Translations under genes and position numbers: made by a program | IMG/VR virus record: IMGVR_UViG_3300025030_000060 | Coordinates: 1-64,000 of that record | DNA length: 64,000 bases | Source: a virus | Strand: one strand, 5' to 3' | Part shown: in pieces, positions 1-64,000 of the stretch | Layout: every line of letters begins with the position of its first letter | How positions within the stretch are numbered: the stretch's first letter is position 1 | The notes under the pieces: generated by a model | The model's input: the letters and a program-made list of their open reading frames with translations, nothing else | The model's database searches: none | Told to the model about the DNA's origin: nothing

Positions 1-1358
1 ACGTCGACGGTTGCCACCCATCCCCAAGCCTCTTTGTGGACTATAACGTCCGTCTGCGACTGCTCCAGCCATGTCTTGGGGATCAGGAACCCCGAGAGGT
101 TATCCGGGAGACGACCCAGCACCTTGATCTGGTATTCCGGGGAATGGTGCCCGCCGTACTTAACAAGGTGAGCTTCGATCCAGGGACGATCCACAAGGGG
201 GGATTCTTCGGCGTTCAGGTTGAAGGTCTGGTAGATGGATTTCAGGGTGCCAAAGGCTTCAGCAAACCGCCCTACGCTTCGCGTCGGCTGGCTTATCATG
301 ATGTGCCGGTTTCCGTCCTGGGTGAGCGCCCCTTCGAGAATGTCGTGGATAACGTCCTCGACGCTGGACGCCTCGTCTATCAGGACGGTGTACTGCTTCG
401 CGTGTTGGCCTGCCACGCCCTCCGGCTTGTGCTTGCTGGCTGTCTTCGCCATGACATACCAGAGGTCCTTGAAGCTCTTGTTGTAGAACCGCTTGGTGTC
501 CTTGACGAAATGGCCCTGCAACCACGGGAAGTTGTTCTCAACCTGCGCTATGGCAGAGTCGATGTACTTCCATACGCCTATCCGGCACTGATCGACGTTG
601 TTGGCGGTGAGAAGCATCTGGGAGAAGATGTCGGGATGGACTTCGCCATGGAGCGCCTTGAGGGCGAGGTAAGGGTCAACTACTGTGGCGTGCCAACAGC
701 AATACCAGCCCATAAGGAACGATTTTCCTGTGTTGGAAAAAACCGTACCGTCTTCGGCCTGAAAATGATGGTTGCCGTCCACTTCAAAGCCGTAGTAGTC
801 GCCGACGACATCGACCAGCACGGCGCTGACAATGTTGATCTGCATCTCAACGCCGGGGGCGATGGCCCGATAAGCCACATACTTTTCCCGCTCCGCAGCC
901 TCCATCCATCGCCAAGTGCTGACTGGTAGCTGCACCCGCTCCCTTGTCGCCTTGATAATCAGGCACAGGTAGTGGCTGTCGTTGAAGACGTGGCTCTTGC
1001 CGTTGTCATAGGTGAAGCGATACATCGCTTCCCTGCCACGCACCACGTCCAGAACGTTCCGGGGGAGCCAGTCGTCCCCCATCAACACATCGCCAATCCT
1101 CACGTCTTCCACGGGCTTCACGGTGCCGTCGAACATGCGAACGCCGGTCCCCTTGCCGAAACAGCCATGCCCGGAAGCGATGGCAACCTTGCACCCTGGC
1201 TTGCTCACAGCGTCCATGATAAGGTGCTGCTGCCAGCTCGGTTTCTGTACGGAGTTTTCGCAGACAAAACGGGTGAAATCGTTGTGGTATCTGAGGCAGT
1301 ATTCCCAATAGCGGGGATCGTTGAGGATGCTCTTCTTCTGCTTCTTCGGTTTAGCCAA
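1..1358 (-). CDS. terL: Terminase large subunit (P1 PacB-like), intein-containing, 3' end truncated by window edge
   Basis: Not in the ORF track because it runs off the edge. Manual translation from TTG at 1358: MAKPKKQKKSILNDPRYWEYC...KVAIASGHG[intein]TGKS...VLIDEASSV...ISQPTR, with Walker A, Walker B and coupling motif. Confidence 0.9.
   Translation of the reverse strand, partial: MAKPKKQKKSILNDPRYWEYCLRYHNDFTRFVCENSVQKPSWQQHLIMDAVSKPGCKVAIASGHGCFGKGTGVRMFDGTVKPVEDVRIGDVLMGDDWLPRNVLDVVRGREAMYRFTYDNGKSHVFNDSHYLCLIIKATRERVQLPVSTWRWMEAAEREKYVAYRAIAPGVEMQINIVSAVLVDVVGDYYGFEVDGNHHFQAEDGTVFSNTGKSFLMGWYCCWHATVVDPYLALKALHGEVHPDIFSQMLLTANNVDQCRIGVWKYIDSAIAQVENNFPWLQGHFVKDTKRFYNKSFKDLWYVMAKTASKHKPEGVAGQHAKQYTVLIDEASSVEDVIHDILEGALTQDGNRHIMISQPTRSVGRFAEAFGTLKSIYQTFNLNAEESPLVDRPWIEAHLVKYGGHHSPEYQIKVLGRLPDNLSGFLIPKTWLEQSQTDVIVHKEAWGWVATVD
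732..1163 (-). mobile_element. Mini-intein (Hint domain only, 144 aa) in TerL Walker A
   Basis: Begins CFGKGTGVRMFDGTVKPVEDVRIGDVLMGDD and ends YYGFEVDGNHHFQAEDGTVFSN, followed by Thr; removal restores SGHG-TGKS. Confidence 0.9.
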
Positions 1359-1755
1359 GGGGCACCGCCACCGGAGAGGGCTTATTGGCTTGTGCTACCA
1401 GTTCGACCATGCGCTTACATTCTTCCAACGACATAAAGCCGACATGGGGCTGTGTGTCCATATCCAGCAAGACCTTTAAACGGCGGTACGCCTCTTTCCT
1501 GTTCATCGCCCCAGACTTCCACCACGGATCAAAGACAGTATGTGCCTTGATCTTCCACGCTCGCAGTTCGGCATTAGCAAGACGGCCAAGGGGAGCATGG
1601 TCTTTGCTGTCCTTATGAGTCCCTACGTGTGCGTCACACGGCAGGCAGGCCCATATCTTCAGCTTCGCAAGGGCGGGGCTCCGGGGGTAGATAACCTTCC
1701 CCGTTACCAGCTTCGCGGGAAGCCCGCAGTAGTCGCAAATCACCTGTCGCTTCAT
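1351..1755 (-). CDS. Zinc-finger protein (DUF3268-like)
   Basis: CDYCG...CLPCDAHVGTH...PLGRLANAELR...AHTVFDPWW pattern. Confidence 0.75.
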   Translation of the reverse strand: MKRQVICDYCGLPAKLVTGKVIYPRSPALAKLKIWACLPCDAHVGTHKDSKDHAPLGRLANAELRAWKIKAHTVFDPWWKSGAMNRKEAYRRLKVLLDMDTQPHVGFMSLEECKRMVELVAQANKPSPVAVPLG

Positions 1756-1766
1756 GCTGCCCCCGC

Positions 1767-2084
1767 TTAGACTTCGATCTGGTTTAGAAGAATCTGTTGA
1801 GGTACCCGCATGAGTTTCATTTCGCCAAGGCGGAAGTCCATCATACTGTCGGCCAGTGTCTTGCTGGTTCCCATCCCGTAGACCTCGGCAATACTGCCAA
1901 GCCCCCCGCGCATTACCACCGTGCCGCCCATCGGTGCGATTTCTCCCGCGTCGATGGCGTCTGCAATAGCTCGCAGCATCGCCGGGATGCTCACTTCCTG
2001 CTGCTTCACCAGTTCCAAAACCGCGCCGCCCGTTTTTCTGTCATGCCGCCCTCCGCTGTGCCTTAAAGTTTTCAATCCATTCAA
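1767..2084 (-). CDS. Hypothetical protein
   Basis: Fits the minus-strand operon; start uncertain. Confidence 0.6.
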   Translation of the reverse strand: MNGLKTLRHSGGRHDRKTGGAVLELVKQQEVSIPAMLRAIADAIDAGEIAPMGGTVVMRGGLGSIAEVYGMGTSKTLADSMMDFRLGEMKLMRVPQQILLNQIEV

Positions 2085-2376
2085 TGTACCGCTCCAGGCC
2101 GCCGCACTCGTTCAGGACGCGGTGCCACATCTCTTTCTTGATCTCGCACCACTTCCGCAGGATGCAGCGGCGACGTGTGCCTACCTTCTTAGTGGTCCCT
2201 TCCGCTTTACCGTTGACCGTCTTACCGGTGGCGTTCCCTTTGTGCCAAGTGGCGGGGTCCGGGTCGTAGGACCACAACATATCTGAGACTTCCTTGTAGG
2301 TAAAGCCCGTTCTGAACTTGCGGTAGTATTTCCGTTCCAGTTCTTCTGGCGTTAGCTCTTCGCCCAAAGTTCCCAT
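2041..2376 (-). CDS. Hypothetical protein
   Basis: 3' part of ORF 2041..2712 from MGTLGEELT; overlaps neighbours. Confidence 0.6.
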   Translation of the reverse strand: MGTLGEELTPEELERKYYRKFRTGFTYKEVSDMLWSYDPDPATWHKGNATGKTVNGKAEGTTKKVGTRRRCILRKWCEIKKEMWHRVLNECGGLERYIEWIENFKAQRRAA

Positions 2377-2807
2377 ATTTTCACACTCTCCATGGATAGC
2401 GGGTGAGGGTATGTCACGTCGAAGAATCCCAGTTGGCCTTTGCACTCGAAGAACTTCAGCCCACGGCCTTCCTTCATGATTAGCCCCAATGGGCCGAAGA
2501 AGAAGGGGTCGGGCAGGTCTCCAGCGCAACCCCTCACGCAGTCGGTGAAGATGGTGAGCCCGACGATGCCGCCCGTCTCCAGCTCCTTCAGGCCGGGGAG
2601 GGGGATATCGGGATAGGTCTCGCGGACCCAGTTGTAGCCGTCGCGGTCGATCTTCTTCCCTGCGTGGACCAGCAGAGGACCGTACATTGCAGGCTTCGGG
2701 TCGTACCGCCAATCACGATTTTCGACCTGCTTGAATGCTTTGCCTGTCTTAGGGTCGATGTTGGTCAAGAGCCAACTCCACGGTTGCATAACTGACAGGG
2801 TCCTCAT
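2352..2807 (-). CDS. ASCH domain protein
   Basis: MRTLSVMQPWSWLL...KQVENRDW...LLVHAGK...GGIVG...KGQLGFF. Confidence 0.85.
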   Translation of the reverse strand: MRTLSVMQPWSWLLTNIDPKTGKAFKQVENRDWRYDPKPAMYGPLLVHAGKKIDRDGYNWVRETYPDIPLPGLKELETGGIVGLTIFTDCVRGCAGDLPDPFFFGPLGLIMKEGRGLKFFECKGQLGFFDVTYPHPLSMESVKIWELWAKS

Positions 2808-3154
2808 GGTGCATCCTCCTTGACAAGGTTGCATGCCTGCTCGTAGTTCCCTCTATTGGGGCAGGCCGCGTCATGGCTCATCAACCACCACGCGCACCAC
2901 TCGGTGTCATCCAGAGGGCAATGACCGCAATTTTGGATTTCCCCGGTGGGTTTGAATTTGGTCTCGCCGGATGAGGTGTCACCGAGGCCCGCCCGCGCCT
3001 TCCATGCGTACCACGCCAGATAGGTCCGGTGATCCACGTAGCCGCCATCTTCAATGTGTCGCGCCAAGGGGAGCTTGTCGGCCCTGATCGGCTCGGACGC
3101 CCACGCCTCGAACCGCTCCCGCTCTTTTGCTTCGCCTGCCTTACTCAGTTTCAT
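2804..3154 (-). CDS. Hypothetical phage protein
   Basis: RERFEAW...AWYAWKARA motif typical of phage early genes; ATGA overlap. Confidence 0.65.
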   Translation of the reverse strand: MKLSKAGEAKERERFEAWASEPIRADKLPLARHIEDGGYVDHRTYLAWYAWKARAGLGDTSSGETKFKPTGEIQNCGHCPLDDTEWCAWWLMSHDAACPNRGNYEQACNLVKEDAP

Positions 3155-3848
3155 GCGCCTTCCCTCCCTTCTTTGCGCCCTTCGATAATGGCTTGATCCT
3201 GATTGCAGCTTCAAGATTTTGGATGGCAAAGGTGAACAGGGAGAATGAAATATGGTCTCTGCTTCCCATCCCCATCCCCCGTATTATAAATGCCAAGGAG
3301 GCTTTAATGATGTTGGCAGCATCAGACCTCCCGGAACGGTAGGCTTCTTTAAGGTCGGCATCGCTACGAGGGGCTTTCACGGCTTTGACCTTGGGAACCG
3401 CCATAGCTTGGGCTGAGAGGGCTGCCACGTCATGCTCATGCACACGTTTTGCTGTCGCTAATTCATTTAAACGCTCAACATTAAGGGCTTCCAGATGGAG
3501 TATCTCGTAATGTTGCCGCTGCCACTCTGCTTGGAGTTTTTCCGCCGCACGGGCAATCCCATTGCCGTACTGCTCCTGCCCTGGACGTGTCTGCTCTTGT
3601 ATTCTCCGGGCATAGTTGTGCAATGAGTCTAGCCAACCCTTGACTTCGTTCCTATTCAATTCGCGGGGTGCCGTCATCATCTCTTTGAATATGGGGATAA
3701 GGGTAAGTTCCTGCTCTATCTCTCCGGCAATCTCGCCGACCCTCTTGGCATGATTGCCAAATGGTTGAACGGGTCTTCCCATTTCTACCACTGTATGCCT
3801 AGCCATTGATGCGGCTATTTGCTTCAGTTCATAAAGCCTGGATTTCAT
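3141..3848 (-). CDS. Hypothetical coiled-coil protein
   Basis: MKSRLYELK start with purine-rich RBS. Confidence 0.7.
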   Translation of the reverse strand: MKSRLYELKQIAASMARHTVVEMGRPVQPFGNHAKRVGEIAGEIEQELTLIPIFKEMMTAPRELNRNEVKGWLDSLHNYARRIQEQTRPGQEQYGNGIARAAEKLQAEWQRQHYEILHLEALNVERLNELATAKRVHEHDVAALSAQAMAVPKVKAVKAPRSDADLKEAYRSGRSDAANIIKASLAFIIRGMGMGSRDHISFSLFTFAIQNLEAAIRIKPLSKGAKKGGKAHETE

Positions 3849-4105
3849 ATTTCCTTTCTCCTCCCGGTGATCCGCTCGAATTCTTCCACGGCGGCCTTCC
3901 CTGTGACAAGGTTGCCGGTCATTGGGCGAACCCAGTACACCAGCTCTTCCACGGTCTCCCGGAGCTTTGCCACTTCCTCGGCAAGGTTTTTTTGAGGCTC
4001 GAAAGACTCTTCTCGCACCCGTCTGAGATGTCCGTGCATTCCCGGAAAGCCGAAGCTGGGAAGTACCCCGCATCCGTTGTTATCTCCCATGGTCATCCCC
4101 TCCAA
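3845..4105 (-). CDS. Hypothetical protein
   Basis: Coupled ORF in operon. Confidence 0.6.
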   Translation of the reverse strand: MEGMTMGDNNGCGVLPSFGFPGMHGHLRRVREESFEPQKNLAEEVAKLRETVEELVYWVRPMTGNLVTGKAAVEEFERITGRRKEI

Positions 4106-4263
4106 AGCTGGTCGATCAGGTCGGCTTCCCAGCGCATATCCCGGCTGTAGTCGGTTACAGAGTCGCCCCGTGCGGCTGCCGCCATCATTTCCGCCTTCAT
4201 GGCCTCCACTCGGATGATGGCTGCGTTCATCTGGCAGAGCTTCATCAGCATGTGTTCGTCCAT

Positions 4264-4668
4264 CTAGTCGCCCGCCTTTGGCCGTCCAGTCTCCAGCCCC
4301 GTCAGAAGTCTCTCTCCCTTCTCGGCTTCTGCCCTCTCCTTGTCAATCCTGAGACGGTAGTATTGCAGGAAGGCATTCTTCATATCCCATGCGAACTTTT
4401 CAGCGTAGAGCAGCCGCCCGCAGGGGCAATCCACCACGTAGTTGACGCCCCGGATGTAGGCGACATAGACCGAATCACAGTCGGCATGCTCGGTATACCG
4501 CTTGGGGTCGGCTTCAGCGAGGGAAAGCAGCCTGTTCAGTTCCCCCTTGTCATAGTGCCCCTGCCCTTCATGATTTGTTGCGAAGTGGGTATGACCACAA
4601 ACGCACTCGGCTACGAGAGCGCCCCCCATTGACAGCGCCGCCAGAAACTCCTTGCTTACTTCTTTCAC
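4264..4668 (-). CDS. Hypothetical Cys-containing protein
   Basis: GTG start after GGGGGT RBS; CVCG and CPCG motifs. Confidence 0.65.
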   Translation of the reverse strand: MKEVSKEFLAALSMGGALVAECVCGHTHFATNHEGQGHYDKGELNRLLSLAEADPKRYTEHADCDSVYVAYIRGVNYVVDCPCGRLLYAEKFAWDMKNAFLQYYRLRIDKERAEAEKGERLLTGLETGRPKAGD

Positions 4669-4670
4669 CC

Positions 4671-4955
4671 CTACCCCCTTGCCGATTTGCTCGGCCCAAG
4701 CCCCAATTGGTACACTCGTTCTGCCTCGTCCATCGAAGAAAACCAGTTGGGTTGACGACTGCCATCCACAACCATCTGGCACCTCTTAACCAACTCCGGG
4801 TCTACCCCCTCCGTATTCACAATCTCAAGATACCCGCGCATGGCGTGGAACCCGGCGCACTGCACATAGGCATCATGGCCGCGCAATTGGATTTCCTTTT
4901 TCCACCAACTGTGTTTATAGGACGGGTTATCCAGACAGTAGACAATTAGTTCCAT
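4671..4955 (-). CDS. Hypothetical protein
   Basis: ORF track; operon context. Confidence 0.65.
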   Translation of the reverse strand: MELIVYCLDNPSYKHSWWKKEIQLRGHDAYVQCAGFHAMRGYLEIVNTEGVDPELVKRCQMVVDGSRQPNWFSSMDEAERVYQLGLGPSKSARG

Positions 4956-4967
4956 TCTTTTGGTTCC

Positions 4968-5354
4968 TCAAATAGCGGTAAGCTTTACCGACTTGCTCGG
5001 CCCCGATCTCGTGAATCCCCCCTGCCGGTCCCTATCACTCGAAAGCAGCTTTAGCCTGCTGTCGTCCACTTCGGTCCACGGTCCAGCACTCCGGGTCTTC
5101 AGCGCCTGCTCACATGCCTGCTTCGGGGTGTAGAGGATGACATCCTCCGCCCGGAACAGCCCGTAGTAGGCTTCCTTCGGGAACTCGGCATCGAAGACAG
5201 GATCATAGACGGCCCCGCCCCTTTCCAGCCACGCATGATGAATGCAGGCCCCTTGGTAGTGCAGGTAGCCCTGCGCCAAGTGGTCCCACGCGCCCCGGCG
5301 CATCTCCTTGTAGGAGAGTTCATAGCATCGGCCCACCCGATCCTTGATACTCAT
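4968..5354 (-). CDS. Hypothetical protein, possible transglutaminase/papain-like fold
   Basis: GRCYE...HHAWLE...VYDP Cys-His-Asp-like arrangement. Confidence 0.55.
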   Translation of the reverse strand: MSIKDRVGRCYELSYKEMRRGAWDHLAQGYLHYQGACIHHAWLERGGAVYDPVFDAEFPKEAYYGLFRAEDVILYTPKQACEQALKTRSAGPWTEVDDSRLKLLSSDRDRQGGFTRSGPSKSVKLTAI

Positions 5355-5722
5355 GTCGTGAACCTCCAGAAGGCCCCACGCATGGCGTCGTTTGCATCTC
5401 GCTTTGCTGCCAGCATCCTTTCCACTTCAGGTCTCATGACCGGATGCACGAACAGCCCGTGGGGCGTCTGGAGTATCTTACGGCTTGGCACGGTCCTTGT
5501 GACGGTCTCTTCCCGCTCCTTAACCCACGGCTGGAAGGGTCGGATTACCGGATGGAGCAGCGGCTCAATCCACCGTTCCCGGAAGGGGAGCTTGACCGTT
5601 ATGGTCTCCTGCACCGTCTCCGTCAAGTACGGGTTGTCGTAAAGTGTCAGGTTCGGGGGTGTCTCCATGTGCCGGACCCTCTCTATCGCCTGCCTCATTG
5701 CTTCCATGGTCAAACTGCTCAC
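5351..5722 (-). CDS. Hypothetical protein
   Basis: ORF track; coupled overlap. Confidence 0.6.
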   Translation of the reverse strand: MSSLTMEAMRQAIERVRHMETPPNLTLYDNPYLTETVQETITVKLPFRERWIEPLLHPVIRPFQPWVKEREETVTRTVPSRKILQTPHGLFVHPVMRPEVERMLAAKRDANDAMRGAFWRFTT

Positions 5723-5945
5723 ATCCTACCTCCCCGAATAACGGCAGCGAGCCCTGCTGCCATACCTTTACGTCGCCCCGCTTCTTGCGCCCCTTGGTCA
5801 AAAGCTTCCTCTTGCTCTTGGACGCCCGGACGGATTGCAGCAGGTTCCAGCAGCCGGTGCCGATCCGCCGCTTGATGGATTCCTCGCCCGTCAATTTGCG
5901 CCCGCAGACAAGGCACCGGACAACCGCCTTCGGTGTCTCGCTCAT
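5565..5945 (-). CDS. Zinc-ribbon protein (DUF6011-like)
   Basis: CLVCGRKLTGEESIKRRIGTGC; the C-terminal tail overlaps the next gene. Confidence 0.65.
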   Translation of the reverse strand: MSETPKAVVRCLVCGRKLTGEESIKRRIGTGCWNLLQSVRASKSKRKLLTKGRKKRGDVKVWQQGSLPLFGEVGCEQFDHGSNEAGDREGPAHGDTPEPDTLRQPVLDGDGAGDHNGQAPLPGTVD

Positions 5946-6386
5946 CTATGCCTCCGGCCTGACACGGCTCTTCGCTATGGGGTCGATGACTTCCACCCTC
6001 GTGAAAATCTCCCCGGAGAGGAACATCTCCAGCAGCTCCCCGGCCTGCTCCGGGCCTACCCCGCGACTCTCCAGCGCCTTGATCCGCTCCTTATCCATGG
6101 GGATGACGAACCCTGGCAGAGCCTTGACCACGGGGGGCATTGGGAGGACGGACCCGGACGCGATGACAAGCAGCCGCTCAAGCAGCCCCTTTGCCTCATC
6201 GGCGTAATCCTTCACGCCGGGGCAAGAGTCGCACGACCCGTGCTTCAGTTTGTTGAGCAGGCACCCCAGTTGCGTGATCTTAGGGACCATGGGGCACCGA
6301 AACGGCTTGTCGGCAATGGGTTTGGTCACAGGTTCCAGCCCTCCACGAGGATATCCCATATCCCCTTCCAAAGCCGCTTCGGCCAA
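5946..6386 (-). CDS. Hypothetical protein
   Basis: ORF track; start uncertain. Confidence 0.6.
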   Translation of the reverse strand: MAEAALEGDMGYPRGGLEPVTKPIADKPFRCPMVPKITQLGCLLNKLKHGSCDSCPGVKDYADEAKGLLERLLVIASGSVLPMPPVVKALPGFVIPMDKERIKALESRGVGPEQAGELLEMFLSGEIFTRVEVIDPIAKSRVRPEA

Positions 6387-6715
6387 TAGGTGAAGGGATG
6401 ATCCACGGCCCGCAGCCCTTCCAAAAGGCGGGGGTGCAGTTCCAGGTAGCTCTTATCCGGGTCGATGATCCTGTTTTTCGGGTCAGTCAAGACGGCGTAC
6501 CCCAAGGCCACGCGCCAGAGCCCACCGCACTCCATAAGGCGTTCGTGGAAGGTCTGGAGGTGCCCCAAGTCGTCTTCATCGAAATGGTCAGGGTCGCTCT
6601 CTTCCCACTCGCCTTTTGCCGTGCGCGGGAAGGTGTTGCTATCAACATCTTCGAGGATGCCCGCTATCACCATCGCCTTTTCGATTTCTTCGGGTCGAGC
6701 TACGGCCATTTTCAT
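6326..6715 (-). CDS. Hypothetical protein
   Basis: ATGA overlap with upstream gene; GGAGG RBS. Confidence 0.7.
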   Translation of the reverse strand: MKMAVARPEEIEKAMVIAGILEDVDSNTFPRTAKGEWEESDPDHFDEDDLGHLQTFHERLMECGGLWRVALGYAVLTDPKNRIIDPDKSYLELHPRLLEGLRAVDHPFTYWPKRLWKGIWDILVEGWNL

Positions 6716-7062
6716 GAGTGTTCCTCCAATTCCTTTACCCACGCCGCAAACCCCTCAAGGATCGGCTGCACGTTGGTGTCGTCGGACCATCCCGCAAAGC
6801 CAATGAAGCCGTCCCGGTTGAAGCTCACGGCCTCGCGCTTGTCAAAGTAGAAGGCGTGGCACTCGATACCGGCGAAGAACGATGGGCTGACCCTGCCTTG
6901 CAACGTGATCTTCTTGTTGCACCTGTAGGAGCCCTTCATTAGGCCACTGGCTATCATCTTCTCGTTTATCAGGTCCCTCAGTCGCTGAAGGCTTGCGGCG
7001 TCCACGTTTGCATAGGTGAGCCCCGCTTCCTTGAACCGCGCTCTCGCTTCGTCCCTGTTCAT
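6712..7062 (-). CDS. Conserved hypothetical phage protein
   Basis: YFDKREAVSFNRDGFIGFAGWSDDTNVQP motif. Confidence 0.8.
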   Translation of the reverse strand: MNRDEARARFKEAGLTYANVDAASLQRLRDLINEKMIASGLMKGSYRCNKKITLQGRVSPSFFAGIECHAFYFDKREAVSFNRDGFIGFAGWSDDTNVQPILEGFAAWVKELEEHS

Positions 7063-7583
7063 ATCCGCCTCCTGTTGTGCCCGTTAACAAAGGTTCTTTC
7101 CCTCCCATGGGCATCGTATTTATCAGTCAACTCGCCACAGCCACACGCACATGCTACCGACTCCTGAACTTTCTTGGATTTGCCCCGTTTCCCGTGTCCG
7201 GGCAGGTACAACCTTGGCCTGCCGCAGGAATCAAATTTATCAAGTGCCCCACCGCAGCCGCAGCCACACGAAATCAAAAGGTTCTCTTCCCCCGGCAATC
7301 GGTTGCCAAAGCACTTGGCACGGTGTCTTACCTTGTGCCCTGCACGGGACCTGCAAATGTCTAGGTTTTCGGGGGCGTTGTTTTGAGTATTTTCATCCTC
7401 ATGGTGGACTTCTTCACTCGGAGTCAGAACCCGCCCCGCCTCTTCGCTGGCAATAAGGCGATGCTCATAGGCGTATCCCGTTTTGTGAGCCATGGGGTGA
7501 TCTTTGCCCACCTTCACCAAGACATAGCCGTGAGAGGATACCCTCCGATAGCCTAAAGGCTTAGGTTTGCCGTACTGATTCAC
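7059..7583 (-). CDS. HNH endonuclease with two CxCGCG zinc motifs
   Basis: GYVLVKVGKDHP...YEHRLI...EEVHHEDENTQNNAPENL; CGCGCG and CACGCG. Confidence 0.85.
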   Translation of the reverse strand: MNQYGKPKPLGYRRVSSHGYVLVKVGKDHPMAHKTGYAYEHRLIASEEAGRVLTPSEEVHHEDENTQNNAPENLDICRSRAGHKVRHRAKCFGNRLPGEENLLISCGCGCGGALDKFDSCGRPRLYLPGHGKRGKSKKVQESVACACGCGELTDKYDAHGRERTFVNGHNRRRI

Positions 7584-7708
7584 TTCGGCCTCGAAAAGTA
7601 AAGGTCCAGCGCCCGCCTCACGATCTCGGATAGACTGATACCCGTCTCCTTCGCTTCCTCTTTCAGCTTGTCGTTGTACTGCTTCGGCATGGATAACGTG
7701 ACATTCAT
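7580..7708 (-). CDS. CopG/ribbon-helix-helix regulator
   Basis: MNVTLSMPKQYNDKLKEEAKETGISLSEIVRRALDLYF. Confidence 0.85.
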   Translation of the reverse strand: MNVTLSMPKQYNDKLKEEAKETGISLSEIVRRALDLYFSRPK

Positions 7709-7797
7709 CTCTATCTCTCCCGTGGTAAAATGTAACATTGGGAGGCAATATACGCAGATGATACGTACATTGCAACACAATTTTACGCACACTGGCA

Positions 7798-7833
7798 TAA
7801 AAAAAGGCCCACGACCTAAATCGTGGACCCTTC
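7798..7833 (-). terminator. Probable intrinsic terminator
   Basis: CCACGA/TCGTGG hairpin followed by a T-run on the minus strand. Confidence 0.6.
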
Positions 7834-7856
7834 TGACAGATTCGCTCAATTCTTTG

Positions 7857-8339
7857 TCATGCCTTTTTGATCCCCATCGCCTCGTAATACTGATCTTCCG
7901 GGTGAGGCAGGCAGATGTTCAGACTCACTGCGTCATGCTCGATGGATGTCAAAAGTTCGGCCATCTGGCTAACCGTGGCCGTGGTTGTAGAAGTCAAGGC
8001 GACTATCTTTTTCCGCAGGTTAACAGCTTCAGCCTTCATCCCTTGTTGCCAGATCGACCGGAGCGACTGGATCATCTCCGCGTAGTCCGGGTTGTCACGC
8101 TCGTAGATGTTGACAAGGAACTTGTCCTTGTACCGCTCGGCGACTTCCTCTTTAGGTTCTCCCAGTCCATCGCCTATAACAGTAAGCCACTGCCAATAGA
8201 GACGGTTCTGACTCGCTGAACGGTCCTTTTTGTACTCACGGATGCTGATTTTATGGACCGGAGCCAGCGGCAAATCCCTGATCGTGGCAAGGGCCTGCTG
8301 CCTATGCTCTTCGGTTGTGATGGTGATGTCCTGTTTCAT
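7857..8339 (-). CDS. ninB: NinB/YbcN-like recombination protein
   Basis: KKDRSASQNRLYWQWLTVI...STTTATVSQMAELL. Confidence 0.8.
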   Translation of the reverse strand: MKQDITITTEEHRQQALATIRDLPLAPVHKISIREYKKDRSASQNRLYWQWLTVIGDGLGEPKEEVAERYKDKFLVNIYERDNPDYAEMIQSLRSIWQQGMKAEAVNLRKKIVALTSTTTATVSQMAELLTSIEHDAVSLNICLPHPEDQYYEAMGIKKA

Positions 8340-8359
8340 GGCCGTGGCAATCTCCCTAG

Positions 8360-8851
8360 CTAATCCCCATTGGGCGCGGCCTCCCCGCACTCGTTGCAGA
8401 CGATGTTGCGGCCCATGCAGGCGGAACAGGGGGCATTCTGAAAGCAGGTGCAACCATGCAGCGGCTCCAACGCCATAGCCCCTTGGCAGCCGTCCCGGTT
8501 GCAGGTTTCGCCTTCCATCACGCCGATGGTTGCCGGGAGCATCAGCCGTTGCCGTGCCTGAAGGACTTCCTGATAGCGGCGTTCAAGGTCTTCTTCCGTG
8601 ACGGCCTCTTCCTGAGATGGTCGGAACCAACCCAGCCGGTTCATGGCCGTTTCGTCAAGCTGTTCCAGTGTTATGCCGGGGGTCGTCACGATGACCAAGA
8701 CTTTCTTTTTTATTGAGGCTCTAAGGTCGTTCCCCATTCGCCAACTGATATATTCGCTGACATGTTTACCACTGTTGATTACCAGCACGTCGCCATCCTT
8801 GAGCCGCAGCCGCCTAAGTTCCTTCCGTATCTTCCCCGGCTTTATCATCAC
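8360..8851 (-). CDS. Hypothetical protein with C-terminal Cys-rich domain
   Basis: CNRDGC...GCTCFQNAPCSAC. Confidence 0.7.
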   Translation of the reverse strand: MMIKPGKIRKELRRLRLKDGDVLVINSGKHVSEYISWRMGNDLRASIKKKVLVIVTTPGITLEQLDETAMNRLGWFRPSQEEAVTEEDLERRYQEVLQARQRLMLPATIGVMEGETCNRDGCQGAMALEPLHGCTCFQNAPCSACMGRNIVCNECGEAAPNGD

Positions 8852-9486
8852 ATCATCCCCTTATCCCGGCAGTAGTCGGCCCATGCTGCCATGACGCCGT
8901 TGGCAAGCTCCTTGTCCGTGGCGTCCTCGAACTCGGCCCGCCTGTACCCTTCCACCGCCACTATCTCTTCAAGGCACCACTCGCGCTGCTCCATGGTCAT
9001 CGGGGGAAGGGTGATCTCATAGGTGTAGTGCCGCAAGGCCATCTCTGCACCGTAGCAGACGGCCATGTGCTCGCACTGGTCTATCTCGCATACCCTTCGC
9101 TCAAAGTCGTCAAACGGGGTGCCTGGAGCTGATCCTTGGGGGACGGGTGCAACAGCTACTTGAGCGCCCCCGGAGCGGTGCGGTACGACCTGCCTGCCAA
9201 TGTCGGGCACCGGTTCCTTTGGCACTTCCAAGGTTCTCCGCATCTGCACCTTCAGCCGCTTGAGCCACTTCTTTTCGGACTTCGAGTGCTTCGGCTTCTT
9301 CCCCTCCGGCAAGGCGGGTTTCTCCTCATAGATCGGTCGTGAAAAGGCTTGGCTGGCCGGTACGATCTCCTTTCCCCCCATTACTACAAATCCTTTTGGC
9401 ACAAAGACTGCCGCCCCCTTTACTCTCTGCTCCGCTGCTTTCCGTGCCTGTGCTCCCACCTGTGCCAGTGACATCAATCTGGACAT
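8848..9486 (-). CDS. Hypothetical protein
   Basis: ATG after GGAGG RBS. Confidence 0.6.
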   Translation of the reverse strand: MSRLMSLAQVGAQARKAAEQRVKGAAVFVPKGFVVMGGKEIVPASQAFSRPIYEEKPALPEGKKPKHSKSEKKWLKRLKVQMRRTLEVPKEPVPDIGRQVVPHRSGGAQVAVAPVPQGSAPGTPFDDFERRVCEIDQCEHMAVCYGAEMALRHYTYEITLPPMTMEQREWCLEEIVAVEGYRRAEFEDATDKELANGVMAAWADYCRDKGMM

Positions 9487-9673
9487 TGCCCCTCCCCTTT
9501 TTTCGATAAATTGCTCCGACTTTTGACCAACCTGCCGACATGGGCCTTGTGCCGTGGTCAACTCCTTTTTGTTGAGCGGACGGCCATGCGGCTTATCGGG
9601 TTCCGGTGCCGGAGCAAACTGTTGATATGCCTTTTATTGTCCCGTGGCGTGAAGAAATAAGGTGCCGTAGGTT

Positions 9674-9949
9674 CTACCCTTCATCAGGCACCGCCTTCCC
9701 ACCGTTGCCGTCAATGCAGCGGTGCATTAGGGCTTCTACCTCTCGCGCCACATTGGCATCGTTGACATCGGCAGCAAGGTTATAGTGATCGTTCTCATGG
9801 ATAAGCCGCCATGTCTTTGCAGAGAACTTGTTGACAGGGTAGTGTTTAACCTCCCGGTAAAAGGCTTCCGTAATCGCTGCCAGTTTGGGGGATTCCGGGG
9901 TATTGTCGGCCTCGAACTTGACCCAGACAACGTGAACGATAGCTATCAT
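9674..9949 (-). CDS. Hypothetical protein
   Basis: ORF track. Confidence 0.6.
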   Translation of the reverse strand: MIAIVHVVWVKFEADNTPESPKLAAITEAFYREVKHYPVNKFSAKTWRLIHENDHYNLAADVNDANVAREVEALMHRCIDGNGGKAVPDEG

Positions 9950-10043
9950 AGCCGTCGCCCATGCTTGAACTTAACCCAATAAAGTCTGACATCAGCCCGT
10001 ATCTCCGGCTGCCCGATCAAGAGCCTCTTTCTCTGCCTTCTAG

Positions 10044-10463
10044 TCATAGCCATTGCCTCCCCAGCGCGAAGTAGTAGGCCGGGACCCCGGCTATCTCTTT
10101 GGGGAGCCCCATGGCGCGATTCGTTACCAGCAGGATCGCGGTGAGCTTCCCCGTCTTGCAGTACCGCTCAAGCTGCCGATAGATGTCGTGAGCCCCGCCG
10201 TCGAGCTTTACTTCGATGCCGATGCCGCGCTCATAAGTCTTGCGGCCTCCATCTGTACCGTCTTTCAACTGTCCCTTAAATGCCATGCGCCTTTCTCTGA
10301 TAAAGAAGTCGATCAGGCTCTCCCGCCCACCGTCAAGCGGATACTCCCGCTCGTGGGCGAGGTTGCTGTCCAGTAGAACCTGAGAAATGGCAGCCTGAGT
10401 CGCCTTCTCTGTCGTTACGTCGATTCTGTAGCGGCCCAGCGCCTGCACGACCTTGTTAATCAT
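10044..10463 (-). CDS. PD-(D/E)XK nuclease-fold protein
   Basis: E..Q...REY...IDF...GIEVK...QLERY motif. Confidence 0.7.
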   Translation of the reverse strand: MINKVVQALGRYRIDVTTEKATQAAISQVLLDSNLAHEREYPLDGGRESLIDFFIRERRMAFKGQLKDGTDGGRKTYERGIGIEVKLDGGAHDIYRQLERYCKTGKLTAILLVTNRAMGLPKEIAGVPAYYFALGRQWL

Positions 10464-10735
10464 GGGTACAACTCCTTGATGTAGCCGTTGATACGGCCCA
10501 CTACTTCCCCGGCATTGTTCATGTCCACGATGTCAAAGCCCTCGCTCTTGTAAATCGCGGATATCTTCACCAAGTCACCTTCCAGCGCCTTCATCTTCTT
10601 GCGCTTTTTGACCGACAGGTGAGTATCGCCCTTTTCGCTGCTCTTGACCGCATCTACACAGCAAAGCGCCACTGACAGGAAGAAAGCTTTTGCACCGTCG
10701 CTTAATGGCTCTTCAGTTTCCTCACTCAAATCCAT
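10460..10735 (-). CDS. Hypothetical protein
   Basis: AAGGAG RBS; TTGACA upstream near 10787. Confidence 0.65.
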   Translation of the reverse strand: MDLSEETEEPLSDGAKAFFLSVALCCVDAVKSSEKGDTHLSVKKRKKMKALEGDLVKISAIYKSEGFDIVDMNNAGEVVGRINGYIKELYP

Positions 10736-10775
10736 AACTCCTTGATAATGACCGTGGCTATACTTCTATCACGCC

Positions 10776-11147
10776 TCAATCTAATCTGTCAACTTGCTTT
10801 TCATCTCCGGCAATCCGGCCCGCCATCTCCAGGTCGTGAAGCGCCCGCTCGAAGACGGCGCGGGCCTCGTCGTAGGCCAGTGACACGTACTCGCAGGCGT
10901 CCGACATGGGCCGCTTGGTGTAGGCCATCCGTAGCCTCTTGGTCTGCAACTGAAAGGCCGTTATCATCTCGTTCAGGCTCCGCACGGACAAGTCGCGCCC
11001 TATCTTCGACTCGGCAACCCGCCTGACAAGAAGCTTCTGCGCGTTCCGGGCTCCGATCCTGCCGCAGCCCTCGCAAGGGTGAGTGATGTGAGAAGCGCAG
11101 CCGGGATGCCCGCAGGGTACACCGTCTTTGAATGGTTGCATGCACAT
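10776..11147 (-). CDS. Hypothetical protein with CxHPGCxSHxTHPCExCGR motif
   Basis: Conserved phage Cys/His N-terminal motif. Confidence 0.7.
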   Translation of the reverse strand: MCMQPFKDGVPCGHPGCASHITHPCEGCGRIGARNAQKLLVRRVAESKIGRDLSVRSLNEMITAFQLQTKRLRMAYTKRPMSDACEYVSLAYDEARAVFERALHDLEMAGRIAGDEKQVDRLD

Positions 11148-11149
11148 AG

Positions 11150-11737
11150 CTATCTCTCCTTGGTGCAGATGTCATGGTTCACGCCGCAGTTGCAGCCAGA
11201 GTTAGGCCATCGGCACTTCGGGCTGTGAATCCCTTGCGCTCTCTTGGCCTTACCCCATCCCGGCACGTTGGCCCCGCAGGTAAGCCCGTGTCCGGGGCAC
11301 TCGCGCTCGGCCTGCTTCGCGTCATGGTAAAGGCATTCGTTGTACCTATCAGAGCAAGGCGGCGTCGCTGGGGTCTTCTCTTCCACCTTGACGATCCGGT
11401 AGCCGCAGTTATGCAGGGCCGCGTGAAGGAGACCCATGCCGCAGTTGGAGCCCAGCCACTGAATGACCGTGGCGACGATGAAGCGGTCCCGCTTGGTGAT
11501 CCGGGCGCGGCACTTCCGATCATTCCTGATACTGAGACCCCCGGACGGCGGCTGAAGGAACAGGTCCTGAAGGATGCCGAAGCCGTAGTTCACGCCGCGC
11601 TGGTCTACGTTCTGCCGCTCCCACTCTTCGGCGAAGGCTATCTCCCGTGGGTTGTTGTGACTGGGGATGAGCCGGGAGGTATTAAGCCCCCGGTTCTGTT
11701 TGACGTTCCCCTCATACTTGAGCCGCTTCTTGTTCAC
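11150..11737 (-). CDS. Hypothetical phage protein
   Basis: ATVIQWLGSNCG motif seen in phage accessory proteins. Confidence 0.7.
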   Translation of the reverse strand: MNKKRLKYEGNVKQNRGLNTSRLIPSHNNPREIAFAEEWERQNVDQRGVNYGFGILQDLFLQPPSGGLSIRNDRKCRARITKRDRFIVATVIQWLGSNCGMGLLHAALHNCGYRIVKVEEKTPATPPCSDRYNECLYHDAKQAERECPGHGLTCGANVPGWGKAKRAQGIHSPKCRWPNSGCNCGVNHDICTKER

Positions 11738-11937
11738 TTCGCCTCCTTGAAGGCAGAGTCATCGCCCATGCTTACCCTTGAGCTGACCGCACTTATGGCA
11801 TCTGCCTGCCGTTTCCAGTAATCCAGTGCTGTAGTTGCCTTATCTAAATCAGCCACAGCTTGGGTATGTTTGGCGAAGACATACTCACGTTCTGTCTTAA
11901 TTGCTTCCTGAAATTCTTTATGCGTTGGTCTTGGCAT
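11734..11937 (-). CDS. Hypothetical protein
   Basis: MPRPTHKEF; coupled overlap. Confidence 0.55.
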   Translation of the reverse strand: MPRPTHKEFQEAIKTEREYVFAKHTQAVADLDKATTALDYWKRQADAISAVSSRVSMGDDSAFKEAK

Positions 11938-13246
11938 CAGCTTTGCCCTCCAGTACCGGCACCGTGGGTTCAATCTCGCGCAGCCACATGCCGCCCTCGT
12001 GGTTCGCGGCCCAGTCGGAGAACTGGAGGATATACGCCCGCTTCTCCCCGCCATAGCTCCGCATCACCACGTCCACCCTCATGGGGCGGTCTTCCGGGTC
12101 GCAGTTCCAGTACCACCAGCCCCCCGCCGCTTCAGGGGGCTCCTTGCGCCATGCGGGGGCAGGCTTGAGTTCCCACCTGTCAATCGTGGCCTGCACCCGC
12201 TGCACCGCTTCAGGGGAGAGGTTAAGCCCAATTTGCATAAGGCCGATGAGATGCTTAGGTGTGAGGGGGCTTTTAGTCTGGGTCAGGTCGGACGGGGCCT
12301 GTGCCTCGCGGGATTCCCACCACTTGTTGAAGCCTTCGGCTGTGTTGTTCCCCGGCTGGTTGTGCCACCAGTAGAAGAACTCCACGGCCACCTTCTCGAA
12401 GGCGGCCTTGTCCGGGGCCGCAGCTATCAGGGGATGGATGACGGCCATGACGGCGGCCACCATCTCGCTGATCCTTTCCGGGCCTTCTGCCACGAGGGTA
12501 AAGTCATCCTCGCTCATGGTGCCGATGCCCCACGCCTCCCATACGCGCCCGCAGTCGTAAGCCTCGCCAAGGGCCTCGCTGATCGCTTCTCCCAGTGCCG
12601 TCTTTATGGCCTCGCTGTCAATCTCGTTCTGGTTCGCCTCCAGCCAGAGACGGTTGTACTTTTCCAGGGGAGACTCGTAGGCAGAAGGGAGTGTCGCTTT
12701 GGGCTCGGCCTCGGCGCGAAGCGGGGAGCCTTGCAAGCCCTTCCGCTGAAGGTAGTCCATGTAGGCCGTTACCTTTTTGGCGTCCGGGCTCTTTCTGCAA
12801 AGCAGCTTCACCATCATGGCGAGGTCCCGCATGGTACGCTCTGCCTCGTGAAGAGATACCCGTGCCTGCTGGTCTGACGTATGGCAATCCCATCCCTGCT
12901 TGCATACGGGGCACCAATCGGTTTTGTTGGCGCTCGCCTCCGTGTACTTCGCCAGCTCCTGCTTCAGGGTGCCGTAGTTCTTCTGCCAGTCTGCCAGCCT
13001 ACCGGCATACTCCGCTTCCCGTGTCGGCAGTCCCTCCATGCGACGGCGCACCATGTCGATGACGACGGGGAACTCCGGCCAATCGGCCTCTACTACGAAA
13101 CAGTCAAGGTCTGCCTTGCCGTTCCGCCTGCGCCACATGTCAAGCCCTCGTGCAATGGTCGCAAGTTTGTCCTGCTCGTTCTCAGTCAAGGCTTCCGCCA
13201 TGTCGGAGCCCTTCATCACAAGGTAACGACGCTCACGCTTGAACAT
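11918..13246 (-). CDS. Mosaic hypothetical phage protein
   Basis: MFKRERRYLVMK...CFVVEADWPE N-terminal phage domain plus further modules. Confidence 0.75.
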   Translation of the reverse strand: MFKRERRYLVMKGSDMAEALTENEQDKLATIARGLDMWRRRNGKADLDCFVVEADWPEFPVVIDMVRRRMEGLPTREAEYAGRLADWQKNYGTLKQELAKYTEASANKTDWCPVCKQGWDCHTSDQQARVSLHEAERTMRDLAMMVKLLCRKSPDAKKVTAYMDYLQRKGLQGSPLRAEAEPKATLPSAYESPLEKYNRLWLEANQNEIDSEAIKTALGEAISEALGEAYDCGRVWEAWGIGTMSEDDFTLVAEGPERISEMVAAVMAVIHPLIAAAPDKAAFEKVAVEFFYWWHNQPGNNTAEGFNKWWESREAQAPSDLTQTKSPLTPKHLIGLMQIGLNLSPEAVQRVQATIDRWELKPAPAWRKEPPEAAGGWWYWNCDPEDRPMRVDVVMRSYGGEKRAYILQFSDWAANHEGGMWLREIEPTVPVLEGKADAKTNA

Positions 13247-13799
13247 GTCTAGCCTCCCACCTTTGGGTGTAGTCGGCAACGTGGTAGGCGTAGGCGTAGG
13301 CTAAGAGCACCCAAAAGGCGGCCCACATGGGGCGCGTCGGCATTTCCACGATAATCAGCCAAAGGCTAAAGCCGAAGAACCCGTAGGATAACGCCAGAAT
13401 CGTCACGATGCCACGCCTCCCTCGCTTCGGTCCTATCATTCTCTTCTTGACGGCGGCCTTCATGTCTTCCGTGCCGCGTACCAGCAGGCAGTTCTGAAGC
13501 AGGCGCTTGGCATGCGTGGCGTCATCGCTGTCGCTGGTGTAGCGCCCCAAGTAGCTCCACGTCTGAAAGATCGTGCGGAGAAGGGACGCCTCGCGCTCTT
13601 TCGCGTCCATGGCTGCCAGCTTCAACTCGCAAGTCCTGATCCCGGCCTGCTTGAGCAGGGTAATGGCTTCGACATACTGTCTCTCATGCATTTCCAGTTC
13701 TTCCACGGTGTTTGCTGCCAGCATCTCGAAAGCTGCTTTCGGGTCCATCCGGCCCGCTGCTACCTCTTCTTCCATAAATCCGATCAGTGCAATGCTCAT
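13233..13799 (-). CDS. Hypothetical membrane protein
   Basis: Two C-terminal hydrophobic helices. Confidence 0.65.
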   Translation of the reverse strand: MSIALIGFMEEEVAAGRMDPKAAFEMLAANTVEELEMHERQYVEAITLLKQAGIRTCELKLAAMDAKEREASLLRTIFQTWSYLGRYTSDSDDATHAKRLLQNCLLVRGTEDMKAAVKKRMIGPKRGRRGIVTILALSYGFFGFSLWLIIVEMPTRPMWAAFWVLLAYAYAYHVADYTQRWEARHVQA

Positions 13800-15754
13800 A
13801 CGACGGTCGCCTCCTTGGCTTCGATCTTGCCCGCGTGGTAGTCTTCAGCCGTGAGAAGCATCGGAGCCCACTTCAGGTACTGCTCACGGGTGCGCGGGTC
13901 ATTGAAAAACTGCTTATAGTCACCGGGGGTGTACCCGGAAATATTGAAGAGATGATCTGCCGGGACGGTGAGGGTGCAGACGGTATGCCCTGACTCGCTG
14001 CGCCACCCTACGTTTTCCCGGAGCCACCTGAAGGTGCCCTTGCGCTGCTTGGCGTTCCACTTGAAGAACTTGGCCGCCCTGCCGGGGCCGGGATTGCCGT
14101 AAGGGCGGTAACGCTTCATGGGGGTCTGGTTGCGGTCATGGCTGCGATAGCTCTTTGCGTTGCGCTCGTTCTCCTTCTCTGCCTCCCGGCACTCCCAGAA
14201 CAGCTCTTGCCCCGTCACGACGGAGAAGGCCCCCATGATGTCGTTGCACTTCGCCCGGAACGCCTCGAAGTCGGGCGGGTCTCCGTGGTAGAGCGTGGTT
14301 CCGCCGTCGAAGATCAGCTTTATGGCCCGCTCGAAGCCTTCCGGTTCCCACGTCCTGACGGGCGGGTGCGGGTGCAACACGAGGGAGCGGTCATAGAGGC
14401 CCTGGATGATGATGGCAATGCGGTTGTACTCCTTAATCTTCGCCTCGATCTCGGCTATGCACTCATCAAAGTAGATGTTGGACGAGTCAAAGGGCTGCCA
14501 GTCGCTCGCGTTGAAGTGGGCGTGATACCAGTGCCGCCCTTCCGGGTCATCTTTCTTCTTCGCCTCGTACTGCGCCTTGCGTTCAGCTTCCTCCTTGGCC
14601 TGCTCTTCATAGTTGGCGCGGGTAATCATCTTGTTCGAGCGCCCGCCCCCCCGTGAGTTTGCCATCATCGGCTGGCCGGGGTCGTATAGGCTCTTGTCCG
14701 GGAAGATCATCTTCGGGAAGTCCATCTCGCAGTTCATGCGGTAGAGCTGTTCCCCGTTGCGGATGTAGAAGAAGGTCGTCTTGTCGGCGTTCTCTTTGCA
14801 CTTGATGTCGACGAATCCGCACAGGCTGCCGTCCCAGTCCCGATCCTTGGTGTTACGGCGCACTCTGAAGGCCACCAGCGTCCGGGGGAAGGGGAGAATC
14901 CTGTCGCGGTTCTCCGGCCTTGCCAGCCATGCGTCGTAGGCTTCGATATTTTCGAACTCCATCCCCCCGGTCTCGTAGTTCAGCAGGGCCTCTTCATCCA
15001 TGTAAAGCCGACGCTGCATGACGTGCAGCTTGTCGAGCAGGGCGGCGGGCTCCCCGTCTGCTACCTGCTTCACGTCCTCAGTGAGGCCCGCATACAGGGA
15101 AACGTTGAAGATTCGCCCGTTGATCTCGGTAATGGTGCCCTCCATGGGGCCGATCAGGGCCTGAGTCTCCATGGTCGTCGCGGTCATCCACCGGCAAAGC
15201 TCGCTGTTGGCTTCCTTAATCTGCTTGAACAGGTCCGGGAGGGTCTTCTCCTTCGCCTCCACAAGGGCGCTCTCGTATGCCTTCACGTCGGCGGTGCCGG
15301 AGATGGTAGCCAGCGCGGTCGTGTGCGGGTCCACGTCGGCCTCGGCAGGCCCGGAAAGGAAGTGCTTGGGGTTCAGGCCCAGCCGTGCGGCGACGCCCTT
15401 CACTTCCTCTATGAGGCGGTTCGACTCGGCCTGATAGAAACCGATCTTCCCTTGGATGACCTCGCTGGCATTGGGCACCAGTTCGAGCTGCTCGAAGAAG
15501 TCATCGAAGTGAACGCGGGTATGGCTGTAGCCGTTATTCTGGCTATGCGGCGTGTGAAGCTCAAGGAAGTTGGAGCCGATCTTCATCACGCACCCCAGCC
15601 AACGGTACTTGTCGCCCTTCTTCTTGCCCTTTAGTTCCCCGTCCCACCGGACCTTCTCAGTGACCCAGTACCACTCACCAAGGCGCGGCTCTACCCAGTT
15701 GGGGGTCTCGGTCGTTCTATCGTGTGCTGTCTCGATCTTTACCAGCTTGCTCAT
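13796..15754 (-). CDS. Large conserved hypothetical protein (652 aa)
   Basis: Long ORF with strong GC3 bias; AAGGA RBS before MSKLVK. Confidence 0.85.
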   Translation of the reverse strand: MSKLVKIETAHDRTTETPNWVEPRLGEWYWVTEKVRWDGELKGKKKGDKYRWLGCVMKIGSNFLELHTPHSQNNGYSHTRVHFDDFFEQLELVPNASEVIQGKIGFYQAESNRLIEEVKGVAARLGLNPKHFLSGPAEADVDPHTTALATISGTADVKAYESALVEAKEKTLPDLFKQIKEANSELCRWMTATTMETQALIGPMEGTITEINGRIFNVSLYAGLTEDVKQVADGEPAALLDKLHVMQRRLYMDEEALLNYETGGMEFENIEAYDAWLARPENRDRILPFPRTLVAFRVRRNTKDRDWDGSLCGFVDIKCKENADKTTFFYIRNGEQLYRMNCEMDFPKMIFPDKSLYDPGQPMMANSRGGGRSNKMITRANYEEQAKEEAERKAQYEAKKKDDPEGRHWYHAHFNASDWQPFDSSNIYFDECIAEIEAKIKEYNRIAIIIQGLYDRSLVLHPHPPVRTWEPEGFERAIKLIFDGGTTLYHGDPPDFEAFRAKCNDIMGAFSVVTGQELFWECREAEKENERNAKSYRSHDRNQTPMKRYRPYGNPGPGRAAKFFKWNAKQRKGTFRWLRENVGWRSESGHTVCTLTVPADHLFNISGYTPGDYKQFFNDPRTREQYLKWAPMLLTAEDYHAGKIEAKEATVV

Positions 15755-16418
15755 GACCTTTGTCCTTTTAAGTAAAAACGAGAGGGGAAGGAAGCCCGTT
15801 GCCCGGAGAAATCCCCCGCAGGCCGTTCCCGCGAGGTCTCCATTCAAGTAGGGTTGCATTCACGTTATGCCCCCTCCCCCTCTCAACCGTTACTGCGCTA
15901 TGGCCCGAAGCGTAACCGCGTTGCCGTTCATGGCGGCGTAGACCGCCTCAAGAGCGTCAACCGCGCCTTGTGCCTTCAGACAGCACTCTCTAACCTGCGG
16001 ATGGTCCACGCCCTTAAAGCTCTCCACGTCCTTCCGGGATGCCTCCAGCGCCTGATACACGAGCGGTTTCAGTTCGGTGATTTTCACCACAACCACCCTT
16101 GGCAGTCTGCACCATCGCCCTCGTAAGCTTTGCCGGATACCCACCAGTTCCATAGGTCTTGCTCGGTTGGAAATTTCTCCAAGCTTCTTGGCTTGCCGTC
16201 TCTACGGGGTACGCCTTTGTACTTCAACCAGAAGGCATGGAAACCCCGCTTCCACATTGCCTCGTATTTCGGCCAGCGTGCGAAGTCCCGCGCCTGCCCT
16301 TTCGGCCCACCCATCGGGCAACCCACGCACCCGAGGCGCTTGAATCCTTCATCGTAGAGGCAGCAATACGGTATCCCCTGCTTTTTGGTAAACTGCCACA
16401 CGTCTGCCTCGGTCCAGT

Positions 16419-16470
16419 AGAGGATCGGGGAGAGGATCGGGGAGAGGATCGGGGAGAGGATCGGGGAGAG
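16419..16470. repeat. 12-bp tandem repeat (AGAGGATCGGGG)x4.3 encoding (LSPI)4
   Basis: Four exact copies read directly. Confidence 0.95.
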
Positions 16471-16830
16471 GGCTGTTTTGTGCATCGTCACCGTCTGCCA
16501 TATTCCCTTCCGCCTTGCAGACTCTTCCGCCCTGACCCCAATGGCTTTAAATACCCCTATGCCGCCTTGCTCCTTGTAAATCTCACAGCACCACCGGACC
16601 AGCCTTGTGGGAGGTCCTGCCGACTTGTCCGCCATCATCCCCGGCAGGTTGCGCTTAGGTGCGCTCCATTTGGTGTCGGGATGGTGCCGCTTACCGAATA
16701 GAAGCAATTCGGGCGGGTCGATGGTGACGTTGTTGTAGTGGCACTGGTGCTTAACCCCTGCCATCTCGAATAACCTCACCATCACAGATGAATCTTTCCC
16801 GAATGAGTCACAGACATAGTACCCGTCAGG

Positions 16831-16842
16831 AGAGAGAGAGAG
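16831..16842. repeat. (AG)6 dinucleotide tract at the frameshift point
   Basis: Direct. Confidence 0.9.
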
Positions 16843-17021
16843 CCTGTTGCTCATATGCCTGGATCAGCATGATTGCAGTCGCTATTTTTTCATCCAGCGG
16901 CCTCGATATGGCAATCTGGTAAAGATCCTCTTCACTGTAATTGCCCCATAAATCGCCTAGCATCTATTTGCCCCCTCAGTCGCCAACCCCAAAACGCATA
17001 ACTCCTTGATGATGTTCTTCT

Positions 17022-17204
17022 CTATACCTGCTGCATCAGCATGGAAACCCTAGCCCTTGACGCCATAATCGCCATTAGAAAGGGCTGGAAGATCGGAATT
17101 GTGTATTTCCTGCACCCGGAACACTCCAAAAGGTTCAGTTCTCCATCAAACTTGTCGAATATCACCTTGGCCTTCATCTCCGCATTGCATTTCGGACAAC
17201 CCAT
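17022..17204 (-). CDS. Small zinc-ribbon protein
   Basis: CPKC...CSGC; first gene after the promoter. Confidence 0.6.
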   Translation of the reverse strand: MGCPKCNAEMKAKVIFDKFDGELNLLECSGCRKYTIPIFQPFLMAIMASRARVSMLMQQV

Positions 17205-17263
17205 CTACATACCCCCTGACCTGCGTAAACGCCTGATGATGAGGTGCGCTATACTTGCGCCCC

Positions 17264-17300
17264 AATTTACGCCTTTCTGGTTATATGTCAAACAAATAAT
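17264..17300 (-). promoter_or_regulatory. Sigma70 promoter with overlapping palindromic operator (copy 1)
   Basis: ATTATTTGTTTGACATATAA; TTGACA-16-TAAATT. Confidence 0.75.
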
Positions 17301-17311
17301 TCAGATGACAA

Positions 17312-18352
17312 TTAAAAACTTTCCGGGGCACCGTCGACTGACCCGACCGTAGGTGCGAAACTCTCGCTGCTCTTGAGGTCGTGCTTGATCTGGAGAACCT
17401 GCTGCTGCCGCTCGGGGAGGAACTGCTCCATCTGTTTGTCGCGGCTCGCCAGGGCTTCACGGTACAGCCGATCCAGGTCGGCAGGGGTGACGGGTGTAAC
17501 GATAGGTCCGTCGCCCTCCTCTTCCTCCCGCTTGGAGAGCTGGATCTTGATGATCTCCGGCAGAGGTAGGCCCAGGCGCGTAAAGCGGTACCCTGCCTCC
17601 AACAGCGTCAGCTTGCCGTCTTCCAGTTCCTGAATGATTTGTGCTGTCTCCGCACGGGGGGAGAAGTTGTCAGAGAACATCTTCTGGAGCTTGGCGAGGT
17701 CCATCAGCACGGCGCGGCGGGATACCAGCTTCAGTTTCACCTTCCGGCCCTTGCGCCTTTTGTTCTTGCCATCCTCGCCCACCTCGCCGCTGGCATCGTC
17801 TTCGTCCTCCAAGAACTCTTTGACTTCATACTCTTCTACCGCCCGGAGCTTGTCGTCGTCGGCCATAGAAAGGTCCGTCGTTGCTGTGCCGTCATCCTCG
17901 ATCTGGAGGAAGTGCCCGATGTGAACGTGGGCCATCTTTGCCAGTTCCTGTATGATGAACTCGGGGTCCGCCTTGTACTTCGTGATGATAGAGTTGGCGA
18001 CTATCCTGATTGCCTTGCGAACCTTGGGGGTTTTCAGGAGGTCATGGGCGCTCGAACCGGCAGCGGAATAGGTGAGGTGACGGCCATAAGCCTCTAGGTA
18101 CGACTGCACCGCGTTACGGGTCTTCACGTACTCCATTACGAACTTGGTCTGCTGGATGTTGAGTCCGTCAAGAGTGTCCTCAAACTCTTGGCCCCAGTCA
18201 TCATCAAGGTTTTGCGCGGCTCCCTTTACTGGCTCTTTTGCTGTCGCGGGGGTCTTGCTCCCCCCTTGGGCCTTCGACTTAGCGGCGGGTTTTTTCTTGG
18301 CGGCAGCAGCCTTGCTCTTTGCCTCTTTTCCCGGTTTCTCGCCCTTAGCCAT
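17312..18352 (-). CDS. terS: Terminase small subunit (PacA-like C-terminus)
   Basis: LNIQQTKFVMEY...NAVQSYLEAY...LLKTPKV HTH; IIQELAKMA. Confidence 0.85.
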   Translation of the reverse strand: MAKGEKPGKEAKSKAAAAKKKPAAKSKAQGGSKTPATAKEPVKGAAQNLDDDWGQEFEDTLDGLNIQQTKFVMEYVKTRNAVQSYLEAYGRHLTYSAAGSSAHDLLKTPKVRKAIRIVANSIITKYKADPEFIIQELAKMAHVHIGHFLQIEDDGTATTDLSMADDDKLRAVEEYEVKEFLEDEDDASGEVGEDGKNKRRKGRKVKLKLVSRRAVLMDLAKLQKMFSDNFSPRAETAQIIQELEDGKLTLLEAGYRFTRLGLPLPEIIKIQLSKREEEEGDGPIVTPVTPADLDRLYREALASRDKQMEQFLPERQQQVLQIKHDLKSSESFAPTVGSVDGAPESF

Positions 18353-18842
18353 TTTGCACCATGATGTCAGTCAACCACCGGTCGAGAAGAGACCGCCTCG
18401 TCATCCATCTGCCACGTCTTGCGCCCTCGGGTATCACTTGGGTGATGGGGCACCCCGGAAGGGCGAGGTAGGGGGCCATGTAGTCCCAATGGGAGAGCTT
18501 CATGACGTAAAGGATCTGGTCCCTGCCGACAATGAGGTCGTCTCTTAACGCGGTGTCGTCCTCATGCACAGGGCCGCAGGGAATGGTTGCCCTTGGGTGC
18601 TCGGGGTTGGCCTGCCCCGGTCTTACGGTTCTCGCCCACTCGATCAATGCACTTCTCCTCGCTACCCAACGAGGGGCCAGCCTCGGCCCGCGCTTCTTCG
18701 TCTCGCCGGGAGATGAGTACACAGGGCACCCCGGCAGAGAGAGGTAGGGCTTCATGTCTTCCCATTTAGTGAACCCCATGACCCCCATAATCTGCTCCTG
18801 TCCGGTTATGATGTCTTCTCTTATTGCAGTGTCACAGTCCAA
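18345..18842 (-). CDS. Protein with a tandem-duplicated winged-helix-like domain
   Basis: Two copies of TAxRxDxIxGxxQI...WxxMxPYLxLPGCP...RWxxRRSxLxxW. Confidence 0.75.
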   Translation of the reverse strand: MDCDTAIREDIITGQEQIMGVMGFTKWEDMKPYLSLPGCPVYSSPGETKKRGPRLAPRWVARRSALIEWARTVRPGQANPEHPRATIPCGPVHEDDTALRDDLIVGRDQILYVMKLSHWDYMAPYLALPGCPITQVIPEGARRGRWMTRRSLLDRWLTDIMVQNG

Positions 18843-18988
18843 TGTTAAGCCCCCCGTGTTTTCTAATTGCGTTTTCGAGTCAAAAATGCAATAAAGTCAG
18901 CACACGGGGTGCATCGGGTACTCAGTAGTGTGTGGTGAGAATACAAAGGCTTGACGGCTGCCACCGTCTGGCCTTTTCTCGTTTCGGC

Positions 18989-19201
18989 CTATCCGGGCTT
19001 TGCCCCGCATACGCACTTGCCTTGCTGCCAGATGATCGAAAGCGCACACTGCGCCGAATGCCGCTCATCCCATATCAACCGGTCGAACTCTGACAGCCGC
19101 TGATGAACCGCTTGGTCTTGCGGTGAGCATGGCAGTTCGAGTGTGCGGCCTATCTCAGCCTGGAGTTGCTGTTGACGGTCGATACCCTGCGCTTGCACCA
19201 C
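18989..19201 (-). CDS. Hypothetical protein
   Basis: ORF track. Confidence 0.5.
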   Translation of the reverse strand: MVQAQGIDRQQQLQAEIGRTLELPCSPQDQAVHQRLSEFDRLIWDERHSAQCALSIIWQQGKCVCGAKPG

Positions 19202-19500
19202 TATTCGCCCCCTTGCACAATGTGCAGGTCGCTTACCCTCGGCCAGTAGAGTAGGGGGTTTGCTTTGTCAGTCTTCCCGGACTTGACTGCCACGATGTAG
19301 CTCTCTCGGGGGCGGTACAGCAGGCCCGTGGTGAGCTTTGCCGTGTTGAACCCTTCCAGTTCCAGCCCCTTGCTCCTGAACAGGTCCCGCTTATTCCCTT
19401 GGTAGCAGGGCGGAACCACGATGACGATCTCCCCTTGCTTCTCCTTCGGAAAGCTCCCCCCTGACTGGCTACTCCATTTCACGTTGCTGCCAACATTCAT
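19201..19500 (-). CDS. Conserved hypothetical phage protein
   Basis: VKWSSQSGG...ESYIV...LYWPRVS motif. Confidence 0.75.
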   Translation of the reverse strand: MNVGSNVKWSSQSGGSFPKEKQGEIVIVVPPCYQGNKRDLFRSKGLELEGFNTAKLTTGLLYRPRESYIVAVKSGKTDKANPLLYWPRVSDLHIVQGGE

Positions 19501-19542
19501 AAACTCTCCTAATCCGTTGATAATGTCCGATATTACACCGAA

Positions 19543-19752
19543 TTACCGCACGTTCCCTATAAGGGCCGCCCTCACCCTCTGTTCCCGGAGGTAGTCGGCC
19601 ACGGCTTCCATGTCCCTGACCTCGATCCGGGTCTGTGCCCTTGCCTTATCCCAGCGGTCCAGGCAGAACGGAAGCGAGGATGCTACGCATATCATGACGA
19701 TGACAACCCCAACGGCCACCAGGGACCATGCCCTTATTGTTTCCCAGTTCAC
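19543..19752 (-). CDS. Hypothetical membrane-anchored protein
   Basis: N-terminal TM helix. Confidence 0.6.
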   Translation of the reverse strand: MNWETIRAWSLVAVGVVIVMICVASSLPFCLDRWDKARAQTRIEVRDMEAVADYLREQRVRAALIGNVR

Positions 19753-20009
19753 TTACCACCCCCTTTGAGCACAAGAACATCATGAGCTGCTATCGTCAAA
19801 TCCTCGCCGGTCTGAGGATTGCGACCCTTCTTCTGCTTGCGCCGGACCATCTGGAAGGTTCCAAACCCCTTGATGATGATCTTCTCCCCCTTGCCGGTCC
19901 TGCGGGTGATTGACGCCAGGGCCAGTCCCAGCATCTGCTCGACATCTTTTTTCGTTACGCCGTCCATCTCTTTGGCGACGTCGGCTATCAGTTCCTTCTT
20001 GCCTGCCAT
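19749..20009 (-). CDS. hup: HU/IHF-family DNA-binding protein
   Basis: KKELIADVA...IKGFGTF...GRNPQTGE. Confidence 0.95.
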   Translation of the reverse strand: MAGKKELIADVAKEMDGVTKKDVEQMLGLALASITRRTGKGEKIIIKGFGTFQMVRRKQKKGRNPQTGEDLTIAAHDVLVLKGGGK

Positions 20010-20034
20010 ATCCTGCTCCTTTTGCACATTTATT

Positions 20035-20253
20035 TTATGGGACCAGGGTGTACTCGAAAAGCCCCACCCCTTTATGCTCACACCTGACGTTGTACCCGTT
20101 GGTTCTTATCTCTGACACACAGGAGTTGACGGCGCAAACCCGTGCAGCGGATATGATATCAAGAGTGGTGTGGGGTCTGCCATCGGAAAGTACCGCAAAC
20201 ACCCGTTGAAGCCGCTTACTGGTCTCTAAACTCGCTGAATGAATTGATCCCAC
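20035..20253 (-). CDS. Small winged-helix HTH protein
   Basis: LSDGRPHTT...AVNSCVSEIRTNGYNV. Confidence 0.8.
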   Translation of the reverse strand: MGSIHSASLETSKRLQRVFAVLSDGRPHTTLDIISAARVCAVNSCVSEIRTNGYNVRCEHKGVGLFEYTLVP

Positions 20254-20273
20254 TTTGCCCCCTTGCTGGTTGA

Positions 20274-20780
20274 TTATTCAGTAACAGTCCATGTTGTGCC
20301 GCGCTTCTCAGCCCACCGCCACTTCCAAAACGGAAAATCTACTTTACTCTGGTCAAACATGCATTTGGCCCTTTGGTAGCTGCCGTGCTTGAATCCGTCC
20401 TTGCCTACGCCCTTGGTCTCTACCAGCAGGATGATAGCGCCGTCCTGCCGGGAGAAAACAACCCAGTCTGGGGAGTAGCCGTGCCCGTTGGCGAGGTTGA
20501 GCCTGAAGGGTTCGAAGACGACATCGGCATCTGGATATTCCAGTTCCAGCCTACGGCCATAGGCCGCTTCCGTCTTGTTGGGCTTTTTCTTCTCCTTCGC
20601 AGATACGTCGATCTGGTCCGGGCTCGAAATTTCGCCTTTAGCGGCCTTCTTTCCCGTAAGGCAGGGAAAGGGGCACGGCACGTCCTGCTTCTGGCATGAC
20701 AGACAAGCGGGGTGCCTTCCGTCGCGCTTTTCTCTCCCCATGCGGCAGACGTTCATCATCTTCTCCGGTAACTCGGCCAT
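20274..20780 (-). CDS. PD-(D/E)XK endonuclease (DUF1064/resolvase-like)
   Basis: NKTEAAY...FEP..L.LA...YSPDW...VETKG. Confidence 0.75.
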   Translation of the reverse strand: MAELPEKMMNVCRMGREKRDGRHPACLSCQKQDVPCPFPCLTGKKAAKGEISSPDQIDVSAKEKKKPNKTEAAYGRRLELEYPDADVVFEPFRLNLANGHGYSPDWVVFSRQDGAIILLVETKGVGKDGFKHGSYQRAKCMFDQSKVDFPFWKWRWAEKRGTTWTVTE

Positions 20781-21589
20781 GTGAACTTCAGCAGCGAAGA
20801 CCTCCCCTCATAGAAGCGGTCGATCAGGGTAGGCCCAAGGTAGTCTTCCACCCCGGCCAAGTCGAGGTTGCTTATCAGGATCGTGGGGCGCTGATCCTCG
20901 TAACGCCCGTTGATGGCCTCGAACAGGAGAATCTCTTCAGTTTTGGTGCCGAACTGCTTCCCGATCTCGTCTATCACAAGGATGTCCGGCTTGGTGAAGG
21001 CGTCTATCAGCTCCTGCTCGTCAAGTTTCGGGTTGCCCCAGCTCGTCTTGATCTTCCGTACCAGCTTCATCGCAGTTGTGTGCAGTGCCGTGAAGCCTTC
21101 CGCTACCACCGCCTGACAAATGCAGGCCGACAGCATGTTTTTTCCGGTTCCCGGCTCTCCCAGCATCAGCAGGCTATCGCCGTCATCAAGACGGTTTCTG
21201 AAGGTCTGCACGTACTTCACACACTTCTCCTTCACGACCTCGGCGTCTTCATTCGGCGGGAAGTAGTCCTCAAAGGTTTTCCCCCGATACCGTTTACCGA
21301 TCTGAATGTCCTTGAATACCTGCATTTCCTCTTGGACTCGAAGCGACTCCCTCCGCGCATTGAGCGCCACAGACTCGGCCCGCTGTCTGTCGCATTCCTC
21401 GCAGGGAAGCTCTTCGCTTCGGTGCAGTTCGCAGGCCCACTTTTTCGCTTCAGGTCCACTCATCGCTTTTGTCTCTAAAATCAGCGGCATCTCCGCTACC
21501 GACTCCGGTCCCGATGCCTTGTGCTGCCGCTCTAGTTCCTGCCGTCTCAGCAGGTTTGCGTTCGCTTCCTGTAGCTGTTCCTTTTCCAT
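20756..21589 (-). CDS. dnaC: DnaC/IstB-like helicase-loader ATPase
   Basis: GEPGTGKN, LVIDEIG, NGRYE..RPTILISN, DR. Confidence 0.9.
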   Translation of the reverse strand: MEKEQLQEANANLLRRQELERQHKASGPESVAEMPLILETKAMSGPEAKKWACELHRSEELPCEECDRQRAESVALNARRESLRVQEEMQVFKDIQIGKRYRGKTFEDYFPPNEDAEVVKEKCVKYVQTFRNRLDDGDSLLMLGEPGTGKNMLSACICQAVVAEGFTALHTTAMKLVRKIKTSWGNPKLDEQELIDAFTKPDILVIDEIGKQFGTKTEEILLFEAINGRYEDQRPTILISNLDLAGVEDYLGPTLIDRFYEGRSSLLKFTWPSYRRR

Positions 21590-22640
21590 AGGTGGGTGCC
21601 TCCCAGTTCACCCAGTCCCTCCAGTTATTGAACCATGTCGACCCGTTCTTAGGGGGGCGAGTGGGGTTGCGTCTCAGTTCCTCAAGGTAGTTGTCCAGCG
21701 CCTTGTGAATGTCCTTCAGGTCTTCTCCTGTCTGCACCGTCGCACGGAAGTGGCGCTCCGCTTCCTTCTTGCCGTCCTTCGACGGGTAGCGGCTCCAAAT
21801 CCTCTCGAAGGTCTCCTTGCGATTCTGCATCATCTTCAGGCAGCCGACAATGTGTTCCCTGATCCCGTCCTCATCCTTGCGCTTGGCCGGGGTAGTGGTG
21901 CAGGTCTTTTGAATCTGCGCCAGTGCCTCTATCACGTCTACTTGGGGGAAGAGCTTAACCCAGTCGGAAACGTCGGCCTTGGTGATGGGGAACAGGGCCT
22001 CGTCCTTGAGAATGATTTCGAGCGCAACGTCGGCGGTAGCCGACAAGGGTTTGTCTTTAGATGGAGTTGGTAATGGAGATGGGGATGGTAATGGAGATGG
22101 GCTTACTGATTTCGTTAACGGTCCGTTTACGCTTTCTTTAACGTCACCTTGAACGGTTGGTTCAACGACCGTTGCAACGACGTTAAGGTGTTCGTTACCA
22201 TTGCCACGCTTCGGCTTGGTGAATTCTTTAAACTGCTCCGCCGTAACTGCCTCGTAACCTTTAGCTTTAAGCATCTGATACACTTCAGGGTGCAGCTTCG
22301 CCATACGACTGAACCGAGACTTATCACTACGGTCTTCTGCCGAAGAGGCAAAGCCGTTGTGCTCTACCCAGTCATGGAGAATGTGCAAGCCGTCTACAAC
22401 GTCAATGAAGCGAACATCAACGACCGTTTCAACGAACGTTGAAGGATCGTTAGGCCATTCCGCAGCAATAGCGATCTCTTCGGCGTCCATGTCGGCAAGC
22501 TCCCCGCTACTCTTATGCTCCGCAGCAAACAACCACAGCGTCTGGAGGGAGATAACACCTTGCAAGCCCAGCCTACGCTTTAATTTTATGGTTTTGGGAT
22601 GCCTGAAAAACCCCACCTTTAACCTTATATCAACGTTCAT
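21450..22640 (-). CDS. Phage replication initiator protein
   Basis: DIRL..GFFRHPKTIKL...LHDWVEHN; PSPLP linker; C-terminal FERIWSRYP...STWFN; next to dnaC. Confidence 0.85.
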   Translation of the reverse strand: MNVDIRLKVGFFRHPKTIKLKRRLGLQGVISLQTLWLFAAEHKSSGELADMDAEEIAIAAEWPNDPSTFVETVVDVRFIDVVDGLHILHDWVEHNGFASSAEDRSDKSRFSRMAKLHPEVYQMLKAKGYEAVTAEQFKEFTKPKRGNGNEHLNVVATVVEPTVQGDVKESVNGPLTKSVSPSPLPSPSPLPTPSKDKPLSATADVALEIILKDEALFPITKADVSDWVKLFPQVDVIEALAQIQKTCTTTPAKRKDEDGIREHIVGCLKMMQNRKETFERIWSRYPSKDGKKEAERHFRATVQTGEDLKDIHKALDNYLEELRRNPTRPPKNGSTWFNNWRDWVNWEAPTYGKGTATGSERKPAETAGTRAAAQGIGTGVGSGDAADFRDKSDEWT

Positions 22641-22685
22641 GCCACGCTCCTTGAACGAACCGTTAACGACCGTTGAACGACCGTT
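22117..22685. repeat. Iteron-like AACG(N1-3)CGTT repeats; candidate replication origin
   Basis: AACGACCGTT at 22164, 22419, 22665, 22676; variants at 22117, 22176, 22431, 22654. Confidence 0.7.
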
Positions 22686-22699
22686 GGATTTACGGTCGC

Positions 22700-22752
22700 A
22701 AAAAAGCCCCGCCTCCCACGGCATGACGACGCCGGGGAGAACAGGGCTTTTT
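22700..22752. terminator. Long hairpin flanked by A- and T-runs (bidirectional terminator/attenuator)
   Basis: AAAAAAGCCC...GGGCTTTTT. Confidence 0.55.
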
Positions 22753-22891
22753 GATTCTGGAGGCGGAGTACCACCTTGCTGCTATTTTTTGTGCCTCTCC
22801 AAGTCATAAAAACCACCAAATAGAAATTAATAGGTGCAAACTACCTTTGCCATTAAACACTGTCAAGCTCTTTTAGGCACTGTTCATTATT

Positions 22892-23194
22892 TTAACCGAT
22901 AATCTTATACCTACCCGCCTTGAAATCCACGACCCGTTGCTGGAGCCGCTGCGCCTTGATCTCCATCCACGCGCTTATGGCTTCCTCACCCAGGATTAGA
23001 TCCATCGCCCTGCCGGTCAAACGGACGTCTGCGGCCTCTTCAAGGAGCCCGTCGAGCACATCCCTACCCCTGCCGTGCTGAAAGGCTCTAACAGCAAATT
23101 CGGCGCATTCCTCGCCTGCCTGCTTTATCTGGTTGTCTGCGCCCCATAGGCCGATTGCCTGGAGGATGATCGGGTCATATCGCTTCATGAACAA
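22892..23194 (-). CDS. MazG-like NTP-pyrophosphatase-fold protein
   Basis: WG...Q.KQAGEECAE...LEEAADV. Confidence 0.75.
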   Translation of the reverse strand: MFMKRYDPIILQAIGLWGADNQIKQAGEECAEFAVRAFQHGRGRDVLDGLLEEAADVRLTGRAMDLILGEEAISAWMEIKAQRLQQRVVDFKAGRYKIIG

Positions 23195-23197
23195 CTC

Positions 23198-23476
23198 CTA
23201 CAATAAAGACATTTGATCTGTTGTTGACGACTTGATTACTTGAGGTTTCGGTTCGATCTTCTCGACGGACTCGAATGTAGCCCCAGGGAAGATGTCTTTT
23301 GCCATCTGGAGGGCGAGTAGCCCCTCTTTGGATATGCCCCTCATCCTCTCCAGCTCCCCAGCATTGTAGATGTCGCTGGCTGGCACGCCGTCAAATATGA
23401 GCTGACCCCTTTCATCATCCGAGTTAACCGCCCAGATGGTCCGGCCAAGGGTCTGGCTTTCAATGGGTCGCATCAA
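23198..23476 (-). CDS. Hypothetical protein
   Basis: IESQTLG..IW...Y.AGEL...AKDIFPGA motif. Confidence 0.7.
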   Translation of the reverse strand: MMRPIESQTLGRTIWAVNSDDERGQLIFDGVPASDIYNAGELERMRGISKEGLLALQMAKDIFPGATFESVEKIEPKPQVIKSSTTDQMSLL

Positions 23477-23700
23477 TCCTCTCTTTCGTTCGACTCGACT
23501 GGATTGGAGATGAATTTACGGTGATAAAGAATATGCTTCAACTTCTCGTTGCCCTCCGCAAGAATCTTGTTTTGCTTCTCTAAATCCATGGCCATTGCGA
23601 TATTGTGACGTATCATTCGAGCCTCCAGAAAAGCTGCCCGCCCCAGCTTATGATGTCCGGGGCGGGCTGTGATGTTATTCGCCTCTCTTCCATGCGTCAA
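23473..23700 (-). CDS. Hypothetical protein
   Basis: ORF track. Confidence 0.5.
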   Translation of the reverse strand: MTHGREANNITARPGHHKLGRAAFLEARMIRHNIAMAMDLEKQNKILAEGNEKLKHILYHRKFISNPVESNERED

Positions 23701-24832
23701 TGTCGGCCTCTTTCGCGGCCCACTCGATGGAGAGACGGTCGGCGAGGAAAGTCATAAAGACATCGTTGAACAACTCCCGGCCCTTGTCCACGAGGGCGAT
23801 GCGCTCCAGGAAAACGGCCTGCCGCTCCATCAGCTCGTCCGTGGTGTCACCCTTCTCTAGGCGCACGGCAGGGCATTTGTAGGCGGCGAACTCGAAGTTG
23901 GAGCCACGCAGGGTGAAGGCCCACCCGTTCTCTTCCTGCTCGATGAAGATCCTCGCCACGGTGATCTGCTTTCCTTCGGTGAGGGCCATTTTGACGGCCT
24001 TTATCCGTGACTGGTCGCCCCCCGTGAAAACGATCTTTTCGACTCCGCTCTCGCTGGGCCCCACCAAAAGCAGCTTTTGGTCGATGTAGGCGGTCATCTC
24101 CGGGCGACCAAAGCCGCCGTCCTGCTCGTGCCACAGCAGCCAGAGAAGGAAGTCGGAGCCGATCCACTCATTTTCCTTCAGCAGCCCCAACACGGAGGTA
24201 TCATTTGTGCTGCACTTGTTGGCTGCAATGAGCGCCTGCTGGTAGACCCCGTCCATGTCGCCACGGCCGAGAATAGCAAAGGCACGGTCGTAGGGGGTGA
24301 TGAACCGGAGCCCGTGACTGGGGAAGCTCTTCTTGAACATGTCGTGAAACAGGTCCATGGCTCGCACGGAGAGGTTGCAGAAGGTAATGACATTGGTTTC
24401 GAGGTTCCACACCACGTCATAGATGGTCGGTACCGGGATGAGCTTGGCGAGTAGCGCGGCCCGCTGTGCCTCCTTGATTTCCTCGCGTTTATGCTTGGGC
24501 ACCTTGGTGAAGCCGGGGTTTTCCTGGAGGAAGAGTTCTTCGGCGAGTTTGACGCGCTCCCTCAGTACGGCAGCCGGAACCTTGCGCTGATCCAGGCGAA
24601 GGGAGAAGGCGGCATGCCCTCCGATAAACAGCGTCCCGGACGTGTCGAACTTGGTGAGGGAAGGGTCGAAGATGTTGACCCAGCCCACGGACCTCTCGTC
24701 GGCGGTCTCGTCAATCGGCCTGAAGGCCGCCAAACTGAGAGTTTCCGCGATGGCTTCCGGGCTGATCTTCGAGCCATCATCGGCGGTGACTTTGAACTGG
24801 CAACTATTGAAGGTATTGCTGTTGAACCCCAT
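23675..24832 (-). CDS. rdgC: Recombination-associated protein RdgC family
   Basis: AFRPID...ERSVGWV...FSLRLDQRKVP...GSDFLLWL. Confidence 0.85.
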   Translation of the reverse strand: MGFNSNTFNSCQFKVTADDGSKISPEAIAETLSLAAFRPIDETADERSVGWVNIFDPSLTKFDTSGTLFIGGHAAFSLRLDQRKVPAAVLRERVKLAEELFLQENPGFTKVPKHKREEIKEAQRAALLAKLIPVPTIYDVVWNLETNVITFCNLSVRAMDLFHDMFKKSFPSHGLRFITPYDRAFAILGRGDMDGVYQQALIAANKCSTNDTSVLGLLKENEWIGSDFLLWLLWHEQDGGFGRPEMTAYIDQKLLLVGPSESGVEKIVFTGGDQSRIKAVKMALTEGKQITVARIFIEQEENGWAFTLRGSNFEFAAYKCPAVRLEKGDTTDELMERQAVFLERIALVDKGRELFNDVFMTFLADRLSIEWAAKEADIDAWKRGE

Positions 24833-24856
24833 GCTGTACGCTCCTTGAAGTATATT

Positions 24857-25426
24857 TTAGGTGAACGGTCGTGCCTGCCAGTCGATGGCCGACATGTGAG
24901 AAAGGAATTTGTCCATGATCGACTTCTTCAGAATTTCAACGGCTTCGAGCTTTGTTACACCAGTTCCTACGGTACCGAAACGGCGGTAGATATGCGCCGA
25001 GACCTCTTCTACGGTAAGCTGCATGCCTTCCAGTTTGGCGCGGTACCTGACTGGCAACTCTTCATATTCGGTGAGCATGTTTCCCCCAAAGGGTATGAGG
25101 TTTGACGGCTTCTCCGGGAGTAATGCCACCGGATTGCCAATGTCATGGTTGTGTATCTTTTCGCGCCGAAGCCACCCTTCGTAGGTGTTCATGTAATGCG
25201 GGGGCTTACCTCCGAAGAGGATAGCTGCCACCACGCCAAGAGCTTCATCCTTGGCGAGCCTATCAGCAAAACGGTCGCCGTAGATGATGGTAAAGAAGTT
25301 ATCCTCGATCTGGATCATTTCGAGACTCCGCACGGGAGCCTTGTCAGTCCCTTCAGCGAGCGTCATGCACCCTCCCGGTCTGGGGGTCCAGTTCAAGGCC
25401 ATAGAAGAGGTCCCGGTTTTGGTCAT
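24857..25426 (-). CDS. Hypothetical protein
   Basis: ORF track. Confidence 0.6.
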   Translation of the reverse strand: MTKTGTSSMALNWTPRPGGCMTLAEGTDKAPVRSLEMIQIEDNFFTIIYGDRFADRLAKDEALGVVAAILFGGKPPHYMNTYEGWLRREKIHNHDIGNPVALLPEKPSNLIPFGGNMLTEYEELPVRYRAKLEGMQLTVEEVSAHIYRRFGTVGTGVTKLEAVEILKKSIMDKFLSHMSAIDWQARPFT

Positions 25427-25504
25427 ACGCGATCGAGTAGCGCGACGGCATGACGTGGGGTATTTTTTTAAGCTGGTCTGCCATCTTTTCGAGTTTTTCC
25501 ATGG

Positions 25505-25747
25505 CTACTTGTCTCCTTCGAGCGAGGCAACCTCTTCGCGCAGCGCGGCGATAAGACTATTGGCCTCTTCCATTGCTTCTTTGGTAGAGGCGAGGTCTCC
25601 TTCCAGTGAATCCCTCTCTGACTTCACCGACTCTAATTCCTCATCAAGACGTTCAATCGCCTTGACTACCAAAGATACATCGTCGGAGTATTCGCTTAAC
25701 CGCTCCAAAGCCTTGTCTTCTGTACATGTAGTATTAGTAAGCGACAT
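25505..25747 (-). CDS. Coiled-coil hypothetical protein
   Basis: AAGGAG RBS; heptad pattern. Confidence 0.65.
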   Translation of the reverse strand: MSLTNTTCTEDKALERLSEYSDDVSLVVKAIERLDEELESVKSERDSLEGDLASTKEAMEEANSLIAALREEVASLEGDK

Positions 25748-25842
25748 TTCTTCTCCTTGTTGAATTGCGGCTAAACTCCCTATTCTCGGGTACGTTCTAA
25801 GACCGTCGGGAGCGCCACCCCTAGCATTTAGCCGCAAACTGT

Positions 25843-26847
25843 TTAATCGGTGAACATGGTCCCTTGCTGGCCCCCGGCGTCTTTCAGTTCCTGTGCCTTG
25901 ATTGCCTTCTGCTCGGAGATGGACGGAGCCCCTTCTTCGATGGTGAACTCCGTGCCGCAAAGGGAACAGATAGCCTCGCCTTCGGCAAGGTCTTCCATCG
26001 TGTCGAGGGGGTGCTTGCAGGTAGCGGGGTCTGCTGCGAAATTTGAGATAGATTCGCCTTCCTCCACTTTCGTTGCGCCTGCTGCCGGACCTGCCGCGCT
26101 CGGAACCTCGGCATCGTCGTCATCGAAGCCAGAGAGAATCTTACCGGCGCGGGCTACGCGGGTAGGCGTACCGTTCGCCCCGGTTCCTGGAGAAACGTCG
26201 ATGACGTCCATCATCTCTTCCGTAGACTGCATGCCAAAGGTGATGTCAGTGCAATGGACTTTGGAGAAGTAGGACGCTGCGCGGTACATGAACATCATCT
26301 CCGGCATCGTTTTCCACTTGCTCCCTTCCTTCTGTACCCAGCCCTCACCCTCCACCATGTCCCAGTCGATCCAAGGCCCGTACAACACCTTGCCGTCGCT
26401 CCGGCGCTTGGCGTAGGCCCGGACCCTATAGGTGCGATCCTTCGGGGCCTTCACCTTGGCGTCATAGGCAGGGTCGGTGCCCTTGATCTCGTATTCGAGG
26501 GGTTCCGCAAATCGCCCGGAGCTGTTCACCATGGCGGTGATGATCTTGGCCTCCAGCGTCGGCTTGCCATGAACCACGGCCATGTTCTGCATCAGGAAAA
26601 TGGGGCTGATCCCCATGTTGCCCGCCATTTCGAGGGCGATGAAGCAGTTCCCGGATTTCTGCTGGAACGCCTTGGGTACGATGTCGGATTTTGCAAACAT
26701 ATCCGCCACCTTGTAGAGCTGGTTCATCTTGTTAATGTCAAGGTAGAGTTCGAGACCTGCGGGTACTCCACCTGTCGGTATGGACATGATGGCCTTAGTC
26801 TCTGCCGCTCCCGGTGCGGCCTTGGCTGCTTCGTCTTTTTCCGGCAT
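25843..26847 (-). CDS. recT: RecT/Bet-like single-strand annealing protein
   Basis: SDIVPKAFQ..GNCFIA...MQNMAVVHGKP...SKWKTMPEMM..YRAA. Confidence 0.85.
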   Translation of the reverse strand: MPEKDEAAKAAPGAAETKAIMSIPTGGVPAGLELYLDINKMNQLYKVADMFAKSDIVPKAFQQKSGNCFIALEMAGNMGISPIFLMQNMAVVHGKPTLEAKIITAMVNSSGRFAEPLEYEIKGTDPAYDAKVKAPKDRTYRVRAYAKRRSDGKVLYGPWIDWDMVEGEGWVQKEGSKWKTMPEMMFMYRAASYFSKVHCTDITFGMQSTEEMMDVIDVSPGTGANGTPTRVARAGKILSGFDDDDAEVPSAAGPAAGATKVEEGESISNFAADPATCKHPLDTMEDLAEGEAICSLCGTEFTIEEGAPSISEQKAIKAQELKDAGGQQGTMFTD

Positions 26848-26874
26848 TGCACGACTCCTTTGAGGTTTGTTCTG

Positions 26875-27978
26875 TTACGCCGCCTTCTGTTGGTTGAAGC
26901 GCCACGGCGGGCAAATCGCCTCTTCGAGCAGGTCGAGGGCGGTTATCTGTGAAATGGGAACGGTATGGAGGGGAAGCTCATAAGCCGGGAAGTAGCCCAA
27001 CTCCTTGCACTCCGCGATCTGCATCAGTATACGCCGCGCCTCATCCTGAGAATCCCGGAGCCACTGGTTGCCCTCTGGCCCGCCGCCAAGGTAGACGGTC
27101 TTGACCGCGAAGGGGAAGGTATCCTCTACACCGATGAAGATGAAGGTGTTGACTGGCCGCCCGTTGGCCTCTACCCCGTTAGAATACATACCTCCTTGAA
27201 TATCATAATTCATGTTGCAAATCTGTCGGATGAAGGCGCTGCGCGTCGCCTCTACGGTCTTCTTGAGGTCCACCAGCGTGAAGCACTGTTCGTCGGGGAA
27301 GATGTCGGCCCTTGCTTTACACAGCAGACCGGAGTCCCTGTCGATCCAGACGATAGTGGTCTCGCGCATGCCCCGCGTGAGCAGCTTCTTGACGGTAGGG
27401 TGAGACTTCAGGGCGTTGTCGGCTCCCTTGATAGTCTCAGCCATAGGCGCTCCATTCCAAAAAGCAGGAAGTATAGTTTTGCCTTGGCAGTTCTCTTCAA
27501 ACTCGGACCACCACGCCATGGAGTCAACGGCATCTTGGCACGGGTTCTTAGCTGTGCGCTGGGTAGCGGTCGCCTTCTTCGGGGCGCTGGCCGGGGTGAT
27601 GGCGAATTCCTTGTTGAACGCATCACGCCCTTCGAGGCTGTAGGCGTGGATGGCGGAACCCACGTCCATGTTGTCCGTCACGACTACCGGCTTGCCCGCG
27701 ATGGCGGGGTACTTCATGAACTTCTTCATGTAGCTGGAAGAGATGTACTCCTTCATGAAACTGTGATAGTAGACGTTGGGGATGTCCGGGTAGATTCCGG
27801 GTCCCAGCAGGATCAGTTGCCCCTTCTCGTTGAAGGGGGGGAGACCAGTAGCCATGACGGCTAGGATTTCCGGGGTGATCTCGGCGGGGGTAAGGTAGAT
27901 AGCTTTAAGGGCCTCCGCTGTCGGGGAGACGTATATCTCGGTAGCTACCCCCTGAATGTCTGCAACCTTCTTCTGCAT
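26875..27978 (-). CDS. RecE/Exonuclease VIII-like PD-(D/E)XK nuclease (DUF3799)
   Basis: YYH...ISSS..K...GSAIH...CKARAD...LVDLKKT...YDIQ..MY. Confidence 0.85.
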   Translation of the reverse strand: MQKKVADIQGVATEIYVSPTAEALKAIYLTPAEITPEILAVMATGLPPFNEKGQLILLGPGIYPDIPNVYYHSFMKEYISSSYMKKFMKYPAIAGKPVVVTDNMDVGSAIHAYSLEGRDAFNKEFAITPASAPKKATATQRTAKNPCQDAVDSMAWWSEFEENCQGKTILPAFWNGAPMAETIKGADNALKSHPTVKKLLTRGMRETTIVWIDRDSGLLCKARADIFPDEQCFTLVDLKKTVEATRSAFIRQICNMNYDIQGGMYSNGVEANGRPVNTFIFIGVEDTFPFAVKTVYLGGGPEGNQWLRDSQDEARRILMQIAECKELGYFPAYELPLHTVPISQITALDLLEEAICPPWRFNQQKAA

Positions 27979-28063
27979 GTACTGCCCTCCTTGCCGTCGT
28001 AATGTGTTTAAGATAAGGCGGTACTATATTCCCGCCTTATTTAAGCCAAACACTTTATTGCAG

Positions 28064-29620
28064 TTACAGTTCTTCCGCGACTGCTGCCGGTACGGGTTTT
28101 GTTGTTTTGTCGGCCTTGGTCGCCTTGGCTTTGCCACCCTTCGGCCCTTCGGCCTGCATCTGCTCGTAGATGGCGTCAAGCTCGGCATCGCCGGTCTTCT
28201 TCGAAGCGGCAGGGCTAGCCTCGGCTGCTGCGTCATCGCCCTTCTTGGCGGCCCGCTTCGGCTTGGCGGCCTCTATGATCTTCTCCACGCCTTCCGTGGT
28301 CCCGCCCTCCATTATGCCGTCTTCAATGATGAGGTTGCCGCTCTTGCCGTCGTTCACCATCTCGGTGAGTATCTGGATGTCATCGGCTGCCGCCATGGCG
28401 TACAGGTGTTCCAGGTTCTCCGGGTCAAGGTCGCCGGGGCGGGAGAGCCGCAGGATGTTGAAGCGCGGTGAAAGCACCTTGGCGATGCCGTAGCCGACGA
28501 TGAGCCGTTCCATGTCTGAAGACTGGGAGAAGGGCATGTCGTTGAAGGTGATGTCGGTGTCATCGAAGCCTAGTCCCTCCACGGAAAAGTTGGCCTCCTT
28601 GATAGCCTTTTTCTTGCGGAAGTCGTAGGCGTCCAGCTTCAGTGTGAGGTCTTCCGACTCCTTCTGCTTGGCGGCCACCTTCTCAGCCAGTTCCGCCCGC
28701 TCCTTCTTGGCCCGGACCCTGACGTTGATCTGCTCCACGTCGGCCATGCGCTGGCTGTAGCCGGTCATGTCGGGGTCCACGATGGCTGTCACCTGTTCCT
28801 GAAGCTCCCGGCCCGATGCGTTGATCCCCGCAAGCTCCTTCTTGAGCACGTCGAGTTTCTCGTTCTCGGCGTCGAGCTTGGCCTGAAGCTCCACGATGGC
28901 GGCCTCGGACACGGTTATCTTTTCCTTGCAGACGTTGCGGTCCTGCATCCGGGTCTGGAGGGCCTGCCGCAGCAGATTATTGGCGTCCAGCTTCAGTTGC
29001 TCTTGCTGCATCTCTTCGGTGATTTCCTTGACGCTGATCTCCACGTCCGGGGCCTCCACTTCGGGCTTTGCCTTGAGCTGCGCCTCCAGCGCCTTATGCT
29101 CCCGGTTGACGAGGGTGCGCTCATCGAAAACGGCTTTGCGGCCCGCCTTCCACTCCTTCAGGTCCAGCCCCCCCAAGTCGAGCAGGGAAAGTACCAGTTC
29201 CAGCCGCTTGTCGGAGTCCATCCGGTAGAACTGGGAGAGGTCGTAGAATTTGCCCCTGAAGGTGTCAAGGACCGTCTGCCCCGGTTCCAGTTTGAATCCA
29301 TCGGCGGTAGTGACCAAGAGCTTCTTGGTTTGTCCGTCCTGTGTCAGTTCGCGGTGAACGAGGATGTCGCCCAAGTCGAGGCTGATCTTCGCCGACTCGG
29401 CATCGCCGTGGACGGGTTTAGTGATACCCAACTCCTTCATCGCATCCGATCCGCCCATGCCCACCCACATGGCATTGCAGTTGCTGGTTTTACCCTGCCG
29501 GTTCTTGCCGGAAATCTGTACGCTCTTGCCCATCGGAGCCATATTGGACAAGATGACTTTGCAGAAGTTTTCAACCCTCATCCCCATCAAGCGAACTGAC
29601 TTTTCTTTGCGGTTCTCCAT
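28064..29620 (-). CDS. AAA/SMC-like coiled-coil ATPase
   Basis: RVENF..V, ISGKNRQGKTS Walker A, long coiled coil. Confidence 0.85.
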   Translation of the reverse strand: MENRKEKSVRLMGMRVENFCKVILSNMAPMGKSVQISGKNRQGKTSNCNAMWVGMGGSDAMKELGITKPVHGDAESAKISLDLGDILVHRELTQDGQTKKLLVTTADGFKLEPGQTVLDTFRGKFYDLSQFYRMDSDKRLELVLSLLDLGGLDLKEWKAGRKAVFDERTLVNREHKALEAQLKAKPEVEAPDVEISVKEITEEMQQEQLKLDANNLLRQALQTRMQDRNVCKEKITVSEAAIVELQAKLDAENEKLDVLKKELAGINASGRELQEQVTAIVDPDMTGYSQRMADVEQINVRVRAKKERAELAEKVAAKQKESEDLTLKLDAYDFRKKKAIKEANFSVEGLGFDDTDITFNDMPFSQSSDMERLIVGYGIAKVLSPRFNILRLSRPGDLDPENLEHLYAMAAADDIQILTEMVNDGKSGNLIIEDGIMEGGTTEGVEKIIEAAKPKRAAKKGDDAAAEASPAASKKTGDAELDAIYEQMQAEGPKGGKAKATKADKTTKPVPAAVAEEL

Positions 29621-30264
29621 TTAGCTAATCCCCCTTTTTGCGCTGGAAGTGTTAAGGCGGCCTCCATTGACCAACCTTTCCTAATTCTGCCCTTGAAAGT
29701 CTCGAAGCAGACAACCGCTTCGTCTGCCCACTCTGCCCAAGTTTTAGTTACGCCATTATATGTGATTCTTACATCGCACGATTTATTTCTACTGTTAACT
29801 TTATGGGTTACCCACCGGCAGTTTCCCTTGTCATAACCTTCGTCATTTTTCTCTCGGTCAAGTTCATATCCCAGAGGGGCAACGCCCATGTCCTCGAAGA
29901 AATTCTCAAATTTGTGCCACCTTTCGCAAACAGTAATCCCCCTTCCACCGTACCGATCAAATGATGGATGGTTTGGATCATCGCATCTCTCGCGCATGTG
30001 CTGCCACGCCTTGTATTCCTTGCTTTTGTGCATGCCGTGGGTAGTCTTCAACTTTCCTACGATTTCTTTATGTAGGCATGAGCATGATTTTGTTTTGCCG
30101 GATGTGAGATGGTCGCGCCTGACTTCAACCTCCTTTCCGCATTCGCATTTGCAAAGCCAAACAGACCCACCGCTCTTTTGGTATCTGGCAAAACGGATGA
30201 CAACCAGACGTCCAAAGGTCCGATCAGTTAAATCTCTTCGCTGGTTCCATTTAAAGGGTTGCAT
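29587..30264 (-). CDS. HNH-type homing endonuclease
   Basis: DLT.RTFGRLVV...WLCKCECG...SCSC...YGGRGITVCERW..FENF...LDREKN..GY..GNCRW; low GC. Confidence 0.85.
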   Translation of the reverse strand: MQPFKWNQRRDLTDRTFGRLVVIRFARYQKSGGSVWLCKCECGKEVEVRRDHLTSGKTKSCSCLHKEIVGKLKTTHGMHKSKEYKAWQHMRERCDDPNHPSFDRYGGRGITVCERWHKFENFFEDMGVAPLGYELDREKNDEGYDKGNCRWVTHKVNSRNKSCDVRITYNGVTKTWAEWADEAVVCFETFKGRIRKGWSMEAALTLPAQKGGLAKWRTAKKSQFA

Positions 30265-30359
30265 TAATGACCTTGACAGTTATTGAAGGTCCGTGCTATT
30301 GCTGGCACACCTTCCTTGCAGTACAGCAGTTTTGCCGCCTCCCCACCGGGGCGGCTTTT

Positions 30360-30524
30360 TTATTGTAACCCCAGCGCCGTCTTCACTATCTCCCGCAAAA
30401 ACCTGTTCATGTTCTCCTTTTTTGGAAGTTTTTTGCCGATCAGGATCTTCTCTTCCGCTGTAACCCTGAAAACTAAGGTCTCCGTCCTGGCCTCGCTGCT
30501 GTTGCGCTTGGCTCGCGGTCCCAT
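30360..30524 (-). CDS. Small ribbon-helix-helix-like regulator (54 aa)
   Basis: Manual translation MGPRAKRNSSEARTETLVFRVTAEEK...MNRFLREIVKTAL; TAATG coupling. Confidence 0.6.
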   Translation of the reverse strand: MGPRAKRNSSEARTETLVFRVTAEEKILIGKKLPKKENMNRFLREIVKTALGLQ

Positions 30525-30754
30525 TACAGTCTCTCCAGAATCTGGAGCGCCGATTTGTACTCGGCCCGCTCCTGCTTGGCTTGGTCAATCTGGGGGACGG
30601 GGGTCTGCATGTGCAGGTACAGCTTGCGCCCGACCTCCCCAGCCAGCAGCATGACGAGTATGGCCGCAATGAGGGCGAGAACCCCAATAGGCGTCAATAC
30701 CCGCGCCTTGCTTTTTTTGCCCCTGCTGAAGGGTTTTTTGAAGTCTCGCATCAC
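30524..30754 (-). CDS. Membrane-anchored hypothetical protein
   Basis: Single TM helix. Confidence 0.6.
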   Translation of the reverse strand: MMRDFKKPFSRGKKSKARVLTPIGVLALIAAILVMLLAGEVGRKLYLHMQTPVPQIDQAKQERAEYKSALQILERL

Positions 30755-31590
30755 ACCCCTCCCGGCTTGTCGGTCATCCCCTTGAGGAACGGGCCTACCT
30801 GCGCCTGGATGCTCTGAAGCTCGGCGATGTTCTCCACATCCCGGATCTTCTCCAGCAGCTTTTTCATGCGGGGTCCCCAGTTTTCGTAGCTGATCCCCGC
30901 CGACGCCTTGGGGACCGCCTTTAAAAGGGGCTTCTCGGGGGGCTTCGGCAGGTGCTTTGCCGTGGCCTTGGTCTTGCCCGCCTCCTTGGCTGTCTCTACG
31001 GCCTTCTGAAGGGTCTTAGTTCCTTCTTCCGCTCCTTCCTTGCGGATAACGTCGGTCGCCGTCCTGGCGGCAACCTGACCGCCCCTGACCATATCTTTAA
31101 CTTCTTCCGGTGCTGCGGAAAGATTCATCAGGTTGTCGAAGTGAGTCCCCGAAAAGCCCGACTTCATGCAAATAGCCAGCTTGTCCCATCCCAAGGCCAT
31201 TAGGCGCTTGACTACTTCAGCCTGCTCCAGCGGCAAAAGCGGTTTGCCGGAATTGCGAGTGAGCATGGAAAGAACGCGGTCGGCATCGTTGGCATACCGC
31301 GCTTCGGCCCTTGCCGGGATGCTCTTGATCTCTGCACCCTCTGAAATAGCAAGGCGGCAGGCCATGAGGCGACAGTGCCCGTTAGTCAGTATCGGGATGT
31401 CATTTTTCAGATAGACCGTCACGGGCTCCTGCACCCCAACCTCCTTGATGGAGTCGGCGAGTTGCCGGATGTGTGCCGCCAGTTCCGGCGACTCGGTACG
31501 GATGTTCCATCCCGGTTCCTCCTGTATCAACATCGGGTCGAGGTTGTAAACGTCCGTCCTCCCTAAAGCCATGTCCTGTAGTCGTGCCAT
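30751..31590 (-). CDS. ParB/Srx-like nuclease-domain protein
   Basis: EEPGWNIR...LADSIKEVGVQEP...NGHCR...NSGKPL.PLE. Confidence 0.85.
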   Translation of the reverse strand: MARLQDMALGRTDVYNLDPMLIQEEPGWNIRTESPELAAHIRQLADSIKEVGVQEPVTVYLKNDIPILTNGHCRLMACRLAISEGAEIKSIPARAEARYANDADRVLSMLTRNSGKPLLPLEQAEVVKRLMALGWDKLAICMKSGFSGTHFDNLMNLSAAPEEVKDMVRGGQVAARTATDVIRKEGAEEGTKTLQKAVETAKEAGKTKATAKHLPKPPEKPLLKAVPKASAGISYENWGPRMKKLLEKIRDVENIAELQSIQAQVGPFLKGMTDKPGGV

Positions 31591-31695
31591 ATTGCCACCT
31601 CCGGTGATTATCAAGCGGTTGTGCTGCAAATTTTTGTGTACATTACAGCCGGTCTTCCCCCTATGTCAACAATAATGTGTACGCTACGCAAAATA

Positions 31696-31727
31696 AAAAA
31701 GCCCCCCTTGGGATAGGAGAGCTTTTT
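31696..31727. terminator. Probable terminator
   Basis: AAAAAGC...GCTTTTT hairpin after the lysis cluster. Confidence 0.55.
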
Positions 31728-31750
31728 GTAACTTGCTTTGTGGTTTGCTA

Positions 31751-31951
31751 TCAGACTTCTGTCGTTTTCCTGGCCGCTAATTTCCCCTTGGCGGCCTTCG
31801 CCATCTTTGGCACGTTGACACCGAAGAGCGCCCCTATACCACCGATAGCCGCCGACGCCGCTAGGACGCGCCAGTCTTTTATGCCATAGCTGGCGGGGAT
31901 GGCCGCCGTCGACACCGCCCCTACGATGAAGCTACCGAACTGCTTTCTCAT
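31751..31951 (-). CDS. Small two-TM protein (possible holin)
   Basis: Two hydrophobic segments, basic C-terminus. Confidence 0.5.
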   Translation of the reverse strand: MRKQFGSFIVGAVSTAAIPASYGIKDWRVLAASAAIGGIGALFGVNVPKMAKAAKGKLAARKTTEV

Positions 31952-32391
31952 GCGCCCTCCACTTTCAGCATCCCGTTCTTTCGTGCCTCACCGCCCCCGA
32001 GTAACCAAGTCGCCCAAAACCATCGCTTGCTCTGCCAGTATCGGCTTGAAGGGCGGTAACGTTCCCACCCTTTAGTCGGCGACTCTTCGACCATGATGTC
32101 TTGTAGGATCTGCGACGCTTGCCAATTGCTACACAGGGTCCCGTCGTCAAAAATACCCGTGTCACAAAGCTCGTCGTGAACCCACCACCCCCGGCTGGTG
32201 ATGTCGCAGGCATTCGTTGCTCCGTCCGATAACGCTTTTGGGCGGTCGCCGCAGGTTACGTCTTTCCCGTACCGCGCTGAATGGTAGGTGAAAGGCTCAT
32301 TGAGCTTGTACCAGATCTTACCGCCGTCCTCCACGATGCTGAAATTCACGCTGGAAATTACTCTCACTTTCCCCTCCTCCATCTCAACCAC
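31948..32391 (-). CDS. DUF1353-like protein
   Basis: SDGAT...WWVHDELC. Confidence 0.6.
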   Translation of the reverse strand: MVEMEEGKVRVISSVNFSIVEDGGKIWYKLNEPFTYHSARYGKDVTCGDRPKALSDGATNACDITSRGWWVHDELCDTGIFDDGTLCSNWQASQILQDIMVEESPTKGWERYRPSSRYWQSKRWFWATWLLGGGEARKNGMLKVEGA

Positions 32392-32577
32392 TCAATCCGT
32401 GGCAATCATTGCGCGGGCCTGCTCGTTTTTCTGTCGGCAGTTGCGGCACTCAACGGGGTTACGCTTGGTACACTCCTGCACGTTGTTACCGCAGGCGCAG
32501 AGGCCCATGGCATAGGAGCGGTATGCCCCTTCGGCTTGGTATCCCTCAAGTAATTTGATACGCTCATGTGGTTCCAT
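32392..32577 (-). CDS. Small Cys-rich hypothetical protein
   Basis: ORF track. Confidence 0.5.
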   Translation of the reverse strand: MEPHERIKLLEGYQAEGAYRSYAMGLCACGNNVQECTKRNPVECRNCRQKNEQARAMIATD

Positions 32578-32588
32578 GCCGCCCGCCC

Positions 32589-32852
32589 CTATTTGGCTTC
32601 CGATCCTGGCCCTTTCACGGATTCATAGACTTTGCCGAGTGAAGCGACACCCGCAGCCCAAACCGCCCCCAGCGGCCCCCGGTTGTCAACCTTGACCTTG
32701 ATGTCGCCCTGCGTGAAATCAACCACGCCGTCGCTCTGGCAGCGCACCCTGATTATCCGGCCATCGGGGAGGGTGACAGATGATTCCCTGGAGCCAAGGC
32801 CGACGCAGCCGGGGAGCATTAGAACCACAAGAATGAGGCTAAAATGCTTCAT
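32589..32852 (-). CDS. Lipoprotein (possible spanin component)
   Basis: Lipobox LPGC; in the lysis cluster. Confidence 0.65.
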   Translation of the reverse strand: MKHFSLILVVLMLPGCVGLGSRESSVTLPDGRIIRVRCQSDGVVDFTQGDIKVKVDNRGPLGAVWAAGVASLGKVYESVKGPGSEAK

Positions 32853-33153
32853 CTATCAACTCGTTCTGCAACTCTTCGCAGCGATCCGACCAATACCTAT
32901 GGTTTTTCTTGGCAACATCATACATAAAGTCATCCAAGGTCATGCCATCTTTTATATTTGATAGAACATTGCGATGAGCACACGCCACTTTTGCACTGTT
33001 TTCAAGTATCTTGATCCGCAGTTCCCGCTTAAACTCCGGCTTGCTTTGATGGCTGAGCCCCCACATCCCACCCGTGCAGTCGCAGCAGTCGTGAGCAAGG
33101 GCCGGTGTGACGATAAGGGTCGCTATGATGGCTAGTATGGCGGGGTATTTCAT
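32839..33153 (-). CDS. Secreted Cys-containing protein
   Basis: Signal peptide ending ALA. Confidence 0.6.
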   Translation of the reverse strand: MKYPAILAIIATLIVTPALAHDCCDCTGGMWGLSHQSKPEFKRELRIKILENSAKVACAHRNVLSNIKDGMTLDDFMYDVAKKNHRYWSDRCEELQNELIDEAF

Positions 33154-33839
33154 CGTTTCGACCTCGCCGCGTCGTGCCCGTGAACGGTCATAATCCCGTT
33201 TTCTGCCCACCTGAAGGCCCATGTCCGCATGTATTTTGCTTTTACTGGGTTGGCCCGCACTACCTTCTCGTAAAGCCCATAGCCCACCCCGAAAAAATGG
33301 ACTATGGAAAGCTTTTGGTTTACCTCGTTGATCCGCTGCACTGTCGCCGGACCAACCTTGCCATCTACGACGATAGGGGGCTTGGGCCATGCCGCACGGT
33401 TTGCCGCCTCCTGTACTACCTTGGCAGCGGCGAAAGGTCCCGCGTTGACGGCCAGTTCAAAGAATAGGTTTGCGGCGAGTTGGTTCTTCCATTCGCTGCA
33501 CCGGCCAGCATCCCAGTACCACTGGTAGACCGGCACCGTGTCTTCGACGGTGATGTCCTTCATCTGCTTCCCGCGCTTGGCGAAGTAGTCAGCATGCTCT
33601 TTCCCGGCAAGCCCGTACTTAGTCCCAACGTTGACACCGTTGTACCAGTTGCCCGAATCGTCAGGGTCACTCTGGAACCCCCCCTCGTGCCCGAATGTGT
33701 TGGTGAGCGCGGGGGCGATAGCTGCCGCATGGCTTTGCGTGAATGCCACAGGAACCGGCACAGACATAGAGGGCATTCGCGGCGACAATGGAATCGCCAA
33801 GCCTAAAAGCACCCACAGTGCGACAAGAAATCTTTTCAT
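33150..33839 (-). CDS. Endolysin, glycoside hydrolase family 108 with PG-binding domain and N-terminal hydrophobic signal
   Basis: HEGGFQSDPDDSG...TKYG...VDGKVGPAT. Confidence 0.9.
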   Translation of the reverse strand: MKRFLVALWVLLGLAIPLSPRMPSMSVPVPVAFTQSHAAAIAPALTNTFGHEGGFQSDPDDSGNWYNGVNVGTKYGLAGKEHADYFAKRGKQMKDITVEDTVPVYQWYWDAGRCSEWKNQLAANLFFELAVNAGPFAAAKVVQEAANRAAWPKPPIVVDGKVGPATVQRINEVNQKLSIVHFFGVGYGLYEKVVRANPVKAKYMRTWAFRWAENGIMTVHGHDAARSKR

Positions 33840-34037
33840 TTTGATTCTCCTGTTCTGTTGGAGAGAACTGTTGCCCTCTCCAACTCTTGGTCTATGATAT
33901 GGTATCCCGTGACGGCAACAGTCGCCGCCAAGGCCCTTGTTTTGGCCTGCACGTCAGGACTCAGACTTTCATTCTTCAAGCCCTGCTACCTGCACAAAAG
34001 CATGTTTGCAAACCGTGCAGCTCATGGTCTCTCCCCG

Positions 34038-34406
34038 CTACGGCTTCCCCGTCAGGACGTGCCAGAGATACACCCAGTTGATCTTCTCGAATATCCACTT
34101 GCCGAACCATCCCAGTATTGCCAGAGTCATCAAGCCGAGAGCGTTCAGCGCCCATCTGCGTTCTTTCACCATGTCCTTCATGTCCCGGAAGGTCCCAGGC
34201 GGGATGTCCCGGATCGCCGACATCTGGCGTTCTGTCAGGCCAATGGAGCAGCCTTGGTTTGTCACCGCAACCTTTATCATGTTGGAGATGATTACCACAT
34301 CGCTTCTGGTAAGCGCGTGTTTCCGCTTGGTCTGGCCGTCAGTCTCGGGCGGCAGGGAATCAAGGATAATTTGCAGGCTGGCGTCGAGTTCAGGTGTAGT
34401 TGTCAT
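34038..34406 (-). CDS. Membrane protein (holin/antiholin candidate)
   Basis: C-terminal TM; lies between pro and the endolysin, as P1 lydE/lydD do. Confidence 0.55.
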   Translation of the reverse strand: MTTTPELDASLQIILDSLPPETDGQTKRKHALTRSDVVIISNMIKVAVTNQGCSIGLTERQMSAIRDIPPGTFRDMKDMVKERRWALNALGLMTLAILGWFGKWIFEKINWVYLWHVLTGKP

Positions 34407-34430
34407 GGCATCTCCGGTGGACGTAGTTTT

Positions 34431-35447
34431 TTAGATGTAAGACTGACCCTCAAATTCAGGGGCAGCGGCGGCGTCGCCGTATCCCGGTTCCGCCCTGAAA
34501 GAGGGCTTGTTGGCTATCACGGTTTTTTGGTGAATTCCCAAGGGGAGCATGCTTATGTTCACACCCTTTGCTTTCTCGAAAAAGGCCACCACATTTTGGA
34601 ACTGCTCGCCGGTACTCATGTTGAGCATGTCGTGGATGACAGCATCCGGGATAGCAATAATGGACTTCCCCGCTGCTTCGAGAATCGCCGTTCTTGCCAT
34701 CGCCCTTTCTGCCTCTTCGCGCTCGATTCGCGCCGTGGCCGATTCGAGCAAGGCAGTTTTGCCCTCCAGTTCCTCACGGAGGGAATCGCCGAAGATGGCC
34801 GCTTCGATGATCTGCTCCTGAAGCTCGGCATTTTCGAGGATGGCCGAAGCGGTCCAGTGCTTCATCCACTTTTCTACGTCTTTGTCGTCCATGCCAGTTG
34901 CCCTGGCGACGCTTTCGAGGATCATGTCGCTGTTGCCTGCCGACTCAAGGATGTAGCCCCGGTTCGAGGCGAAGCCGGGGTTCATCACGTAGTCCATCCC
35001 GTGGAAGTCGGCGATTTTGGTCGCACCCATCGGGCCGCCGTTCACCCCGCCGCAGGCCCACGAGAAGCCACCGACGCCGGAAGCGTTGAGGGCGGAAACG
35101 ATCTTTCCCGGCGCGGTCTCCAGGATCTGCTGGGAATGGTTCACCTCGCCGTCCTTGCCGACCTCGAACGCCACCGTGATGTTGCTGGGGATGTTCTCAA
35201 CGATCATGCTGGAACCGTCCGGGAGTTTTATGGTGCCGACTTCCGGGATAGCGAGCTTGCCGTGCAGTTCGCGCCGTCCGTGGCCGAAATAGCCCAAGGC
35301 TTCGCGGAGCTTCATGCGCTCGCGGGTCGCGGGGCTGTAGCAGGTTGCGATGGCCGACTCCAGAATGTAGTTCCGGTGATGGCCGGAGTATTTGCGCCCC
35401 TCGTTGAACAGGTTAAAACTGCATTGAACTATTTCGGGTGTTGCCAT
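34431..35447 (-). CDS. pro: Prohead/head-processing protease (P1 Pro-like)
   Basis: GRKYSGHHRNY...GYFGHGRRE...GGFSWA...DYVMNP; follows the portal gene. Confidence 0.85.
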   Translation of the reverse strand: MATPEIVQCSFNLFNEGRKYSGHHRNYILESAIATCYSPATRERMKLREALGYFGHGRRELHGKLAIPEVGTIKLPDGSSMIVENIPSNITVAFEVGKDGEVNHSQQILETAPGKIVSALNASGVGGFSWACGGVNGGPMGATKIADFHGMDYVMNPGFASNRGYILESAGNSDMILESVARATGMDDKDVEKWMKHWTASAILENAELQEQIIEAAIFGDSLREELEGKTALLESATARIEREEAERAMARTAILEAAGKSIIAIPDAVIHDMLNMSTGEQFQNVVAFFEKAKGVNISMLPLGIHQKTVIANKPSFRAEPGYGDAAAAPEFEGQSYI

Positions 35448-35461
35448 GGCTGGCTCTCCTT

Positions 35462-37156
35462 TTAACTGTAAAAGCTGTCGATGTAGCCCTGAATTGATCG
35501 CGCCGACTCCATCAAGGCTTCACCGCCACCACTTTTCTCCTTCTCCTTGGCGGCGGCTTCCTCGGTAGCCTTCTTGGCGGCGGCTTCGGCAAGCTTCTTT
35601 GGGAACATGATCTTGAACTTCGCTTCATCCACTTTCATGATGTCGGTGAACAGGAAGTTCTCGAAGGCGTTTTTGTCGACTCCCAGCCATTCCTGATCCA
35701 TCAGGCCCACGAGCTGCGCCATGCCGGTTGCGAGTTGGACGCGTCCCTCGCGGTTCTCCATCTCTTCGCGCTCCATGGCGGTCGAGACGCTGTTGAACAC
35801 GATGCGGTAGGGCTTCTCGCCGGGGAGGAATGCCTTCTTGAATTTGTAGGCGATATGGATGTCGCAAAGCTGTTCGACGCCCGTCTGTATGGCATGCCGC
35901 AGCATCTGCGCCTTCATGGCAGCCATGACAGAAACACGGAAGAACCCGCCATCGCCAAGCCCCCCGGAAAGGTTCTCGCCAAAACCCAGCAGGGAAGGGT
36001 CGACGCCCAAGGCCCCGCATAGACGGTTGATGTGAAAGGTGATGTCGTTGATCGCTTCGATGTTCGGCGTGCCCTCGATAGTCGAGATGTCCAGCCGCGC
36101 CCGTCCGTCGCCGAAAATGGGGATCAGGTGGTTGATGACGGTCTGGATGAACCCCTTCTTGAGGCTTCTTTTTGCGTTGGCGGTATCCACCCGCTGCATC
36201 TGGCCTGCGACGATGTTCAGATACTGTGCCGCCTTCTGGGGGGAGAGCTTGCCGGTGTTGATGCCGATCATGCGCTCCATCCGGGATGCGTTTTTCCTGG
36301 ACATGTTCAGGGAGAGGATCGCGTTGTTCAGGTCCATCCATGGCCCGTAGGATGTCTCCAACAGGCTCGTCCCGTAATTCTGGGATTCCGTGATGGAGTC
36401 GTCCTCGTAGTTGTCCACGGATAGGTCGAAGATCGAAGCGTCAACGCGGATAGGCTCCAGCAGGGACGGTTTCCACATGGGAATGCGGAACGGCACCATC
36501 TTCCACGGCTCCATAAGCTGAATGCCGCCCGTTTCCGGCTGTTGGTGCGCCGAGACGTAGCCCGCCACGCCCCCGGCCTGCTCGTACATATTGACGAATT
36601 GGGGGTGAGTGTAGTAGTCGGAACGGACCTGCTTGATTCCTACGCCGTCCTCACCGTAGACGCGGGCGAACCAGATGCCGTTGATCCCGGCGTTGTAGGC
36701 CCAGAACTGGCACTGGTCGTTGACTATTTTCTGAATGTTGTTGCGAAGGTCCAGGGTTATCGGGTCGGTTTCATCCCCGATACTCTCGATGGAGATGATC
36801 TCTCCGGTATCGGCCTTGGGGGAAAGCGCATGCGAGATATGCATCTTAATGGCTGAATCAATCGTCGGGTCCGTCGCCATGGTTCGGTAGACGTTGTAGC
36901 GGGCGAGGCGGGCCAAGGGAAGGTCTGTGATCTCCAGTTCGCCATCTTCGCCGGACTCGGAGACCCCGCCAAGTTGAGACCCATCTTCGGCGAAATTCTC
37001 ATAGATTGCGGAACCGGGAGGAAGTGCCAGCCCCCCCAAGTTCCTCGAATCAACCTGTTGGGAACTGGGGAAGAGCTGCTTCCAAAATGGCTTCTTCGAG
37101 TTTTTATCTTCGGATGCGGCCATATACACGGGCTCCATGGTATAGTTTCGCGCCAC
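35462..37156 (-). CDS. prt: Portal protein (P1 Prt-like)
   Basis: RYNVYRTMATDPTIDSA...DPSLLGF...GGLGDGGF; size and adjacency to pro. Confidence 0.8.
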   Translation of the reverse strand: MARNYTMEPVYMAASEDKNSKKPFWKQLFPSSQQVDSRNLGGLALPPGSAIYENFAEDGSQLGGVSESGEDGELEITDLPLARLARYNVYRTMATDPTIDSAIKMHISHALSPKADTGEIISIESIGDETDPITLDLRNNIQKIVNDQCQFWAYNAGINGIWFARVYGEDGVGIKQVRSDYYTHPQFVNMYEQAGGVAGYVSAHQQPETGGIQLMEPWKMVPFRIPMWKPSLLEPIRVDASIFDLSVDNYEDDSITESQNYGTSLLETSYGPWMDLNNAILSLNMSRKNASRMERMIGINTGKLSPQKAAQYLNIVAGQMQRVDTANAKRSLKKGFIQTVINHLIPIFGDGRARLDISTIEGTPNIEAINDITFHINRLCGALGVDPSLLGFGENLSGGLGDGGFFRVSVMAAMKAQMLRHAIQTGVEQLCDIHIAYKFKKAFLPGEKPYRIVFNSVSTAMEREEMENREGRVQLATGMAQLVGLMDQEWLGVDKNAFENFLFTDIMKVDEAKFKIMFPKKLAEAAAKKATEEAAAKEKEKSGGGEALMESARSIQGYIDSFYS

Positions 37157-37238
37157 AGCCTACTTGTACTAGCAGAGTTTAGAAAGGGTACTTTTAGGTA
37201 TTATTGGGTAATGCTGAGGAGTTGCGATGTGTAAAAAT

Positions 37239-37270
37239 AAAAGCGCCCCTTCTTGAGAAAGGACGCTTTT
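37239..37270. terminator. Intrinsic (bidirectional) terminator
   Basis: AAAAGCG...CGCTTTT hairpin. Confidence 0.7.
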
Positions 37271-37394
37271 GTTGTGATCTCGCCGCGCACCCCTTCGTTT
37301 GCAGGCTATTGCGCTAATCACTCTCGCCATTCGGCATTATCCAGTACGGCCCTGACGGCACTATTGCCGCTGCGGCTCCGGGGTATTTGGAGGG

Positions 37395-37424
37395 TATATA
37401 CACCTAAAGTGACATAACTGTCAA
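37395..37424 (-). promoter_or_regulatory. Candidate sigma70 promoter pointing away from the att site
   Basis: TTGACA-18-TATATA; TGACA-N4-TGTCA palindrome over -35. Confidence 0.45.
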
Positions 37425-37446
37425 GTGCGGCAGCATTTGCGTTTTC

Positions 37447-37540
37447 ATTATCCCAACCAAACAGCTACAATCACTGAGCAATCCCGTTGATCGCCCTCGC
37501 GTGTTATGCCGCCGGTTGGCGAGATAATAACTAGTTAAAC
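37447..37540 (+). other. attI-like integron recombination site
   Basis: Core GTTAAAC (37534-40) preceded by AGATAAT and a 5-nt spacer; inverted repeat ATTATC-CCAACC / GGTTGG-CGA-GATAAT; core is complementary to the R'' of the first attC. Confidence 0.6.
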
Positions 37541-37546
37541 CGACCT

Positions 37547-37732
37547 TTATTCGTCTACCTTCGTCGGCTTCAGGGTTTCAGCTATATCCCGGAACCGCTG
37601 TAGTTCGCGCTGTACCGCCACCTTCGCCCTGTGCCCTAATTGGTTGCGTGGGTCGCTCAAGAGGTACGCAAGCTCGTTTGCCTCGTCCTTGAGCAAGACT
37701 ACTGCCTGATCAATTGCTTCCTTTCTGGTCAT
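37547..37732 (-). CDS. Cassette 1, distal gene (hypothetical)
   Basis: ATGA coupling at the conserved junction. Confidence 0.7.
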   Translation of the reverse strand: MTRKEAIDQAVVLLKDEANELAYLLSDPRNQLGHRAKVAVQRELQRFRDIAETLKPTKVDE

Positions 37733-37980
37733 GGCCGCACCGCCTCTGCCGCCTTATAGCCGTCGTTTCGACCCTGCCAGTAGTCGCTGTTTTCGTATTC
37801 TGCGACGAGCAACCGCAGTTCCTCATTTTCAGCCGTCAGCCGCTCCACCTCGTGGCTAAGATATGCAGTCCCGCCAGAGGGAGCATCCAGGTACGACCGC
37901 AGCCGCTCCACCTCGGTAATGATCGCCATGACTGTTGGAAAATCTCTGAATATAATCTTCTGTCTTTGCAAGTCCATCAT
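37729..37980 (-). CDS. Cassette 1, proximal gene (EVERL coiled-coil)
   Basis: GGAGG RBS next to the attC core; ends AEAVRP. Confidence 0.7.
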   Translation of the reverse strand: MMDLQRQKIIFRDFPTVMAIITEVERLRSYLDAPSGGTAYLSHEVERLTAENEELRLLVAEYENSDYWQGRNDGYKAAEAVRP

Positions 37981-37990
37981 CCCTCCCAGG

Positions 37991-38041
37991 GTTTAACCCC
38001 TCGCTCGTCCGCTGGCGCGGCCAGCTCGCAAACCGTTATCC
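37991..38041 (+). repeat. attC-like site 1 (51 bp)
   Basis: GTTTAAC-CCCTC-GCTCGTCC...GGCCAGC-TCGCAAACC-GTTATCC. Confidence 0.75.
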
Positions 38042-38557
38042 CTCGAACTCCGGGTTAAAATTCGGACAGGAAAAATCGCCGTGGGTCTGAACCGATCCTT
38101 TGCCACTACCAAACGTGATGTTTAGCCGGAACATTGGCACGGTGTCTTTCCCAAACTCACCGAAAAGGTCGATCATGCAAGTCCGATACTCGCCTGTCAG
38201 CTCTTTAACGTAGTGCATCCCCTGTGAACCCCAGGCTTTGCACTGCCGGCACTTGCCGGTTGCCTCTTCGAGGCCCTCACCGTTGAGGCAACGGGGGATC
38301 TCCGCGCCGATGGTATCCGGTACCCGCCCGCCGCCCTGATCCTCCTGGAAGCACATCACCCTCTCAACCAGCAGTTCGATACTCTTGATATGCTCCGGGT
38401 TAGCACCCAACTCAATGCATTTGTACTTATACGTTTGAAGGGCGGCAGGGACAGCAGCGTCCTTTGCGCAGAGCAGGAGCGAGTCGACCTCTGTGTACTT
38501 CTTGCCGTTCACCGGGTTAAAGGCATGAATCTGGAATTTGCGGTCAATTACGCTCAT
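38036..38557 (-). CDS. Cassette 2 gene (phage-type hypothetical)
   Basis: LLCAKDAAVPAAL..Y motif; TAA stop lies within the GTTA core. Confidence 0.8.
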   Translation of the reverse strand: MSVIDRKFQIHAFNPVNGKKYTEVDSLLLCAKDAAVPAALQTYKYKCIELGANPEHIKSIELLVERVMCFQEDQGGGRVPDTIGAEIPRCLNGEGLEEATGKCRQCKAWGSQGMHYVKELTGEYRTCMIDLFGEFGKDTVPMFRLNITFGSGKGSVQTHGDFSCPNFNPEFEG

Positions 38558-38583
38558 GAATTTTCTCCGTTTTATAGTGCCAG

Positions 38584-38632
38584 GGATAACCCGGCGCTGG
38601 TCCGCTGCGCGGGCAGCTTGGTTGCGTTAAAC
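38584..38632 (+). repeat. attC-like site 2 (49 bp)
   Basis: GGATAAC-CCGGC-GCTGGTCC...GGGCAGC-TTGGTTGC-GTTAAAC. Confidence 0.8.
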
Positions 38633-38899
38633 CAGAATGATTTCTCTTGCGTTAATGGAACAGTTATCGGATATCGGAGAAGTCCCATACCAGCGCAGGT
38701 ACCACTTACCGTTGACGCCCTTGGCTTTCCACATCTTCCCCTCGTAAACTCCCGATGGTATAGACGACGAATACTCGGCCAGAAAATTAAATGTCTTTTC
38801 GGACATCAGCGCGTGAGTGCCGTCAATCTCGATTGCAGACCGATGCGGTTGATTCCAGTACGCGCCCAGAGGGTCTGTCATTGCAGGTATCTCGCTCAT
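38627..38899 (-). CDS. Cassette 3, distal gene (conserved phage hypothetical)
   Basis: MTDPLGAYWNQP...YSSSIPSGVYEGKMWK; stop in core site. Confidence 0.8.
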   Translation of the reverse strand: MSEIPAMTDPLGAYWNQPHRSAIEIDGTHALMSEKTFNFLAEYSSSIPSGVYEGKMWKAKGVNGKWYLRWYGTSPISDNCSINAREIILV

Positions 38900-39177
38900 A
38901 GCCGCACCGCCTCTGCTTTAGCCATGTCCAGAAGTTCAATGAGCTTTTCGTCAGAGACATCGGCCTTTGCTGCCAAAACTGCAACTACGGCGTGCAGCGC
39001 ATCCCTCTGGACAGTGACCCGCTCCACCTCACCAGAGAGTGAGTTGACCATAGACCGTAACTCCCCGATCTCGCCTTTGAGATCATCACACGCGCCGTGA
39101 GGGCATACCTTCGGAAGCGCTGCCTCAGCCGTTGACCTACCTCTACCTTGATACATGTACCCTTTAGCGTCACCCAT
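38896..39177 (-). CDS. Cassette 3, proximal gene
   Basis: Ends AEAVRL at the conserved junction. Confidence 0.7.
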   Translation of the reverse strand: MGDAKGYMYQGRGRSTAEAALPKVCPHGACDDLKGEIGELRSMVNSLSGEVERVTVQRDALHAVVAVLAAKADVSDEKLIELLDMAKAEAVRL

Positions 39178-39194
39178 CTCTTCATCCCTCCAAA

Positions 39195-39282
39195 GTTTAA
39201 CCAGCAGGTCGAGGCGACCGAGCCGGTGGTAGTGAGCAGGAGTTGGCGAGAGTTCCCGCGCCTCACCTGCGGTCCGTTAAAC
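39195..39282 (+). repeat. attC-like site 3 (88 bp)
   Basis: GTTTAAC-CAGCA-GGT(C)GAGGCG(A)C...GCGCCTCACC-TGCGGTCC-GTTAAAC, with two extrahelical bases at the canonical positions. Confidence 0.9.
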
Positions 39283-39438
39283 CGGCTCCTGGAACCTTGC
39301 TTTTTTTGCAGTCTCTTTGACTACTTCAACGTCCCAAGAGGCACCATCTTCCCCAATTTTACGGATTGCATCCTCTTTCGATTCAGCCTCTATGCAGGCG
39401 GTCTCTTTTATCGTCCTGGTGACTTGATACCAGTTCAT
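39277..39438 (-). CDS. Cassette 4, distal gene (53 aa)
   Basis: MNWYQVTRTIKETACIEAESKEDA; stop in core site. Confidence 0.7.
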   Translation of the reverse strand: MNWYQVTRTIKETACIEAESKEDAIRKIGEDGASWDVEVVKETAKKARFQEPV

Positions 39439-39791
39439 AGCCGCACCGCCTCTGCCTTGCGAGCGTTTTGCATGGTGCTCGCGAAGCAACTGGCTGTCGC
39501 AGCCGTGTTTTCGTAGTGGGTTTGCATGGAGCGCAATGCCCTAGCCAGGGTGCCGTCTTCCGATGTCGAGTGCCACGGCGTTTTCTTGCCGTAGCCGGAG
39601 ATTTTCACTTCGTACTTGGCTTTGCCGTCCTTCTCCCTCCTCTCCACCTGGAGGGTCGAAAGCCTGTTGAATCCACTGCTCTGTATCCCGGTGGCGCGTA
39701 GGTACCCTTCGGGGTTGGACGACTTGTGCACCGTCCAATCGTAGCCGGGCATGATCTTGACCAGTTCTTTTCTGAAATCTGCTGGACTCAT
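39435..39791 (-). CDS. Cassette 4, proximal gene (conserved phage hypothetical)
   Basis: FRKELVKIMPGY.WTVH...ATGIQSSGFNRLSTL; ends AEAVRL. Confidence 0.8.
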   Translation of the reverse strand: MSPADFRKELVKIMPGYDWTVHKSSNPEGYLRATGIQSSGFNRLSTLQVERREKDGKAKYEVKISGYGKKTPWHSTSEDGTLARALRSMQTHYENTAATASCFASTMQNARKAEAVRL

Positions 39792-39806
39792 TGTTTACCT
39801 CCCAGG

Positions 39807-39854
39807 GTTTAACCAATCGCCGCAGCCATCCGGCTGGGCTCAAAAGCGTTAGGC
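39807..39854 (+). repeat. attC-like site 4 (48 bp)
   Basis: GTTTAAC-CAATC-GCC(G)CAGCC-ATCC-GGCTGGGC-TCAAAAGC-GTTAGGC. Confidence 0.85.
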
Positions 39855-40031
39855 CTTTATGTCCTTCACTGTCCCGATAATCTTAATTTTTGAGTGCTCG
39901 CCCCAGCGTGACGTAGCAGTTCCGGTTTCCAACATTTGAGTTCTGATACGAAACGCCTCCCATCGTCTACCAAGACTGAATACGATAAGCAGCACGCCAA
40001 TTACCGCTAAAACAAGTATTGTTGTAATCAA
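39849..40031 (-). CDS. Cassette 5 gene, membrane-anchored (low GC)
   Basis: N-terminal TM; stop in core site. Confidence 0.65.
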   Translation of the reverse strand: MITTILVLAVIGVLLIVFSLGRRWEAFRIRTQMLETGTATSRWGEHSKIKIIGTVKDIKA

Positions 40032-40059
40032 CTTTCCCTCCTCCTAGCCCACTGAAGGG

Positions 40060-40126
40060 CAATAACCAGTGCTCGGACGCCGACCGGCAAACAACGTCGG
40101 ACGGGTCAAGCACATGGCCGTTAACC
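40060..40126 (+). repeat. attC-like site 5 (67 bp, degenerate)
   Basis: CAATAAC-CA-GTGCT..GAC.CCG...CGGGTCAAGCAC-ATGGCC-GTTAACC. Confidence 0.7.
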
Positions 40127-40366
40127 CGATTTTGCCGCCCTCTTCAGCGTCTTCGCCACCTTCGAGGTGATCGCTTCGCGCATGAATTCGGTTTCACCCT
40201 CTCCGGTGATCTCTCGCGCCTTGCTAATTCCCTCATACTCGCCGCAGGTAAAGCGTATCCCTTTGCTGACCTTCAGCGGGTTCTCTTTCCTGTAGTCCTT
40301 CTTTCGGCCCGCTCCCGGTTTTGCACCTCCAAGAGGTTTCCCGTTGGCATTAAATCCTTTTGGCAT
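40121..40366 (-). CDS. Ribbon-helix-helix-like DNA-binding protein
   Basis: GGAKPGAGRK followed by KGIRFT..E...EFMREAI; stop in the GTTA core. Confidence 0.7.
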   Translation of the reverse strand: MPKGFNANGKPLGGAKPGAGRKKDYRKENPLKVSKGIRFTCGEYEGISKAREITGEGETEFMREAITSKVAKTLKRAAKSG

Positions 40367-40555
40367 CGCTGTCTCTCCTATGTATTGGGCTCATGGCCTT
40401 CGAAGATATCTGTCAACATTAAGCATTCCCAGCTCCGCATGTCGCGCAAGAAAAACCCGCGCTGCCGTGAGCCTGCGCCCACTCGCCGACATGAATAACC
40501 CTTTTGCACTGATTGCACGTCTTAGGGTCGGTGATCTTAACCACCACGACACGGC

Positions 40556-41710
40556 TCATTTTAACTCCTTCAGTTCCACAAGTACGCCATATGCTTCGTC
40601 ATGGTGCAACGTCCCGTAGGCGCTTTCGCTTACCTTTTCGATAAACCCGCACATGAGGGCGAAGGCTTTTTCAATCCGCTCCGCGTTCTGGAGTGCAGCC
40701 ATGAACAGTACCGCCAGGGCCTCGCTCTCGGCGTCCCCTTGCGGGCCAAAAGGGGCTACGAGCGCATGCGGGGTGAAGACTGCGACATGGGGTCCGGGAT
40801 AGGTCGAGCCAGAGAGCTTGCCGTGAATCTCCCCCTCCCATATGCCTACCCCCAGCAAACCACCCCCGAACTTTTCAGCCAGCATCTTCATGGCGTGGAC
40901 TGTCTGGATGACGTTCATGTCCTTAAGCGCGACGCAGTTCTCCGGGGGTGTATCCTCTTCAGCCATCAGTTTCACTGGGGGGGCAATGCGATCCCCCCTT
41001 CGGTTAAATGTGGCTCCAGGTTCCGCATCAAAATCGTGCTCTTCTTCGGCGCGACAACGGGCACACGTCGGGTTTTTGTCCCCGTTCGGGTCCTCATCCA
41101 TCACACTCAACTCATCTCCGCAACCAAGGCAAGGTGCAAGAGCCTCATAGACCTCCCGCGAGATATAGGAGTCTTCATCGACCAGGACCAACTTCTTCGT
41201 GTGGTGCCCGCCATGTTTAGGGTCTATCACGATGTTGTCGGCAGATGGCGCGTATTCAGGCGCGTGAAGTCCGTCGCAGCGATCCCCAGTAATGCAGCAG
41301 TCGGGGCCGCACTCGCTATGGTTCCCCGGTACAGGGGTCCCGGAGATATCAAGGGAGTGATGCACCCCAGCATGGCCGTAGCAGTCGCGCACGTAATCCG
41401 CGCCCTCCTTGGCGGTGATGTTCCCGTTACATCGCGAACAAAGCCCGTAGCCGGTATCCTGATTGAACCATTGCTTGAAGGCCGGGGCATCTTCCCCGCA
41501 GCAGGCGCAGTGCAGATGGAAGACGCGGCACTTGAGCGAAGACTCAAGGTACTTTGCCAGTTTCGCGCCCTGCTCGGTCCACTCCATGCCGAAGCCTACG
41601 ATACGGACCCACCCTATGGTGCAAGCGGCCACGAGAATTGCGGTATCCGTGGGGTTGTTGGGGAGGGTTCCAGTAGCCACCAGTTTTCTGACATCCACGA
41701 TGGTAATCAT
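40556..41710 (-). CDS. Mosaic Cys-rich hypothetical protein
   Basis: CACCG...QWFNQDTGYGLC motif; coupled ORF. Confidence 0.75.
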   Translation of the reverse strand: MITIVDVRKLVATGTLPNNPTDTAILVAACTIGWVRIVGFGMEWTEQGAKLAKYLESSLKCRVFHLHCACCGEDAPAFKQWFNQDTGYGLCSRCNGNITAKEGADYVRDCYGHAGVHHSLDISGTPVPGNHSECGPDCCITGDRCDGLHAPEYAPSADNIVIDPKHGGHHTKKLVLVDEDSYISREVYEALAPCLGCGDELSVMDEDPNGDKNPTCARCRAEEEHDFDAEPGATFNRRGDRIAPPVKLMAEEDTPPENCVALKDMNVIQTVHAMKMLAEKFGGGLLGVGIWEGEIHGKLSGSTYPGPHVAVFTPHALVAPFGPQGDAESEALAVLFMAALQNAERIEKAFALMCGFIEKVSESAYGTLHHDEAYGVLVELKELK

Positions 41711-42633
41711 GCCCTGTTCTCCTGCATCCTTTTGATGACTTCGGCAGCCCTGCCGTTCTGTTCCACGAGGTAGTCGTAGCATCCCATGTCAAAACTGCCG
41801 CCGTCGTCATCTTGGAACTCTCCATCTCCGACGTACTGGCAGATTAACCCGTCGCGGTCATCGTCATCGAAGCCGCAGTACCACTTGCCCACGGTCGGCT
41901 CCTTCAACTCAGGCTTATTGGTAGCGGGGTTGAGTATCGGGAACATGTGCGCCCCTTCCAGAACGGCCTTGTGAATGGCGGTGCCGATCTCCAAAGCGGT
42001 CTTGCTGGCCAGTTTGCGGCCTTCGCCAAGTGGCGAATAGCGGCACATGCCGATCTGCTCCGGCATTTCTCCGATGATCTCGATATCCCACCCGTCAGAG
42101 TTGCCGCGATTCCTCCTGTGTTGCAGTTCGAAGCCTCGGCGCTGCATGATGGCGTCCACGGCTGCCTCTATAGCCGCTTTCGCATCGGACTCGCTACCGT
42201 TGCCCAAAGCAAGGGTGACATTCTTCCATTCGTGCCGGTTCGGCTCGCTGTTCAGCCAACGGGTGTGAAACATATCGGCCACGGCTTCCATCGTCAGCGG
42301 CGATAAAACCCCTTTGGCATAGGCGCGGGCCTCTTCTACGTCCTGCTGCATCCCGGCGCTCATCCGGTGTCCGCCCTGCATCCTCATCAGTATCTCTCCG
42401 AGGTTGTAGTGGCAGTGTTCCGCAAGATACAGGTATACCAGTTGCTGACGAGCCTCGGCCCGAATCTCTTCCGGGGTGATGACGGCCATCTCCGCTTCCA
42501 GCAGACCCGCTTCGGAGCGGTTGCCCAAAATCACCATCGCTTGGCTCAGAATCAGGGCTCGGCTGTTGTCGAACCTAGCCGAAATCTCATTTGATACTGT
42601 GACTCGGATTCTTGAGTTCTCATATACTGGCAT
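41707..42633 (-). CDS. Hypothetical protein
   Basis: GGAGGT RBS; first gene after the operator-promoter. Confidence 0.75.
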   Translation of the reverse strand: MPVYENSRIRVTVSNEISARFDNSRALILSQAMVILGNRSEAGLLEAEMAVITPEEIRAEARQQLVYLYLAEHCHYNLGEILMRMQGGHRMSAGMQQDVEEARAYAKGVLSPLTMEAVADMFHTRWLNSEPNRHEWKNVTLALGNGSESDAKAAIEAAVDAIMQRRGFELQHRRNRGNSDGWDIEIIGEMPEQIGMCRYSPLGEGRKLASKTALEIGTAIHKAVLEGAHMFPILNPATNKPELKEPTVGKWYCGFDDDDRDGLICQYVGDGEFQDDDGGSFDMGCYDYLVEQNGRAAEVIKRMQENRA

Positions 42634-42700
42634 GTCTGTTACCTCCCTGGCGCTGGCCGCCACCCGCGTTGCGCCATCCAGGCGCTATGTCATGGCCCTA

Positions 42701-42740
42701 AATATACACTCTTTGGATTATGTGTCAAACAAATAATGCA
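42701..42740 (-). promoter_or_regulatory. Sigma70 promoter with operator (copy 2)
   Basis: TGCATTATTTGTTTGACACATAA; TTGACA-16-TATATT. Confidence 0.8.
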
Positions 42741-42743
42741 CGC

Positions 42744-42775
42744 AAAAAAGGGGGCACGCTTTCACGCTCCCCCTT
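42744..42775 (-). terminator. Terminator after the ulx-like gene
   Basis: AAGGGGG...CCCCCTT hairpin plus T-run on the minus strand. Confidence 0.65.
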
Positions 42776-42797
42776 CACTCCAGCTATTACCGCTCTT

Positions 42798-43202
42798 TTA
42801 TGGCTTCTTGACTGCCGCCCTCTGCTCCATGTCCTCGTCGTTGGAGAAGAACTTGATCGGGTCTTCGTCCGTATCAAGGACGTGCTGCGCCTCGTGCATG
42901 ATCCCCCGCCCTACCTGCGCGTCCTGATAGGCGAAGGCCGCCAGCAGGTCAAGGGTCTCGTCGCCATAGGTCATGGTCTCGGTCCACTCGTCTTCAATGG
43001 TCTGTCCAAAGGCAGCCTCATCACGTTTCAGGAATGCCGCCTTCACCAGCCACCACCACGGGCCAAAACTACGATAGCGCAGCGGGTCCTTGAGAAGAAC
43101 ACGCTTGACCACTGCGAGGAATCCTTCAGCCCACATGTCTCGGGCTTGGCCCGATTCGGCCAGCATGGCGTTCAATTCTTCGGCTTTCGGTTTATAGATC
43201 AT
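42798..43202 (-). CDS. ulx: Ulx-like protein (DarB incorporation factor)
   Basis: RVLLKDPLRYRSFGPWWWLVK resembles P1 Ulx as recalled; immediately downstream of darB as in P1. Confidence 0.7.
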   Translation of the reverse strand: MIYKPKAEELNAMLAESGQARDMWAEGFLAVVKRVLLKDPLRYRSFGPWWWLVKAAFLKRDEAAFGQTIEDEWTETMTYGDETLDLLAAFAYQDAQVGRGIMHEAQHVLDTDEDPIKFFSNDEDMEQRAAVKKP

Positions 43203-43223
43203 ATCTGCATCCCCCTTGTCGCA

Positions 43224-43260
43224 AATTTATCATTTTTTGTTTATCTGTCAAACAGATTAT
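43224..43260 (-). promoter_or_regulatory. Sigma70 promoter with operator (copy 3)
   Basis: ATAATCTGTTTGACAGATAA; TTGACA-16-TAAATT. Confidence 0.75.
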
Positions 43261-46200
43261 TACGCCATCAGTTTGTAGACCTCGGCAAGGTCGGTGGAAA
43301 TCGGAACATACCACCACGCCCCGTTGAAGTCGCCGCCCGTCTCGGAGAAGAACTGCGCGGTCCATCGGGTTTTCATCATTGGGCTCACTCTTCTCAGTAC
43401 CCCGTTGAATCCGTTCTTGTCCTGGAAGAACCAGCTCGTGAAGGGGGCATGGCTCTTTGCCGGACGCCCCTTATAGCCGGGGATGACCACGTTGGTGTTG
43501 TTGGTCTTGACGGTGATCCCCAAGGCGAGGAAAGCGGCTTTCACCTGTTCAGGGACTTCTTTGAAGTTGGGGTCGTTCCTGATGGCCTCCAGTGCTGCAC
43601 GTTCAGCCTCAGCCTTGGCCTGCGCCTCCTTGGCCCGTATATCCTCCTTGAGCCGGTTCAGGTACTGGTCGGCGATACGGGTAATCTCGCTCGTGTTATC
43701 GCCAAGGGCCTGTGCTGCCGTCTTAATCTCCCCGGCTGCCAAGTCCACGCTTCGCCCAACGACTACCCCGCCAAGGCTTACCTGCTTTTCCATAGCAGCC
43801 TTCCATGCCGTGGCGCATGCCGTCAATATCTCTACTTCAGTCGCCTTCCTGCCGTACTCGCTGGCTATAGCGTCGTAGCCGCTCCCGAATACCAGCCGCA
43901 TGACACTGTTGGCATCGTAAGCGCGGCCCGCCCGCTTCAGGCTTAGGTATGCCTCGCATACTTCTTTTTTCCACGTCTCGTTGTCCACATCGGGGTAATT
44001 CACAGTCAAGCCCGTCTGGGGCTTGCCGAACATCACCCCCTGCGCCCCTCTCAGCACGAAACCGTCGTAGCTGTAAAAACGGATTTTGTCGTAATGCTCG
44101 GTGAAGGTTTCCCTGTCGAGGTCGCCCCGGAGCAGGTCGGCATAGCGCCACTCCTGGCTGAGAAGTTTCTGGAGAGCCATTTCCTTTTCGGAGTAGGAGA
44201 CCTTGACCGGAGAGCGGTCGGCAATGAAGTCCTGCACGTCGTACCACTCATTGTCCGACTGTTTGGGTATAGAATTCCAGTTGAGCTGGCCCATCAAGGC
44301 GTCGGCCTTGAACCCCCTCGAAGCGGAGTTCACTTCGATGACCTTGATGACAATCGTACCGGAGTAGCTGTCCTTAAACTCATACATGTCGCCCACGGTG
44401 AGCACCACACCCTTGGGAGTCACCACACAGTTGCCGGGGTTGTCGATCAGCTTCTCATCAAAGGGAAGTTCCCCTTTCTGTGCCCTTACCCTCAGTTCAA
44501 GGGTGATCTTGTTGATGCGGGCCTGCACTTCGGCCTTTTTGTTGTTGTAGCGCGTGTCGAGGCTGTCCAGCTTCCATTGGGTCCTCTCCAGCGCGTCCTG
44601 TTTCTTCTGAATGGACTTGGAGATGTTTTTGCGCTCTTCGCTCCCCTCTTCCGTCCTCAAGCCCCGGTAGCGCAGATTCTCGATCTGCCTGTTCATGTCG
44701 GAGATGTCTTCGGCAAGATTGGTGCGCTCGGCCTCTTTTTCCTGCTCCAGTCTCGGCAGCACGGAAGCATTGGACGCCAGCACCTGGAGCTGGTTCACGA
44801 GTCGGGCCTTGGCCTGCGCCTTGGCCTTTTCCGCCTTCTTGGCTTCGGCTTCCATGTACTTCCGCTTGGCCTCTTCCGGGTTATCCTCGAACATGAACCG
44901 GATTTCGTCGGCGCTTGCAGCATTGGCGTTGGCTGCGGTCGCTGAGTCGGAGCGGAAGATGTCACCGATCCATCCCGCCTTCTTGCTTATCAGGTGCAGG
45001 CGGTAGGCGTCGAAGGAACCCTTGCCTTGATAGTAGTAAATCTTGATATTGTCGGCCTCGTTGCCTTGCCGGACTCCGCGCCCGTTGCGCTGCTGGATGC
45101 TGGAAGGGGTCCACGGGAAGGTCAGGTGATGGATTGCGCGGGTCCCCTTCTGTAGGTTGACGCCCACTTCGGCCTTCTGGTTGCAGATGACCATCGAGTA
45201 TTCCCCGGAGTTGTAGCGGTCGCTGATCCGCTGAAGCTCGGAACCCTTCGCCTCGTCGGCGTTGATGATGCCGATCTTGCCCCGGAGCATCGGCAGGTAG
45301 TGGGTAAGGATGCGCGCCACCTTTTGATGTTGGGCCTTTTCATCGCTGAAAATGATCTGCTTGCCGCCCAGTTCGTGGATCTTCTGCACCCTGTCCACCA
45401 TCAGTGCGTACTTCGGAGTCAGCGGGTGCCCCACGGTGCCCACGTCGAGTTTCACGTCCCGGAGCTTCTTGGCGTCCATCAGGAACGGCTCGAAGGCGTC
45501 GGCAAGGCGCACGATGAAGGCATCCCCCTTCATGCTGGTCTCCAGCGAATCCAAGAGGCGGTAAGTACGGTTTACCGGTTTCTGCGGTTCGCCCATTTCG
45601 GCCCGTTCAAGGTCATACTCCGGGTCGCCAACGCGGGGAGTAACCCGGACGGTGACTTCAGGCGGTATGATCTTCAAAAGCTGCGTTACCTTCCCCTGGT
45701 CCCCCTTTGCAAAGTGAAATGTCATTCTCCCGTGGAAGATGTCCGGGTCCATGGAAACCTGCTCCATGTCGCGGATGATGGAAAAGACGGGGCGGGGCTT
45801 GCCGCTGAATGTCGAACTGTCATCCTTGGTCGCGGCCTTGGCCTCTTCCCTCAGTTCGTCGTAGATATCCTGCTGCTCGTCGGTAAGGATGGCTTCCTCA
45901 TGGAATTCCTCACTGGGAGGAAGGTCGAGATTCACGTCCTTTGCCGTGCGAAGCAGGCAGTATTTGTGGAAGATGTTGCGGAGCCCGTCGAGGTTCTGGA
46001 AGCCAACAAGCCCTTCCGTCGCCTTGGTCTCGTTGGCGATGGTCATCTTGTCCACGATGTCCTTCTGTCCGAAAACCCGGATGAAGTCGTCGGGGGTGAA
46101 GACGCCGAACCGCTCGAATTCCTCCAGCGGCATGACGTAGGCCAGCATGTTGAAGATTTCCACCGGGGAGTTGGTGACGGGCGTCGCCGTGAGCCCGTAA

Positions 46201-49200
46201 GAGCCCCGGTCGTTGTTGTTTGCCCGGATGTGCCCCATTTTCATCTGCATGTCGAGCCCGCGCTGTGACGCCGGGGCGGTAGAGACGTAGGCAAGGCGGC
46301 TGGCCTCTTCGCCCGCCTCGAAGCTGTTCTTGTAGGAGTGGAATTCGTCTGTGATTACGTCGGTGAAACCCATGTCCTCAAAGTACGGCAGTTCCCCTTT
46401 TTTGGCCCCGGTGTCGGCAAATTTCCCCTCGGCGCGCTCTACCTGCTTGACCTCGTTGTAGTTCAGGGACTTCTCGTCGCCTACCTCGTCGTCCTTCCCC
46501 TCGGAGTTGGCTTTGATGGCCTGCTTAGAGAGCAGGCCGCGCTGGCTCCATTTGTCGATGAACCCCTGCTTCGTGTCAGGCCGGAGCGGGATGCTCTTGA
46601 ACTTCTCGTAGGTCATCACCACGAGTTTCACGTTGCTCTGCGGAATCTGCCACATGTCATCGTATACTTCCGTGGCGTCAAACTCCCCGGATGCAATCTT
46701 GTCCTGCCACATGGCCTCTTTGGTGTACTTGTTGATTTTCTGGTTCCCCTCCTCGTCAAGAACCGGCTCCTGAAGAATTGCCCCTTCCTTGGCGCGGTCA
46801 AAGCGCATCCCCACGAACAGGGCGTCGTCCATGCCCTCGTAGTAGTTCCGTGCCTCGTGGTACCAGTTGGAAAAGACCGCCTTGGGGACCACGATACAGG
46901 TCTTCTTGCTGCGCCCCATCTGGAGGTTGTACTTCACCAAAGCGAGCGTTTGCAAGGTTTTACCAAGCCCTACGTCGTCGGCGAGGATGCCGCGCCCTTC
47001 CTCGGAAAAACGCCGGATGGCCGCGTTCTGGTAGCCGTGCAGCACGATTTTCTTACTGACCCCCTGAAGCCCCAAGTCGGTCATCTCGTACTCCGGGGGA
47101 AGGAAAGCGTTGAACTTCATGTTGTACTGTTCCGCCAGTTCGTCAATGTTGGGCTGCTGCTGCATCCACATATTGAAGGTTTCGCGGAAGTTTTTGATGT
47201 TGTCGTAATACTGTTTTTTTAGGTCGCCGTCGTCGTCGCCCTTACCACCCCGGATGGCATTGCCGTTCATGTAGTTCTCGAACTGGAGGTCGAAGCCTGC
47301 GGGTTTCTTGCCCCCCAGAATGCGGAAGGAGCCGAAGGGATTCTCCGGGTCCTCCGTCCACTCCTTCGCGGTACGCATCTTGCCGGAGTAGGGATCTTCT
47401 TTTTGAACTTCCTGGTCGGAACCATAGGTGACGTTGGGGTAGCCGTTCTCCTTCAGGAAGTCCAGCACGTACTGCTTCGAGTACCACTTGTGGTTGAAGT
47501 CGAACATGATATCGGCAGGGTTCGTTCGCTTGCGCTTCCCGTCGATGATCCCGATCATCTGCATGTACTTCTGCTTGATCCGCTCGTCGGTCTCGTCGGC
47601 CATGGCGGCGTAGAGGGCCTGAAGTTTGGGGTAGATGTCGCCGGAGCAGTAGCGGGACATCGGGTAGATGATGCCGTCCGGGGAGATGGCTACGTTATCA
47701 AAGGCGGCGAGGTCGCCCAGTGTCGCCACCGGCATGCCCCCGGTGTAAAGCTTCTGCACGTCGTCAAGTTCGATGGTCTGAATGCCTTCCCGGATGAACA
47801 GGTGTTCCACGAGTGCCTGCACGTTGGTGGAATCGTATTGAAGATGCCGCCCCGATTCTTCCAGCGTCCCGTTCAGGAGGTCGGAGAAGTTCCCCTTTGC
47901 GTCGAGCGCATTGGAGAAAAGCCCGAACATCTTGGAAGACTCCCCGGTGAGCATGATGCCCCGGTTGTTCTTCGGGTGCCCGAAGCGGTCAATCTCGTTT
48001 GCCACAAGGTCCTGGAGTGCAAGCCGTTCGCTGTCATCCGCGTTGCCGTCGTTGAACCGATCCTGGTAGCGGGCAATCATGCCACCGATGATGGAGCCCC
48101 TGTAGAGCTGTTCCGCTAGTTCTTCCTTGGGCTGGCTCATGGCGAACTCAATAGCCGCACTGGCAAGGGCCGGTAGAAGGTCGGGATAGGTCTTGAAAAT
48201 GGCGAAAAGCTGGTAGACGGTGAAGGAAAGGCACCCCTTGGGAGAGCCAAGGCGGGCCTTCAGCTCTTCGATGCTGGATGCGCCGTACTTGGCTGGGTCA
48301 ATCGCTTCTTTGGCATCCACGGAGGCGACACGGACCCATGCGCCATGCTGCATCTCACACTCGATGCCGTTTATCATCTTGCGGTCGCCGTCCACGTAAT
48401 TGCGCGTAACAGGTTCCGCCACGGAGAGCGCGGCCCAGTCGATCCGGGAGACGAACTTTGAGGCCAGCTTCGCCTTCAGGCCCGCGTCGTCAACGTCGCC
48501 GTCCACGGCTTCCCGGCTGAACCTGTCGCCTGCAATCTTCGGGACCCACTTGCCCATGATGAAGGGCCGCCCCTCGCCCAGCCAGTAGCGCCCCGCTATG
48601 AACTCGTCAAAGATGACGTTGGTGCTTATCAGGGTCTCGAAGGTGAGGTCGTTCACGACGTCCAGAAGGCTTTGCGGGTGCTTGCGAAAGACAACCACGT
48701 CAACGACGGTATCGGTGCCCTGCGCTGCGAAGGTTTTGGAGGGGAGCTTGTGAGCGCCAAGGAACTCGGCCTTGCGGGAAACGGAGTTGCGCCACTTGGC
48801 CCAGTCGGTCGAGCCCTTGGCCCCCACGATGTCGGTCGGCACGATCAGGACGGCGAGCCCCCCAGGCTTGATCTTGTCCAGAATCCGGGAGATGAAGTAC
48901 CGCTGAATCTTCCCCTCGTTCTTGTAGGGCGGGTCGTCGAACTTGTAGGCCCCACGGGCGTCGCCGAAGGGCACGTTGGTGCAGCAGCCGTCGAAGGAGT
49001 TGTCCGGGGTGTCGGAGCAGAACTTCTCGAAGCTCTTGTTGGTGATGGAGTCGCCCGCGTTGAGAAGCTGCGCCACCTTCGAGGCGGTCGGGTCGAGGTC
49101 GCAGCCGGTGATGACGATGCCCCCCGGTTTTGTCGCCGAAAACATGCCGTGGCCGGTGCTGGGGTCCAGGATGTTGCCATTGGCTAGGCCGTTGGCAACA

Positions 49201-49577
49201 AGGCCACTCCAGACGCCTTCAGCGACGTGCTGAGGGGTGTAGTATTCGTACTGGGAGTTGTCGGAGAGCCCCCCCTTGCCGGAATACTGCTTCAGGGTCG
49301 CCCTTTCCTCTTCGGTGAGGTCTCCGGGGTTGTTGACGCGGGAAAGGATCTCCTTGGCCGCTTTGTTCAGCTTCTCACGGGCCTTCTTGCCGCGAACCAG
49401 TAGCCCGTAGTCGCTGTTCTCGTTCTTGTAGTCGTTGGGGTCCTTCGGCGGGTCCTGTCCGGGGATGCTGATCTTGAAGAGGGTTGCGAAGACCTTGGCA
49501 AAATCAAGGAATGATGTGGCTTGCGAAATACTGAGTTTCGCAAAACCAAGGGCGGTAGTACCGGGGTTGACTCGCAT
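43260..49577 (-). CDS. darB: DarB-like antirestriction protein: N6-adenine methyltransferase plus SF2/SNF2 helicase
   Basis: LKQYSGKGG...YEYYTP, ILDPSTGHG, TNVPFG, DVGLGKT, DEFH, TATPVTN, QRNGRGVRQGN; AAGGAG RBS favours ATG 49577 over 49628. Confidence 0.92.
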   Translation of the reverse strand: MRVNPGTTALGFAKLSISQATSFLDFAKVFATLFKISIPGQDPPKDPNDYKNENSDYGLLVRGKKAREKLNKAAKEILSRVNNPGDLTEEERATLKQYSGKGGLSDNSQYEYYTPQHVAEGVWSGLVANGLANGNILDPSTGHGMFSATKPGGIVITGCDLDPTASKVAQLLNAGDSITNKSFEKFCSDTPDNSFDGCCTNVPFGDARGAYKFDDPPYKNEGKIQRYFISRILDKIKPGGLAVLIVPTDIVGAKGSTDWAKWRNSVSRKAEFLGAHKLPSKTFAAQGTDTVVDVVVFRKHPQSLLDVVNDLTFETLISTNVIFDEFIAGRYWLGEGRPFIMGKWVPKIAGDRFSREAVDGDVDDAGLKAKLASKFVSRIDWAALSVAEPVTRNYVDGDRKMINGIECEMQHGAWVRVASVDAKEAIDPAKYGASSIEELKARLGSPKGCLSFTVYQLFAIFKTYPDLLPALASAAIEFAMSQPKEELAEQLYRGSIIGGMIARYQDRFNDGNADDSERLALQDLVANEIDRFGHPKNNRGIMLTGESSKMFGLFSNALDAKGNFSDLLNGTLEESGRHLQYDSTNVQALVEHLFIREGIQTIELDDVQKLYTGGMPVATLGDLAAFDNVAISPDGIIYPMSRYCSGDIYPKLQALYAAMADETDERIKQKYMQMIGIIDGKRKRTNPADIMFDFNHKWYSKQYVLDFLKENGYPNVTYGSDQEVQKEDPYSGKMRTAKEWTEDPENPFGSFRILGGKKPAGFDLQFENYMNGNAIRGGKGDDDGDLKKQYYDNIKNFRETFNMWMQQQPNIDELAEQYNMKFNAFLPPEYEMTDLGLQGVSKKIVLHGYQNAAIRRFSEEGRGILADDVGLGKTLQTLALVKYNLQMGRSKKTCIVVPKAVFSNWYHEARNYYEGMDDALFVGMRFDRAKEGAILQEPVLDEEGNQKINKYTKEAMWQDKIASGEFDATEVYDDMWQIPQSNVKLVVMTYEKFKSIPLRPDTKQGFIDKWSQRGLLSKQAIKANSEGKDDEVGDEKSLNYNEVKQVERAEGKFADTGAKKGELPYFEDMGFTDVITDEFHSYKNSFEAGEEASRLAYVSTAPASQRGLDMQMKMGHIRANNNDRGSYGLTATPVTNSPVEIFNMLAYVMPLEEFERFGVFTPDDFIRVFGQKDIVDKMTIANETKATEGLVGFQNLDGLRNIFHKYCLLRTAKDVNLDLPPSEEFHEEAILTDEQQDIYDELREEAKAATKDDSSTFSGKPRPVFSIIRDMEQVSMDPDIFHGRMTFHFAKGDQGKVTQLLKIIPPEVTVRVTPRVGDPEYDLERAEMGEPQKPVNRTYRLLDSLETSMKGDAFIVRLADAFEPFLMDAKKLRDVKLDVGTVGHPLTPKYALMVDRVQKIHELGGKQIIFSDEKAQHQKVARILTHYLPMLRGKIGIINADEAKGSELQRISDRYNSGEYSMVICNQKAEVGVNLQKGTRAIHHLTFPWTPSSIQQRNGRGVRQGNEADNIKIYYYQGKGSFDAYRLHLISKKAGWIGDIFRSDSATAANANAASADEIRFMFEDNPEEAKRKYMEAEAKKAEKAKAQAKARLVNQLQVLASNASVLPRLEQEKEAERTNLAEDISDMNRQIENLRYRGLRTEEGSEERKNISKSIQKKQDALERTQWKLDSLDTRYNNKKAEVQARINKITLELRVRAQKGELPFDEKLIDNPGNCVVTPKGVVLTVGDMYEFKDSYSGTIVIKVIEVNSASRGFKADALMGQLNWNSIPKQSDNEWYDVQDFIADRSPVKVSYSEKEMALQKLLSQEWRYADLLRGDLDRETFTEHYDKIRFYSYDGFVLRGAQGVMFGKPQTGLTVNYPDVDNETWKKEVCEAYLSLKRAGRAYDANSVMRLVFGSGYDAIASEYGRKATEVEILTACATAWKAAMEKQVSLGGVVVGRSVDLAAGEIKTAAQALGDNTSEITRIADQYLNRLKEDIRAKEAQAKAEAERAALEAIRNDPNFKEVPEQVKAAFLALGITVKTNNTNVVIPGYKGRPAKSHAPFTSWFFQDKNGFNGVLRRVSPMMKTRWTAQFFSETGGDFNGAWWYVPISTDLAEVYKLMA

Positions 49578-49671
49578 GGATGCTCCTTGAAGGGGAGTTA
49601 AAAAAACATTCGCGGCGGCATTTGACATATAATGCCGCCGCGAAGTCCATGCTTATTACTGTTTGCTCAGG

Positions 49672-52600
49672 CTATTCCCCTGATTTATCCTCTGTGATGC
49701 CGAATTCCTTCTGCATCTTGGCTGCGGAGGGCACCGGCATTCTCTCTCCGCTGGCAAGAACGACATCATGGAAGGTAGTCGGGTAGCGGGCAAATACCTT
49801 GCCGTTGACACTGGTAGAGATGACCTGCTGGGTGCGAACCTGAAAGCCTGACTTGTCCGGGAAGGTCATGCGTATGGCGTGATCCCGGACGTTGCCGAAG
49901 AGGGCCACGTCGCCGCCGCCCTTGCGCTCCAGCACGTCGCCCAGCTTCCATGCCATCTTGTTCTCGAACTGCTCGATGTAGAAGTCGGCGGAATCACTCG
50001 CCAGCTTCGCCATGACATTCTGCCAGTTCGGGTTGAGCTTGCGGGTCGGGACCATGAGAGGGGCCAACTCTTCGCTTACCCTCGCATAGGTCTGGTTCTC
50101 CCACTGGTTCCCACTGCGTCCGGGACGTAGCAGGTTGAAGTCGCCATCGGTGAAATAACGCTCAACCATGACGGTGAATCTCGTGGTGATCGACTGTACG
50201 ATCTCGGTGCGGAAGTCGGCGGAAATGAGGTCGAGGACCTTTTTCAGCTCCGGGCGCTCCTTGTGGCGCTTCAGGGTCGCGTCCTCCTGCTCCTTCTTTA
50301 CGGTCTTCTCCTGCTCCTTCTCCAACTTGGCGGTCTGCGCCTCTTCCTTCAGACGCTTGTTGATTTCCCGCTCCTTCTGGTCGCGCAGGTCGGCGACGGT
50401 CCAATAGAGGTCAAGGTCCCCTATCTGCTCCTTGGAACCGCGTAGGCTGGGTATCAACTCGAACTTGTCATTATCCAGATTCTCCATCTCGCGTTTGGTA
50501 GTAACTGCATCCATCCGGGCCAGATAGTCCTGCATGCCGGGGATACCAGCGGCTATGGAGCGCAGCACGGCTACACGCTGGGGTCCCGTTTTGGGGTTCT
50601 TGGGAATGGCAGGGGCGGGCTGCATCGACTGGATTGATTTAGCCAGCGCCCGCGCCTCTTCCATCTGGTCCGGGGCGAAGGTGGTAGTGCCCCCCGACTC
50701 ACGGGCGTCGAACTTCACCACGTCGTAAACGGTAAGGGTCCCGGCCTCGCCCGCCCAATCAAGGTGCGCTTCGGCGCTGTGCCACTCCTTGCCTGCGGCT
50801 ACCATCGCGGTCATACTGTCGCGCCCCTGCGGGACGTACCAGAACACGTTGAGCCCGTTTCTTAGCAGTGCTTCGGTATGCTCGGCAACCGTGGCGCTCA
50901 TGGTGCCCTTAACGATAGCGTCTCCGAAGGAACCGTCTTTACCGCGCTCCGTACTGACCTTGAACTCGTCCCGCTTGATCCCGGAACGGAGCATGGCGTC
51001 AATGAGGCGGGACGCCTGCATGGTCGGTGCGCCCTTGCGGTTCAGGGACTGTTCCCACTCCTTGTACGTGGCGTCGGGGTCAGTAGTAGCCGGGGTAGGC
51101 TCCGTCTCTTTCACGTCTGCATCCCTGCTCACCTGATAGTAATACCCGTGGCCGCGCTTCTCATCGTCAAAACTGAACTCGCAAATTTCGTTGAACACGC
51201 TTCCGTCGAGGTTATGGATGTAACACTGGTAGTCGTAGGGCTGGATACGGACGGTTTCAGCCTTTGCAGGGGCATCGGAGCCATCAGACTCGCGGGTAGG
51301 CTCCCCTTTGCCATATCGGGCATGTTTGACTCCATTCGTGACGGAGTAGGTATCGTCGCTCGGACGGGACGGGTTTTCAAAGGTTTCCCGGTCGAGGTCA
51401 AAGGCCAGCCCCTTCTTCTCGCAAGCAGCCTTTATGGCTCTGAAGAACTCAGCCACGGTCACATTTTGCCGGGATACTTCTACTTCGGATTTCATGGCAC
51501 CCTCCTTATCGGTAGATGCCACAACCTTAAACCCGTCTTGATTATTTGTCAAACGGTTAATCACTCCGGCAGCTTCTTTTGCCTTCATGATAGCCGTTTC
51601 TAGGTCCGGATAGATGTTGGCAACCGGCACGACCTCCCCGGAGTCGAGGTCTTTGAGGGTGACGGAGTAGCCCTTTTCCACCTTGGCAACCCGTGCCTCG
51701 GTTCCGTCCTCTTCGTTGCGGAAGGTCTCGATGATCTTGGAGGTAGAGGGCGGGTCGATGAACCCCGGCCACTTCTGCGCGAAAGCCGCTTGTATGTCGT
51801 CAAAGGATACTGCGTCAAGGATTCGGGCTTTCCATGCGAGCGGGGAGCGTTGCGCCCATTCTCGTAAATCGGACTCTGTGAAAGCCGCTTCCAGTATTAC
51901 ATCAGAGAGCGGCTTTGTGGTGTCACCGGCTGAAAGCCATTCCTTGAAGTCGGGCATGTGCATGGCGGTCATGGCCCCCAGGCGCTTCGCCCCCTTGCCG
52001 TCAGAGAAACCGGCTATGTATAGGTCGCGGGCCTCCTTCTGCGACAACGTGCCAAGGTAGACTTTTGCTTCGTCGTAGCGGCCCGTTTTGGCGTCCACTT
52101 GGTCCACGATGAAAACAAGTTCGCTCTCGGGGTGATCGCCTATGTAGCAGTCAACATGATCCCCGTCTTTTGCAAGAGTGCCCTTGAAAAATCCGTAAGT
52201 GGCGGCCATGGTCACTTCCCACGGTGTACCATCCGGGTCAATGCCGCTTCTCTTGCTCCCCTTCGGGTTCTCTATGGAGATACGGAGACCGTGCATGGTG
52301 ATGTGACCGTGGCGGTAATTACCGGCTTCAAGCTGCGCCTGCGTCGGGTGCGGCAGGTCGTTCAGGTGAGAGGTGGCGGCCTCATGCGCGGCTGCGTGGA
52401 CCTCTTCGGCGGTGGCGGATTCGAGGATGGGCTTGACAGGCTTGTCGTCTTTTGATACGGTTGGACCTGAACCCGCTTCTTGCTTGCGACTTTCGGAAAG
52501 GCCCTCCGATTTGCCACCACTTTCATCCGTGGGAGGAACATGAGGGATATTTACGGTCGCCCCTCCGTGAGCAAGGATGCGGGCTTTTTCTTGCCTAAAT

Positions 52601-53259
52601 TTTGACAGATACTTGTTCGCCTTGGGTCCTGACAACTTCCAGAAGTTCCATACTATGTTGGTGCCGTCTTTCGGACCTATCTCTACTATCGTCAGATAGT
52701 CTTTCGCAGCATCCCGATATATAAAAAGAACGCTTTTCTCTCTATGCTGTGTAAGAAAACTCGTGCCTACGTTGGGAAGAATCTCAGTCGGGTGCGTTAC
52801 GGCCAGTCTCAGGTATTTTTCGTCGTCCTTAGTGAGCTGATTGCCATGTCGATTGCGGATATAAACGATGGTACTGCCATCTATCGCTATCACGCTCTCT
52901 TCAGTGTCAAACCCTAGCGCCCTGACTTCCTGCAAGGCTTTACCTTGCAAGCGTCCCAATACGCTCGGCTTGAGACGCCACTCAGCATCAGCCGATTCCG
53001 TAATAAACCCATCTTCGGCCATGGCTGCGTAAAGCTCATCGCGCCATACACCGCCGTGTTGTACCGCACTTTCCATAACCGCCCCGATCCCCATGGATTT
53101 TTTGAAGACGCCCGTGACGTACTTCCAGAAGCCTTCCCCATCCGACTCTTTGAGGCCGTTCTCCCCGGCTATCACCTTCGCCTGTTTCCAGCGTTTATCC
53201 GCTTCGGCAAGGTCGATGCCAGAATCATCCGCTATGGATTTTACAAGAGCTGCGGGCAT
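49672..53259 (-). CDS. Polyvalent virion protein: small N-terminal domain, PBECR-like nuclease domain, inorganic pyrophosphatase domain and others
   Basis: PTQAQLEAGNYRHGH...IENPKGSKRSG...YG...DGDHVDCYIG...DEAKVYLG (InPase); YIRNRHG...LFIY...VEI...NFWK (BECR-like). Confidence 0.8.
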   Translation of the reverse strand: MPAALVKSIADDSGIDLAEADKRWKQAKVIAGENGLKESDGEGFWKYVTGVFKKSMGIGAVMESAVQHGGVWRDELYAAMAEDGFITESADAEWRLKPSVLGRLQGKALQEVRALGFDTEESVIAIDGSTIVYIRNRHGNQLTKDDEKYLRLAVTHPTEILPNVGTSFLTQHREKSVLFIYRDAAKDYLTIVEIGPKDGTNIVWNFWKLSGPKANKYLSKFRQEKARILAHGGATVNIPHVPPTDESGGKSEGLSESRKQEAGSGPTVSKDDKPVKPILESATAEEVHAAAHEAATSHLNDLPHPTQAQLEAGNYRHGHITMHGLRISIENPKGSKRSGIDPDGTPWEVTMAATYGFFKGTLAKDGDHVDCYIGDHPESELVFIVDQVDAKTGRYDEAKVYLGTLSQKEARDLYIAGFSDGKGAKRLGAMTAMHMPDFKEWLSAGDTTKPLSDVILEAAFTESDLREWAQRSPLAWKARILDAVSFDDIQAAFAQKWPGFIDPPSTSKIIETFRNEEDGTEARVAKVEKGYSVTLKDLDSGEVVPVANIYPDLETAIMKAKEAAGVINRLTNNQDGFKVVASTDKEGAMKSEVEVSRQNVTVAEFFRAIKAACEKKGLAFDLDRETFENPSRPSDDTYSVTNGVKHARYGKGEPTRESDGSDAPAKAETVRIQPYDYQCYIHNLDGSVFNEICEFSFDDEKRGHGYYYQVSRDADVKETEPTPATTDPDATYKEWEQSLNRKGAPTMQASRLIDAMLRSGIKRDEFKVSTERGKDGSFGDAIVKGTMSATVAEHTEALLRNGLNVFWYVPQGRDSMTAMVAAGKEWHSAEAHLDWAGEAGTLTVYDVVKFDARESGGTTTFAPDQMEEARALAKSIQSMQPAPAIPKNPKTGPQRVAVLRSIAAGIPGMQDYLARMDAVTTKREMENLDNDKFELIPSLRGSKEQIGDLDLYWTVADLRDQKEREINKRLKEEAQTAKLEKEQEKTVKKEQEDATLKRHKERPELKKVLDLISADFRTEIVQSITTRFTVMVERYFTDGDFNLLRPGRSGNQWENQTYARVSEELAPLMVPTRKLNPNWQNVMAKLASDSADFYIEQFENKMAWKLGDVLERKGGGDVALFGNVRDHAIRMTFPDKSGFQVRTQQVISTSVNGKVFARYPTTFHDVVLASGERMPVPSAAKMQKEFGITEDKSGE

Positions 53260-53426
53260 GGTTTCCCCTCTTTAATTAAATTGGTGTGCTCACCGAGACA
53301 CTTCGGGCAGTAGAAATGGTCGTGAGGGAGGTCAAGGCGGATGGAGTTTACCAGCCCACAGTCCCCGGCCTCATGATAGTAACCTCTGACATCGTTGCCG
53401 CAACAAATGTGCTCAGTCGTCGCCAT
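53241..53426 (-). CDS. Small Cys/His protein
   Basis: CC...C...CPKC; coupled overlaps. Confidence 0.5.
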   Translation of the reverse strand: MATTEHICCGNDVRGYYHEAGDCGLVNSIRLDLPHDHFYCPKCLGEHTNLIKEGKPCPQLL

Positions 53427-53769
53427 CATCGTCATCGTCGGCCCACCGGCTGTCATCCTCGGCGTCCGGGTTCTGCTCCGGCACAAAGCCGATGATGTCG
53501 TAGGAACTGATACGGCGGTCGTGGTGCGTCGTCTGGTTCATCAGAAGGGCATGGTCAAGGTCCATAGGGGAGACGGCCTCCAGGGTGAAAAGCTGGCCCC
53601 TGAAGCCTATGCCGTGATCCCGGAGGTAGTCCGTCAAGGGTGCCGCGCCGGGGCCTGTCACTTCCGGGACCGCTGCGACATCCCATTGGGTATCCGGGAA
53701 GCTGATCTTCACGGAGCCTGTCAGGGTCATAACCGCAAAGAGGTAGGGGAGTGGGAGGAAGTATGTCAT
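53413..53769 (-). CDS. Hxr-like small protein
   Basis: Position after ddrB as in P1; GFRGQL...SPMDL; acidic tail. Confidence 0.5.
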   Translation of the reverse strand: MTYFLPLPYLFAVMTLTGSVKISFPDTQWDVAAVPEVTGPGAAPLTDYLRDHGIGFRGQLFTLEAVSPMDLDHALLMNQTTHHDRRISSYDIIGFVPEQNPDAEDDSRWADDDDDGDD

Positions 53770-55959
53770 AGCGCCCCCTTGATGGTCGGGTCCTGCGCGA
53801 ATTCTTTGGAAATGGTGATCTTCTTTTGGTTGAAAACGTCCCCGGTGAGCCTGTTGATAGAGTACGCCCCGCTTTCAGGCTTACCCGCCGCGAGGAAGAG
53901 CCAGAGCGCCCGCTTCGCGTTCTTCTCGCCCTTCACGTTCCAGGATGACCTAAGCCTCCCGGAACCGTCCTCGTGAGGCCATACCACGGACCACTTATTT
54001 CGGTAGGAGTTGTACAGCGAGTACCCAGTGCCCTCCCAGAAGTCCCCTGCCTTGGCAATCTTCTTGTCCAGCGCCTTCAGGAAGTCCTCGGAGGTCTGCA
54101 CGGCGTCTTTCTGGTCCGTCATGGCCGATTGCTGCGCGGCCACTCTTGTTTTGTCGATCCTCGCCGGGGTCGCCATGTACCCCACCATGAAGTTGAAATG
54201 GTCCGGGTCCTTTTCAAGGAGCGTTGCCATGGCTTCCGGGGAGTTGAAATATTGCATGCCCATGGAAAAGACTTCGGTGATGCCGTTACGGTAATATTTC
54301 CCCACATAGGGGTCTATGAAGGAGTCAGCATAAGCTACCTCATCACGCCCGTACCGCGTGTTTCCGGTGAGCTGGGAAAGCCTCGTGACTTGCTTATTTT
54401 CCACCCTGCCTGTGCGCTGGTCAAGAAAGCGGTTGGAGATGGCCTTCGTTCTCTCGTCGTCTTCCAGGATGTGGGCGAGTTCGTGGAAAAAGGTAGTCTT
54501 GCCAAATGCACCCGCCACATAGACCACGCCAGTCAACGGCTGTGCCGCAGCCCTCCCACCCCCTTTGGTCTCGAAGCTGATCCGGGAAAGCCTGCCGCCC
54601 GTGAGCCGGTGGAACTCAGTCATGTCTTGCTTCAACGTAGTCATGTCGTAGCCGCGCTTCTTCAGGTTGGTCTGCATGTTCTTGGTGACAAGAACCATTT
54701 CGTCAAACCACGCATCGGCGGCCTCTTTGGAAATGGGGGAAGCGGCTATGACGTGATCCTTGATCTTGCCGATCTCTGTGCGGGCGGTGGCAATCGCGGC
54801 CTTCTGCGCTTCGGTGATCGCCTTATACTCTACCGTTATCTGCTCCATCTCGGCGTTGAGGTCCCCGGCTTCCTTTTTCGGCTTGCTCGTAAAGGGTCTG
54901 CATCTCCTGCCGCACGGCCTTCACGGCGTCGTTCTGCTCATCCCAAAGGCCCTGCATCTTTGCTGACCATGCCTCATACTTTTGGATGTATTCCGCTTGG
55001 GTTTGGAAATTATCTCTGGCGTAGGAGTAATCGGCAGGTTTTTCTATTGCCAAATTATCCCGGAGCATCTGGTATCCCTTGCCAAGGTTGACGATCTCCA
55101 GTTTCTTCCCCTCGTAGCCGTTCTTTTCCAGGGCTGCGGTTCGCCGCTGGTCGTAAGCGAAGATGATCGGACTGGCCTTGGTGTTCAGCTCTTCCATGGC
55201 ACGGGTGATCTCGTCGTTGGCCGCTTTGATTCGCCTGATGGCCGCCATGGGGGCCACGCCTGCGCGGGCGCACACGTTCTGTGCCTCGTCCCGGTATGCT
55301 GCGAGCTTCATGTCGGTGTAGGCCGTCGCCTCTATCGGGTTCTTGAGCTGCGCCGTAGGGACCCCCGTCACTCTCGTGATGGTATCCTTGTAGATAAATA
55401 CCCCGTTGTCGAGCTGAATGTTGTAGTTGCTCACGATGTTATTGAAATCCCGCGTCGCCTCCAGGCGGTCGTCAACGTTGGCGTTCTCGTCGTAGGACAC
55501 CGCCATGAGGGCCTTTAACTTTATGCCCAAAGCCATAATGGCGTCCATGTTCTGTGCCGCATCCGAAAGGCCGGGGTAGTTGCCAGCAGGCCCGTTGTAG
55601 TCGAAGGCATGGGCGAACCATGAAGCCAGCGAAGCGAAGTCGGGAGACGCCTGAATTCCTTTGATGGCAGAGACGCGGGCCGTTCCCGCTGCGCTGCCTT
55701 CCAATTCGGCAACCTGGATTCCTTCAAACTTGGCGTCATGCTCGGCGATGTCGTTGCGGAGATGGTCGGCATCCCAGTTGCCGCTAAGGATGTATCCCCT
55801 TATCTCGTCCTTCGTGTACCCCTCGTCCTCGTACTGGGGCCAGATTTTGCCCCACCACTCGTTAAGCAGGTCGTCGTCCGGGGTGATGGCACCCTCAAAG
55901 ATGTGCTTCAGTGCCTGCCAGTCGCCGGAACTCGCGGCTTCAAGGATATGCTGCATCAC
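53766..55959 (-). pseudogene. ddrB: DdrB-like protein with zincin HExxH domain, split into two ORFs (54823..55959 and 53766..54848) by an extra A
   Basis: HELAHILE...DPYVGKYY...TEVFSMG metallopeptidase; deleting one A of the A5 run at 54874-54878 gives continuous AEKEAGDLNAEMEQ. Confidence 0.7.
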
Positions 55960-56918
55960 CCCTCCAGAAGTTTAGCGAGTTTCGGGTTTTCCATAAACCG
56001 CTTTCTCAGCATGGGGTTCTTGGTCTCGATGATGGTTTTCATGTCGAAATCGCCCAACTGCTCGGCATACTTTGCCGCCTTTTCGGGATCGTCATACTTC
56101 TGGCTTTTGAAGTGGGTATCCCCGAATTCGTCAACCTTGCCAGCCTCGTACTGCTTGCGAAAAAGCTCCACCTGATACTGGTAGCCAGTTTGGGGATGCT
56201 CGCCGCGCCAGGCATTCCGGTTGCCCTGTTTCTTCCAGTGCCAAGCAGGGGAGCCGATGGTAGCTGGTGCCTTGGCCGCTTCGAGAATTGTTGATCCGTT
56301 CCAGAGCTTCCCAAATGCCTCCTGCATGGCGCTTTCCATGATGGAAGTCACCTTGTCGGAGTTCTTCTCGATGTAGGCGATGGCCGGACCCTTCAGGGAC
56401 TCGATATCCTTGATCTCGTCGGCAATCTCTTTCAGTTTGCCAAGGAAGGCCAGCGGGTCGAGGCTGTCGAACTTGCCTGCTATCAGGTCGGCGAGGTTCT
56501 GGTTAGCCGGTGCAACCTCTTCACCCTTGGATGGGGTGTATTTAAGCGCCATCGCTAAAACAGCATCAAGCGGGATGTCTCCGGTCCTTTCTCCAACATA
56601 CCCATTGTAAACCCCTTCCCCGTTCACGCGAATGCGGTAGGCCCCAGCGTCTGTCTCCCCCGGCTGTCTGACGTAAACCTGCGTGATGCCGTTGGCGTGG
56701 CTGTAAACGTCGTCTCCTGTACCTACGCGCTTTGTCCATCCAGCAGGCATAACTTCGGCGGGGATGTCCACCTTGGCGTTCAGCTTCGCCATGGCGTCCG
56801 TCAACTCTCTTTGCAGTCGCCGCTTGTCGGTGAATGAGATACCCCCCGCCGCGAGGGCGGCGAGGTTCGTCTTTACTATTTTCTGGAGTGCTCTCTTCTC
56901 GGCAAATGAAAGGGCCAT
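55956..56918 (-). CDS. ddrA: DdrA-like protein with inserted modules
   Basis: Position after darA; helical N-terminus MALSFAEKRALQK; ADLIAGKFD motif. Confidence 0.55.
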   Translation of the reverse strand: MALSFAEKRALQKIVKTNLAALAAGGISFTDKRRLQRELTDAMAKLNAKVDIPAEVMPAGWTKRVGTGDDVYSHANGITQVYVRQPGETDAGAYRIRVNGEGVYNGYVGERTGDIPLDAVLAMALKYTPSKGEEVAPANQNLADLIAGKFDSLDPLAFLGKLKEIADEIKDIESLKGPAIAYIEKNSDKVTSIMESAMQEAFGKLWNGSTILEAAKAPATIGSPAWHWKKQGNRNAWRGEHPQTGYQYQVELFRKQYEAGKVDEFGDTHFKSQKYDDPEKAAKYAEQLGDFDMKTIIETKNPMLRKRFMENPKLAKLLEG

Positions 56919-56920
56919 GA

Positions 56921-59020
56921 CTACACCCCCGCCGCTTCGTCAGCCAATTTCTGACTGAGCGCGTCCGCAGCGGTGTTGAGCCTTTCGTCGTACAGCTCAA
57001 GCATGTTCATGCCCTCCAGCATGGAGGCGGCTTCGTCAAGGGCCGCGTCCATTTCGGCAGACGTGGCATACTCCCCGGCGATGATCGAGTTGAGGATGGT
57101 AACAGCCGCGTTCTCTTCGGCACGGTCGGGGTTGGTGTCGCCGGGGTCTGCGGTCGTAGTCGTTTCAGGCGAAGCGACAGAAGGGATAGCCCCATTGATC
57201 TTAGCTGCAAACTCTTCAGGGGTGCCCGTCAGGTCATCAGGGATGAGCATTTCGTCACCTACCTTCGACTCTTCGCCCGAAATAGTTATTGACTGTATTC
57301 TTGCGGTGACACCTACGACATTTGCCCCAGCCCCAACCTGAACGTAGTCGTTGTCCACAATGAAAGTTGTCTCGCCCACGGTCTTTTGAAACGCATAGGC
57401 GAGCTTGGGGTTTTTATCCTTGGAAAGCCAGTCGAGCCCCCTAAGCGCATTGCGCACTGCGACAATGCGGTCCTGAAAGAAGGCATCCAGCACATCCTGA
57501 TACTTGAGCTGTAGTTCAGGGTCGGCTATGATGAGCGCGTACCCGCTGGGGGATGTCGCGTCAATGGCCGGGGCCGTCATTGGCACAATCCCCCCGTCGC
57601 TGAGATAGCCTTGCAGTTTGTCATAACGCACGTTCATAGTAGTGCTATCGGTCCTGAACTCAATAGCCGGGAGGTTGGACCCGCCAAATTCGCTGGACTC
57701 AAGGCTGGAGACTGCGTAGCCGTCCATGTAACTGTCTTTCTCGAAACTCTTGGAGACGAAATCCTGTCTGCTCATGCGGTAGGTGTCCCCGACGTGGAAC
57801 TGCGACACTACGGCGGCGTATTTGGCCGCCCACTGCGCCACCGTCTCCCTTCCGCTGATCTGGTCCTGAAGAACGGCTACGGCCTTATCGAAGGCATTGA
57901 CGGCGGTAGCCCTGCTCTTCGCTTTGAATTTCTGTTTGTCGGCATTTACGACGATGCTCCCACTCTCCCCGTCCTCATAGAAGTTGGTCGACACTTCCTC
58001 AAGTCGGGGCTTTGCATCGGTGCCGCCTATGAGTAAGAGTTTGAAGGAACCTTCCTCTTTAGCATCAAAACCCATGCCGACAAGCACATTGGTGAACTCT
58101 GCCACGGCTGCGGCGTAGCCATCCCCGCCCCCAGTGCCCCCCTTCCCCTTGTTCCCGGCGATGGTCGCCGCCAAGGAATCGACCTGCGACTGAAGCTCTG
58201 CGTTGAACTCCTGAACCTTGGTGAGCTGCGCGGTGGCCGCCTGGATGTCAGAATCGAGTTTTTCCGCCTGCGCCTGCGTTTCGGTGAGCGTGGCGAGCAA
58301 GGTCTGGTTGTTGACCTGCTCGGCTTCTACTTGCCCCCTCACGGTCTCCAGGGATGCTTTCTGCTCGGCGATATCCTTCGACTTGGTGGCAAACGCCTTG
58401 GCGTTCTTTCCCACCAGCATGGCGACGCGCTTGCCTACCTCTTCCAGGGAGACATCGGCCTCCCCCTCGGGCGAGACGGCCACGGTGATGTCCCGCTTGT
58501 TGAGAAGCCAGCGAAAGGCCAGGATCTCGTCGGCTGCGGTGATCTTCATCTTGTTGTTGTCCGGGGAGTGGAAGACGATGGTGATCGTCTGTCCGTCCGA
58601 AACAGGGAACTGCACCGTCACCGTGGCGAACATGCCGGACTGCCGGGGCTTGCCGATGTTGGCCTCCCCTACCGTCAGCCCCTTGTCGGCCATGTACCGG
58701 TTCAGGGACTTGGCGAGGGCCATCATGGTCTGCGCCGTCCGGGAGAAGGAACGAACCCGCACCGCCTCTAGAACCATCCCGTCGTCCCGCGTGTTACCGC
58801 AGCCTGCGCAGTTGCCAGAGCATCCGTCGCAGGTCTGCTCTTCGCCGCCGTACTCCGCGTCCATGTCGGCCATGTCGGCGCACTCCAGAATCAGCAGCGC
58901 CTGTTTCGGGTCACAGGTGAGGCGGTAGTGGGCATCGGTCAGTTGCTCCGGGGTAAACCCTTTGGCAAACGGGTCAAAGGTAAGTCTGATCTTCCTTGCG
59001 TCCTGCATGCGGTATAACAT
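56921..59020 (-). CDS. darA: DarA (defence against restriction A)
   Basis: DarA_N-like VSDGQTITIVFHSPD...FRWLLNKRDITVAVSPE; DarA_C-like LDEAA...ERLNTAADAL. Confidence 0.88.
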   Translation of the reverse strand: MLYRMQDARKIRLTFDPFAKGFTPEQLTDAHYRLTCDPKQALLILECADMADMDAEYGGEEQTCDGCSGNCAGCGNTRDDGMVLEAVRVRSFSRTAQTMMALAKSLNRYMADKGLTVGEANIGKPRQSGMFATVTVQFPVSDGQTITIVFHSPDNNKMKITAADEILAFRWLLNKRDITVAVSPEGEADVSLEEVGKRVAMLVGKNAKAFATKSKDIAEQKASLETVRGQVEAEQVNNQTLLATLTETQAQAEKLDSDIQAATAQLTKVQEFNAELQSQVDSLAATIAGNKGKGGTGGGDGYAAAVAEFTNVLVGMGFDAKEEGSFKLLLIGGTDAKPRLEEVSTNFYEDGESGSIVVNADKQKFKAKSRATAVNAFDKAVAVLQDQISGRETVAQWAAKYAAVVSQFHVGDTYRMSRQDFVSKSFEKDSYMDGYAVSSLESSEFGGSNLPAIEFRTDSTTMNVRYDKLQGYLSDGGIVPMTAPAIDATSPSGYALIIADPELQLKYQDVLDAFFQDRIVAVRNALRGLDWLSKDKNPKLAYAFQKTVGETTFIVDNDYVQVGAGANVVGVTARIQSITISGEESKVGDEMLIPDDLTGTPEEFAAKINGAIPSVASPETTTTADPGDTNPDRAEENAAVTILNSIIAGEYATSAEMDAALDEAASMLEGMNMLELYDERLNTAADALSQKLADEAAGV

Positions 59021-59049
59021 TGGTGTCCCTCCCTCCGGGAAATTGATGG

Positions 59050-60867
59050 CTATTCGTATTGCTCGGGGAAATCGTTGGCCGGAAGCGGCTTGTTGGCGGC
59101 CTCCCAGGTCTTCCTGTCCTGAGCGGCCATCGGGTACTGCCGGTGGCAGTTGATGCAGACTTCTTCCTGCACGTCTGCTCCGCACCACGGGCAAGGCTTG
59201 TGGGTCGTCGCGCCCTGATCGTGCTCGGGGTCGTCAATATGCAGCGGGTCGTCAATGTCGTGTTCCCCGCTCCTGTCGATCTCCAGCCCGATGCCTTCGA
59301 GGATCATCGCGGGCGCTATGCCCCGGTAGATCATCCCTTCGTGCTGGACCTTGTAGAACGGGCCTTGCGCGGTAGGCACAGACTCAAGAATCATGACCTT
59401 CTTTCCTGCGAGCGCATCGCCTTCAGCACGGTGCCCCTTGAGGGTCACTTCGGTGCCTGCCCCGAAAGGCTCGGCGCTCTCCATGACCATTCCTTCCCCG
59501 TCAATCTTGCAGCCCTGCGAGGGGCACTCATAGCCCCCCTCGCAGGGCTCCGTGCTGGCACCGCACTTTGGGCAGTCGCCACAGGAACCGCTGGTTGCAA
59601 CGACAGGAGCCGGATAGGTGAAGGGGGAAAGGATCGTGGTGTCCTGGAAAACCGCCCAGCCGGTAGACTCGGAGCGTTCGGCATAGGTAGCGCGCCCATC
59701 GGGAACGCCGACAATCTCGGCAGGGGAACCTGTTTCAACACCATTATCCGGGTTGCCGTTGTTGTCGCTGCCCCACTCCAGAATCATCGCCCGCCCCGGC
59801 ATGTCCTGCTCTTCCTGATGCGCGTTGAACAGGTCGATGGCTTCAAGGATTGCGGTCTCTTCCGGGGCCTTGATCCAGTTCAGGAAATACGCCTTGGAGA
59901 GATTGGCAATCTTCCCCTCGGCCTTGAGCTGCACAGACTCGAAGATGTTCTCTTCCTCCTTCAGGAACCCCATCAACTCGTCGTCGGTGAAACTTTCGAT
60001 GAAGGCAATGGCGTCATTGATCTCGCAGGAGTTGTTGAACCCCTCGACAAAGGCGGCGGTGAGCTTCGGGTGTCTTGCTCTGCCGTGCAGCAGATCCTGC
60101 GCGATGCGGGTACGGTCGATCTGCACCGGGGCGGTGCCTGCGGCTTCGAGGATGGCTCCCGTGCCGTCGATTTGACAACCGCATGCGGGGCATTTTTTGC
60201 CGCCTTCGCAATCGTCCATCACTGCTCCACACTTGGGGCACTGCGTTTCCATGAGTTGCCCATCGTTGGCGCTCTCCATGATGCCGCTCTTCAGGTTTTC
60301 GAGCTGTTTTTGAAGATCGGTAGACTTGTTGTTTTCCTCTTCGATCTGTGCCTGGAGTCTCAGCAGGTTCCTGTCCTTTTCTACCACAACGGGCTGGAGT
60401 GCCGCAATCTGCTCCTGCACGGCCCCGTTCTGCCCTCTGAATTCCTCCAGAGATGCGGTGTAGGTGTGGATCTGCTCGGCAGTGCTGGTATTGACCGCCT
60501 TGACCTTGGGGGCGACGACCTTCACCCGCGAAAGCTGCTTTTCCTTCTGCTTCGCGTAGGCGGGCTCATTCTCCTTGACGTAGGCCAGGACCTCATCGGT
60601 GAAGGTGTCCGGCTTGATGTAGTTCTTGATCGCCAGGACCTTGCCGTTCAGCTTCGCCTGATAGAGACTCCCCCCGGCCTTGATCTTCAGCACGAGGGTC
60701 TGACCGCTCTCGAAGGTGAGCGTTGCCGTCTTGATGGCATAGCCGTTCTCGCGCTTACTCTTGTTGTCGGCCACGGTCTCCTTTACCGGGAACCCCGCCT
60801 TATCGAACTTCTGGAGGAGCGACTTGAGCCCCTTTTTGGTGTAGTCCTCAAACTCTATCGTTACCAT
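59050..60867 (-). CDS. hdf: Hdf-like protein (DarA N-terminal homolog) with long C-terminal extension
   Basis: KRENGYAIKTATLTFESGQ...GSLYQAKLNGKVL; immediately upstream of darA; AGGAGG RBS. Confidence 0.75.
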   Translation of the reverse strand: MVTIEFEDYTKKGLKSLLQKFDKAGFPVKETVADNKSKRENGYAIKTATLTFESGQTLVLKIKAGGSLYQAKLNGKVLAIKNYIKPDTFTDEVLAYVKENEPAYAKQKEKQLSRVKVVAPKVKAVNTSTAEQIHTYTASLEEFRGQNGAVQEQIAALQPVVVEKDRNLLRLQAQIEEENNKSTDLQKQLENLKSGIMESANDGQLMETQCPKCGAVMDDCEGGKKCPACGCQIDGTGAILEAAGTAPVQIDRTRIAQDLLHGRARHPKLTAAFVEGFNNSCEINDAIAFIESFTDDELMGFLKEEENIFESVQLKAEGKIANLSKAYFLNWIKAPEETAILEAIDLFNAHQEEQDMPGRAMILEWGSDNNGNPDNGVETGSPAEIVGVPDGRATYAERSESTGWAVFQDTTILSPFTYPAPVVATSGSCGDCPKCGASTEPCEGGYECPSQGCKIDGEGMVMESAEPFGAGTEVTLKGHRAEGDALAGKKVMILESVPTAQGPFYKVQHEGMIYRGIAPAMILEGIGLEIDRSGEHDIDDPLHIDDPEHDQGATTHKPCPWCGADVQEEVCINCHRQYPMAAQDRKTWEAANKPLPANDFPEQYE

Positions 60868-60947
60868 GCCGCTCCTCCTGTTTTTTGCCCCACAAGATAC
60901 TTGATTAATTGACAATTCACAATATTTTTATTGGAAGCCCTTTTTGT

Positions 60948-60987
60948 TGCATTATTTGTTTGACAGATAATCTAAAAAGAGTATAAA
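60948..60987 (+). promoter_or_regulatory. Sigma70 promoter with operator (copy 4)
   Basis: TGCATTATTTGTTTGACAGATAA; TTGACA-16-TATAAA. Confidence 0.8.
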
Positions 60988-61022
60988 TGGAGCAACCATA
61001 CCTTTCTAAAAAGGAGCCACAA

Positions 61023-61496
61023 ATGACAAATTTAAAGCTGATCCTGATCGCTGTTATCCTCTCCGTATCGGCTACCCCGGCGATTGCGGGTGACATATTC
61101 ACCAAGGGGGATACTGTCTGGACGACCACTGACACTGTTTTGCAGGTTGCGATGCTTGTGCTGCTTGAAGTAGACCGCGAGCAAACCATCTATATCTCTA
61201 AACACTCTAAAGGGGACATATATGGCGATGCTGAGACATACCCTGTAGGCACGGTTCCAATCCCAACATACTATGAACGAAACCAGGGGATCGGCCAAGA
61301 GGCGTCCACTGCCAAAATAACCTCCTACTTTATCGCTTACGCGGCAGGCCATACGTTGATCTCTTATGGCCTGCGGAAGTCTGGATGGACCATAATGGGC
61401 ACCCCCGTAGTAACTTTATGGCAAGCTGGCTACATTGTTTACGAGGCGGATGTTGTACTAAAAAACTATAAGCTAGGCATAAAAATGCAGTTCTAG
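61023..61496 (+). CDS. Secreted/envelope 'moron' protein
   Basis: AAGGAG RBS, signal peptide ending AIA, C-terminal LGIKMQF; lower GC; only credible plus-strand gene. Confidence 0.75.
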   Translation: MTNLKLILIAVILSVSATPAIAGDIFTKGDTVWTTTDTVLQVAMLVLLEVDREQTIYISKHSKGDIYGDAETYPVGTVPIPTYYERNQGIGQEASTAKITSYFIAYAAGHTLISYGLRKSGWTIMGTPVVTLWQAGYIVYEADVVLKNYKLGIKMQF

Positions 61497-61516
61497 GCCC
61501 CCTAACCCCAATATGG

Positions 61517-64000
61517 TTATTCCCACGAGTTGTTACCGTAATAGAAGGTATCGCCACCGGCTGCCCCTGTGCAAACGTAGAGAAAACTATTCCCTGTTGA
61601 ACTGGTCCCGTCCGTAACACCCGTTACGGTATACCAACCGTTATCGGTATCCCCACCGACAGGTCGGTAATTTCGCGTGGACCTATTGACCGCACGCACC
61701 GAATACGTGCGGTACGCATTGACCGCACCCCCCGATATTTCCAGGGCGACCACGCATGTGCTGGCTGTTCCTACGGCTATGCTGCCGGTGGTTGCACCCG
61801 AGGGAGTAAGGTTCTTGATATACAGGTTGCTACCATCCCACCTTAGACTATTAAACGAGGTGCTTCCAATGTTGAACTTCCCTACCCCGCTTGAATTGCC
61901 GAGCCAATAGCCCGCTGTACTGTAATCCGTGTAACCAGTTTTGCCTGAGCTGATATTAACCGCCCCCGCTGCGAAATTAATCAGACTCCCCAGCGTACTA
62001 TCCGAGAAAAGCCCGATCCCTGCTACCTTCCCGTTTGCGTCTACCTTGAGGGTGTACTGAGCGGAATACTGGTTCGCCGCCGTATCGGCTTCGCTGGCGC
62101 TGGTCGCCGCACTTGTCGCGTACCCGGAAGCGTTGCTTGCGTGAGTCCCTGCCGTGGTAGCTGCACTCGAAGCTGTACTGGATGACGACGCTGCGCTATT
62201 CGAGTAGGAAAGGGCATTTCCTTCTGACGTACTTGCAGCCGTGGCGCTGTTACTTGCAGCCGTGGCGCTGGCAGAGGCATTACCCGCCGAAGTAGATGCA
62301 CTGCTTGCCTGCGATGACGCAGTGCTGGCAGAGGCGCTGGCATTGCTTGCACTGGTTCCCGCTGCGGTCTCACTGGTCGCCGCATTGCCCGCTGACGTAG
62401 AAGCCTGAGAAGCGTAGGTACTGGCACTGCCCGCCGACGTGTTGGCAGCCGTTGCACTCGCCGCCGCCGCTGTCGCCGACGTGCCAGCCGCCCCCGCCGA
62501 GGTTGATGCACTACTGGCCGAGGTTGATGCCGCACTCGCCGACGTGCTTGCGCCTGCGGCCTCTGATGCTGCGGTAACGGCGCTTGCAGCCGCTGCCGTT
62601 GCAGAGTTCCCGGCGTTGGTCGCTTGCGTCGATGCCGTGGTGGCGCTGGAAGCTGCCGCCGTGGCGCTGCCTCCCGCTGCCGTCTCGCTAGCTGCCGCTG
62701 CCGTTGCGCTAGCTGCCGCTGCCGTTGCTGATCCTGAAGCATTGGACGCCTGAGTAGACGCCGTGCCCGCCGATCCTGCTGCGTTCGTGGCATTGGTTCC
62801 GGCAGTCGTGGCGCTGGACGCCGCATTGTCTGCTGAAGTGCTGGCTTGGCTAGCGTAGGTGCTGGCACTACCTGCTGAAGTGGACGCTGCCGTCGCACTG
62901 GCCGCCGCTGCGCTTGCGCTTGTCCCTGCGTTGCCTTCGCTCGTTGAGGCGCTGCTCGCTGATGTTGCCGCAGCACTCGCTGCCGTAGTCGCATCAGCGG
63001 CTTTTGATGTAGCCGTTACCGCGCTTGCCGCCGCTGATGTTGCTGACGTTCCCGCATTGGTCGCACTGGTTCCAGCAGAACTGGCGCTGGTCGCTGCCGC
63101 TGTTGCCGATCCTCCCGCCGAGACAGACTCAGTTATATCCTCACAACTCAACTGTGCTATTTCATAAGTCGAGGTGGTCCCTGAAGGATAGTTCAATATT
63201 GCCATTGGTCGCACGGCCACGATGCCAGTACCAGTACCGACAATTGAGCTGCCCGGTAATGTAAGAGTATAGGTCTGCCACCCTTGGGCTACTTGTAGAT
63301 CAGTAGGCCCAGTTAAAACGTACTGATATGCGGCAGAGGGGTACGTTACGTTGGCGTAACTAGCATCCAACGCTGCATATCCAGCGTACAGGTCTCCTCC
63401 CGCCTGGTCAACAGTCCTCCTCGCTACTATGGTAAATCTGTATGTCCTTAATGGAGATACTGGATACAATTTTCTCGTGAAAATATTCACTAAACCCGTG
63501 CGAGATAGTGCAAGGGGTCCACCATTGCCCGAGGTATTAGCCACATTGTAGGCATTTGCGTCAGCGGTGATCGGAGGGTTGCTGAGGGTATAGGCATAGG
63601 ACAGTTCGTTTAGAGGGTCGCTGAAAAGTACACTGGAACTTGCTGCAACAGTCTCACCGTAACTAGACGCAGCAGATACCGAGGAAGCCGCCGCCGCCGT
63701 GGCAGAGTTACCCGCGTTCGTCGCACTCGTTGATGCGCTACTGGCACTGGTCGCCGCCGCGCTGGCGCTTCCCCCTGCCGTCGTGGCGCTATTCGCCGCG
63801 TTGGTTGCACTGGTAGCCGCTGCCGACTCTGCCGACTCCGCTGAGTTCTTCGCTGTGACCGCTGCCGTCTGTGCCGATTGAGCTGCTGACTGCGCCGTTT
63901 CGGCGGCGAGCTTCGATGTGTTCGCGGCACTGGCACTCGTAGATGCGGCACCGGCAGAAGAACTTGCGTTGCTCGCACTCGTTGCCGCTGCTGAAGCAGA
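61517..64000 (-). CDS. Tail fibre/host-specificity protein with Ala/Ser/Thr repeats (5' end beyond window)
   Basis: Frame is open from 64000; ASAAATSA repeats; SAQYTLKVDANGKVAGIGL gpJ-like segment. Confidence 0.8.
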   Translation of the reverse strand, partial: SASAAATSASNASSSAGAASTSASAANTSKLAAETAQSAAQSAQTAAVTAKNSAESAESAAATSATNAANSATTAGGSASAAATSASSASTSATNAGNSATAAAASSVSAASSYGETVAASSSVLFSDPLNELSYAYTLSNPPITADANAYNVANTSGNGGPLALSRTGLVNIFTRKLYPVSPLRTYRFTIVARRTVDQAGGDLYAGYAALDASYANVTYPSAAYQYVLTGPTDLQVAQGWQTYTLTLPGSSIVGTGTGIVAVRPMAILNYPSGTTSTYEIAQLSCEDITESVSAGGSATAAATSASSAGTSATNAGTSATSAAASAVTATSKAADATTAASAAATSASSASTSEGNAGTSASAAAASATAASTSAGSASTYASQASTSADNAASSATTAGTNATNAAGSAGTASTQASNASGSATAAAASATAAAASETAAGGSATAAASSATTASTQATNAGNSATAAAASAVTAASEAAGASTSASAASTSASSASTSAGAAGTSATAAAASATAANTSAGSASTYASQASTSAGNAATSETAAGTSASNASASASTASSQASSASTSAGNASASATAASNSATAASTSEGNALSYSNSAASSSSTASSAATTAGTHASNASGYATSAATSASEADTAANQYSAQYTLKVDANGKVAGIGLFSDSTLGSLINFAAGAVNISSGKTGYTDYSTAGYWLGNSSGVGKFNIGSTSFNSLRWDGSNLYIKNLTPSGATTGSIAVGTASTCVVALEISGGAVNAYRTYSVRAVNRSTRNYRPVGGDTDNGWYTVTGVTDGTSSTGNSFLYVCTGAAGGDTFYYGNNSWE

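Follow-up and report, generated by a model that had tools for sequence, protein, structure and literature searches.

Accessory-gene modules of a 96-kb phage are separated by hairpins with the build of integron attC sites

The window analyzed here comprises 64,000 nucleotides of a phage genome contig (positions 1 to 64,000 of IMG/VR record IMGVR_UViG_3300025030_000060), which has a full length of 96.5 kb and is 84% complete. In this phage, four to five small accessory-gene modules are separated by hairpins with the build of integron attC sites (Table 1). The G residues of the GTT cores that delimit the modules are at positions 37534, 38035, 38626, 39276, 39848 and 40120. An earlier reading made without database searches (the sequence-only reading) had given hairpin coordinates and five unit lengths, and these proved exact on recomputation. 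A promoter-like site (42728-42701) and a terminator (37270-37239) bracket the array, which occupies the 3' end of a minus-strand operon. This placement supports the earlier claim of an operon driven from 42.7 kb and ending in the array.

All ORFs of the array are on the minus strand, as had been claimed, and read toward a conserved stretch that we call the platform. The claim that five of them use the TTA of the GTT core as their stop was likewise borne out: the ORFs ending at 38036, 38627, 39277, 39849 and 40121 have their TAA stop inside the GTTA core. The ribosome binding sites, which had been placed just inside R'', are in fact just outside it, between R'' and the start codon. The last of the five ORFs, of 81 aa, is shorter than the 114-aa homologue of a relative (L001) and thus truncated; homology to this relative ends at 40124.

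Table 1. Features of the array and its surroundings. Positions refer to the window; CM, covariance model; own-complement match, identity of the unit's start with the reverse complement of its own R''.
Feature	Position	Strand	Remarks
Terminator-like hairpin, strong	37239..37270	-	14-bp stem and T run; downstream of platform
Platform, ~108 nt	37428..37534	+	ends at G of first GTT; attI-like by position
Cassette 1 (501 bp)	37535..38035	+	own-complement match 8 nt; includes own attC
Cassette 1 ORFs, overlapping	37729-37980 (83 aa), 37547-37732 (61 aa)	-	
attC-like site 1 (51 nt)	37991..38041	+	CM R1 55.2 bits, E 1.9e-11
Cassette 2 (591 bp)	38036..38626	+	own-complement match 9 nt, rare sequence type
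Cassette 2 ORF	38036-38557 (173 aa)	-	N-terminal domain family ~80% viral
attC-like site 2 (49 nt)	38584..38632	+	CM R1 47.9 bits; L-box with one extra 5'-arm base
Cassette 3 (650 bp)	38627..39276	+	own-complement match 7 nt
Cassette 3 ORFs	38896-39177 (93 aa), 38627-38899 (90 aa)	-	
attC-like site 3 (88 nt, long type)	39195..39282	+	CM 20.4 bits
Cassette 4 (572 bp)	39277..39848	+	own-complement match 8 nt
Cassette 4 ORFs	39435-39791 (118 aa), 39277-39438 (53 aa)	-	
attC-like site 4 (48 nt)	39807..39854	+	CM R1 48.7 bits; single 5'-arm bulge, position 16
Unit 5 (272 bp)	39849..40126	+	ends in atypical hairpin 40060-40126
Unit 5 ORF	39849-40031 (60 aa)	-	hydrophobic N-terminus
81-aa ORF	40121..40366	-	stop codon within last GTTA
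Promoter-like site	42701..42728	-	heads minus-strand operon running through array; 11/12 consensus matches (consensus scan only)

The cargo had been described as phage-like, which is supported by the viral domain families and by a PHROG match: the 90-aa ORF of cassette 3 (38627-38899) belongs to phrog_24427 (E 4e-27). The cargo families are mostly viral, and neither Pfam, PHROGs nor Atlas gave a function for them.

AAC at the 5' end and GTT at the 3' end are present in all five sites of the window and in all 20 aligned sites, and GTTA is invariant in the site alignment (A1). A covariance model (R1) was built from 17 sites of the phage site family, so that its scores describe the sites on which it was trained and do not constitute an independent test. 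In the 96.5-kb contig the model matched only the sites at 37991, 38584 and 39807 (E ~1e-9 to 1e-11), all on the plus strand, and in a smaller search it also matched the site at 39195 on the same strand. The hairpin at 40060-40126 has no match to the model, folds differently and carries bulges on both arms. Therefore, of the five attC-like sites originally described, we retain those at 37991, 38584, 39195 and 39807 as good sites and regard the one at 40060 as an atypical, doubtful hairpin.

Unguided folding of the 17 sites with RNAalifold gave an L-box of 3 bp, a bulge and another 3 bp, with compensatory changes in 5 of the 6 pairs. In the alignment of 20 sites, pairing of the L-box reaches 98%, sliding the partners against each other abolishes the pairing, and the covariation score is 0.389 versus 0.14 in shuffles, none of which (0/500) scored as high. 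The bulge at position 16, which the four good sites of the window share, is on the AAC-bearing arm. Unconstrained folding predicted it in most sites, and its top-strand base is C in 11 of the 17 sites of the model. A second, separate bulge is confined to site 3, where a stem of 6 bp separates the position-16 bulge from another at 23-24, all on the 5' arm; the claim that this site has both extrahelical bases thus holds. In the short sites the terminal loop starts at the place of the second bulge. The published attC rule (bottom-strand G16, 6-bp stem, T23/24; PMC5027507), expressed for the top strand, agrees with the bulge positions found here (16, and 23-24 in site 3).

Other dimensions fit less closely. 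The short sites (44-54 nt) are below the published range of attC lengths, 57-141 bp (PMC5027507), while site 3 is within it. The central spacer measures 4-5 nt on the 5' arm and, in the short sites, 8-9 nt on the 3' arm, versus an expected 5-6 nt. About half of the R boxes fit RYYYAAC/GTTRRRY, for example those of the GTTTAAC/GTTAAAC and GCCTAAC/GTTAGGC types, and the remaining ones have T or C at expected-purine positions. The site 3 hairpin has a homologue of 77% identity in another contig (L008).

The unit ends carry a further signature. The sequence-only reading had noted that units 1-4 start with the reverse complement of their own R'', which is correct over the lengths given in Table 1; unit 5 fails this comparison, as only the 4-nt core matches. 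Across seven arrays, 16 of 18 units begin with the reverse complement of their own R'' (at least 7 nt), while the two ends of one and the same hairpin match in merely 5 of 19 cases. Permutation gave a mean of 6.2 and a maximum of 14 own-complement units in 100,000 shuffles, so that none reached 16. Five kinds of rare end types occur, each paired with its own partner, and roughly half of the sites lack pairing at R-box positions 2-3. The hairpins are thus chimeric. A chance origin is refuted by the permutation test and by the confinement of R1 matches to the array and to one strand, and target-site duplication by a small palindromic element by the fact that the flanks of the chimeric hairpins are not direct repeats. 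The core of the site 1 hairpin is identical at 46 of 47 positions to a site in a Geobacter Mu-like prophage, with unrelated cassettes on either side of the two cores, which would not be predicted if hairpins simply moved together with the cassette on their left.

The own-complement rule is strand-symmetric, which is why a reading with the minus strand as the top strand, and hence with genes in sense, was weighed first. This reading was rejected, because the bulge is on the 5' arm of the plus strand, conservation to the left of the array does not depend on which cassette comes first, and hairpin subtypes track the left flank. The same three observations bear out the original assignment of the plus strand as the attC top strand. 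All ORFs are therefore in antisense relative to genes of canonical cassettes. Of 20 sites, 17 have a G-rich bottom strand, and in 15 this strand forms the more stable fold. The polarity is fixed: all arrays found have the platform on their R'' side.

The platform contains an invariant 18-mer (37436-37453) and an imperfect inverted repeat (37504-37531). In an alignment of 8 contexts (A3), mean column identity is 75% and the boundary AGTTA is invariant, with divergence immediately beyond. Platform and site family occur together in at least 8 contexts, namely unrelated phage contigs and two prophages (Mu-like and lambda-like) of a Geobacter metagenome-assembled genome (MAG). From these shared sites we infer that the host of the phage is Geobacter-like. 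The platform may act as attI; it had no match in the attI region of the Geobacter MAG (integron locus L139).

We consider it probable that the locus, set within a phage operon, is a true array of attC-type cassettes (a CALIN), with cassettes exchanged at G|TT by IntI acting in trans. Four cassettes, and possibly a degraded fifth, would stand beside a fixed platform whose last base provides the G of G|TT, each cassette consisting of TT and the following sequence, one or two bottom-strand genes and its own short attC. Cassettes would be inserted or exchanged at G|TT by single-strand, structure-specific recombination. The reaction would be of the integron integrase type, with the enzyme supplied in trans, most likely by a Geobacter-like bacterial host. 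Because the genes are encoded by the attC bottom strand, they are read in the direction of the platform. Their expression would depend on transcription continuing from the phage promoter upstream; an attC hairpin and a strong ribosome binding site precede each ORF, which often stops at the crossover-point TAA. More tentatively, it is possible that the phages of a Geobacter-like host group draw on a common cassette pool, located on an integrase-less platform of reverse polarity that serves this purpose, where unrelated phages would exchange cassettes with IntI borrowed from the host, and with a 21-nt joint at which genes are re-paired within cassettes.

The sequence-only reading had found no tyrosine recombinase in the 64 kb, and this holds for the whole 96.5-kb contig, where searches for PF00589, TIGR02249, Y1 transposase (PF01797) and serine recombinase were all negative. 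The missing Y1/HUH transposase also speaks against an IS200/IS605 or REP/RAYT hairpin element. No recombinase was linked to the array at any of the arrays found: the tyrosine recombinases on three other array contigs are generic Xer-like phage integrases; they are 11-14 kb away from the arrays, and their scores fall well short of the cut-off for integron integrases. The search for intI, which was negative in the phage contig, was positive in the Geobacter MAG that hosts two prophage arrays, on a separate contig (C120, 32484-33419; 345 bits versus a cut-off of 265). Co-occurrence of same-site prophages and intI in this MAG is the sole link between the arrays and an IntI, and makes this IntI a candidate recombinase. 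The attCs adjacent to this IntI served as a positive control and have extra bases on the top-strand 5' arm, one of them at 15-16 and 23; they are of another sequence type that the phage-site model did not match.

Alternatively, the modules could be moved site-specifically at the hairpins by a host or phage recombinase other than IntI, one that acts on single strands in their folded form; the resemblance to attC would then reflect convergence or a very remote relationship. In favour of such an enzyme, the site family was seen in phages and prophages only, the host integron lacking it; it is accompanied by a conserved platform of its own, which does not resemble the attI region of the host; all arrays have a gene polarity opposite to that of integron cassettes; and the sites are shorter than known attCs. 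However, the contig offers no tyrosine, serine or Y1 candidate, no conserved gene accompanies the platform across six contexts, and the AAC/GTT ends, 5-nt spacer, bulge at 16 and 6-bp stem are exactly the geometry that IntI reads. We regard this alternative as unlikely.

It is less likely still that the hairpins are RNA or transcription signals (for processing, mRNA stabilization or translation control) and that the modules are swapped by homologous recombination at short linkers. Every hairpin is just upstream of a ribosome binding site on the mRNA strand, a 17-nt stretch spanning R'' and the ribosome binding site is identical in several cassettes and phages, and a second conserved linker of 21 nt joins the two genes within cassettes, with mosaics breaking there, which would suit this explanation. 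Linker exchange leaves unexplained both the inverted 7-10-nt unit ends, each matching its own unit, and the chimeric hairpins, and likewise the invariant AAC/GTT and the one-sided bulge. In addition, none of the five hairpins had a T run in the terminator scan, and Rfam and tRNA scans gave no matches.

Comparison of relatives bears on whether cassettes are individually mobile. One relative (L002) has flanks 94-98% identical and the same platform, followed by two other cassettes, and divergence begins directly after the G of G|TT. Variation exactly at G|TT, which had been proposed as a check, was therefore found at the left boundary; at the right boundary homology breaks 3-4 nt away from G|TT, within the truncated gene. 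The order of cassettes differs as well: in L005 a homologue of cassette 2 comes first beside the platform, and in L007 this place is taken by a homologue of cassette 4, in which gene 1 has 62% identity and gene 2 is different. Sites and platform are thus shared across unrelated phages and prophages, while cassette sets differ between close relatives. This variation in content and order among same-platform arrays, and the mostly viral cargo, speak against the idea that array and flank were captured once from a bacterial integron and spread as a block of cassettes no longer individually mobile. A fossil of this kind would account for the missing integrase, the decayed sites with deleted hairpins in L005 and L007, and the atypical fifth site here. 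Uniform reversed polarity is rare in bacterial arrays and also counts against it, so that we give it little credence. Instead, cassette exchange by IntI in trans may be continuing.

Phage morons and hyperplastic regions with conserved boundaries resemble the array in that small genes of unknown function are swapped among phages, between conserved modules; unlike the array, morons have their own promoter and terminator and lack AAC/GTT hairpins with own-complement ends. Sedentary chromosomal integrons (e.g. Vibrio VCR) share family-specific attCs, chimeric R boxes, G|TT crossover and core-overlapping stops with the array, which differs by the lack of an adjacent intI and of a platform promoter into sense genes, by its polarity reversed throughout, by 2-5 cassettes per array and by its viral carrier. 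The locus is not a complete integron, as there is neither an intI by the attI-like platform nor an attI-end promoter into sense cassettes. The contig has no intI, and its only sites, four in number, fall within 1.9 kb; the locus therefore classifies as a CALIN, provided that the sites are attC.

Integrase-less phage attC clusters are already known: Qi et al. (2023) described CALINs in temperate and virulent phages, and IntI1 recombined phage attCs (PMC9892861). Like the array here, those CALINs have at least 2 attC-type sites and no neighbouring intI, and their cassettes have functions that are unknown or useful to a phage. Compared to them, our array has much shorter sites, its genes are all encoded by the attC bottom strand, it borders on a conserved ~108-nt platform found again in unrelated phages, and its site family occurs both in lytic-type contigs and, within one host group, in Mu-like and lambda-like prophages. 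New features are the reversed polarity, the shared platform and the marked shortness of the sites, and neither uniform reversed polarity nor an integrase-less conserved platform is known from described integrons and CALINs. IntI-mediated insertion of cassettes outside att sites, at attG sites (10.1101/2022.09.11.507474), would explain integron-free cassette entry and the phage gene truncated at the far array end; in the outline given by that source, a conserved platform and uniform polarity are not predicted.

If host integrases act here, integron recombination would be a routine means of trading small genes, possibly anti-defence genes, among unrelated phages that share a host, and thus more than a tool of bacterial adaptation that occasionally leaks into phages. 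The sites, of only 44-51 nt, are concrete substrates for asking how little an attC needs, and the platform/site system could serve as a host-linkage marker for uncultured phages. A metagenome scan with the platform pattern returned only the L007 contig, which was already known, and searching bacterial genomes for a 16-nt pattern yielded a single true locus (L033) among what were mostly chance matches.

The ends of the units carry a clear signature. In 16 of 18 units from seven arrays, the opening 7 or more nucleotides are reverse-complementary to R'' of that unit (R'' and R' being the outer boxes of an attC-like site that carry AAC and GTT), and the two ends of a single hairpin match over at least 7 nt in just 5 of 19 hairpins. 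When ends were shuffled among units in 100,000 trials, the mean count was 6.2 and the maximum 14. Each of the rarer end types pairs with its own partner, over up to 10 nt. The cassette-array observation stands, and it goes far beyond what chance would give. The five TAAC...GTTA hairpins of the sequence-only reading, its unit lengths of 501, 591, 650, 572 and 272 bp, and the matching unit ends were all found as described. As an array of five units, however, the proposal did not hold in full, as site 5 and unit 5 both failed the tests.

A terminator scan found no intrinsic-terminator features in any of the array hairpins of the window, and an Rfam search of the array returned no matches. In an alignment of 17 short sites, unguided RNAalifold predicted a stem interrupted by a single unpaired base, with 3 bp on either side of it; in five of the six pairs both partners are substituted and pairing is kept. 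Across 20 sites fitted to the model, the stem was 98% paired, and its covariation exceeded that of all 500 shuffles and of every slid control. About half of the sites leave the distal R-box positions unpaired, which is what chimeric sites predict. No described attC is as short as the short sites, whose 3' spacer is long.

The own-complement rule alone leaves the strand unspecified; it is specified by the bulge position and the fixed left flank. Unconstrained folds of most sites show a single 5'-arm bulge at site position 16, with a second at 23-24, past a 6-bp stem, in site 3. By the published rule for attC sites, the top strand has its extrahelical bases on the AAC arm, and on the bottom strand they are G16 and T23/24, spaced by 6 bp (PMC5027507). 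As a positive control, the attCs beside the true intI of a Geobacter MAG have their extra bases on the top-strand 5' arm, in one case at 15-16 and 23, and their genes are sense-oriented. In addition, 17 of 20 sites have a G-rich bottom strand, a skew for which genome background accounts in part, and in 15 of 20 that strand forms the more stable fold. Together, these observations identify the plus strand as the top strand, so the earlier assignment of polarity is right.

The five minus-strand ORFs reported to end with a TAA inside the GTTA core do so. In 13 of 21 sites, the TAA within R' ends a bottom-strand ORF of 40 codons or more, and in 17 of 21 a ribosome binding site and start codon directly follow R'', indicating that the reversed polarity is systematic across arrays. 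Domain and PHROG searches assigned no function to the cargo. One cargo protein belongs to a phage family without known function, and the N-terminal domain of a 173-aa protein falls in clusters that are about 80% viral. In otherwise unrelated two-gene cassettes of the window, L002, L007, L140 and L141, gene 1 (C-terminus ...AEAVR-P/L, then stop) and gene 2 (overlapping ATGA) meet at a joint of about 21 nt that is nearly identical from one cassette to the next. Gene 1 of window cassette 4 recurs, at 62% amino acid identity, in the first cassette of L007, another array-bearing contig, but the second genes of the two are unrelated. This places a mosaic breakpoint at the joint, so homologous recombination at short linkers also shapes the arrays.

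Two contigs from other samples, L001 and L002, belong to one close relative of this phage. L002 matches window 33149-37266 at 94%, with portals 98% identical, and L001 matches 42697-49155 and 40124-40543 at 89-90%. What lies between the conserved flanks differs: the relative carries two other cassettes, built in the same way, and about 2 kb of non-cassette genes. Variation exactly at the G|TT crossover point was borne out on the left, where homology spans a conserved non-coding stretch and stops at the G. On the right it was not: homology breaks at 40124, missing the last G|TT by 3-4 nt, inside an 81-aa ORF whose homologue in the relative has 114 aa.

A search with a 16-nt motif spanning the ribosome binding site and R'' identified five further contigs with such sites, mostly from unrelated phages. 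Scanning bacterial genomes yielded a single true locus, which is a Mu-like prophage of the Geobacter MAG. Its hairpin core is identical to that of window site 1 at 46 of 47 positions, with unrelated cassettes on either side. A second array of this MAG occupies the terminase-portal interval of a lambda-like prophage. Homologues of window cassettes 4 and 2 are the platform-proximal cassettes of L007 and L005, respectively.

The platform, a conserved flank of about 108 nt left of the first cassette, has a mean column identity of 75% over eight different contexts. Within it are an invariant 18-mer and an imperfect inverted repeat, and it ends in an invariant AGTTA beyond which every sequence diverges. 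Its position relative to the sites is on the R'' side in all arrays found, and no conserved gene adjoins it in six contexts. The attI region of the Geobacter MAG integron does not resemble it; by position, the platform may be called attI-like.

The source contig, an IMG/VR virus contig whose first 64 kb make up the window, is linear, 96.5 kb long and estimated to be 84% complete, and the genes of the window lie on the minus strand almost throughout. Its phage markers include the T4-like portal, the GH108 lysin, the 2122-aa SNF2 protein and the InPase/PBECR protein. The array forms the end of a minus-strand operon, between the 81-aa ORF and the portal gene.

Locations of the array, its surroundings and related loci (window positions unless a contig is named)
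Feature	Location	Strand	Remark
T4-like portal	35462-37156		phage marker
GH108 lysin	window		phage marker
SNF2/helicase protein, 2122 aa	within 43260-53259	minus	just upstream of array operon
1195-aa protein, PBECR nuclease-like and inorganic pyrophosphatase (InPase) domains	within 43260-53259	minus	just upstream of array operon
Promoter-like site	42728-42701	minus	operon limit
Strong terminator	37270-37239	minus	operon limit
Platform	37428-37534
Promoter-like site, ORF-poor stretch and terminator	37239-37430	minus	platform-to-portal interval
53-aa ORF	37169-37330		overlaps terminator, probably not real
Two-gene joints	37722-37742, 38893-38913, 39437-39457
Array, this phage	37534-40126		directly upstream of portal gene
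Array, lambda-like prophage	L141 4691-7768 (G008:C82)		directly upstream of portal gene
Geobacter MAG integron	L139 (G008:C120:20000-39999)		intI 32484-33419, cassettes from about 34200
Tandem-repeat gene	L001:10087-10617, L002:1-285		breaks both contigs
tRNA-like element	L002:1187-1322	plus	inside cassette
Decayed sites	L005 about 2255-2305, L007 12113-12160	reverse

The reported lack of a tyrosine recombinase extends to the entire contig, in which searches for integron integrase, serine recombinase and Y1 transposase were likewise negative, leaving no candidate enzyme on the phage. In the Geobacter MAG with the two prophage arrays, a separate contig encodes an integron integrase whose score exceeds the curated cut-off. 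Recombination of the arrays by a host integron integrase supplied in trans would thus be the most economical reading, and a plausible one. Phage attCs have proved to be substrates of IntI1 (PMC9892861). The MAG integron is ordinary, with intI followed by AT-rich, sense-oriented cassettes and longer attCs, whose sequence type is unlike that of the phage-type sites. The latter occur in one of 87 genomes of the MAG's family, plus one weak match, and within the MAG only in prophages.

The most fitting class for the array is the phage-borne CALIN (a cluster of attC sites lacking an integron integrase), a kind described in 2023. As far as we checked, the uniform reversed gene polarity, the very short attCs, and the conserved integrase-less platform common to unrelated phages and to prophages of one host group are new.

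Several minor features were noted. The Mu-like prophage has its array in the early region, following the transposition genes. The platform-to-portal interval of the window holds a TTGACA-18-TATATA promoter-like site, about 150 nt in which no ORF is convincing, and a terminator with a 14-bp stem, and may yield a small transcript. The tandem-repeat gene of the close relative contains many copies of a 27-nt, nine-codon unit, and its stop codon sits in R' of that array's last attC. The tRNA-like element of about 135 nt has an acceptor stem, a T arm and a CCA-like end; neither ARAGORN nor Rfam made a call. The decayed sites of L005 and L007 retain R'' and the first spacer bases, have lost the hairpin, and are followed directly by the next cassette start, which is still complementary to its own R'' except at one base.

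Follow-up and report, generated by a model that had tools for sequence, protein, structure and literature searches.

The window analysed here comprises positions 1 to 64,000 (64,000 nt) of the viral record IMGVR_UViG_3300025030_000060, and its minus strand carries a series of small gene cassettes bounded by attC-like elements (Table 1). Three of these contain two genes each (A1/B1, A2/B2 and A3/B3) and one, X, a single gene; the cassette genes all point to the attI/intI end. None of A1-A3 or B1-B3 matches a Pfam family, and B2 is the only one of the flanking genes with a PHROG, the function of which is unknown. Type II toxin-antitoxin cassettes were considered and rejected, since no toxin or antitoxin domains are recognisable by Pfam in any of the six. 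A search of the phage for Phage_integrase, and hence for a tyrosine recombinase, gave no match. A phage RecET pair, which the initial annotation had put forward as a possible agent of cassette exchange, is present, with RecT-like and exonuclease VIII-like genes recognised by their PHROGs at 25843-27978; six-frame Pfam searches of the phage for RecT, YqaJ and ERF were all empty and must be false negatives, given this pair.

Table 1. Features of the cassette island and of the recombination gene pair, in window positions
Feature	Position	Strand	Remarks
RecT-like annealing protein	25843-26847	-	phrog_561, E-value 2.9e-63; context only
Exonuclease VIII-like protein	26875-27978	-	phrog_412, E-value 2.3e-44; context only
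attI-like sequence	37490-37541	-	After last cassette; GGTTTAAC, then TAGTTATTATC...CGGCGGCATAAC
B1	37547-37732	-	61 aa, orphan; last gene before attI-like sequence
Linker copy 1	37729-37749	-	A1/B1 junction; GCAGAGGCGGTGCGGCCATGA, C at position 17; exact match and reading frames
A1	37729-37980	-	83 aa, coiled-coil 'EVERL' family, ends AEAVRP; weak phrog_4029/722 matches
Short attC-like element	37991-38040	-	Between X and A1
Single-gene cassette X	38036-38557		Between B2 and A1
Short attC-like element	38587-38632	-	Between B2 and cassette X
B2	38627-38899	-	90 aa, phrog_24427; relatives in other phages lack the linker
Linker copy 2	38896-38916	-	A2/B2 junction; T at position 17; exact match and reading frames
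A2	38896-39177	-	93 aa, distant member of A1's coiled-coil family, ends AEAVRL
Long attC-like hairpin	39195-39282	-	88 nt, between B3 and A2
B3	39277-39438	-	53 aa, orphan; stop codon within GGTTTAAC
Linker copy 3	39435-39455	-	A3/B3 junction; T at position 17; exact match and reading frames
A3	39435-39791	-	118 aa; its relative in L007 carries the linker with another second gene
Short attC-like element	39807-39854	-	Before A3, followed by GGTTAAACCCTGGGAGG and start codon

At each of the three A/B junctions lies the same 21-mer, GCAGAGGCGGTGCGGC(C/T)ATGA, hereafter the linker. These are its only exact matches in the phage, all on the minus strand and confined to one 2-kb island. Across 100 dinucleotide-preserving shuffles there were 0 matches to the 21-mer with up to two mismatches. 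No further copies are present in the whole 96,554-base phage record, and the linker is thus specific to the cassettes; the other ATGA junctions of this genome all differ from it. The initial annotation described these junctions correctly in that each copy encodes AEAVR(P/L) and the stop codon of the upstream ORF (read in A1, A2 and A3), the TGA is overlapped by the ATG of the next gene (B1, B2 and B3), and the flanking genes are otherwise different, without alignment past the motif. The 21 nt extent of the unit was only partly borne out: the matches are exact, but the conserved core is the 18 nt GAGGCGGTGCGGCCATGA, and the GCA that usually precedes it is often the upstream gene's own last alanine codon. 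The T at position 17 is common to sites 2 and 3 only, which suggests copying of the linker within the genome.

The elements that separate the cassettes resemble integron attC sites. The long hairpin has 21 pairs, with an outer stem of 7 bp, an inner stem of 12 bp and one bulged G, and six of its pairs show compensatory changes among five records; it has the paired R boxes (RYYYAAC...GTTRRRY), imperfect inner stem, extrahelical base and variable loop of the attC type, while the short types were assessed by visual inspection alone. In another record, G007, a linker cassette lies directly beside a true integron integrase gene (TIGR02249, 362.5 bits against a cut-off of 265) that starts about 50 nt past the cassette, and between this cassette and the start codon of intI stands the same attI-like stretch of about 50 nt as in the phage. 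In the G007 array the R box of a cassette is complementary to six bases at its own other end, not to those of its neighbour, the pairs (read directly from the sequence) being TTAAAC...GTTTAAC in the linker cassette and TTAGGC...GCCTAAC in the next. A Geobacter MAG (G001) was considered as a source of the cassettes, but the neighbourhood of its integrase holds no similar attI or cassettes and this origin is not supported. Every multi-gene cassette that could be parsed uses the linker, and second genes end in or beside the next R box in 21 of 26 cases, very often in the R-box sequence GTT TAA. The motif is confined to units bounded by attC-like elements, a point that the initial annotation had proposed to check.

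Degenerate database scans returned mostly chance matches and ordinary operon junctions, and a copy was therefore counted only if it had at most two mismatches to the 18 nt core and lay in a cassette context. By this measure other viral and metagenome contigs contain 27 distinct copies, at one to three per record, in cassettes bounded by hairpins. Over the stretches compared, the backbones of the other linker-carrying phages have no detectable protein in common with this phage. Since the same linker occurs beside a real integron integrase as well as in other, unrelated phages, it is a property of the cassette family and not of this phage's recombination genes.

The genes on the two sides of the linker are mostly unrelated from site to site, and several occur in other combinations or without it, as the initial annotation anticipated. 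A3 has 14 relatives in other viral contigs that end near ...NARKA-stop and lack the linker, as do the relatives of B2. The A3 relative at L007 has the linker and about 65-70 % DNA identity to A3 up to it, and is unrelated past the ATGA, so that the homology stops at the 3' edge of the linker. At L310 and L336 related second genes stand behind unrelated first genes, and at L343 a mini-ORF of only 13 codons lies between two linker copies. Together with the linker-less outgroup members of the coiled-coil family described below, these cases indicate that the linker is probably a module boundary. It also appears to be tied to gene B, being degenerate (GCAGAGGCGGgtgataATGAGTCGGTTTAAC) at L343 where that gene is missing, and having ATTA in place of ATGA, with read-through, at L371.

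In a two-gene cassette the linker occupies the terminal part of the first gene, in one orientation only and always at a start codon. A single piece holds gene A's stop codon and the gene B start codon that overlaps it, preceded by a fixed spacer and a Shine-Dalgarno-like GAGG, with 10 nt from GAGG to ATG. The reading frame GAG GCG GTG CGG CNA TGA is kept in all 27 sites and the ATG overlaps the TGA in 26. Neither edge of the conserved stretch is sharp, as a subset of copies also has GCNCTG in common 5' of it and GCGA 3' of it. Identity among copies is 95-100 %, against 69 % for the long attC-like hairpins of the same cassettes, and, unlike the linker, the other start region of the cassettes (GGTTAAACC..GGAGG) varies freely.

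Could this be simply a conserved C-terminal peptide, AEAVRP, of paralogous proteins? The initial annotation had named this as one of two findings that would undo its interpretation, and it partly applies, to the six or seven of the 27 upstream genes that form one coiled-coil family ending in ...ALAEAVRP, with similarity extending a few codons further upstream; the related internal stretches at L371, one reading ALAEAAQP and the other AEAVRP followed by more residues, also favour it. Most upstream genes are unrelated, however, and in two families the tail is missing from the outgroup members. Those of the coiled-coil family (GESGSN) end in ...AKAAL(EI/KTK)-stop, and an origin of the linker from the native end of that family is likewise not supported. 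One copy follows the 13-codon mini-ORF; the last residue varies (P, L or R) and the third positions of the other five codons are nearly fixed, with two synonymous variants among 27 sites. A conserved peptide is thus largely refuted and we consider it extremely improbable. Instead, selection appears to act on the nucleotides of the linker, because a scan tolerant of synonymous variants found almost only family matches with zero or one mismatch plus chance matches, because non-synonymous variants (E>K, A>P, P/L/R, A>V/E/T) are as frequent as synonymous ones, and because the AEAVR(P/L) peptide is internal in two read-through copies.

On balance we think that the linker is probably a standard leader that couples translation of the second gene to that of the first, and that it serves also as the point at which cassette halves are broken and joined. 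Gene B would have no ribosome-binding site of its own and would be translated by coupling to A, ribosomes that finish gene A restarting on gene B. The standardised stop/start coupling junction proposed in the initial annotation fits the anatomy of the linker and its near-constant frame and overlap, and since the same 21-mer is an ordinary operon junction in unrelated bacteria it should be a workable coupling site. The linker may also be where second genes are gained, lost and exchanged, as it is the only sequence that the cassettes share internally. Counting against a coupling leader, a GAGG 10 nt from the ATG is a weak site, and 18 invariant bases are more than an ordinary ribosome-binding site requires. 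With regard to exchange, a length of 21-27 bp is close to the minimum for homologous recombination. The evidence for exchange comes from distant relatives (62 % and 32 % amino acid identity) and not from near-identical genes with swapped partners. We note too that this reading does not account for the acquisition of the linker by each new gene exactly at its stop or start codon. Parts of the reading have precedents in the conserved start-associated sequences (PMC3203893), in the gene shuffling mediated by PeSL motifs (PMC2839356) and in the coupled translation proposed for fused integron cassettes (PMC8876359).

Several other identities were tried and set aside. The extended linker is not a collapsed attC remnant, its best local alignment score against 24 hairpin regions being 9, compared with a shuffled mean of 10.2. 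A longer pairing with 16S rRNA was dismissed: shuffled sequences have a median longest complementary run of 10, against 9 for the linker, and the anti-Shine-Dalgarno tail is matched by GAGG alone. Complementarity to a possible antisense or small RNA from the phage is not above chance, and Rfam gave no match in 36900-40700. A Chi-like host motif is not indicated, the 12-mer GGCGGTGCGGCC occurring 10 times in the candidate host MAG and its reversed control 9 times. A sigma-54 promoter was judged by eye, and most copies lack the required TGG, with the predicted start falling inside gene B; a fusion of A and B by frameshifting or read-through was discarded, there being no slippery sequence.

At the nucleotide level the near-perfect identity of the linker exceeds that of the attC-like hairpins. 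More than ordinary ribosome binding must be constraining it, and either identity-dependent recombination or a sequence-specific factor could do so. The linker might exist for recombination, by a site-specific enzyme or by an identity-requiring exchange of RecET or RecA type, with coding and coupling incidental. Its conservation above that of the attC-like sites, the break points at both edges, the rare variant common to two neighbouring copies, the deletion derivatives that end at the linker, the RecT-like and ExoVIII-like pair of this phage and the integrase adjoining the linker cassette in G007 all fit such a role. We nevertheless think it rather unlikely, as the linker has neither dyad symmetry nor an attC/attI-like GTT core and is unlike the hairpins, no recombinase is common to the linker records (this phage has no tyrosine recombinase, and none was found in several others), the fixed frame and ATGA overlap would be superfluous, and copies decay where gene B is absent. 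A site for a sequence-specific regulator, whether an RNA-binding repressor or small RNA that switches all of the second genes or a DNA operator, is about equally improbable. DNA operators at gene junctions are known in the stoperators of cluster A mycobacteriophages. The 18 invariant bases, which include the normally variable spacer GGTGCGGCC, and the single orientation at a start codon would suit a regulator, and analogous start-associated sequences are also suspected factor-binding sites (PMC3203893). Against it stand the chance level of phage-encoded complementarity, the lack of rRNA pairing past GAGG and the absence of enrichment of the 12-mer in the candidate host genome; moreover, since the other linker-carrying backbones share no detectable protein with this phage over the stretches compared, the factor would have to be host-derived.

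The linker, the hairpin-side start region and the R-box stop might alternatively be standard parts left by templated building or rebuilding of cassettes in this integron lineage. The insertion points of genes from unrelated families seem to coincide with their native ends (relatives of A3 finish in ...NARKA-stop, those of the coiled-coil genes in ...AKAAL plus two or three residues), and the frequent R-box ending of second genes and the use of one linker in all two-gene cassettes point the same way. The hairpin-side start region is variable, however, so that the parts are unequally standardised, repeated recombination would explain the ragged linker edges equally well or better, and no candidate machinery was seen; we regard this origin as very doubtful. 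Somewhat less so, but still unlikely, is that the linker is a dedicated identity-dependent joint within a cassette-building set, which would bring independently evolved genes together in two-gene cassettes and swap their halves, both in chromosomal integrons and in the phages with pieces of these.

The closest known counterparts are the start-associated sequences (SAS/ESAS) of cluster K mycobacteriophages (Pope et al., 2011; PMC3203893), the function of which was still unknown in PMC12699233. Like the linker, SAS are short, asymmetric and nearly invariant, occur in one orientation at the start codons of unrelated genes (non-structural ones for SAS), combine a Shine-Dalgarno-like core with conserved bases that cannot pair with rRNA, and sometimes overlap the upstream stop codon; in the ESAS subset an imperfect inverted repeat precedes the SAS, which may be compared with the hairpin before the first genes here. 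SAS are 13 nt long (GGGATAGGAGCCC), however, whereas the linker core of 18 nt has a different sequence, and they are present in about 7-20 copies over half a genome within one phage cluster. The linker is found only between two cassette genes, always inside the upstream reading frame, and is common to seemingly unrelated phage backbones and an integron. With no match to GGGATAGGAGCCC and three copies in 2 kb, it is an analogue of SAS and not a member.

The PeSL promoter/stem-loop motifs of T4-type phages (Arbiol et al., 2010; PMC2839356) are likewise conserved regulatory motifs; they flank small accessory genes of variable regions and also serve as patches of homology for modular shuffling, deletion and gene replacement. 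They are intergenic units of promoter and terminator, whereas the linker is far shorter and lies within coding sequence, and no sigma-70 promoter-like, terminator-like or hairpin element is present at the linker sites; PeSL shuffling was demonstrated with mini-circles, whereas that of the linker is deduced. Fused integron cassettes such as blaGES-1/aacA4 (reviewed in PMC8876359) also have two genes with no attC between them, the second thought to be coupled to the first, but known fusions are individual accidents with a remnant of the lost attC, whereas the linker is one junction, unlike the hairpins, for many unrelated pairs. Clusters of attC sites without an integrase (CALIN) have been described in phage genomes (Qi et al., 2023; PMC9892861), and the likeness is one of setting, a phage-borne attC-like array with no integrase in the phage; that work described no conserved internal junction.

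It has long been asked how integron cassettes arise and are remodelled, and how phage accessory genes can be shuffled with their expression intact. The linker joins genes that are found apart elsewhere, and recurs in an integron and several unrelated phages, apparently from few related samples. If it acts only in translational coupling, it would be a portable expression adaptor comparable with the mycobacteriophage start-associated sequences. If cassette halves are also exchanged at it, it would represent a second, finer level of modularity for integron cassettes and would make the old 'linker' model of phage mosaicism testable on a concrete example.

The sequence GCAGAGGCGGTGCGGCYATGA has three exact matches in the window, all on the minus strand, and these are the junction copies described in the initial annotation. 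The match is clearly real and more than chance, as the 21-mer has no match in 100 dinucleotide-preserving shuffles when up to two mismatches are allowed, and there is no fourth copy in the entire 96,554-base viral record. Each copy (the linker, with an 18-nt core) encodes the final six codons and stop of an upstream ORF (A1, A2 or A3), reading AEAVRP or AEAVRL and then TGA, and in the ATGA the stop codon is overlapped by the ATG of a downstream ORF (B1, B2 or B3), just as had been read from the sequence at all three positions. The flanking genes had been described as otherwise different, and when the A1/B1, A2/B2 and A3/B3 sites are aligned on the motif they have nothing else in common.

Features of the phage record bearing on the linker and its setting
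Feature	Position	Strand	Remarks
RecT-like and exonuclease VIII-like pair	25843-27978		PHROGs
Portal gene	35462-37156
Linker copy 1	37729-37749	minus	C at position 17
Linker copy 2	38896-38916	minus	T at position 17
Long-form structured element	39195-39282		88 nt; relatives in four other records
Linker copy 3	39435-39455	minus	T at position 17
DarB-like giant gene	43260-49628
ParB-like gene			in same phage record

The record is that of a large phage, in which the DarB-like module and the portal gene flank a 2.7-kb island of small genes that contains the three gene pairs. [quoted passage not shown] Many second genes (38627-39438 in the window, and others in family loci) end in Val-stop from the R-box GTT TAA, so that the cassette boundary provides their last codon and stop. 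The consensus fold of the long element consists of outer and inner stems of 7 and 12 bp, the latter with one bulged G, joined by an asymmetric internal loop; compensatory changes are seen in six of its 21 pairs, and the architecture matches that of integron attC sites. Between the attI-like sequence and the portal gene, a near-consensus promoter (TTGACA-N18-TATATA, ~37390-37419, minus strand, identified by eye) is followed ~130 nt further on by a strong terminator with a 14-bp stem and a T run (37239-37270, minus strand); the promoter-to-terminator stretch (37239-37400) has no convincing ORF and no Rfam match, and its minus strand may encode a small RNA. Two related promoter regions (42700-42737 and 43223-43260; 38 nt at 74% identity) both have TTGACA and a good -10 box; they precede the genes at 41707-42663 and 42798-43202, and transcripts entering the cassette island may start from them.

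In the IMG/VR record G007, to which locus L010 belongs and which has one exact copy of the linker, there is a gene for a true integron integrase (TIGR02249; score 362.5 bits, cut-off 265). An A-linker-B cassette directly adjoins this gene: the stop codon of B is followed by GGTTTAAC/TAGTACTTATC...CGGCGGGATATCAC, a ribosome-binding site and the intI start codon. As in integrons, each R box of this array is complementary to six bases at the other end of its own cassette. The ~50 nt separating the last cassette from intI recur in the window behind B1 (37490-37541) and where the island ends in L007, a locus in another record. This shared segment, the attC architecture and the G007 cassette beside intI together suggest that what the phage carries in the island is part of an integron platform from which the integrase is missing; Phage_integrase has no match in the phage, and integrase-less arrays of attC sites are already known from phages (PMC9892861). 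All cassette genes face the attI/intI end, the reverse of the usual integron orientation. G007, classed as a provirus by IMG/VR, has a complete small integron at L406 (12933-16600, minus strand), with intI, an attI-like sequence and at least three to four cassettes, where likewise every ORF runs towards intI. Two more distant phages (L405 and L404; IMG/VR 3300044673_000155 and 3300050029_000117) have TAAC...GTTA hairpin elements, without the linker, around a gene of the GESGSN[FY]PQDGRM coiled-coil family discussed below, and the hairpin-cassette system is thus wider than the linker.

With any base at position 17, seven other IMG/VR contigs have the exact 21-mer, at eight sites in all; more copies are found in metagenome contigs (among the matches listed) and in two contigs placed in a Geobacter MAG by binning, which is the sole basis of the Geobacter host assignment. 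When sites are counted that have cassette context and no more than two mismatches to the 18-nt core, at least 27 distinct ones are found; all 27 keep the frame GAG GCG GTG CGG CNA TGA, 26 have the stop/start overlap, and in 21 of these 26 the second gene terminates in or next to the following R box. Every multi-gene cassette that a simple parser could resolve uses the linker junction, and every ordinary ATGA junction of the phage backbone differs from it, so that the junction is standardised, as first proposed, and in this phage confined to units bounded by attC-like elements, a point that the initial annotation wanted checked. The exact 21-mer also occurs in the database at unrelated operon junctions of other bacteria, which is the background expected of a GC-rich 20-mer in several hundred gigabases and indicates that the sequence can work as a coupling junction. 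At L222, L206, L209 and L296, in genomes of unrelated bacteria, ordinary conserved operon pairs have it as their stop/start junction (in Blastomonas, a C-N hydrolase gene and then a small zinc-ribbon-like gene), and these look like convergent AEAVR-stop/ATG junctions.

It is the nucleotides, and not the peptide, that appear to be conserved. A scan allowing all synonymous AEAVR variants returned exact and one-mismatch family copies and a bulk of chance hits with three to five mismatches, with no cloud of synonymous relatives. Among unbiased variants in cassette loci, non-synonymous changes (E>K in L289, A>P in L399, R>Q with P>S in L343, and P/L/R at position 17) are as frequent as synonymous ones (GTT in L030, CGT in L033). 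The leading GCA, the native last codon in the A3 family, is swapped for GTT, GAA or ACA in three copies, and in L371 the linker peptide is internal to longer proteins. Identity of the core across records is 95-100%, against an average of 69% for the long hairpins of the same records, and the other start region, GGTTAAACC...GGAGG, varies freely.

Whether the upstream ORFs are simply paralogs with a common C-terminus, as the initial annotation allowed, can be answered only in part affirmatively: six or seven of them do belong to the one coiled-coil family, but its outgroup phage members end in ...AKAAL plus two or three residues, and 14 A3 relatives in other viral contigs end near ...NARKA-stop, without the linker. 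Similarity within the coiled-coil family extends a few codons further upstream (ALAEAVRP), giving the shared segment ragged edges, which would follow from joints formed at slightly varying positions. In L007 the A3 relative does carry the linker; up to this point its DNA is ~65-70% identical to that of the window's A3, and past the ATGA the two loci are unrelated and the second genes differ. B2 (phrog_24427) has 12 relatives in other phages with quite different upstream sequences, and in L310 and L336 related second genes lie behind unrelated first genes. Partner genes are therefore found in other combinations, as anticipated, all of the support for exchange of halves coming from distant relatives. 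One cassette of L343 (minus strand, ~1880-2200 of the reversed locus) shows three linker states; a degenerate linker abuts the R box, the second gene being absent, and a 13-codon mini-ORF lies between another degenerate copy, this one with two mismatches, and a perfect one. In L371 an ATTA variant precedes a 10-codon remnant, and this copy and the two cases in L343 appear to have arisen by deletion at the linker. The T at position 17 is restricted to two neighbouring window copies, and by a rough count two such variants placed at random among 27 sites would share a record ~3% of the time. By these comparisons the linker is probably a module boundary.

Anatomically it is a stop/start coupling junction that contains a GAGG and always has the same frame; copies decay without a second gene, and gene content changes at the edges. 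Ribosomes finishing the first gene would translate the second, and the shared 18-27 bases would be the place where halves are joined, lost and exchanged. Neither pairing with 16S rRNA as a constraint, nor an antisense partner encoded in the phage, nor enrichment in the candidate host, nor similarity to the hairpins found support, and the linker matches no Rfam family; identity-dependent recombination and a sequence-specific host factor are the remaining candidates for the extra constraint. The phage RecET pair had been proposed as a possible driver of the exchange. A RecT-like and exonuclease VIII-like pair is indeed present and makes short-homology exchange in this phage plausible, but the linker also lies beside an integron integrase and in other backbones that, over the fetched stretches, have no detectable protein in common with this phage, so that its own recombination genes are not the whole story. 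These two genes are clear with PHROGs and were missed by six-frame Pfam searches for RecT, YqaJ and ERF, and an empty six-frame family search in this phage is thus not proof of absence.

Of known elements, the linker most resembles the start-associated sequence of cluster K mycobacteriophages, a near-invariant 13-nt motif that sits in one orientation at start codons of non-structural genes unrelated to one another, with a Shine-Dalgarno core, conserved non-pairing bases and sometimes an inverted repeat ahead, whose function is still unknown (PMC3203893, PMC12699233). The PeSL motifs of T4-type phages illustrate that a conserved regulatory motif can also serve as a shuffling point (PMC2839356), and fused integron cassettes with coupled translation are known, though each is an isolated accident with remnants of an attC (PMC8876359). 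The linker is a member of none of these groups; it works like the start-associated sequences and possibly like the PeSL motifs. We interpret it, with a function deduced from sequence, as the standard intra-cassette linker of a phage-carried integron family, more conserved than the recombination sites themselves, and as such it bears on the problem of cassette assembly.

Follow-up and report, generated by a model that had tools for sequence, protein, structure and literature searches.

The short folded sites described here, four of which lie between small genes of a Geobacter-type phage, are probably genuine attC sites in a minimal form, belonging to a phage-borne integron lineage and standing in an integrase-less array that would be moved in trans; we put the probability of this reading at about 0.8. 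It was reached by comparing a 64-kb stretch of a viral record (64,000 nucleotides, hereafter the window) with related sequences. An earlier note on this DNA had proposed a distinct phage-adapted attC class, and the proposal is supported by a covarying fold that the sites share, by a rule that relates the two ends of each cassette, and by a junction that is linked to the integron integrase IntI in relatives.

Site anatomy and the shared fold

The sites of the window are as follows.

Site A, 37991..38041, minus strand: putative minimal attC, 51 nt; 59.1 bits with covariance model R1
Site B, 38584..38632, minus strand: putative minimal attC, 49 nt; 52.4 bits with R1
Site C, 39195..39282, minus strand: putative long-form attC, 88 nt; same foot architecture, larger terminal structure
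Site D, 39807..39854, minus strand: putative minimal attC, 48 nt; 49.3 bits with R1
Site E, 40063..40126, minus strand: atypical or decayed attC-like site, 64 nt; separates the 81-aa and 60-aa genes

The earlier note had placed five sites at 37991-39854; four of them (A to D, all intergenic) are there, but the fifth, site E, falls outside that range. The core-to-core lengths of 51, 49 and 48 bp that it gave were reproduced for sites A, B and D, so that the window's short sites (48-51 nt) fall below the lower limit of about 57 bp that it quoted for attC, a limit that agrees with the described range of 57-141 bp (56-141 bp in mobile integrons; PMC5371416). Its choice of the plus strand as the top strand is also correct. 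Read on that strand, sites A to D run from a first box through a 5-nt spacer, a short helix and a further 8-9 nt to the second box; the note had ascribed these spacers to all five sites, which is true of A to D but not of site E, where the spacer geometry deviates. The terminal structure of sites A to D is nearly absent, as had been noticed for three of them, consisting only of a helix of 6-9 bp closed by a loop of 3-4 nt. On the coding strand, site D forms an 8-bp helix with a bulged C located 3 bp above the foot, flanked by spacers of 8 nt on the 5′ side and 5 nt on the 3′ side. Site C matches R1 only weakly; in its centroid fold the end boxes and the bulged helix are both paired, and it has long homologues in four related contigs (L002, L007, L010 and L013), with compensatory changes in the foot helix. 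Site E has a hairpin and end boxes with TAAC and GTTA, and is unmatched by R1.

A strict scan for the canonical R′′/R′ consensus returned sites C and D and one chance match, and relaxed boxes and a covariance model were therefore used. The class defined in this way comprises 31 distinct sites in about a dozen related viral contigs, with one common folded architecture, in which end boxes carrying AAC and GTT are followed by an unpaired spacer of 5 by 7-9 nt and by a 6-bp helix with one bulged base. Most of the distinct sites (25 of 31) are 44-54 nt long, and a long form measures 87-90 nt. The end boxes TAAC and GTTA are in register in all sites of the window and in 30-31 of the 31 distinct sites, the 3′ spacer is 5 nt in all 31, and the bulged base, a G in 23 cases, occurs in every site, invariably 3 bp up from the foot. 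Pairing in the 6-bp helix reaches 95-96%, and the helix covaries, with double changes in five of its six pairs and not one wobble-type single change in 186 cells. The covariation score is 0.37-0.39 as against 0.11-0.13 in shuffles, none of 500 shuffles reaches it, and it collapses once the helix partners are slid. Six of the seven box heptamers of the window fall in 37534-39813; given this clustering and the covariation of the fold across 31 distinct sites, the pattern in the window is not due to chance. G is in excess on the putative bottom strand (skew +0.18), as it is on the bottom strand of attC sites (PMC5371416).

Folded as single-stranded DNA, the short sites reach about -8 kcal/mol (z -0.4 to -1.1), compared with -22 kcal/mol (z -5.7) for host attC; their minimum-energy fold predicts the L-type helix and leaves the R box, at the ends, unpaired, whereas host sites pair both R and L boxes. 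This weak folding would suit an alternative in which the hairpins are mainly regulatory elements of the operon, acting at the RNA level on mRNA processing or stability or as a context for translation initiation. The modules between them would then be swapped at conserved linkers through homologous and not site-specific recombination, as has been proposed for lambdoid linkers and for the promoter stem-loops of T4-type phages. For a selected RNA helix, however, the lack of wobble-type changes is unusual. No known RNA family was found in the window with Rfam and tRNA scans likewise returned nothing there, while a tRNA-like stretch in L002 was discarded, as neither ARAGORN nor Rfam confirmed it.

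Cassettes, their ends and their exchange

The cassettes of the window, together with the elements that border the array, are listed below.

42701..42728, minus strand: promoter-like site matching 11/12 of the consensus, from a consensus scan only; could drive the operon that ends in the array
40121..40366, minus strand: cassette gene, 81 aa; no family match
39849..40031, minus strand: cassette gene, 60 aa, with a hydrophobic N-terminus
39277..39791, minus strand: two-gene cassette, 118 aa and 53 aa, with stop/start overlap
38627..39177, minus strand: two-gene cassette, 93 aa and 90 aa, with stop/start overlap
38036..38557, minus strand: single-gene cassette, 173 aa
37547..37980, minus strand: two-gene cassette, 83 aa and 61 aa, adjoining the terminal junction
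37447..37541, minus strand: terminal attI-like junction, made up of the last 5′ box (37534-37541) and a conserved imperfect hairpin
37239..37270, minus strand: intrinsic terminator, closing the operon ahead of the portal gene

Searches of Pfam and PHROGs gave no function for the nine cassette genes of the window, the 90-aa protein matching phrog_24427 (function unknown). The 118-aa protein shares 62% identity with a cassette protein that lies beside the terminal junction of L006, and the 173-aa protein has a 60%-identical homologue in L005, with the same box-triplet pair and different hairpins. In relatives the cassettes carry, among others, NADAR, ASCH-type and radical-SAM-like proteins, for which anti-defence functions are possible.

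In the mechanism that we propose, a cassette would consist of the hairpin, the 3′ box, a ribosome-binding site, one or two genes and the 5′ box, the TAA of which would usually serve as the stop codon. The gene-coding strand would then be the attC bottom strand. Every cassette gene of the window, and almost every one in relatives, lies antisense to the canonical attC polarity and runs toward the junction and intI, an orientation that would arise because the cassettes are transcribed from a distal phage promoter.

The ends of the cassettes bear directly on how these units are exchanged. When the box triplets that bound a cassette on either side are compared, 24 of 28 pairs are complementary, as against 7 of 28 for the two boxes within one site; permuted data average 8.7, and no permutation out of 100,000 gave as many as 24. 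Run automatically on model matches that follow one another, the comparison gave 13 of 18 versus 10 of 36 (0 of 100,000 permutations). Within the window, four of the five cassette ends match perfectly, as at site B, where the 3′ box triplet complements the 5′ box of site A, on the far side of the 173-aa gene, and not the 5′ box of site B itself; the sole failure is at site E, where the box triplet mismatches the next cassette end. This complementarity is the predicted signature of integron cassette recombination. Homologous recombination between RNA-level elements, on the other hand, yields no triplet complementarity at cassette ends that lie 300-900 bp apart.

The earlier note had held that a class of this kind would be untenable if no similar sites flanked variable genes elsewhere and the sites showed no integrase activity. 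The first of these is contradicted by at least a dozen related viral contigs, in which the sites flank different genes; the second is countered at the level of sequence, by the linkage of such arrays to an integron integrase in relatives. The contig L002, with flanks 94% identical to those of the window, has none of the junction-nearest cassettes in common with it, and homology between the two resumes at the terminator (37239-37270). Site A matches at 47 of 51 positions a site of phage contig L051 that lies some 1 kb upstream of intI, and likewise one in L011. One homology breakpoint lies at the TAAC of a 5′ box: downstream of it the identity is 99%, upstream there is none. As the single informative breakpoint, it places the crossover only at or upstream of TAAC. 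In canonical attC, the IntI cut falls within the AAC triplet, after its second A and before the C. We infer a crossover inside the 5′ box of the phage sites as well, and both this cleavage point and the folding of the site as single-stranded DNA would be steps of the proposed reaction.

Two hairpins are 97-100% identical between contigs with unrelated flanks on both sides, which is not predicted by one-sided bottom-strand exchange alone, and several junctions have no hairpin. Such hairpin identity is more in keeping with regulatory hairpins and linker recombination, as are the placement of the hairpins on the sense strand, after one stop codon and ahead of the following ribosome-binding site, the 3′ box that leads into a conserved ribosome-binding context, and a second conserved junction of 21 nt inside the two-gene cassettes. 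However, no T-run was found after the hairpins, the sole strong terminator being that at 37239-37270, a consensus scan found no promoter preceding them, and the exact attC geometry would be left unexplained, together with the adjacent IntI and attI-like junction in relatives. We regard the RNA-level explanation as improbable, and retain attC sites as the preferred reading. An IS200/IS605-type or MITE-type element was rejected as a further candidate. IS200/IS605 elements depend on an HUH Y1 transposase and have subterminal hairpins at both ends with no terminal inverted repeats; in the present case the record encodes no Y1 transposase, a unit has a single hairpin, and the unit ends are inverted repeats.

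The terminal junction and the integrases of relatives

New cassettes would be added at the conserved attI-like junction, where the phage operon has its 3′ end, and in related phages this junction is followed by a dedicated IntI gene. The junction of the window is homologous to those of L002, L006, L010 and L011 (alignment A3). In five contigs (L050, L051, L053, L054 and L055) the intI start codon comes within 20-30 nt after the junction. The 388-aa IntI directly after the terminal junction in L013/L050 scores 362 bits against TIGR02249, where the cut-off is 265, and can be aligned over its whole length with VchIntIA (PDB 2a3v), the IntI-specific insertion included. Relatives of this IntI that are 52-75% identical occupy the same position in L051, L053, L054 and L055. 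Covariance model R1 matched sites upstream of intI, on the same strand, in these four contigs; in L051 and L053, terminase and portal genes lie just downstream. The phage IntI appear to form a clade of their own and are only 39-46% identical to IntI of the host family, and 39 of 87 Geobacteraceae genomes have an IntI. One Geobacter MAG with an IntI locus also holds two array-bearing contigs, and a host integron was rejected as the source of the site class because that IntI locus has no such sites nearby. Across the family, R1 matched those two MAG contigs and, in 2 of the 86 remaining Geobacteraceae genomes, one locus each, in a scan of limited sensitivity that scored few candidates per genome.

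Another possibility is that the sites are substrates of a different recombinase, for example the Xer-like tyrosine recombinases of some relatives or a host Xer system, and that the adjacency of IntI is a separate matter. Xer-like recombinases of 386 and 435 aa are encoded in the L005 and L006 records, 10-13 kb from the arrays. Yet the Xer-like genes lie apart from the arrays and most array-bearing records lack them, while a true IntI is positioned exactly at the conserved junction in five contigs and the site geometry fits IntI substrates, and we hold this possibility to be very unlikely. The Xer-like proteins were likewise rejected as the integrase itself, as they are distant from the arrays and score well under the IntI cut-off.

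The window belongs to a 96.5-kb record (84% complete) in which no IntI, tyrosine, serine or HUH recombinase was found, and its array is thus an integrase-less derivative. When the combination of intI, attI and array that makes a complete integron was looked for, it was absent from this record and present in relatives, and the sequence beyond the window's junction is common only to other integrase-less relatives. We interpret the array as an integrase-less cluster with an attI remnant, the cassettes of which would be moved in trans by IntI of co-resident related phages or of a Geobacteraceae host. The record without an integrase would equally suit a frozen relic, in which true attC sites from an integron-bearing ancestor are no longer recombined in the phage lineage; so would the decayed appearance of site E and the conservation, in several contigs, of the integrase-less junction with its own downstream sequence, which suggests a stable lineage. 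A relic, however, sits poorly with a closest relative that has nearly the same flanks and none of the junction-nearest cassettes, with near-identical hairpins common to intI-bearing phages of the same sample series, and with four of five cassette ends in the window that are still perfect matches, and we give it little credence. For the attC sites and their integrases as a whole we favour, with some reserve, a separate phage-adapted integron lineage in Geobacteraceae phages and perhaps more widely, which would have its own IntI clade, a conserved attI, attC sites of down to 44 nt reduced to R box, spacer, L helix and triloop, obligatorily antisense cassettes, and an array growing at the 3′ end of the operon.

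Significance and comparison with known systems

Integrons are seen as bacterial devices, with cassettes read from a promoter beside attI. If our reading is true, phages shuffle their own accessory genes by integrons, beyond the mere carriage of bacterial cassettes; having their own integrons, in which the genes are turned round to suit the phage operon, would give them a route for this shuffling. It would also set a new lower bound on the substrate needs of IntI, suggesting that the enzyme can use 44-nt sites with a wider unpaired spacer and no stem beyond the L box, and with this class the least structure that an attC site needs becomes open to direct test. Surveys designed around canonical sites and canonical gene orientation may undercount such arrays; size limits of IntegronFinder were sought in the IntegronFinder 2.0 paper and not found there.

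The phage sites resemble those of canonical integrons, represented here by two Geobacteraceae loci (L048 and L049), in their AAC/GTT end boxes and unpaired central spacer, and in the extrahelical base, which on the bottom strand sits 5 nt from the box and 3 bp up the helix from its foot. In either system the sites are chimeric, with complementarity at cassette ends, a variable terminal structure and a G-rich bottom strand, and intI lies beside an attI-type junction, directed away from the array. They differ in length (44-54 nt in phages versus 62-63 nt in the host) and in the spacer (5 by 7-9 nt versus the canonical 5 by 6), and the phage sites have no stem beyond the L-type helix and a far weaker folding energy. 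While Geobacteraceae chromosomal attC sites have the same bottom-strand layout, their genes are on the other strand, as is canonical; phage cassette genes are on the bottom-strand side and point toward attI and intI, with intI as the last co-directional gene.

Conserved intergenic stem-loops that border variable small phage genes are also known from the PeSL cassettes of T4-type phages and from lambdoid linkers, which are exchanged by homologous recombination and carry promoters. The phage sites are unlike these in having no promoter, in their inverted-repeat complementarity across cassettes, and in their link to an integron integrase.

A CALIN is defined as two or more attC sites that share a strand and lie within 4 kb, with no IntI nearby (PMC4889954), and the window, where four model-supported sites called with our own covariance model rather than IntegronFinder lie within 1.9 kb on one strand of a record with no IntI, falls within this definition. 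The CALIN and phage integrons of Qi et al. 2023 (PMC9892861) are likewise clusters of attC sites in phage genomes with no neighbouring IntI, and phage attC sites were recombinable by IntI1 in that study. Those arrays, in contrast, were found with standard tools and, in the two best cases, their genes run in the usual direction; a dedicated phage IntI clade, a conserved attI-like junction, sites below 57 nt and uniformly antisense genes are not described in that study. What is new in the present system is the size of the sites, at 44-54 bases, the wider spacer, and the orientation of all cassette genes, which are antisense to attC polarity and co-directional with intI.

Array layout and site geometry

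The window covers the initial 64 kb of a viral record of 96.5 kb (about 84% complete by estimate) from a phage whose head module shows distant kinship to phage P1 (34% identity between the phage portal and P1 Prt) and which encodes a DarB-like protein of 2122 aa. Nine array genes, of 53-173 aa and running on the minus strand from 40366 to 37547, are grouped as one-gene or two-gene units separated by five intergenic sites:

37991-38041, coding strand minus: site A, 51 nt
38584-38632, coding strand minus: site B, 49 nt
39195-39282, coding strand minus: site C, 88 nt, long form
39807-39854, coding strand minus: site D, 48 nt
40063-40126, coding strand minus: site E, 64 nt, atypical

On the coding strand, a site starts with a 7-base box that has TAAC at its end, the TAA serving as stop codon for the upstream gene, and finishes with a 7-base box starting GTTA, immediately 5′ of the next ribosome-binding site. 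The 64-kb window contains seven box heptamers, six of them within 37534-39813, and no recognisable site marks the 5′ (far) boundary of the array near 40400. An earlier note had placed five sites in 37991-39854; four of these (A-D) lie inside that interval, and a fifth, site E, exists outside it. The sizes of 51, 49 and 48 nt that the note gave for the short sites are correct for A, B and D, and its spacers of 5 and 8-9 nt hold for A, B, C and D and fail for E, whose geometry does not fit. The plus strand was rightly taken as the attC top strand, the bottom-strand layout being found on the coding (minus) strand as judged against Geobacteraceae attC sites.

A near-identical junction of 21-24 nt occurs at 37729-37752, 38896-38919 and 39435-39458, inside three different two-gene cassettes, and combines a six-residue C-terminal motif common to the first genes with an overlapping stop/start. 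This junction, also present in at least 10 viral contigs and used as a search pattern, may serve either for translational coupling or as a second point of exchange.

Fold and covariation of the short sites

Judged singly, the short sites do not stand out: their predicted single-stranded DNA fold has about -8 kcal/mol (z -0.4 to -1.1), and its minimum-energy form leaves the end boxes unpaired. The comparative evidence is strong. Two conserved junction sequences, used as search patterns, returned related viral contigs and two contigs of a Geobacter MAG, all with the same site class in arrays. Across 17 aligned short sites, a 6-bp helix is 96% paired, with both-sided changes in five of the six pairs and a covariation score of 0.39 against 0.13 for shuffled alignments (0/500 shuffles equal); sliding the partners lowers pairing to 27-44% of cells. 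A covariance model built from this alignment (R1) matched 36 sites, 31 of them distinct and some absent from the training set, with the helix and covariation outcome unchanged. Wobble-type single changes in the helix are absent from the alignment of distinct R1 sites, which fits DNA-level pairing better than a selected RNA helix.

All 31 distinct sites carry a single bulged base in the coding-strand 3′ arm, exactly 3 bp above the helix foot (G in 23, C in 8), and a 3′-box spacer of 5 nt, while the 5′-box spacer measures 8 nt in 16 sites, 9 nt in nine, 7 nt in four and 5 nt in two. Lengths are 44-54 nt in 25 sites and 87-90 nt in six. The long form, which includes site C, has an identical foot and a bigger terminal structure and is detected weakly by R1; site E, with its deviating spacers, has no R1 match.

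Cassette-end complementarity and variation in cassette content

An integron cassette carries its own box split across its two ends, so that complementarity links its start box to its end box, rather than the two boxes that share an intergenic site. Ten curated arrays gave 28 comparisons of variable triplets between cassette ends, of which 24 showed perfect complementarity, whereas the two boxes within one site match in 7/28; the permutation mean is 8.7, and 0/100,000 permutations reach 24. With the commonest triplet type removed, 10 of 14 cassette ends still match. An uncurated test on consecutive R1 matches gave 13/18 against 10/36 (equalled by 0/100,000 permutations), and for two of its five failures an undetected junction lies in between. 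In the window, four of five cassettes keep the rule, the sole failure being at site E. Such long-range complementarity would not arise from homologous recombination at linkers. Recombination itself, a preference for one strand and action in trans are inferred from the sequences.

Relatives differ in cassette content. Through the portal region, as far as the terminator at 37266, contig L002 matches the window at about 94% identity; upstream of this point it has wholly different genes, set between same-class sites. Homologues in other arrays exist for only two of the window cassette proteins (60-62% identity); with the L005 homologue of the 173-aa protein, the box-triplet pair is unchanged and the hairpins differ. 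One clean breakpoint was found, between sites of L007 and L013, where identity (99%) starts at the TAAC of the 5′ box and extends through the hairpin into the downstream gene for 150 nt, the upstream sequences being unrelated. The exchange point thus falls at the 5′ box, and the hairpin goes with the gene downstream of it, as would be expected with the coding strand as bottom strand. Two further pairs, L010 with L012 and site A with L011, have hairpins that are 97-100% identical with unrelated flanks on both sides, identity stopping within the 3′ box. These cases go against a purely one-sided exchange: either both strands would at times be used, or homologous exchange in the conserved hairpin and ribosome-binding context would contribute as well.

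At a few junctions the boxes are present and the hairpin is absent: L005:7145-7165, L003:9611-9636, L006:905-924 and L050:5561-5582 hold both boxes or the 3′ box alone, and the triplets of the L005 junction obey the cassette-end rule. Cargo in relatives may represent anti-defence or nucleic-acid-modifying accessory genes:

L013:4483-5337, minus strand: NADAR-domain protein
L012:3154-3834, minus strand: DUF3850/ASCH protein
L007:12305-13072, plus strand: weak radical-SAM/DUF5131-like protein

A cassette stretch of about 135 nt (L002:1187-1322) ends in a tRNA-like T-arm, acceptor and CCA, and is recognised by neither ARAGORN nor Rfam.

Integrase, polarity and relation to known integrons

The 96.5-kb record holds no integron integrase, other tyrosine recombinase, serine recombinase or HUH transposase. 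The array ends in a terminal attI-like junction, and consensus scans gave two candidate expression signals:

37541-37447, minus strand: terminal junction, final 5′ box and then an imperfect hairpin that is conserved
42728-42701, minus strand: promoter-like site
37270-37239, minus strand: strong terminator

In L013/L050, a 388-aa gene begins about 25 nt past the homologous junction; its product reaches 362 bits with the integron-integrase model, against a cut-off of 265, and can be aligned over its full length with Vibrio cholerae IntIA (PDB 2a3v), the IntI-specific insertion included. Relatives occupy the same position in L051, L053, L054 and L055, with 60-75% identity among L050, L051, L053 and L054, and 46-54% between L055 and those four. 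Same-strand R1 matches lie upstream of intI in L050, L051, L053 and L054; L055 has no R1 match, and its pattern-matched sites of 51-63 nt have box triplets that again obey the cassette rule. Terminase and portal genes just downstream identify L051 and L053 as phages, in which the integron is positioned like the window array, directly ahead of packaging and head genes. Site A matches, at 47 of 51 positions, an L051 site that lies 1 kb before intI. According to alignment A3, integrase-bearing and integrase-less contigs have homologous junctions, and the integrase-less ones (the window, L002, L006 and L010) have a common post-junction sequence unlike that of the integrase-bearing ones.

This conserved stretch of about 100 nt, in place of intI (37400-37480 in the window, minus strand), could be a small RNA or regulatory region; in the window it is followed by promoter-like sequence, seen by eye and unlisted by the promoter scan, and the terminator at 37239-37270. 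L054 encodes a transposase-like protein (phrog_310; L054:320-2119) 6 kb upstream of its array, so its phage may be of a transposable type.

The phage IntI clade shares only 39-46% identity with chromosomal IntI of Geobacteraceae, itself common there (above cut-off in 39 of 87 genomes). One Geobacteraceae genome, G024, has five sites of the phage site class, with a short intI remnant (50-75 residues of phage-type IntI) after them; outside it, R1, with few candidates scored per genome, found the class only in phage-like contigs.

L095 (G024:C8:139000-158000), about 9194-12750, reverse strand: array of five sites, 51-116 nt

The Geobacter MAG with two array-bearing phage-like contigs encodes a chromosomal IntI of 345 bits (L030, G006:C120; locus 10458-11495), with no recognisable attC array within 8 kb and a long run of 117-nt protein-coding repeats at locus 18000-19600.

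Where present, intI is directed away from the array and lies on the strand that has the attC bottom-strand layout, so that intI, attI and attC stand in their canonical relation to one another. The phage cassette genes are reversed, lying on the intI strand and running towards the junction and intI, whereas those of a host control integron lie on the other strand. The array would thus form the 3′ end of a phage operon, cassette insertion at the junction would add genes at that end, and intI, if present, would be the last co-directional gene; this expression model is a proposal.

In Geobacteraceae, probably the family of the host, chromosomal integrons have attC sites of 62-63 nt (fold about -22 kcal/mol, z near -5.7) with, on the strand opposite the genes, a box, a 6-nt spacer, 3 bp, more helix, a G bulged out 3 bp above the helix foot, a 5-nt spacer and a box. 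The phage sites show the same layout, but on the gene-coding strand, with a wider 5′ spacer, hardly anything past the L-type helix and much lower predicted stability. Their coding strand is G-rich (mean skew +0.18), and attC bottom strands are G-rich (PMC5371416). Described attC sites span 57-141 bp, or 56-141 in mobile integrons (PMC5371416), so the short class falls below that range, as the earlier note had said of its 48-51-bp sites. The window array is not a complete integron, and its sites lie outside the classical description of size and orientation; they probably represent a new form of attC, in an array classed as an integrase-less cluster. Phages are known to hold integron components, including integrase-less attC clusters, and IntI1 recombined several phage attC sites (Qi et al., 2023, PMC9892861). 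A full-text literature search on integrons in Geobacter phages returned no account of this family. Four features have no counterpart in the account of PMC9892861: minimal sites of under 57 nt, an enlarged spacer, an IntI clade dedicated to phages that comes with a conserved attI-like junction, and a uniform antisense orientation of the genes.
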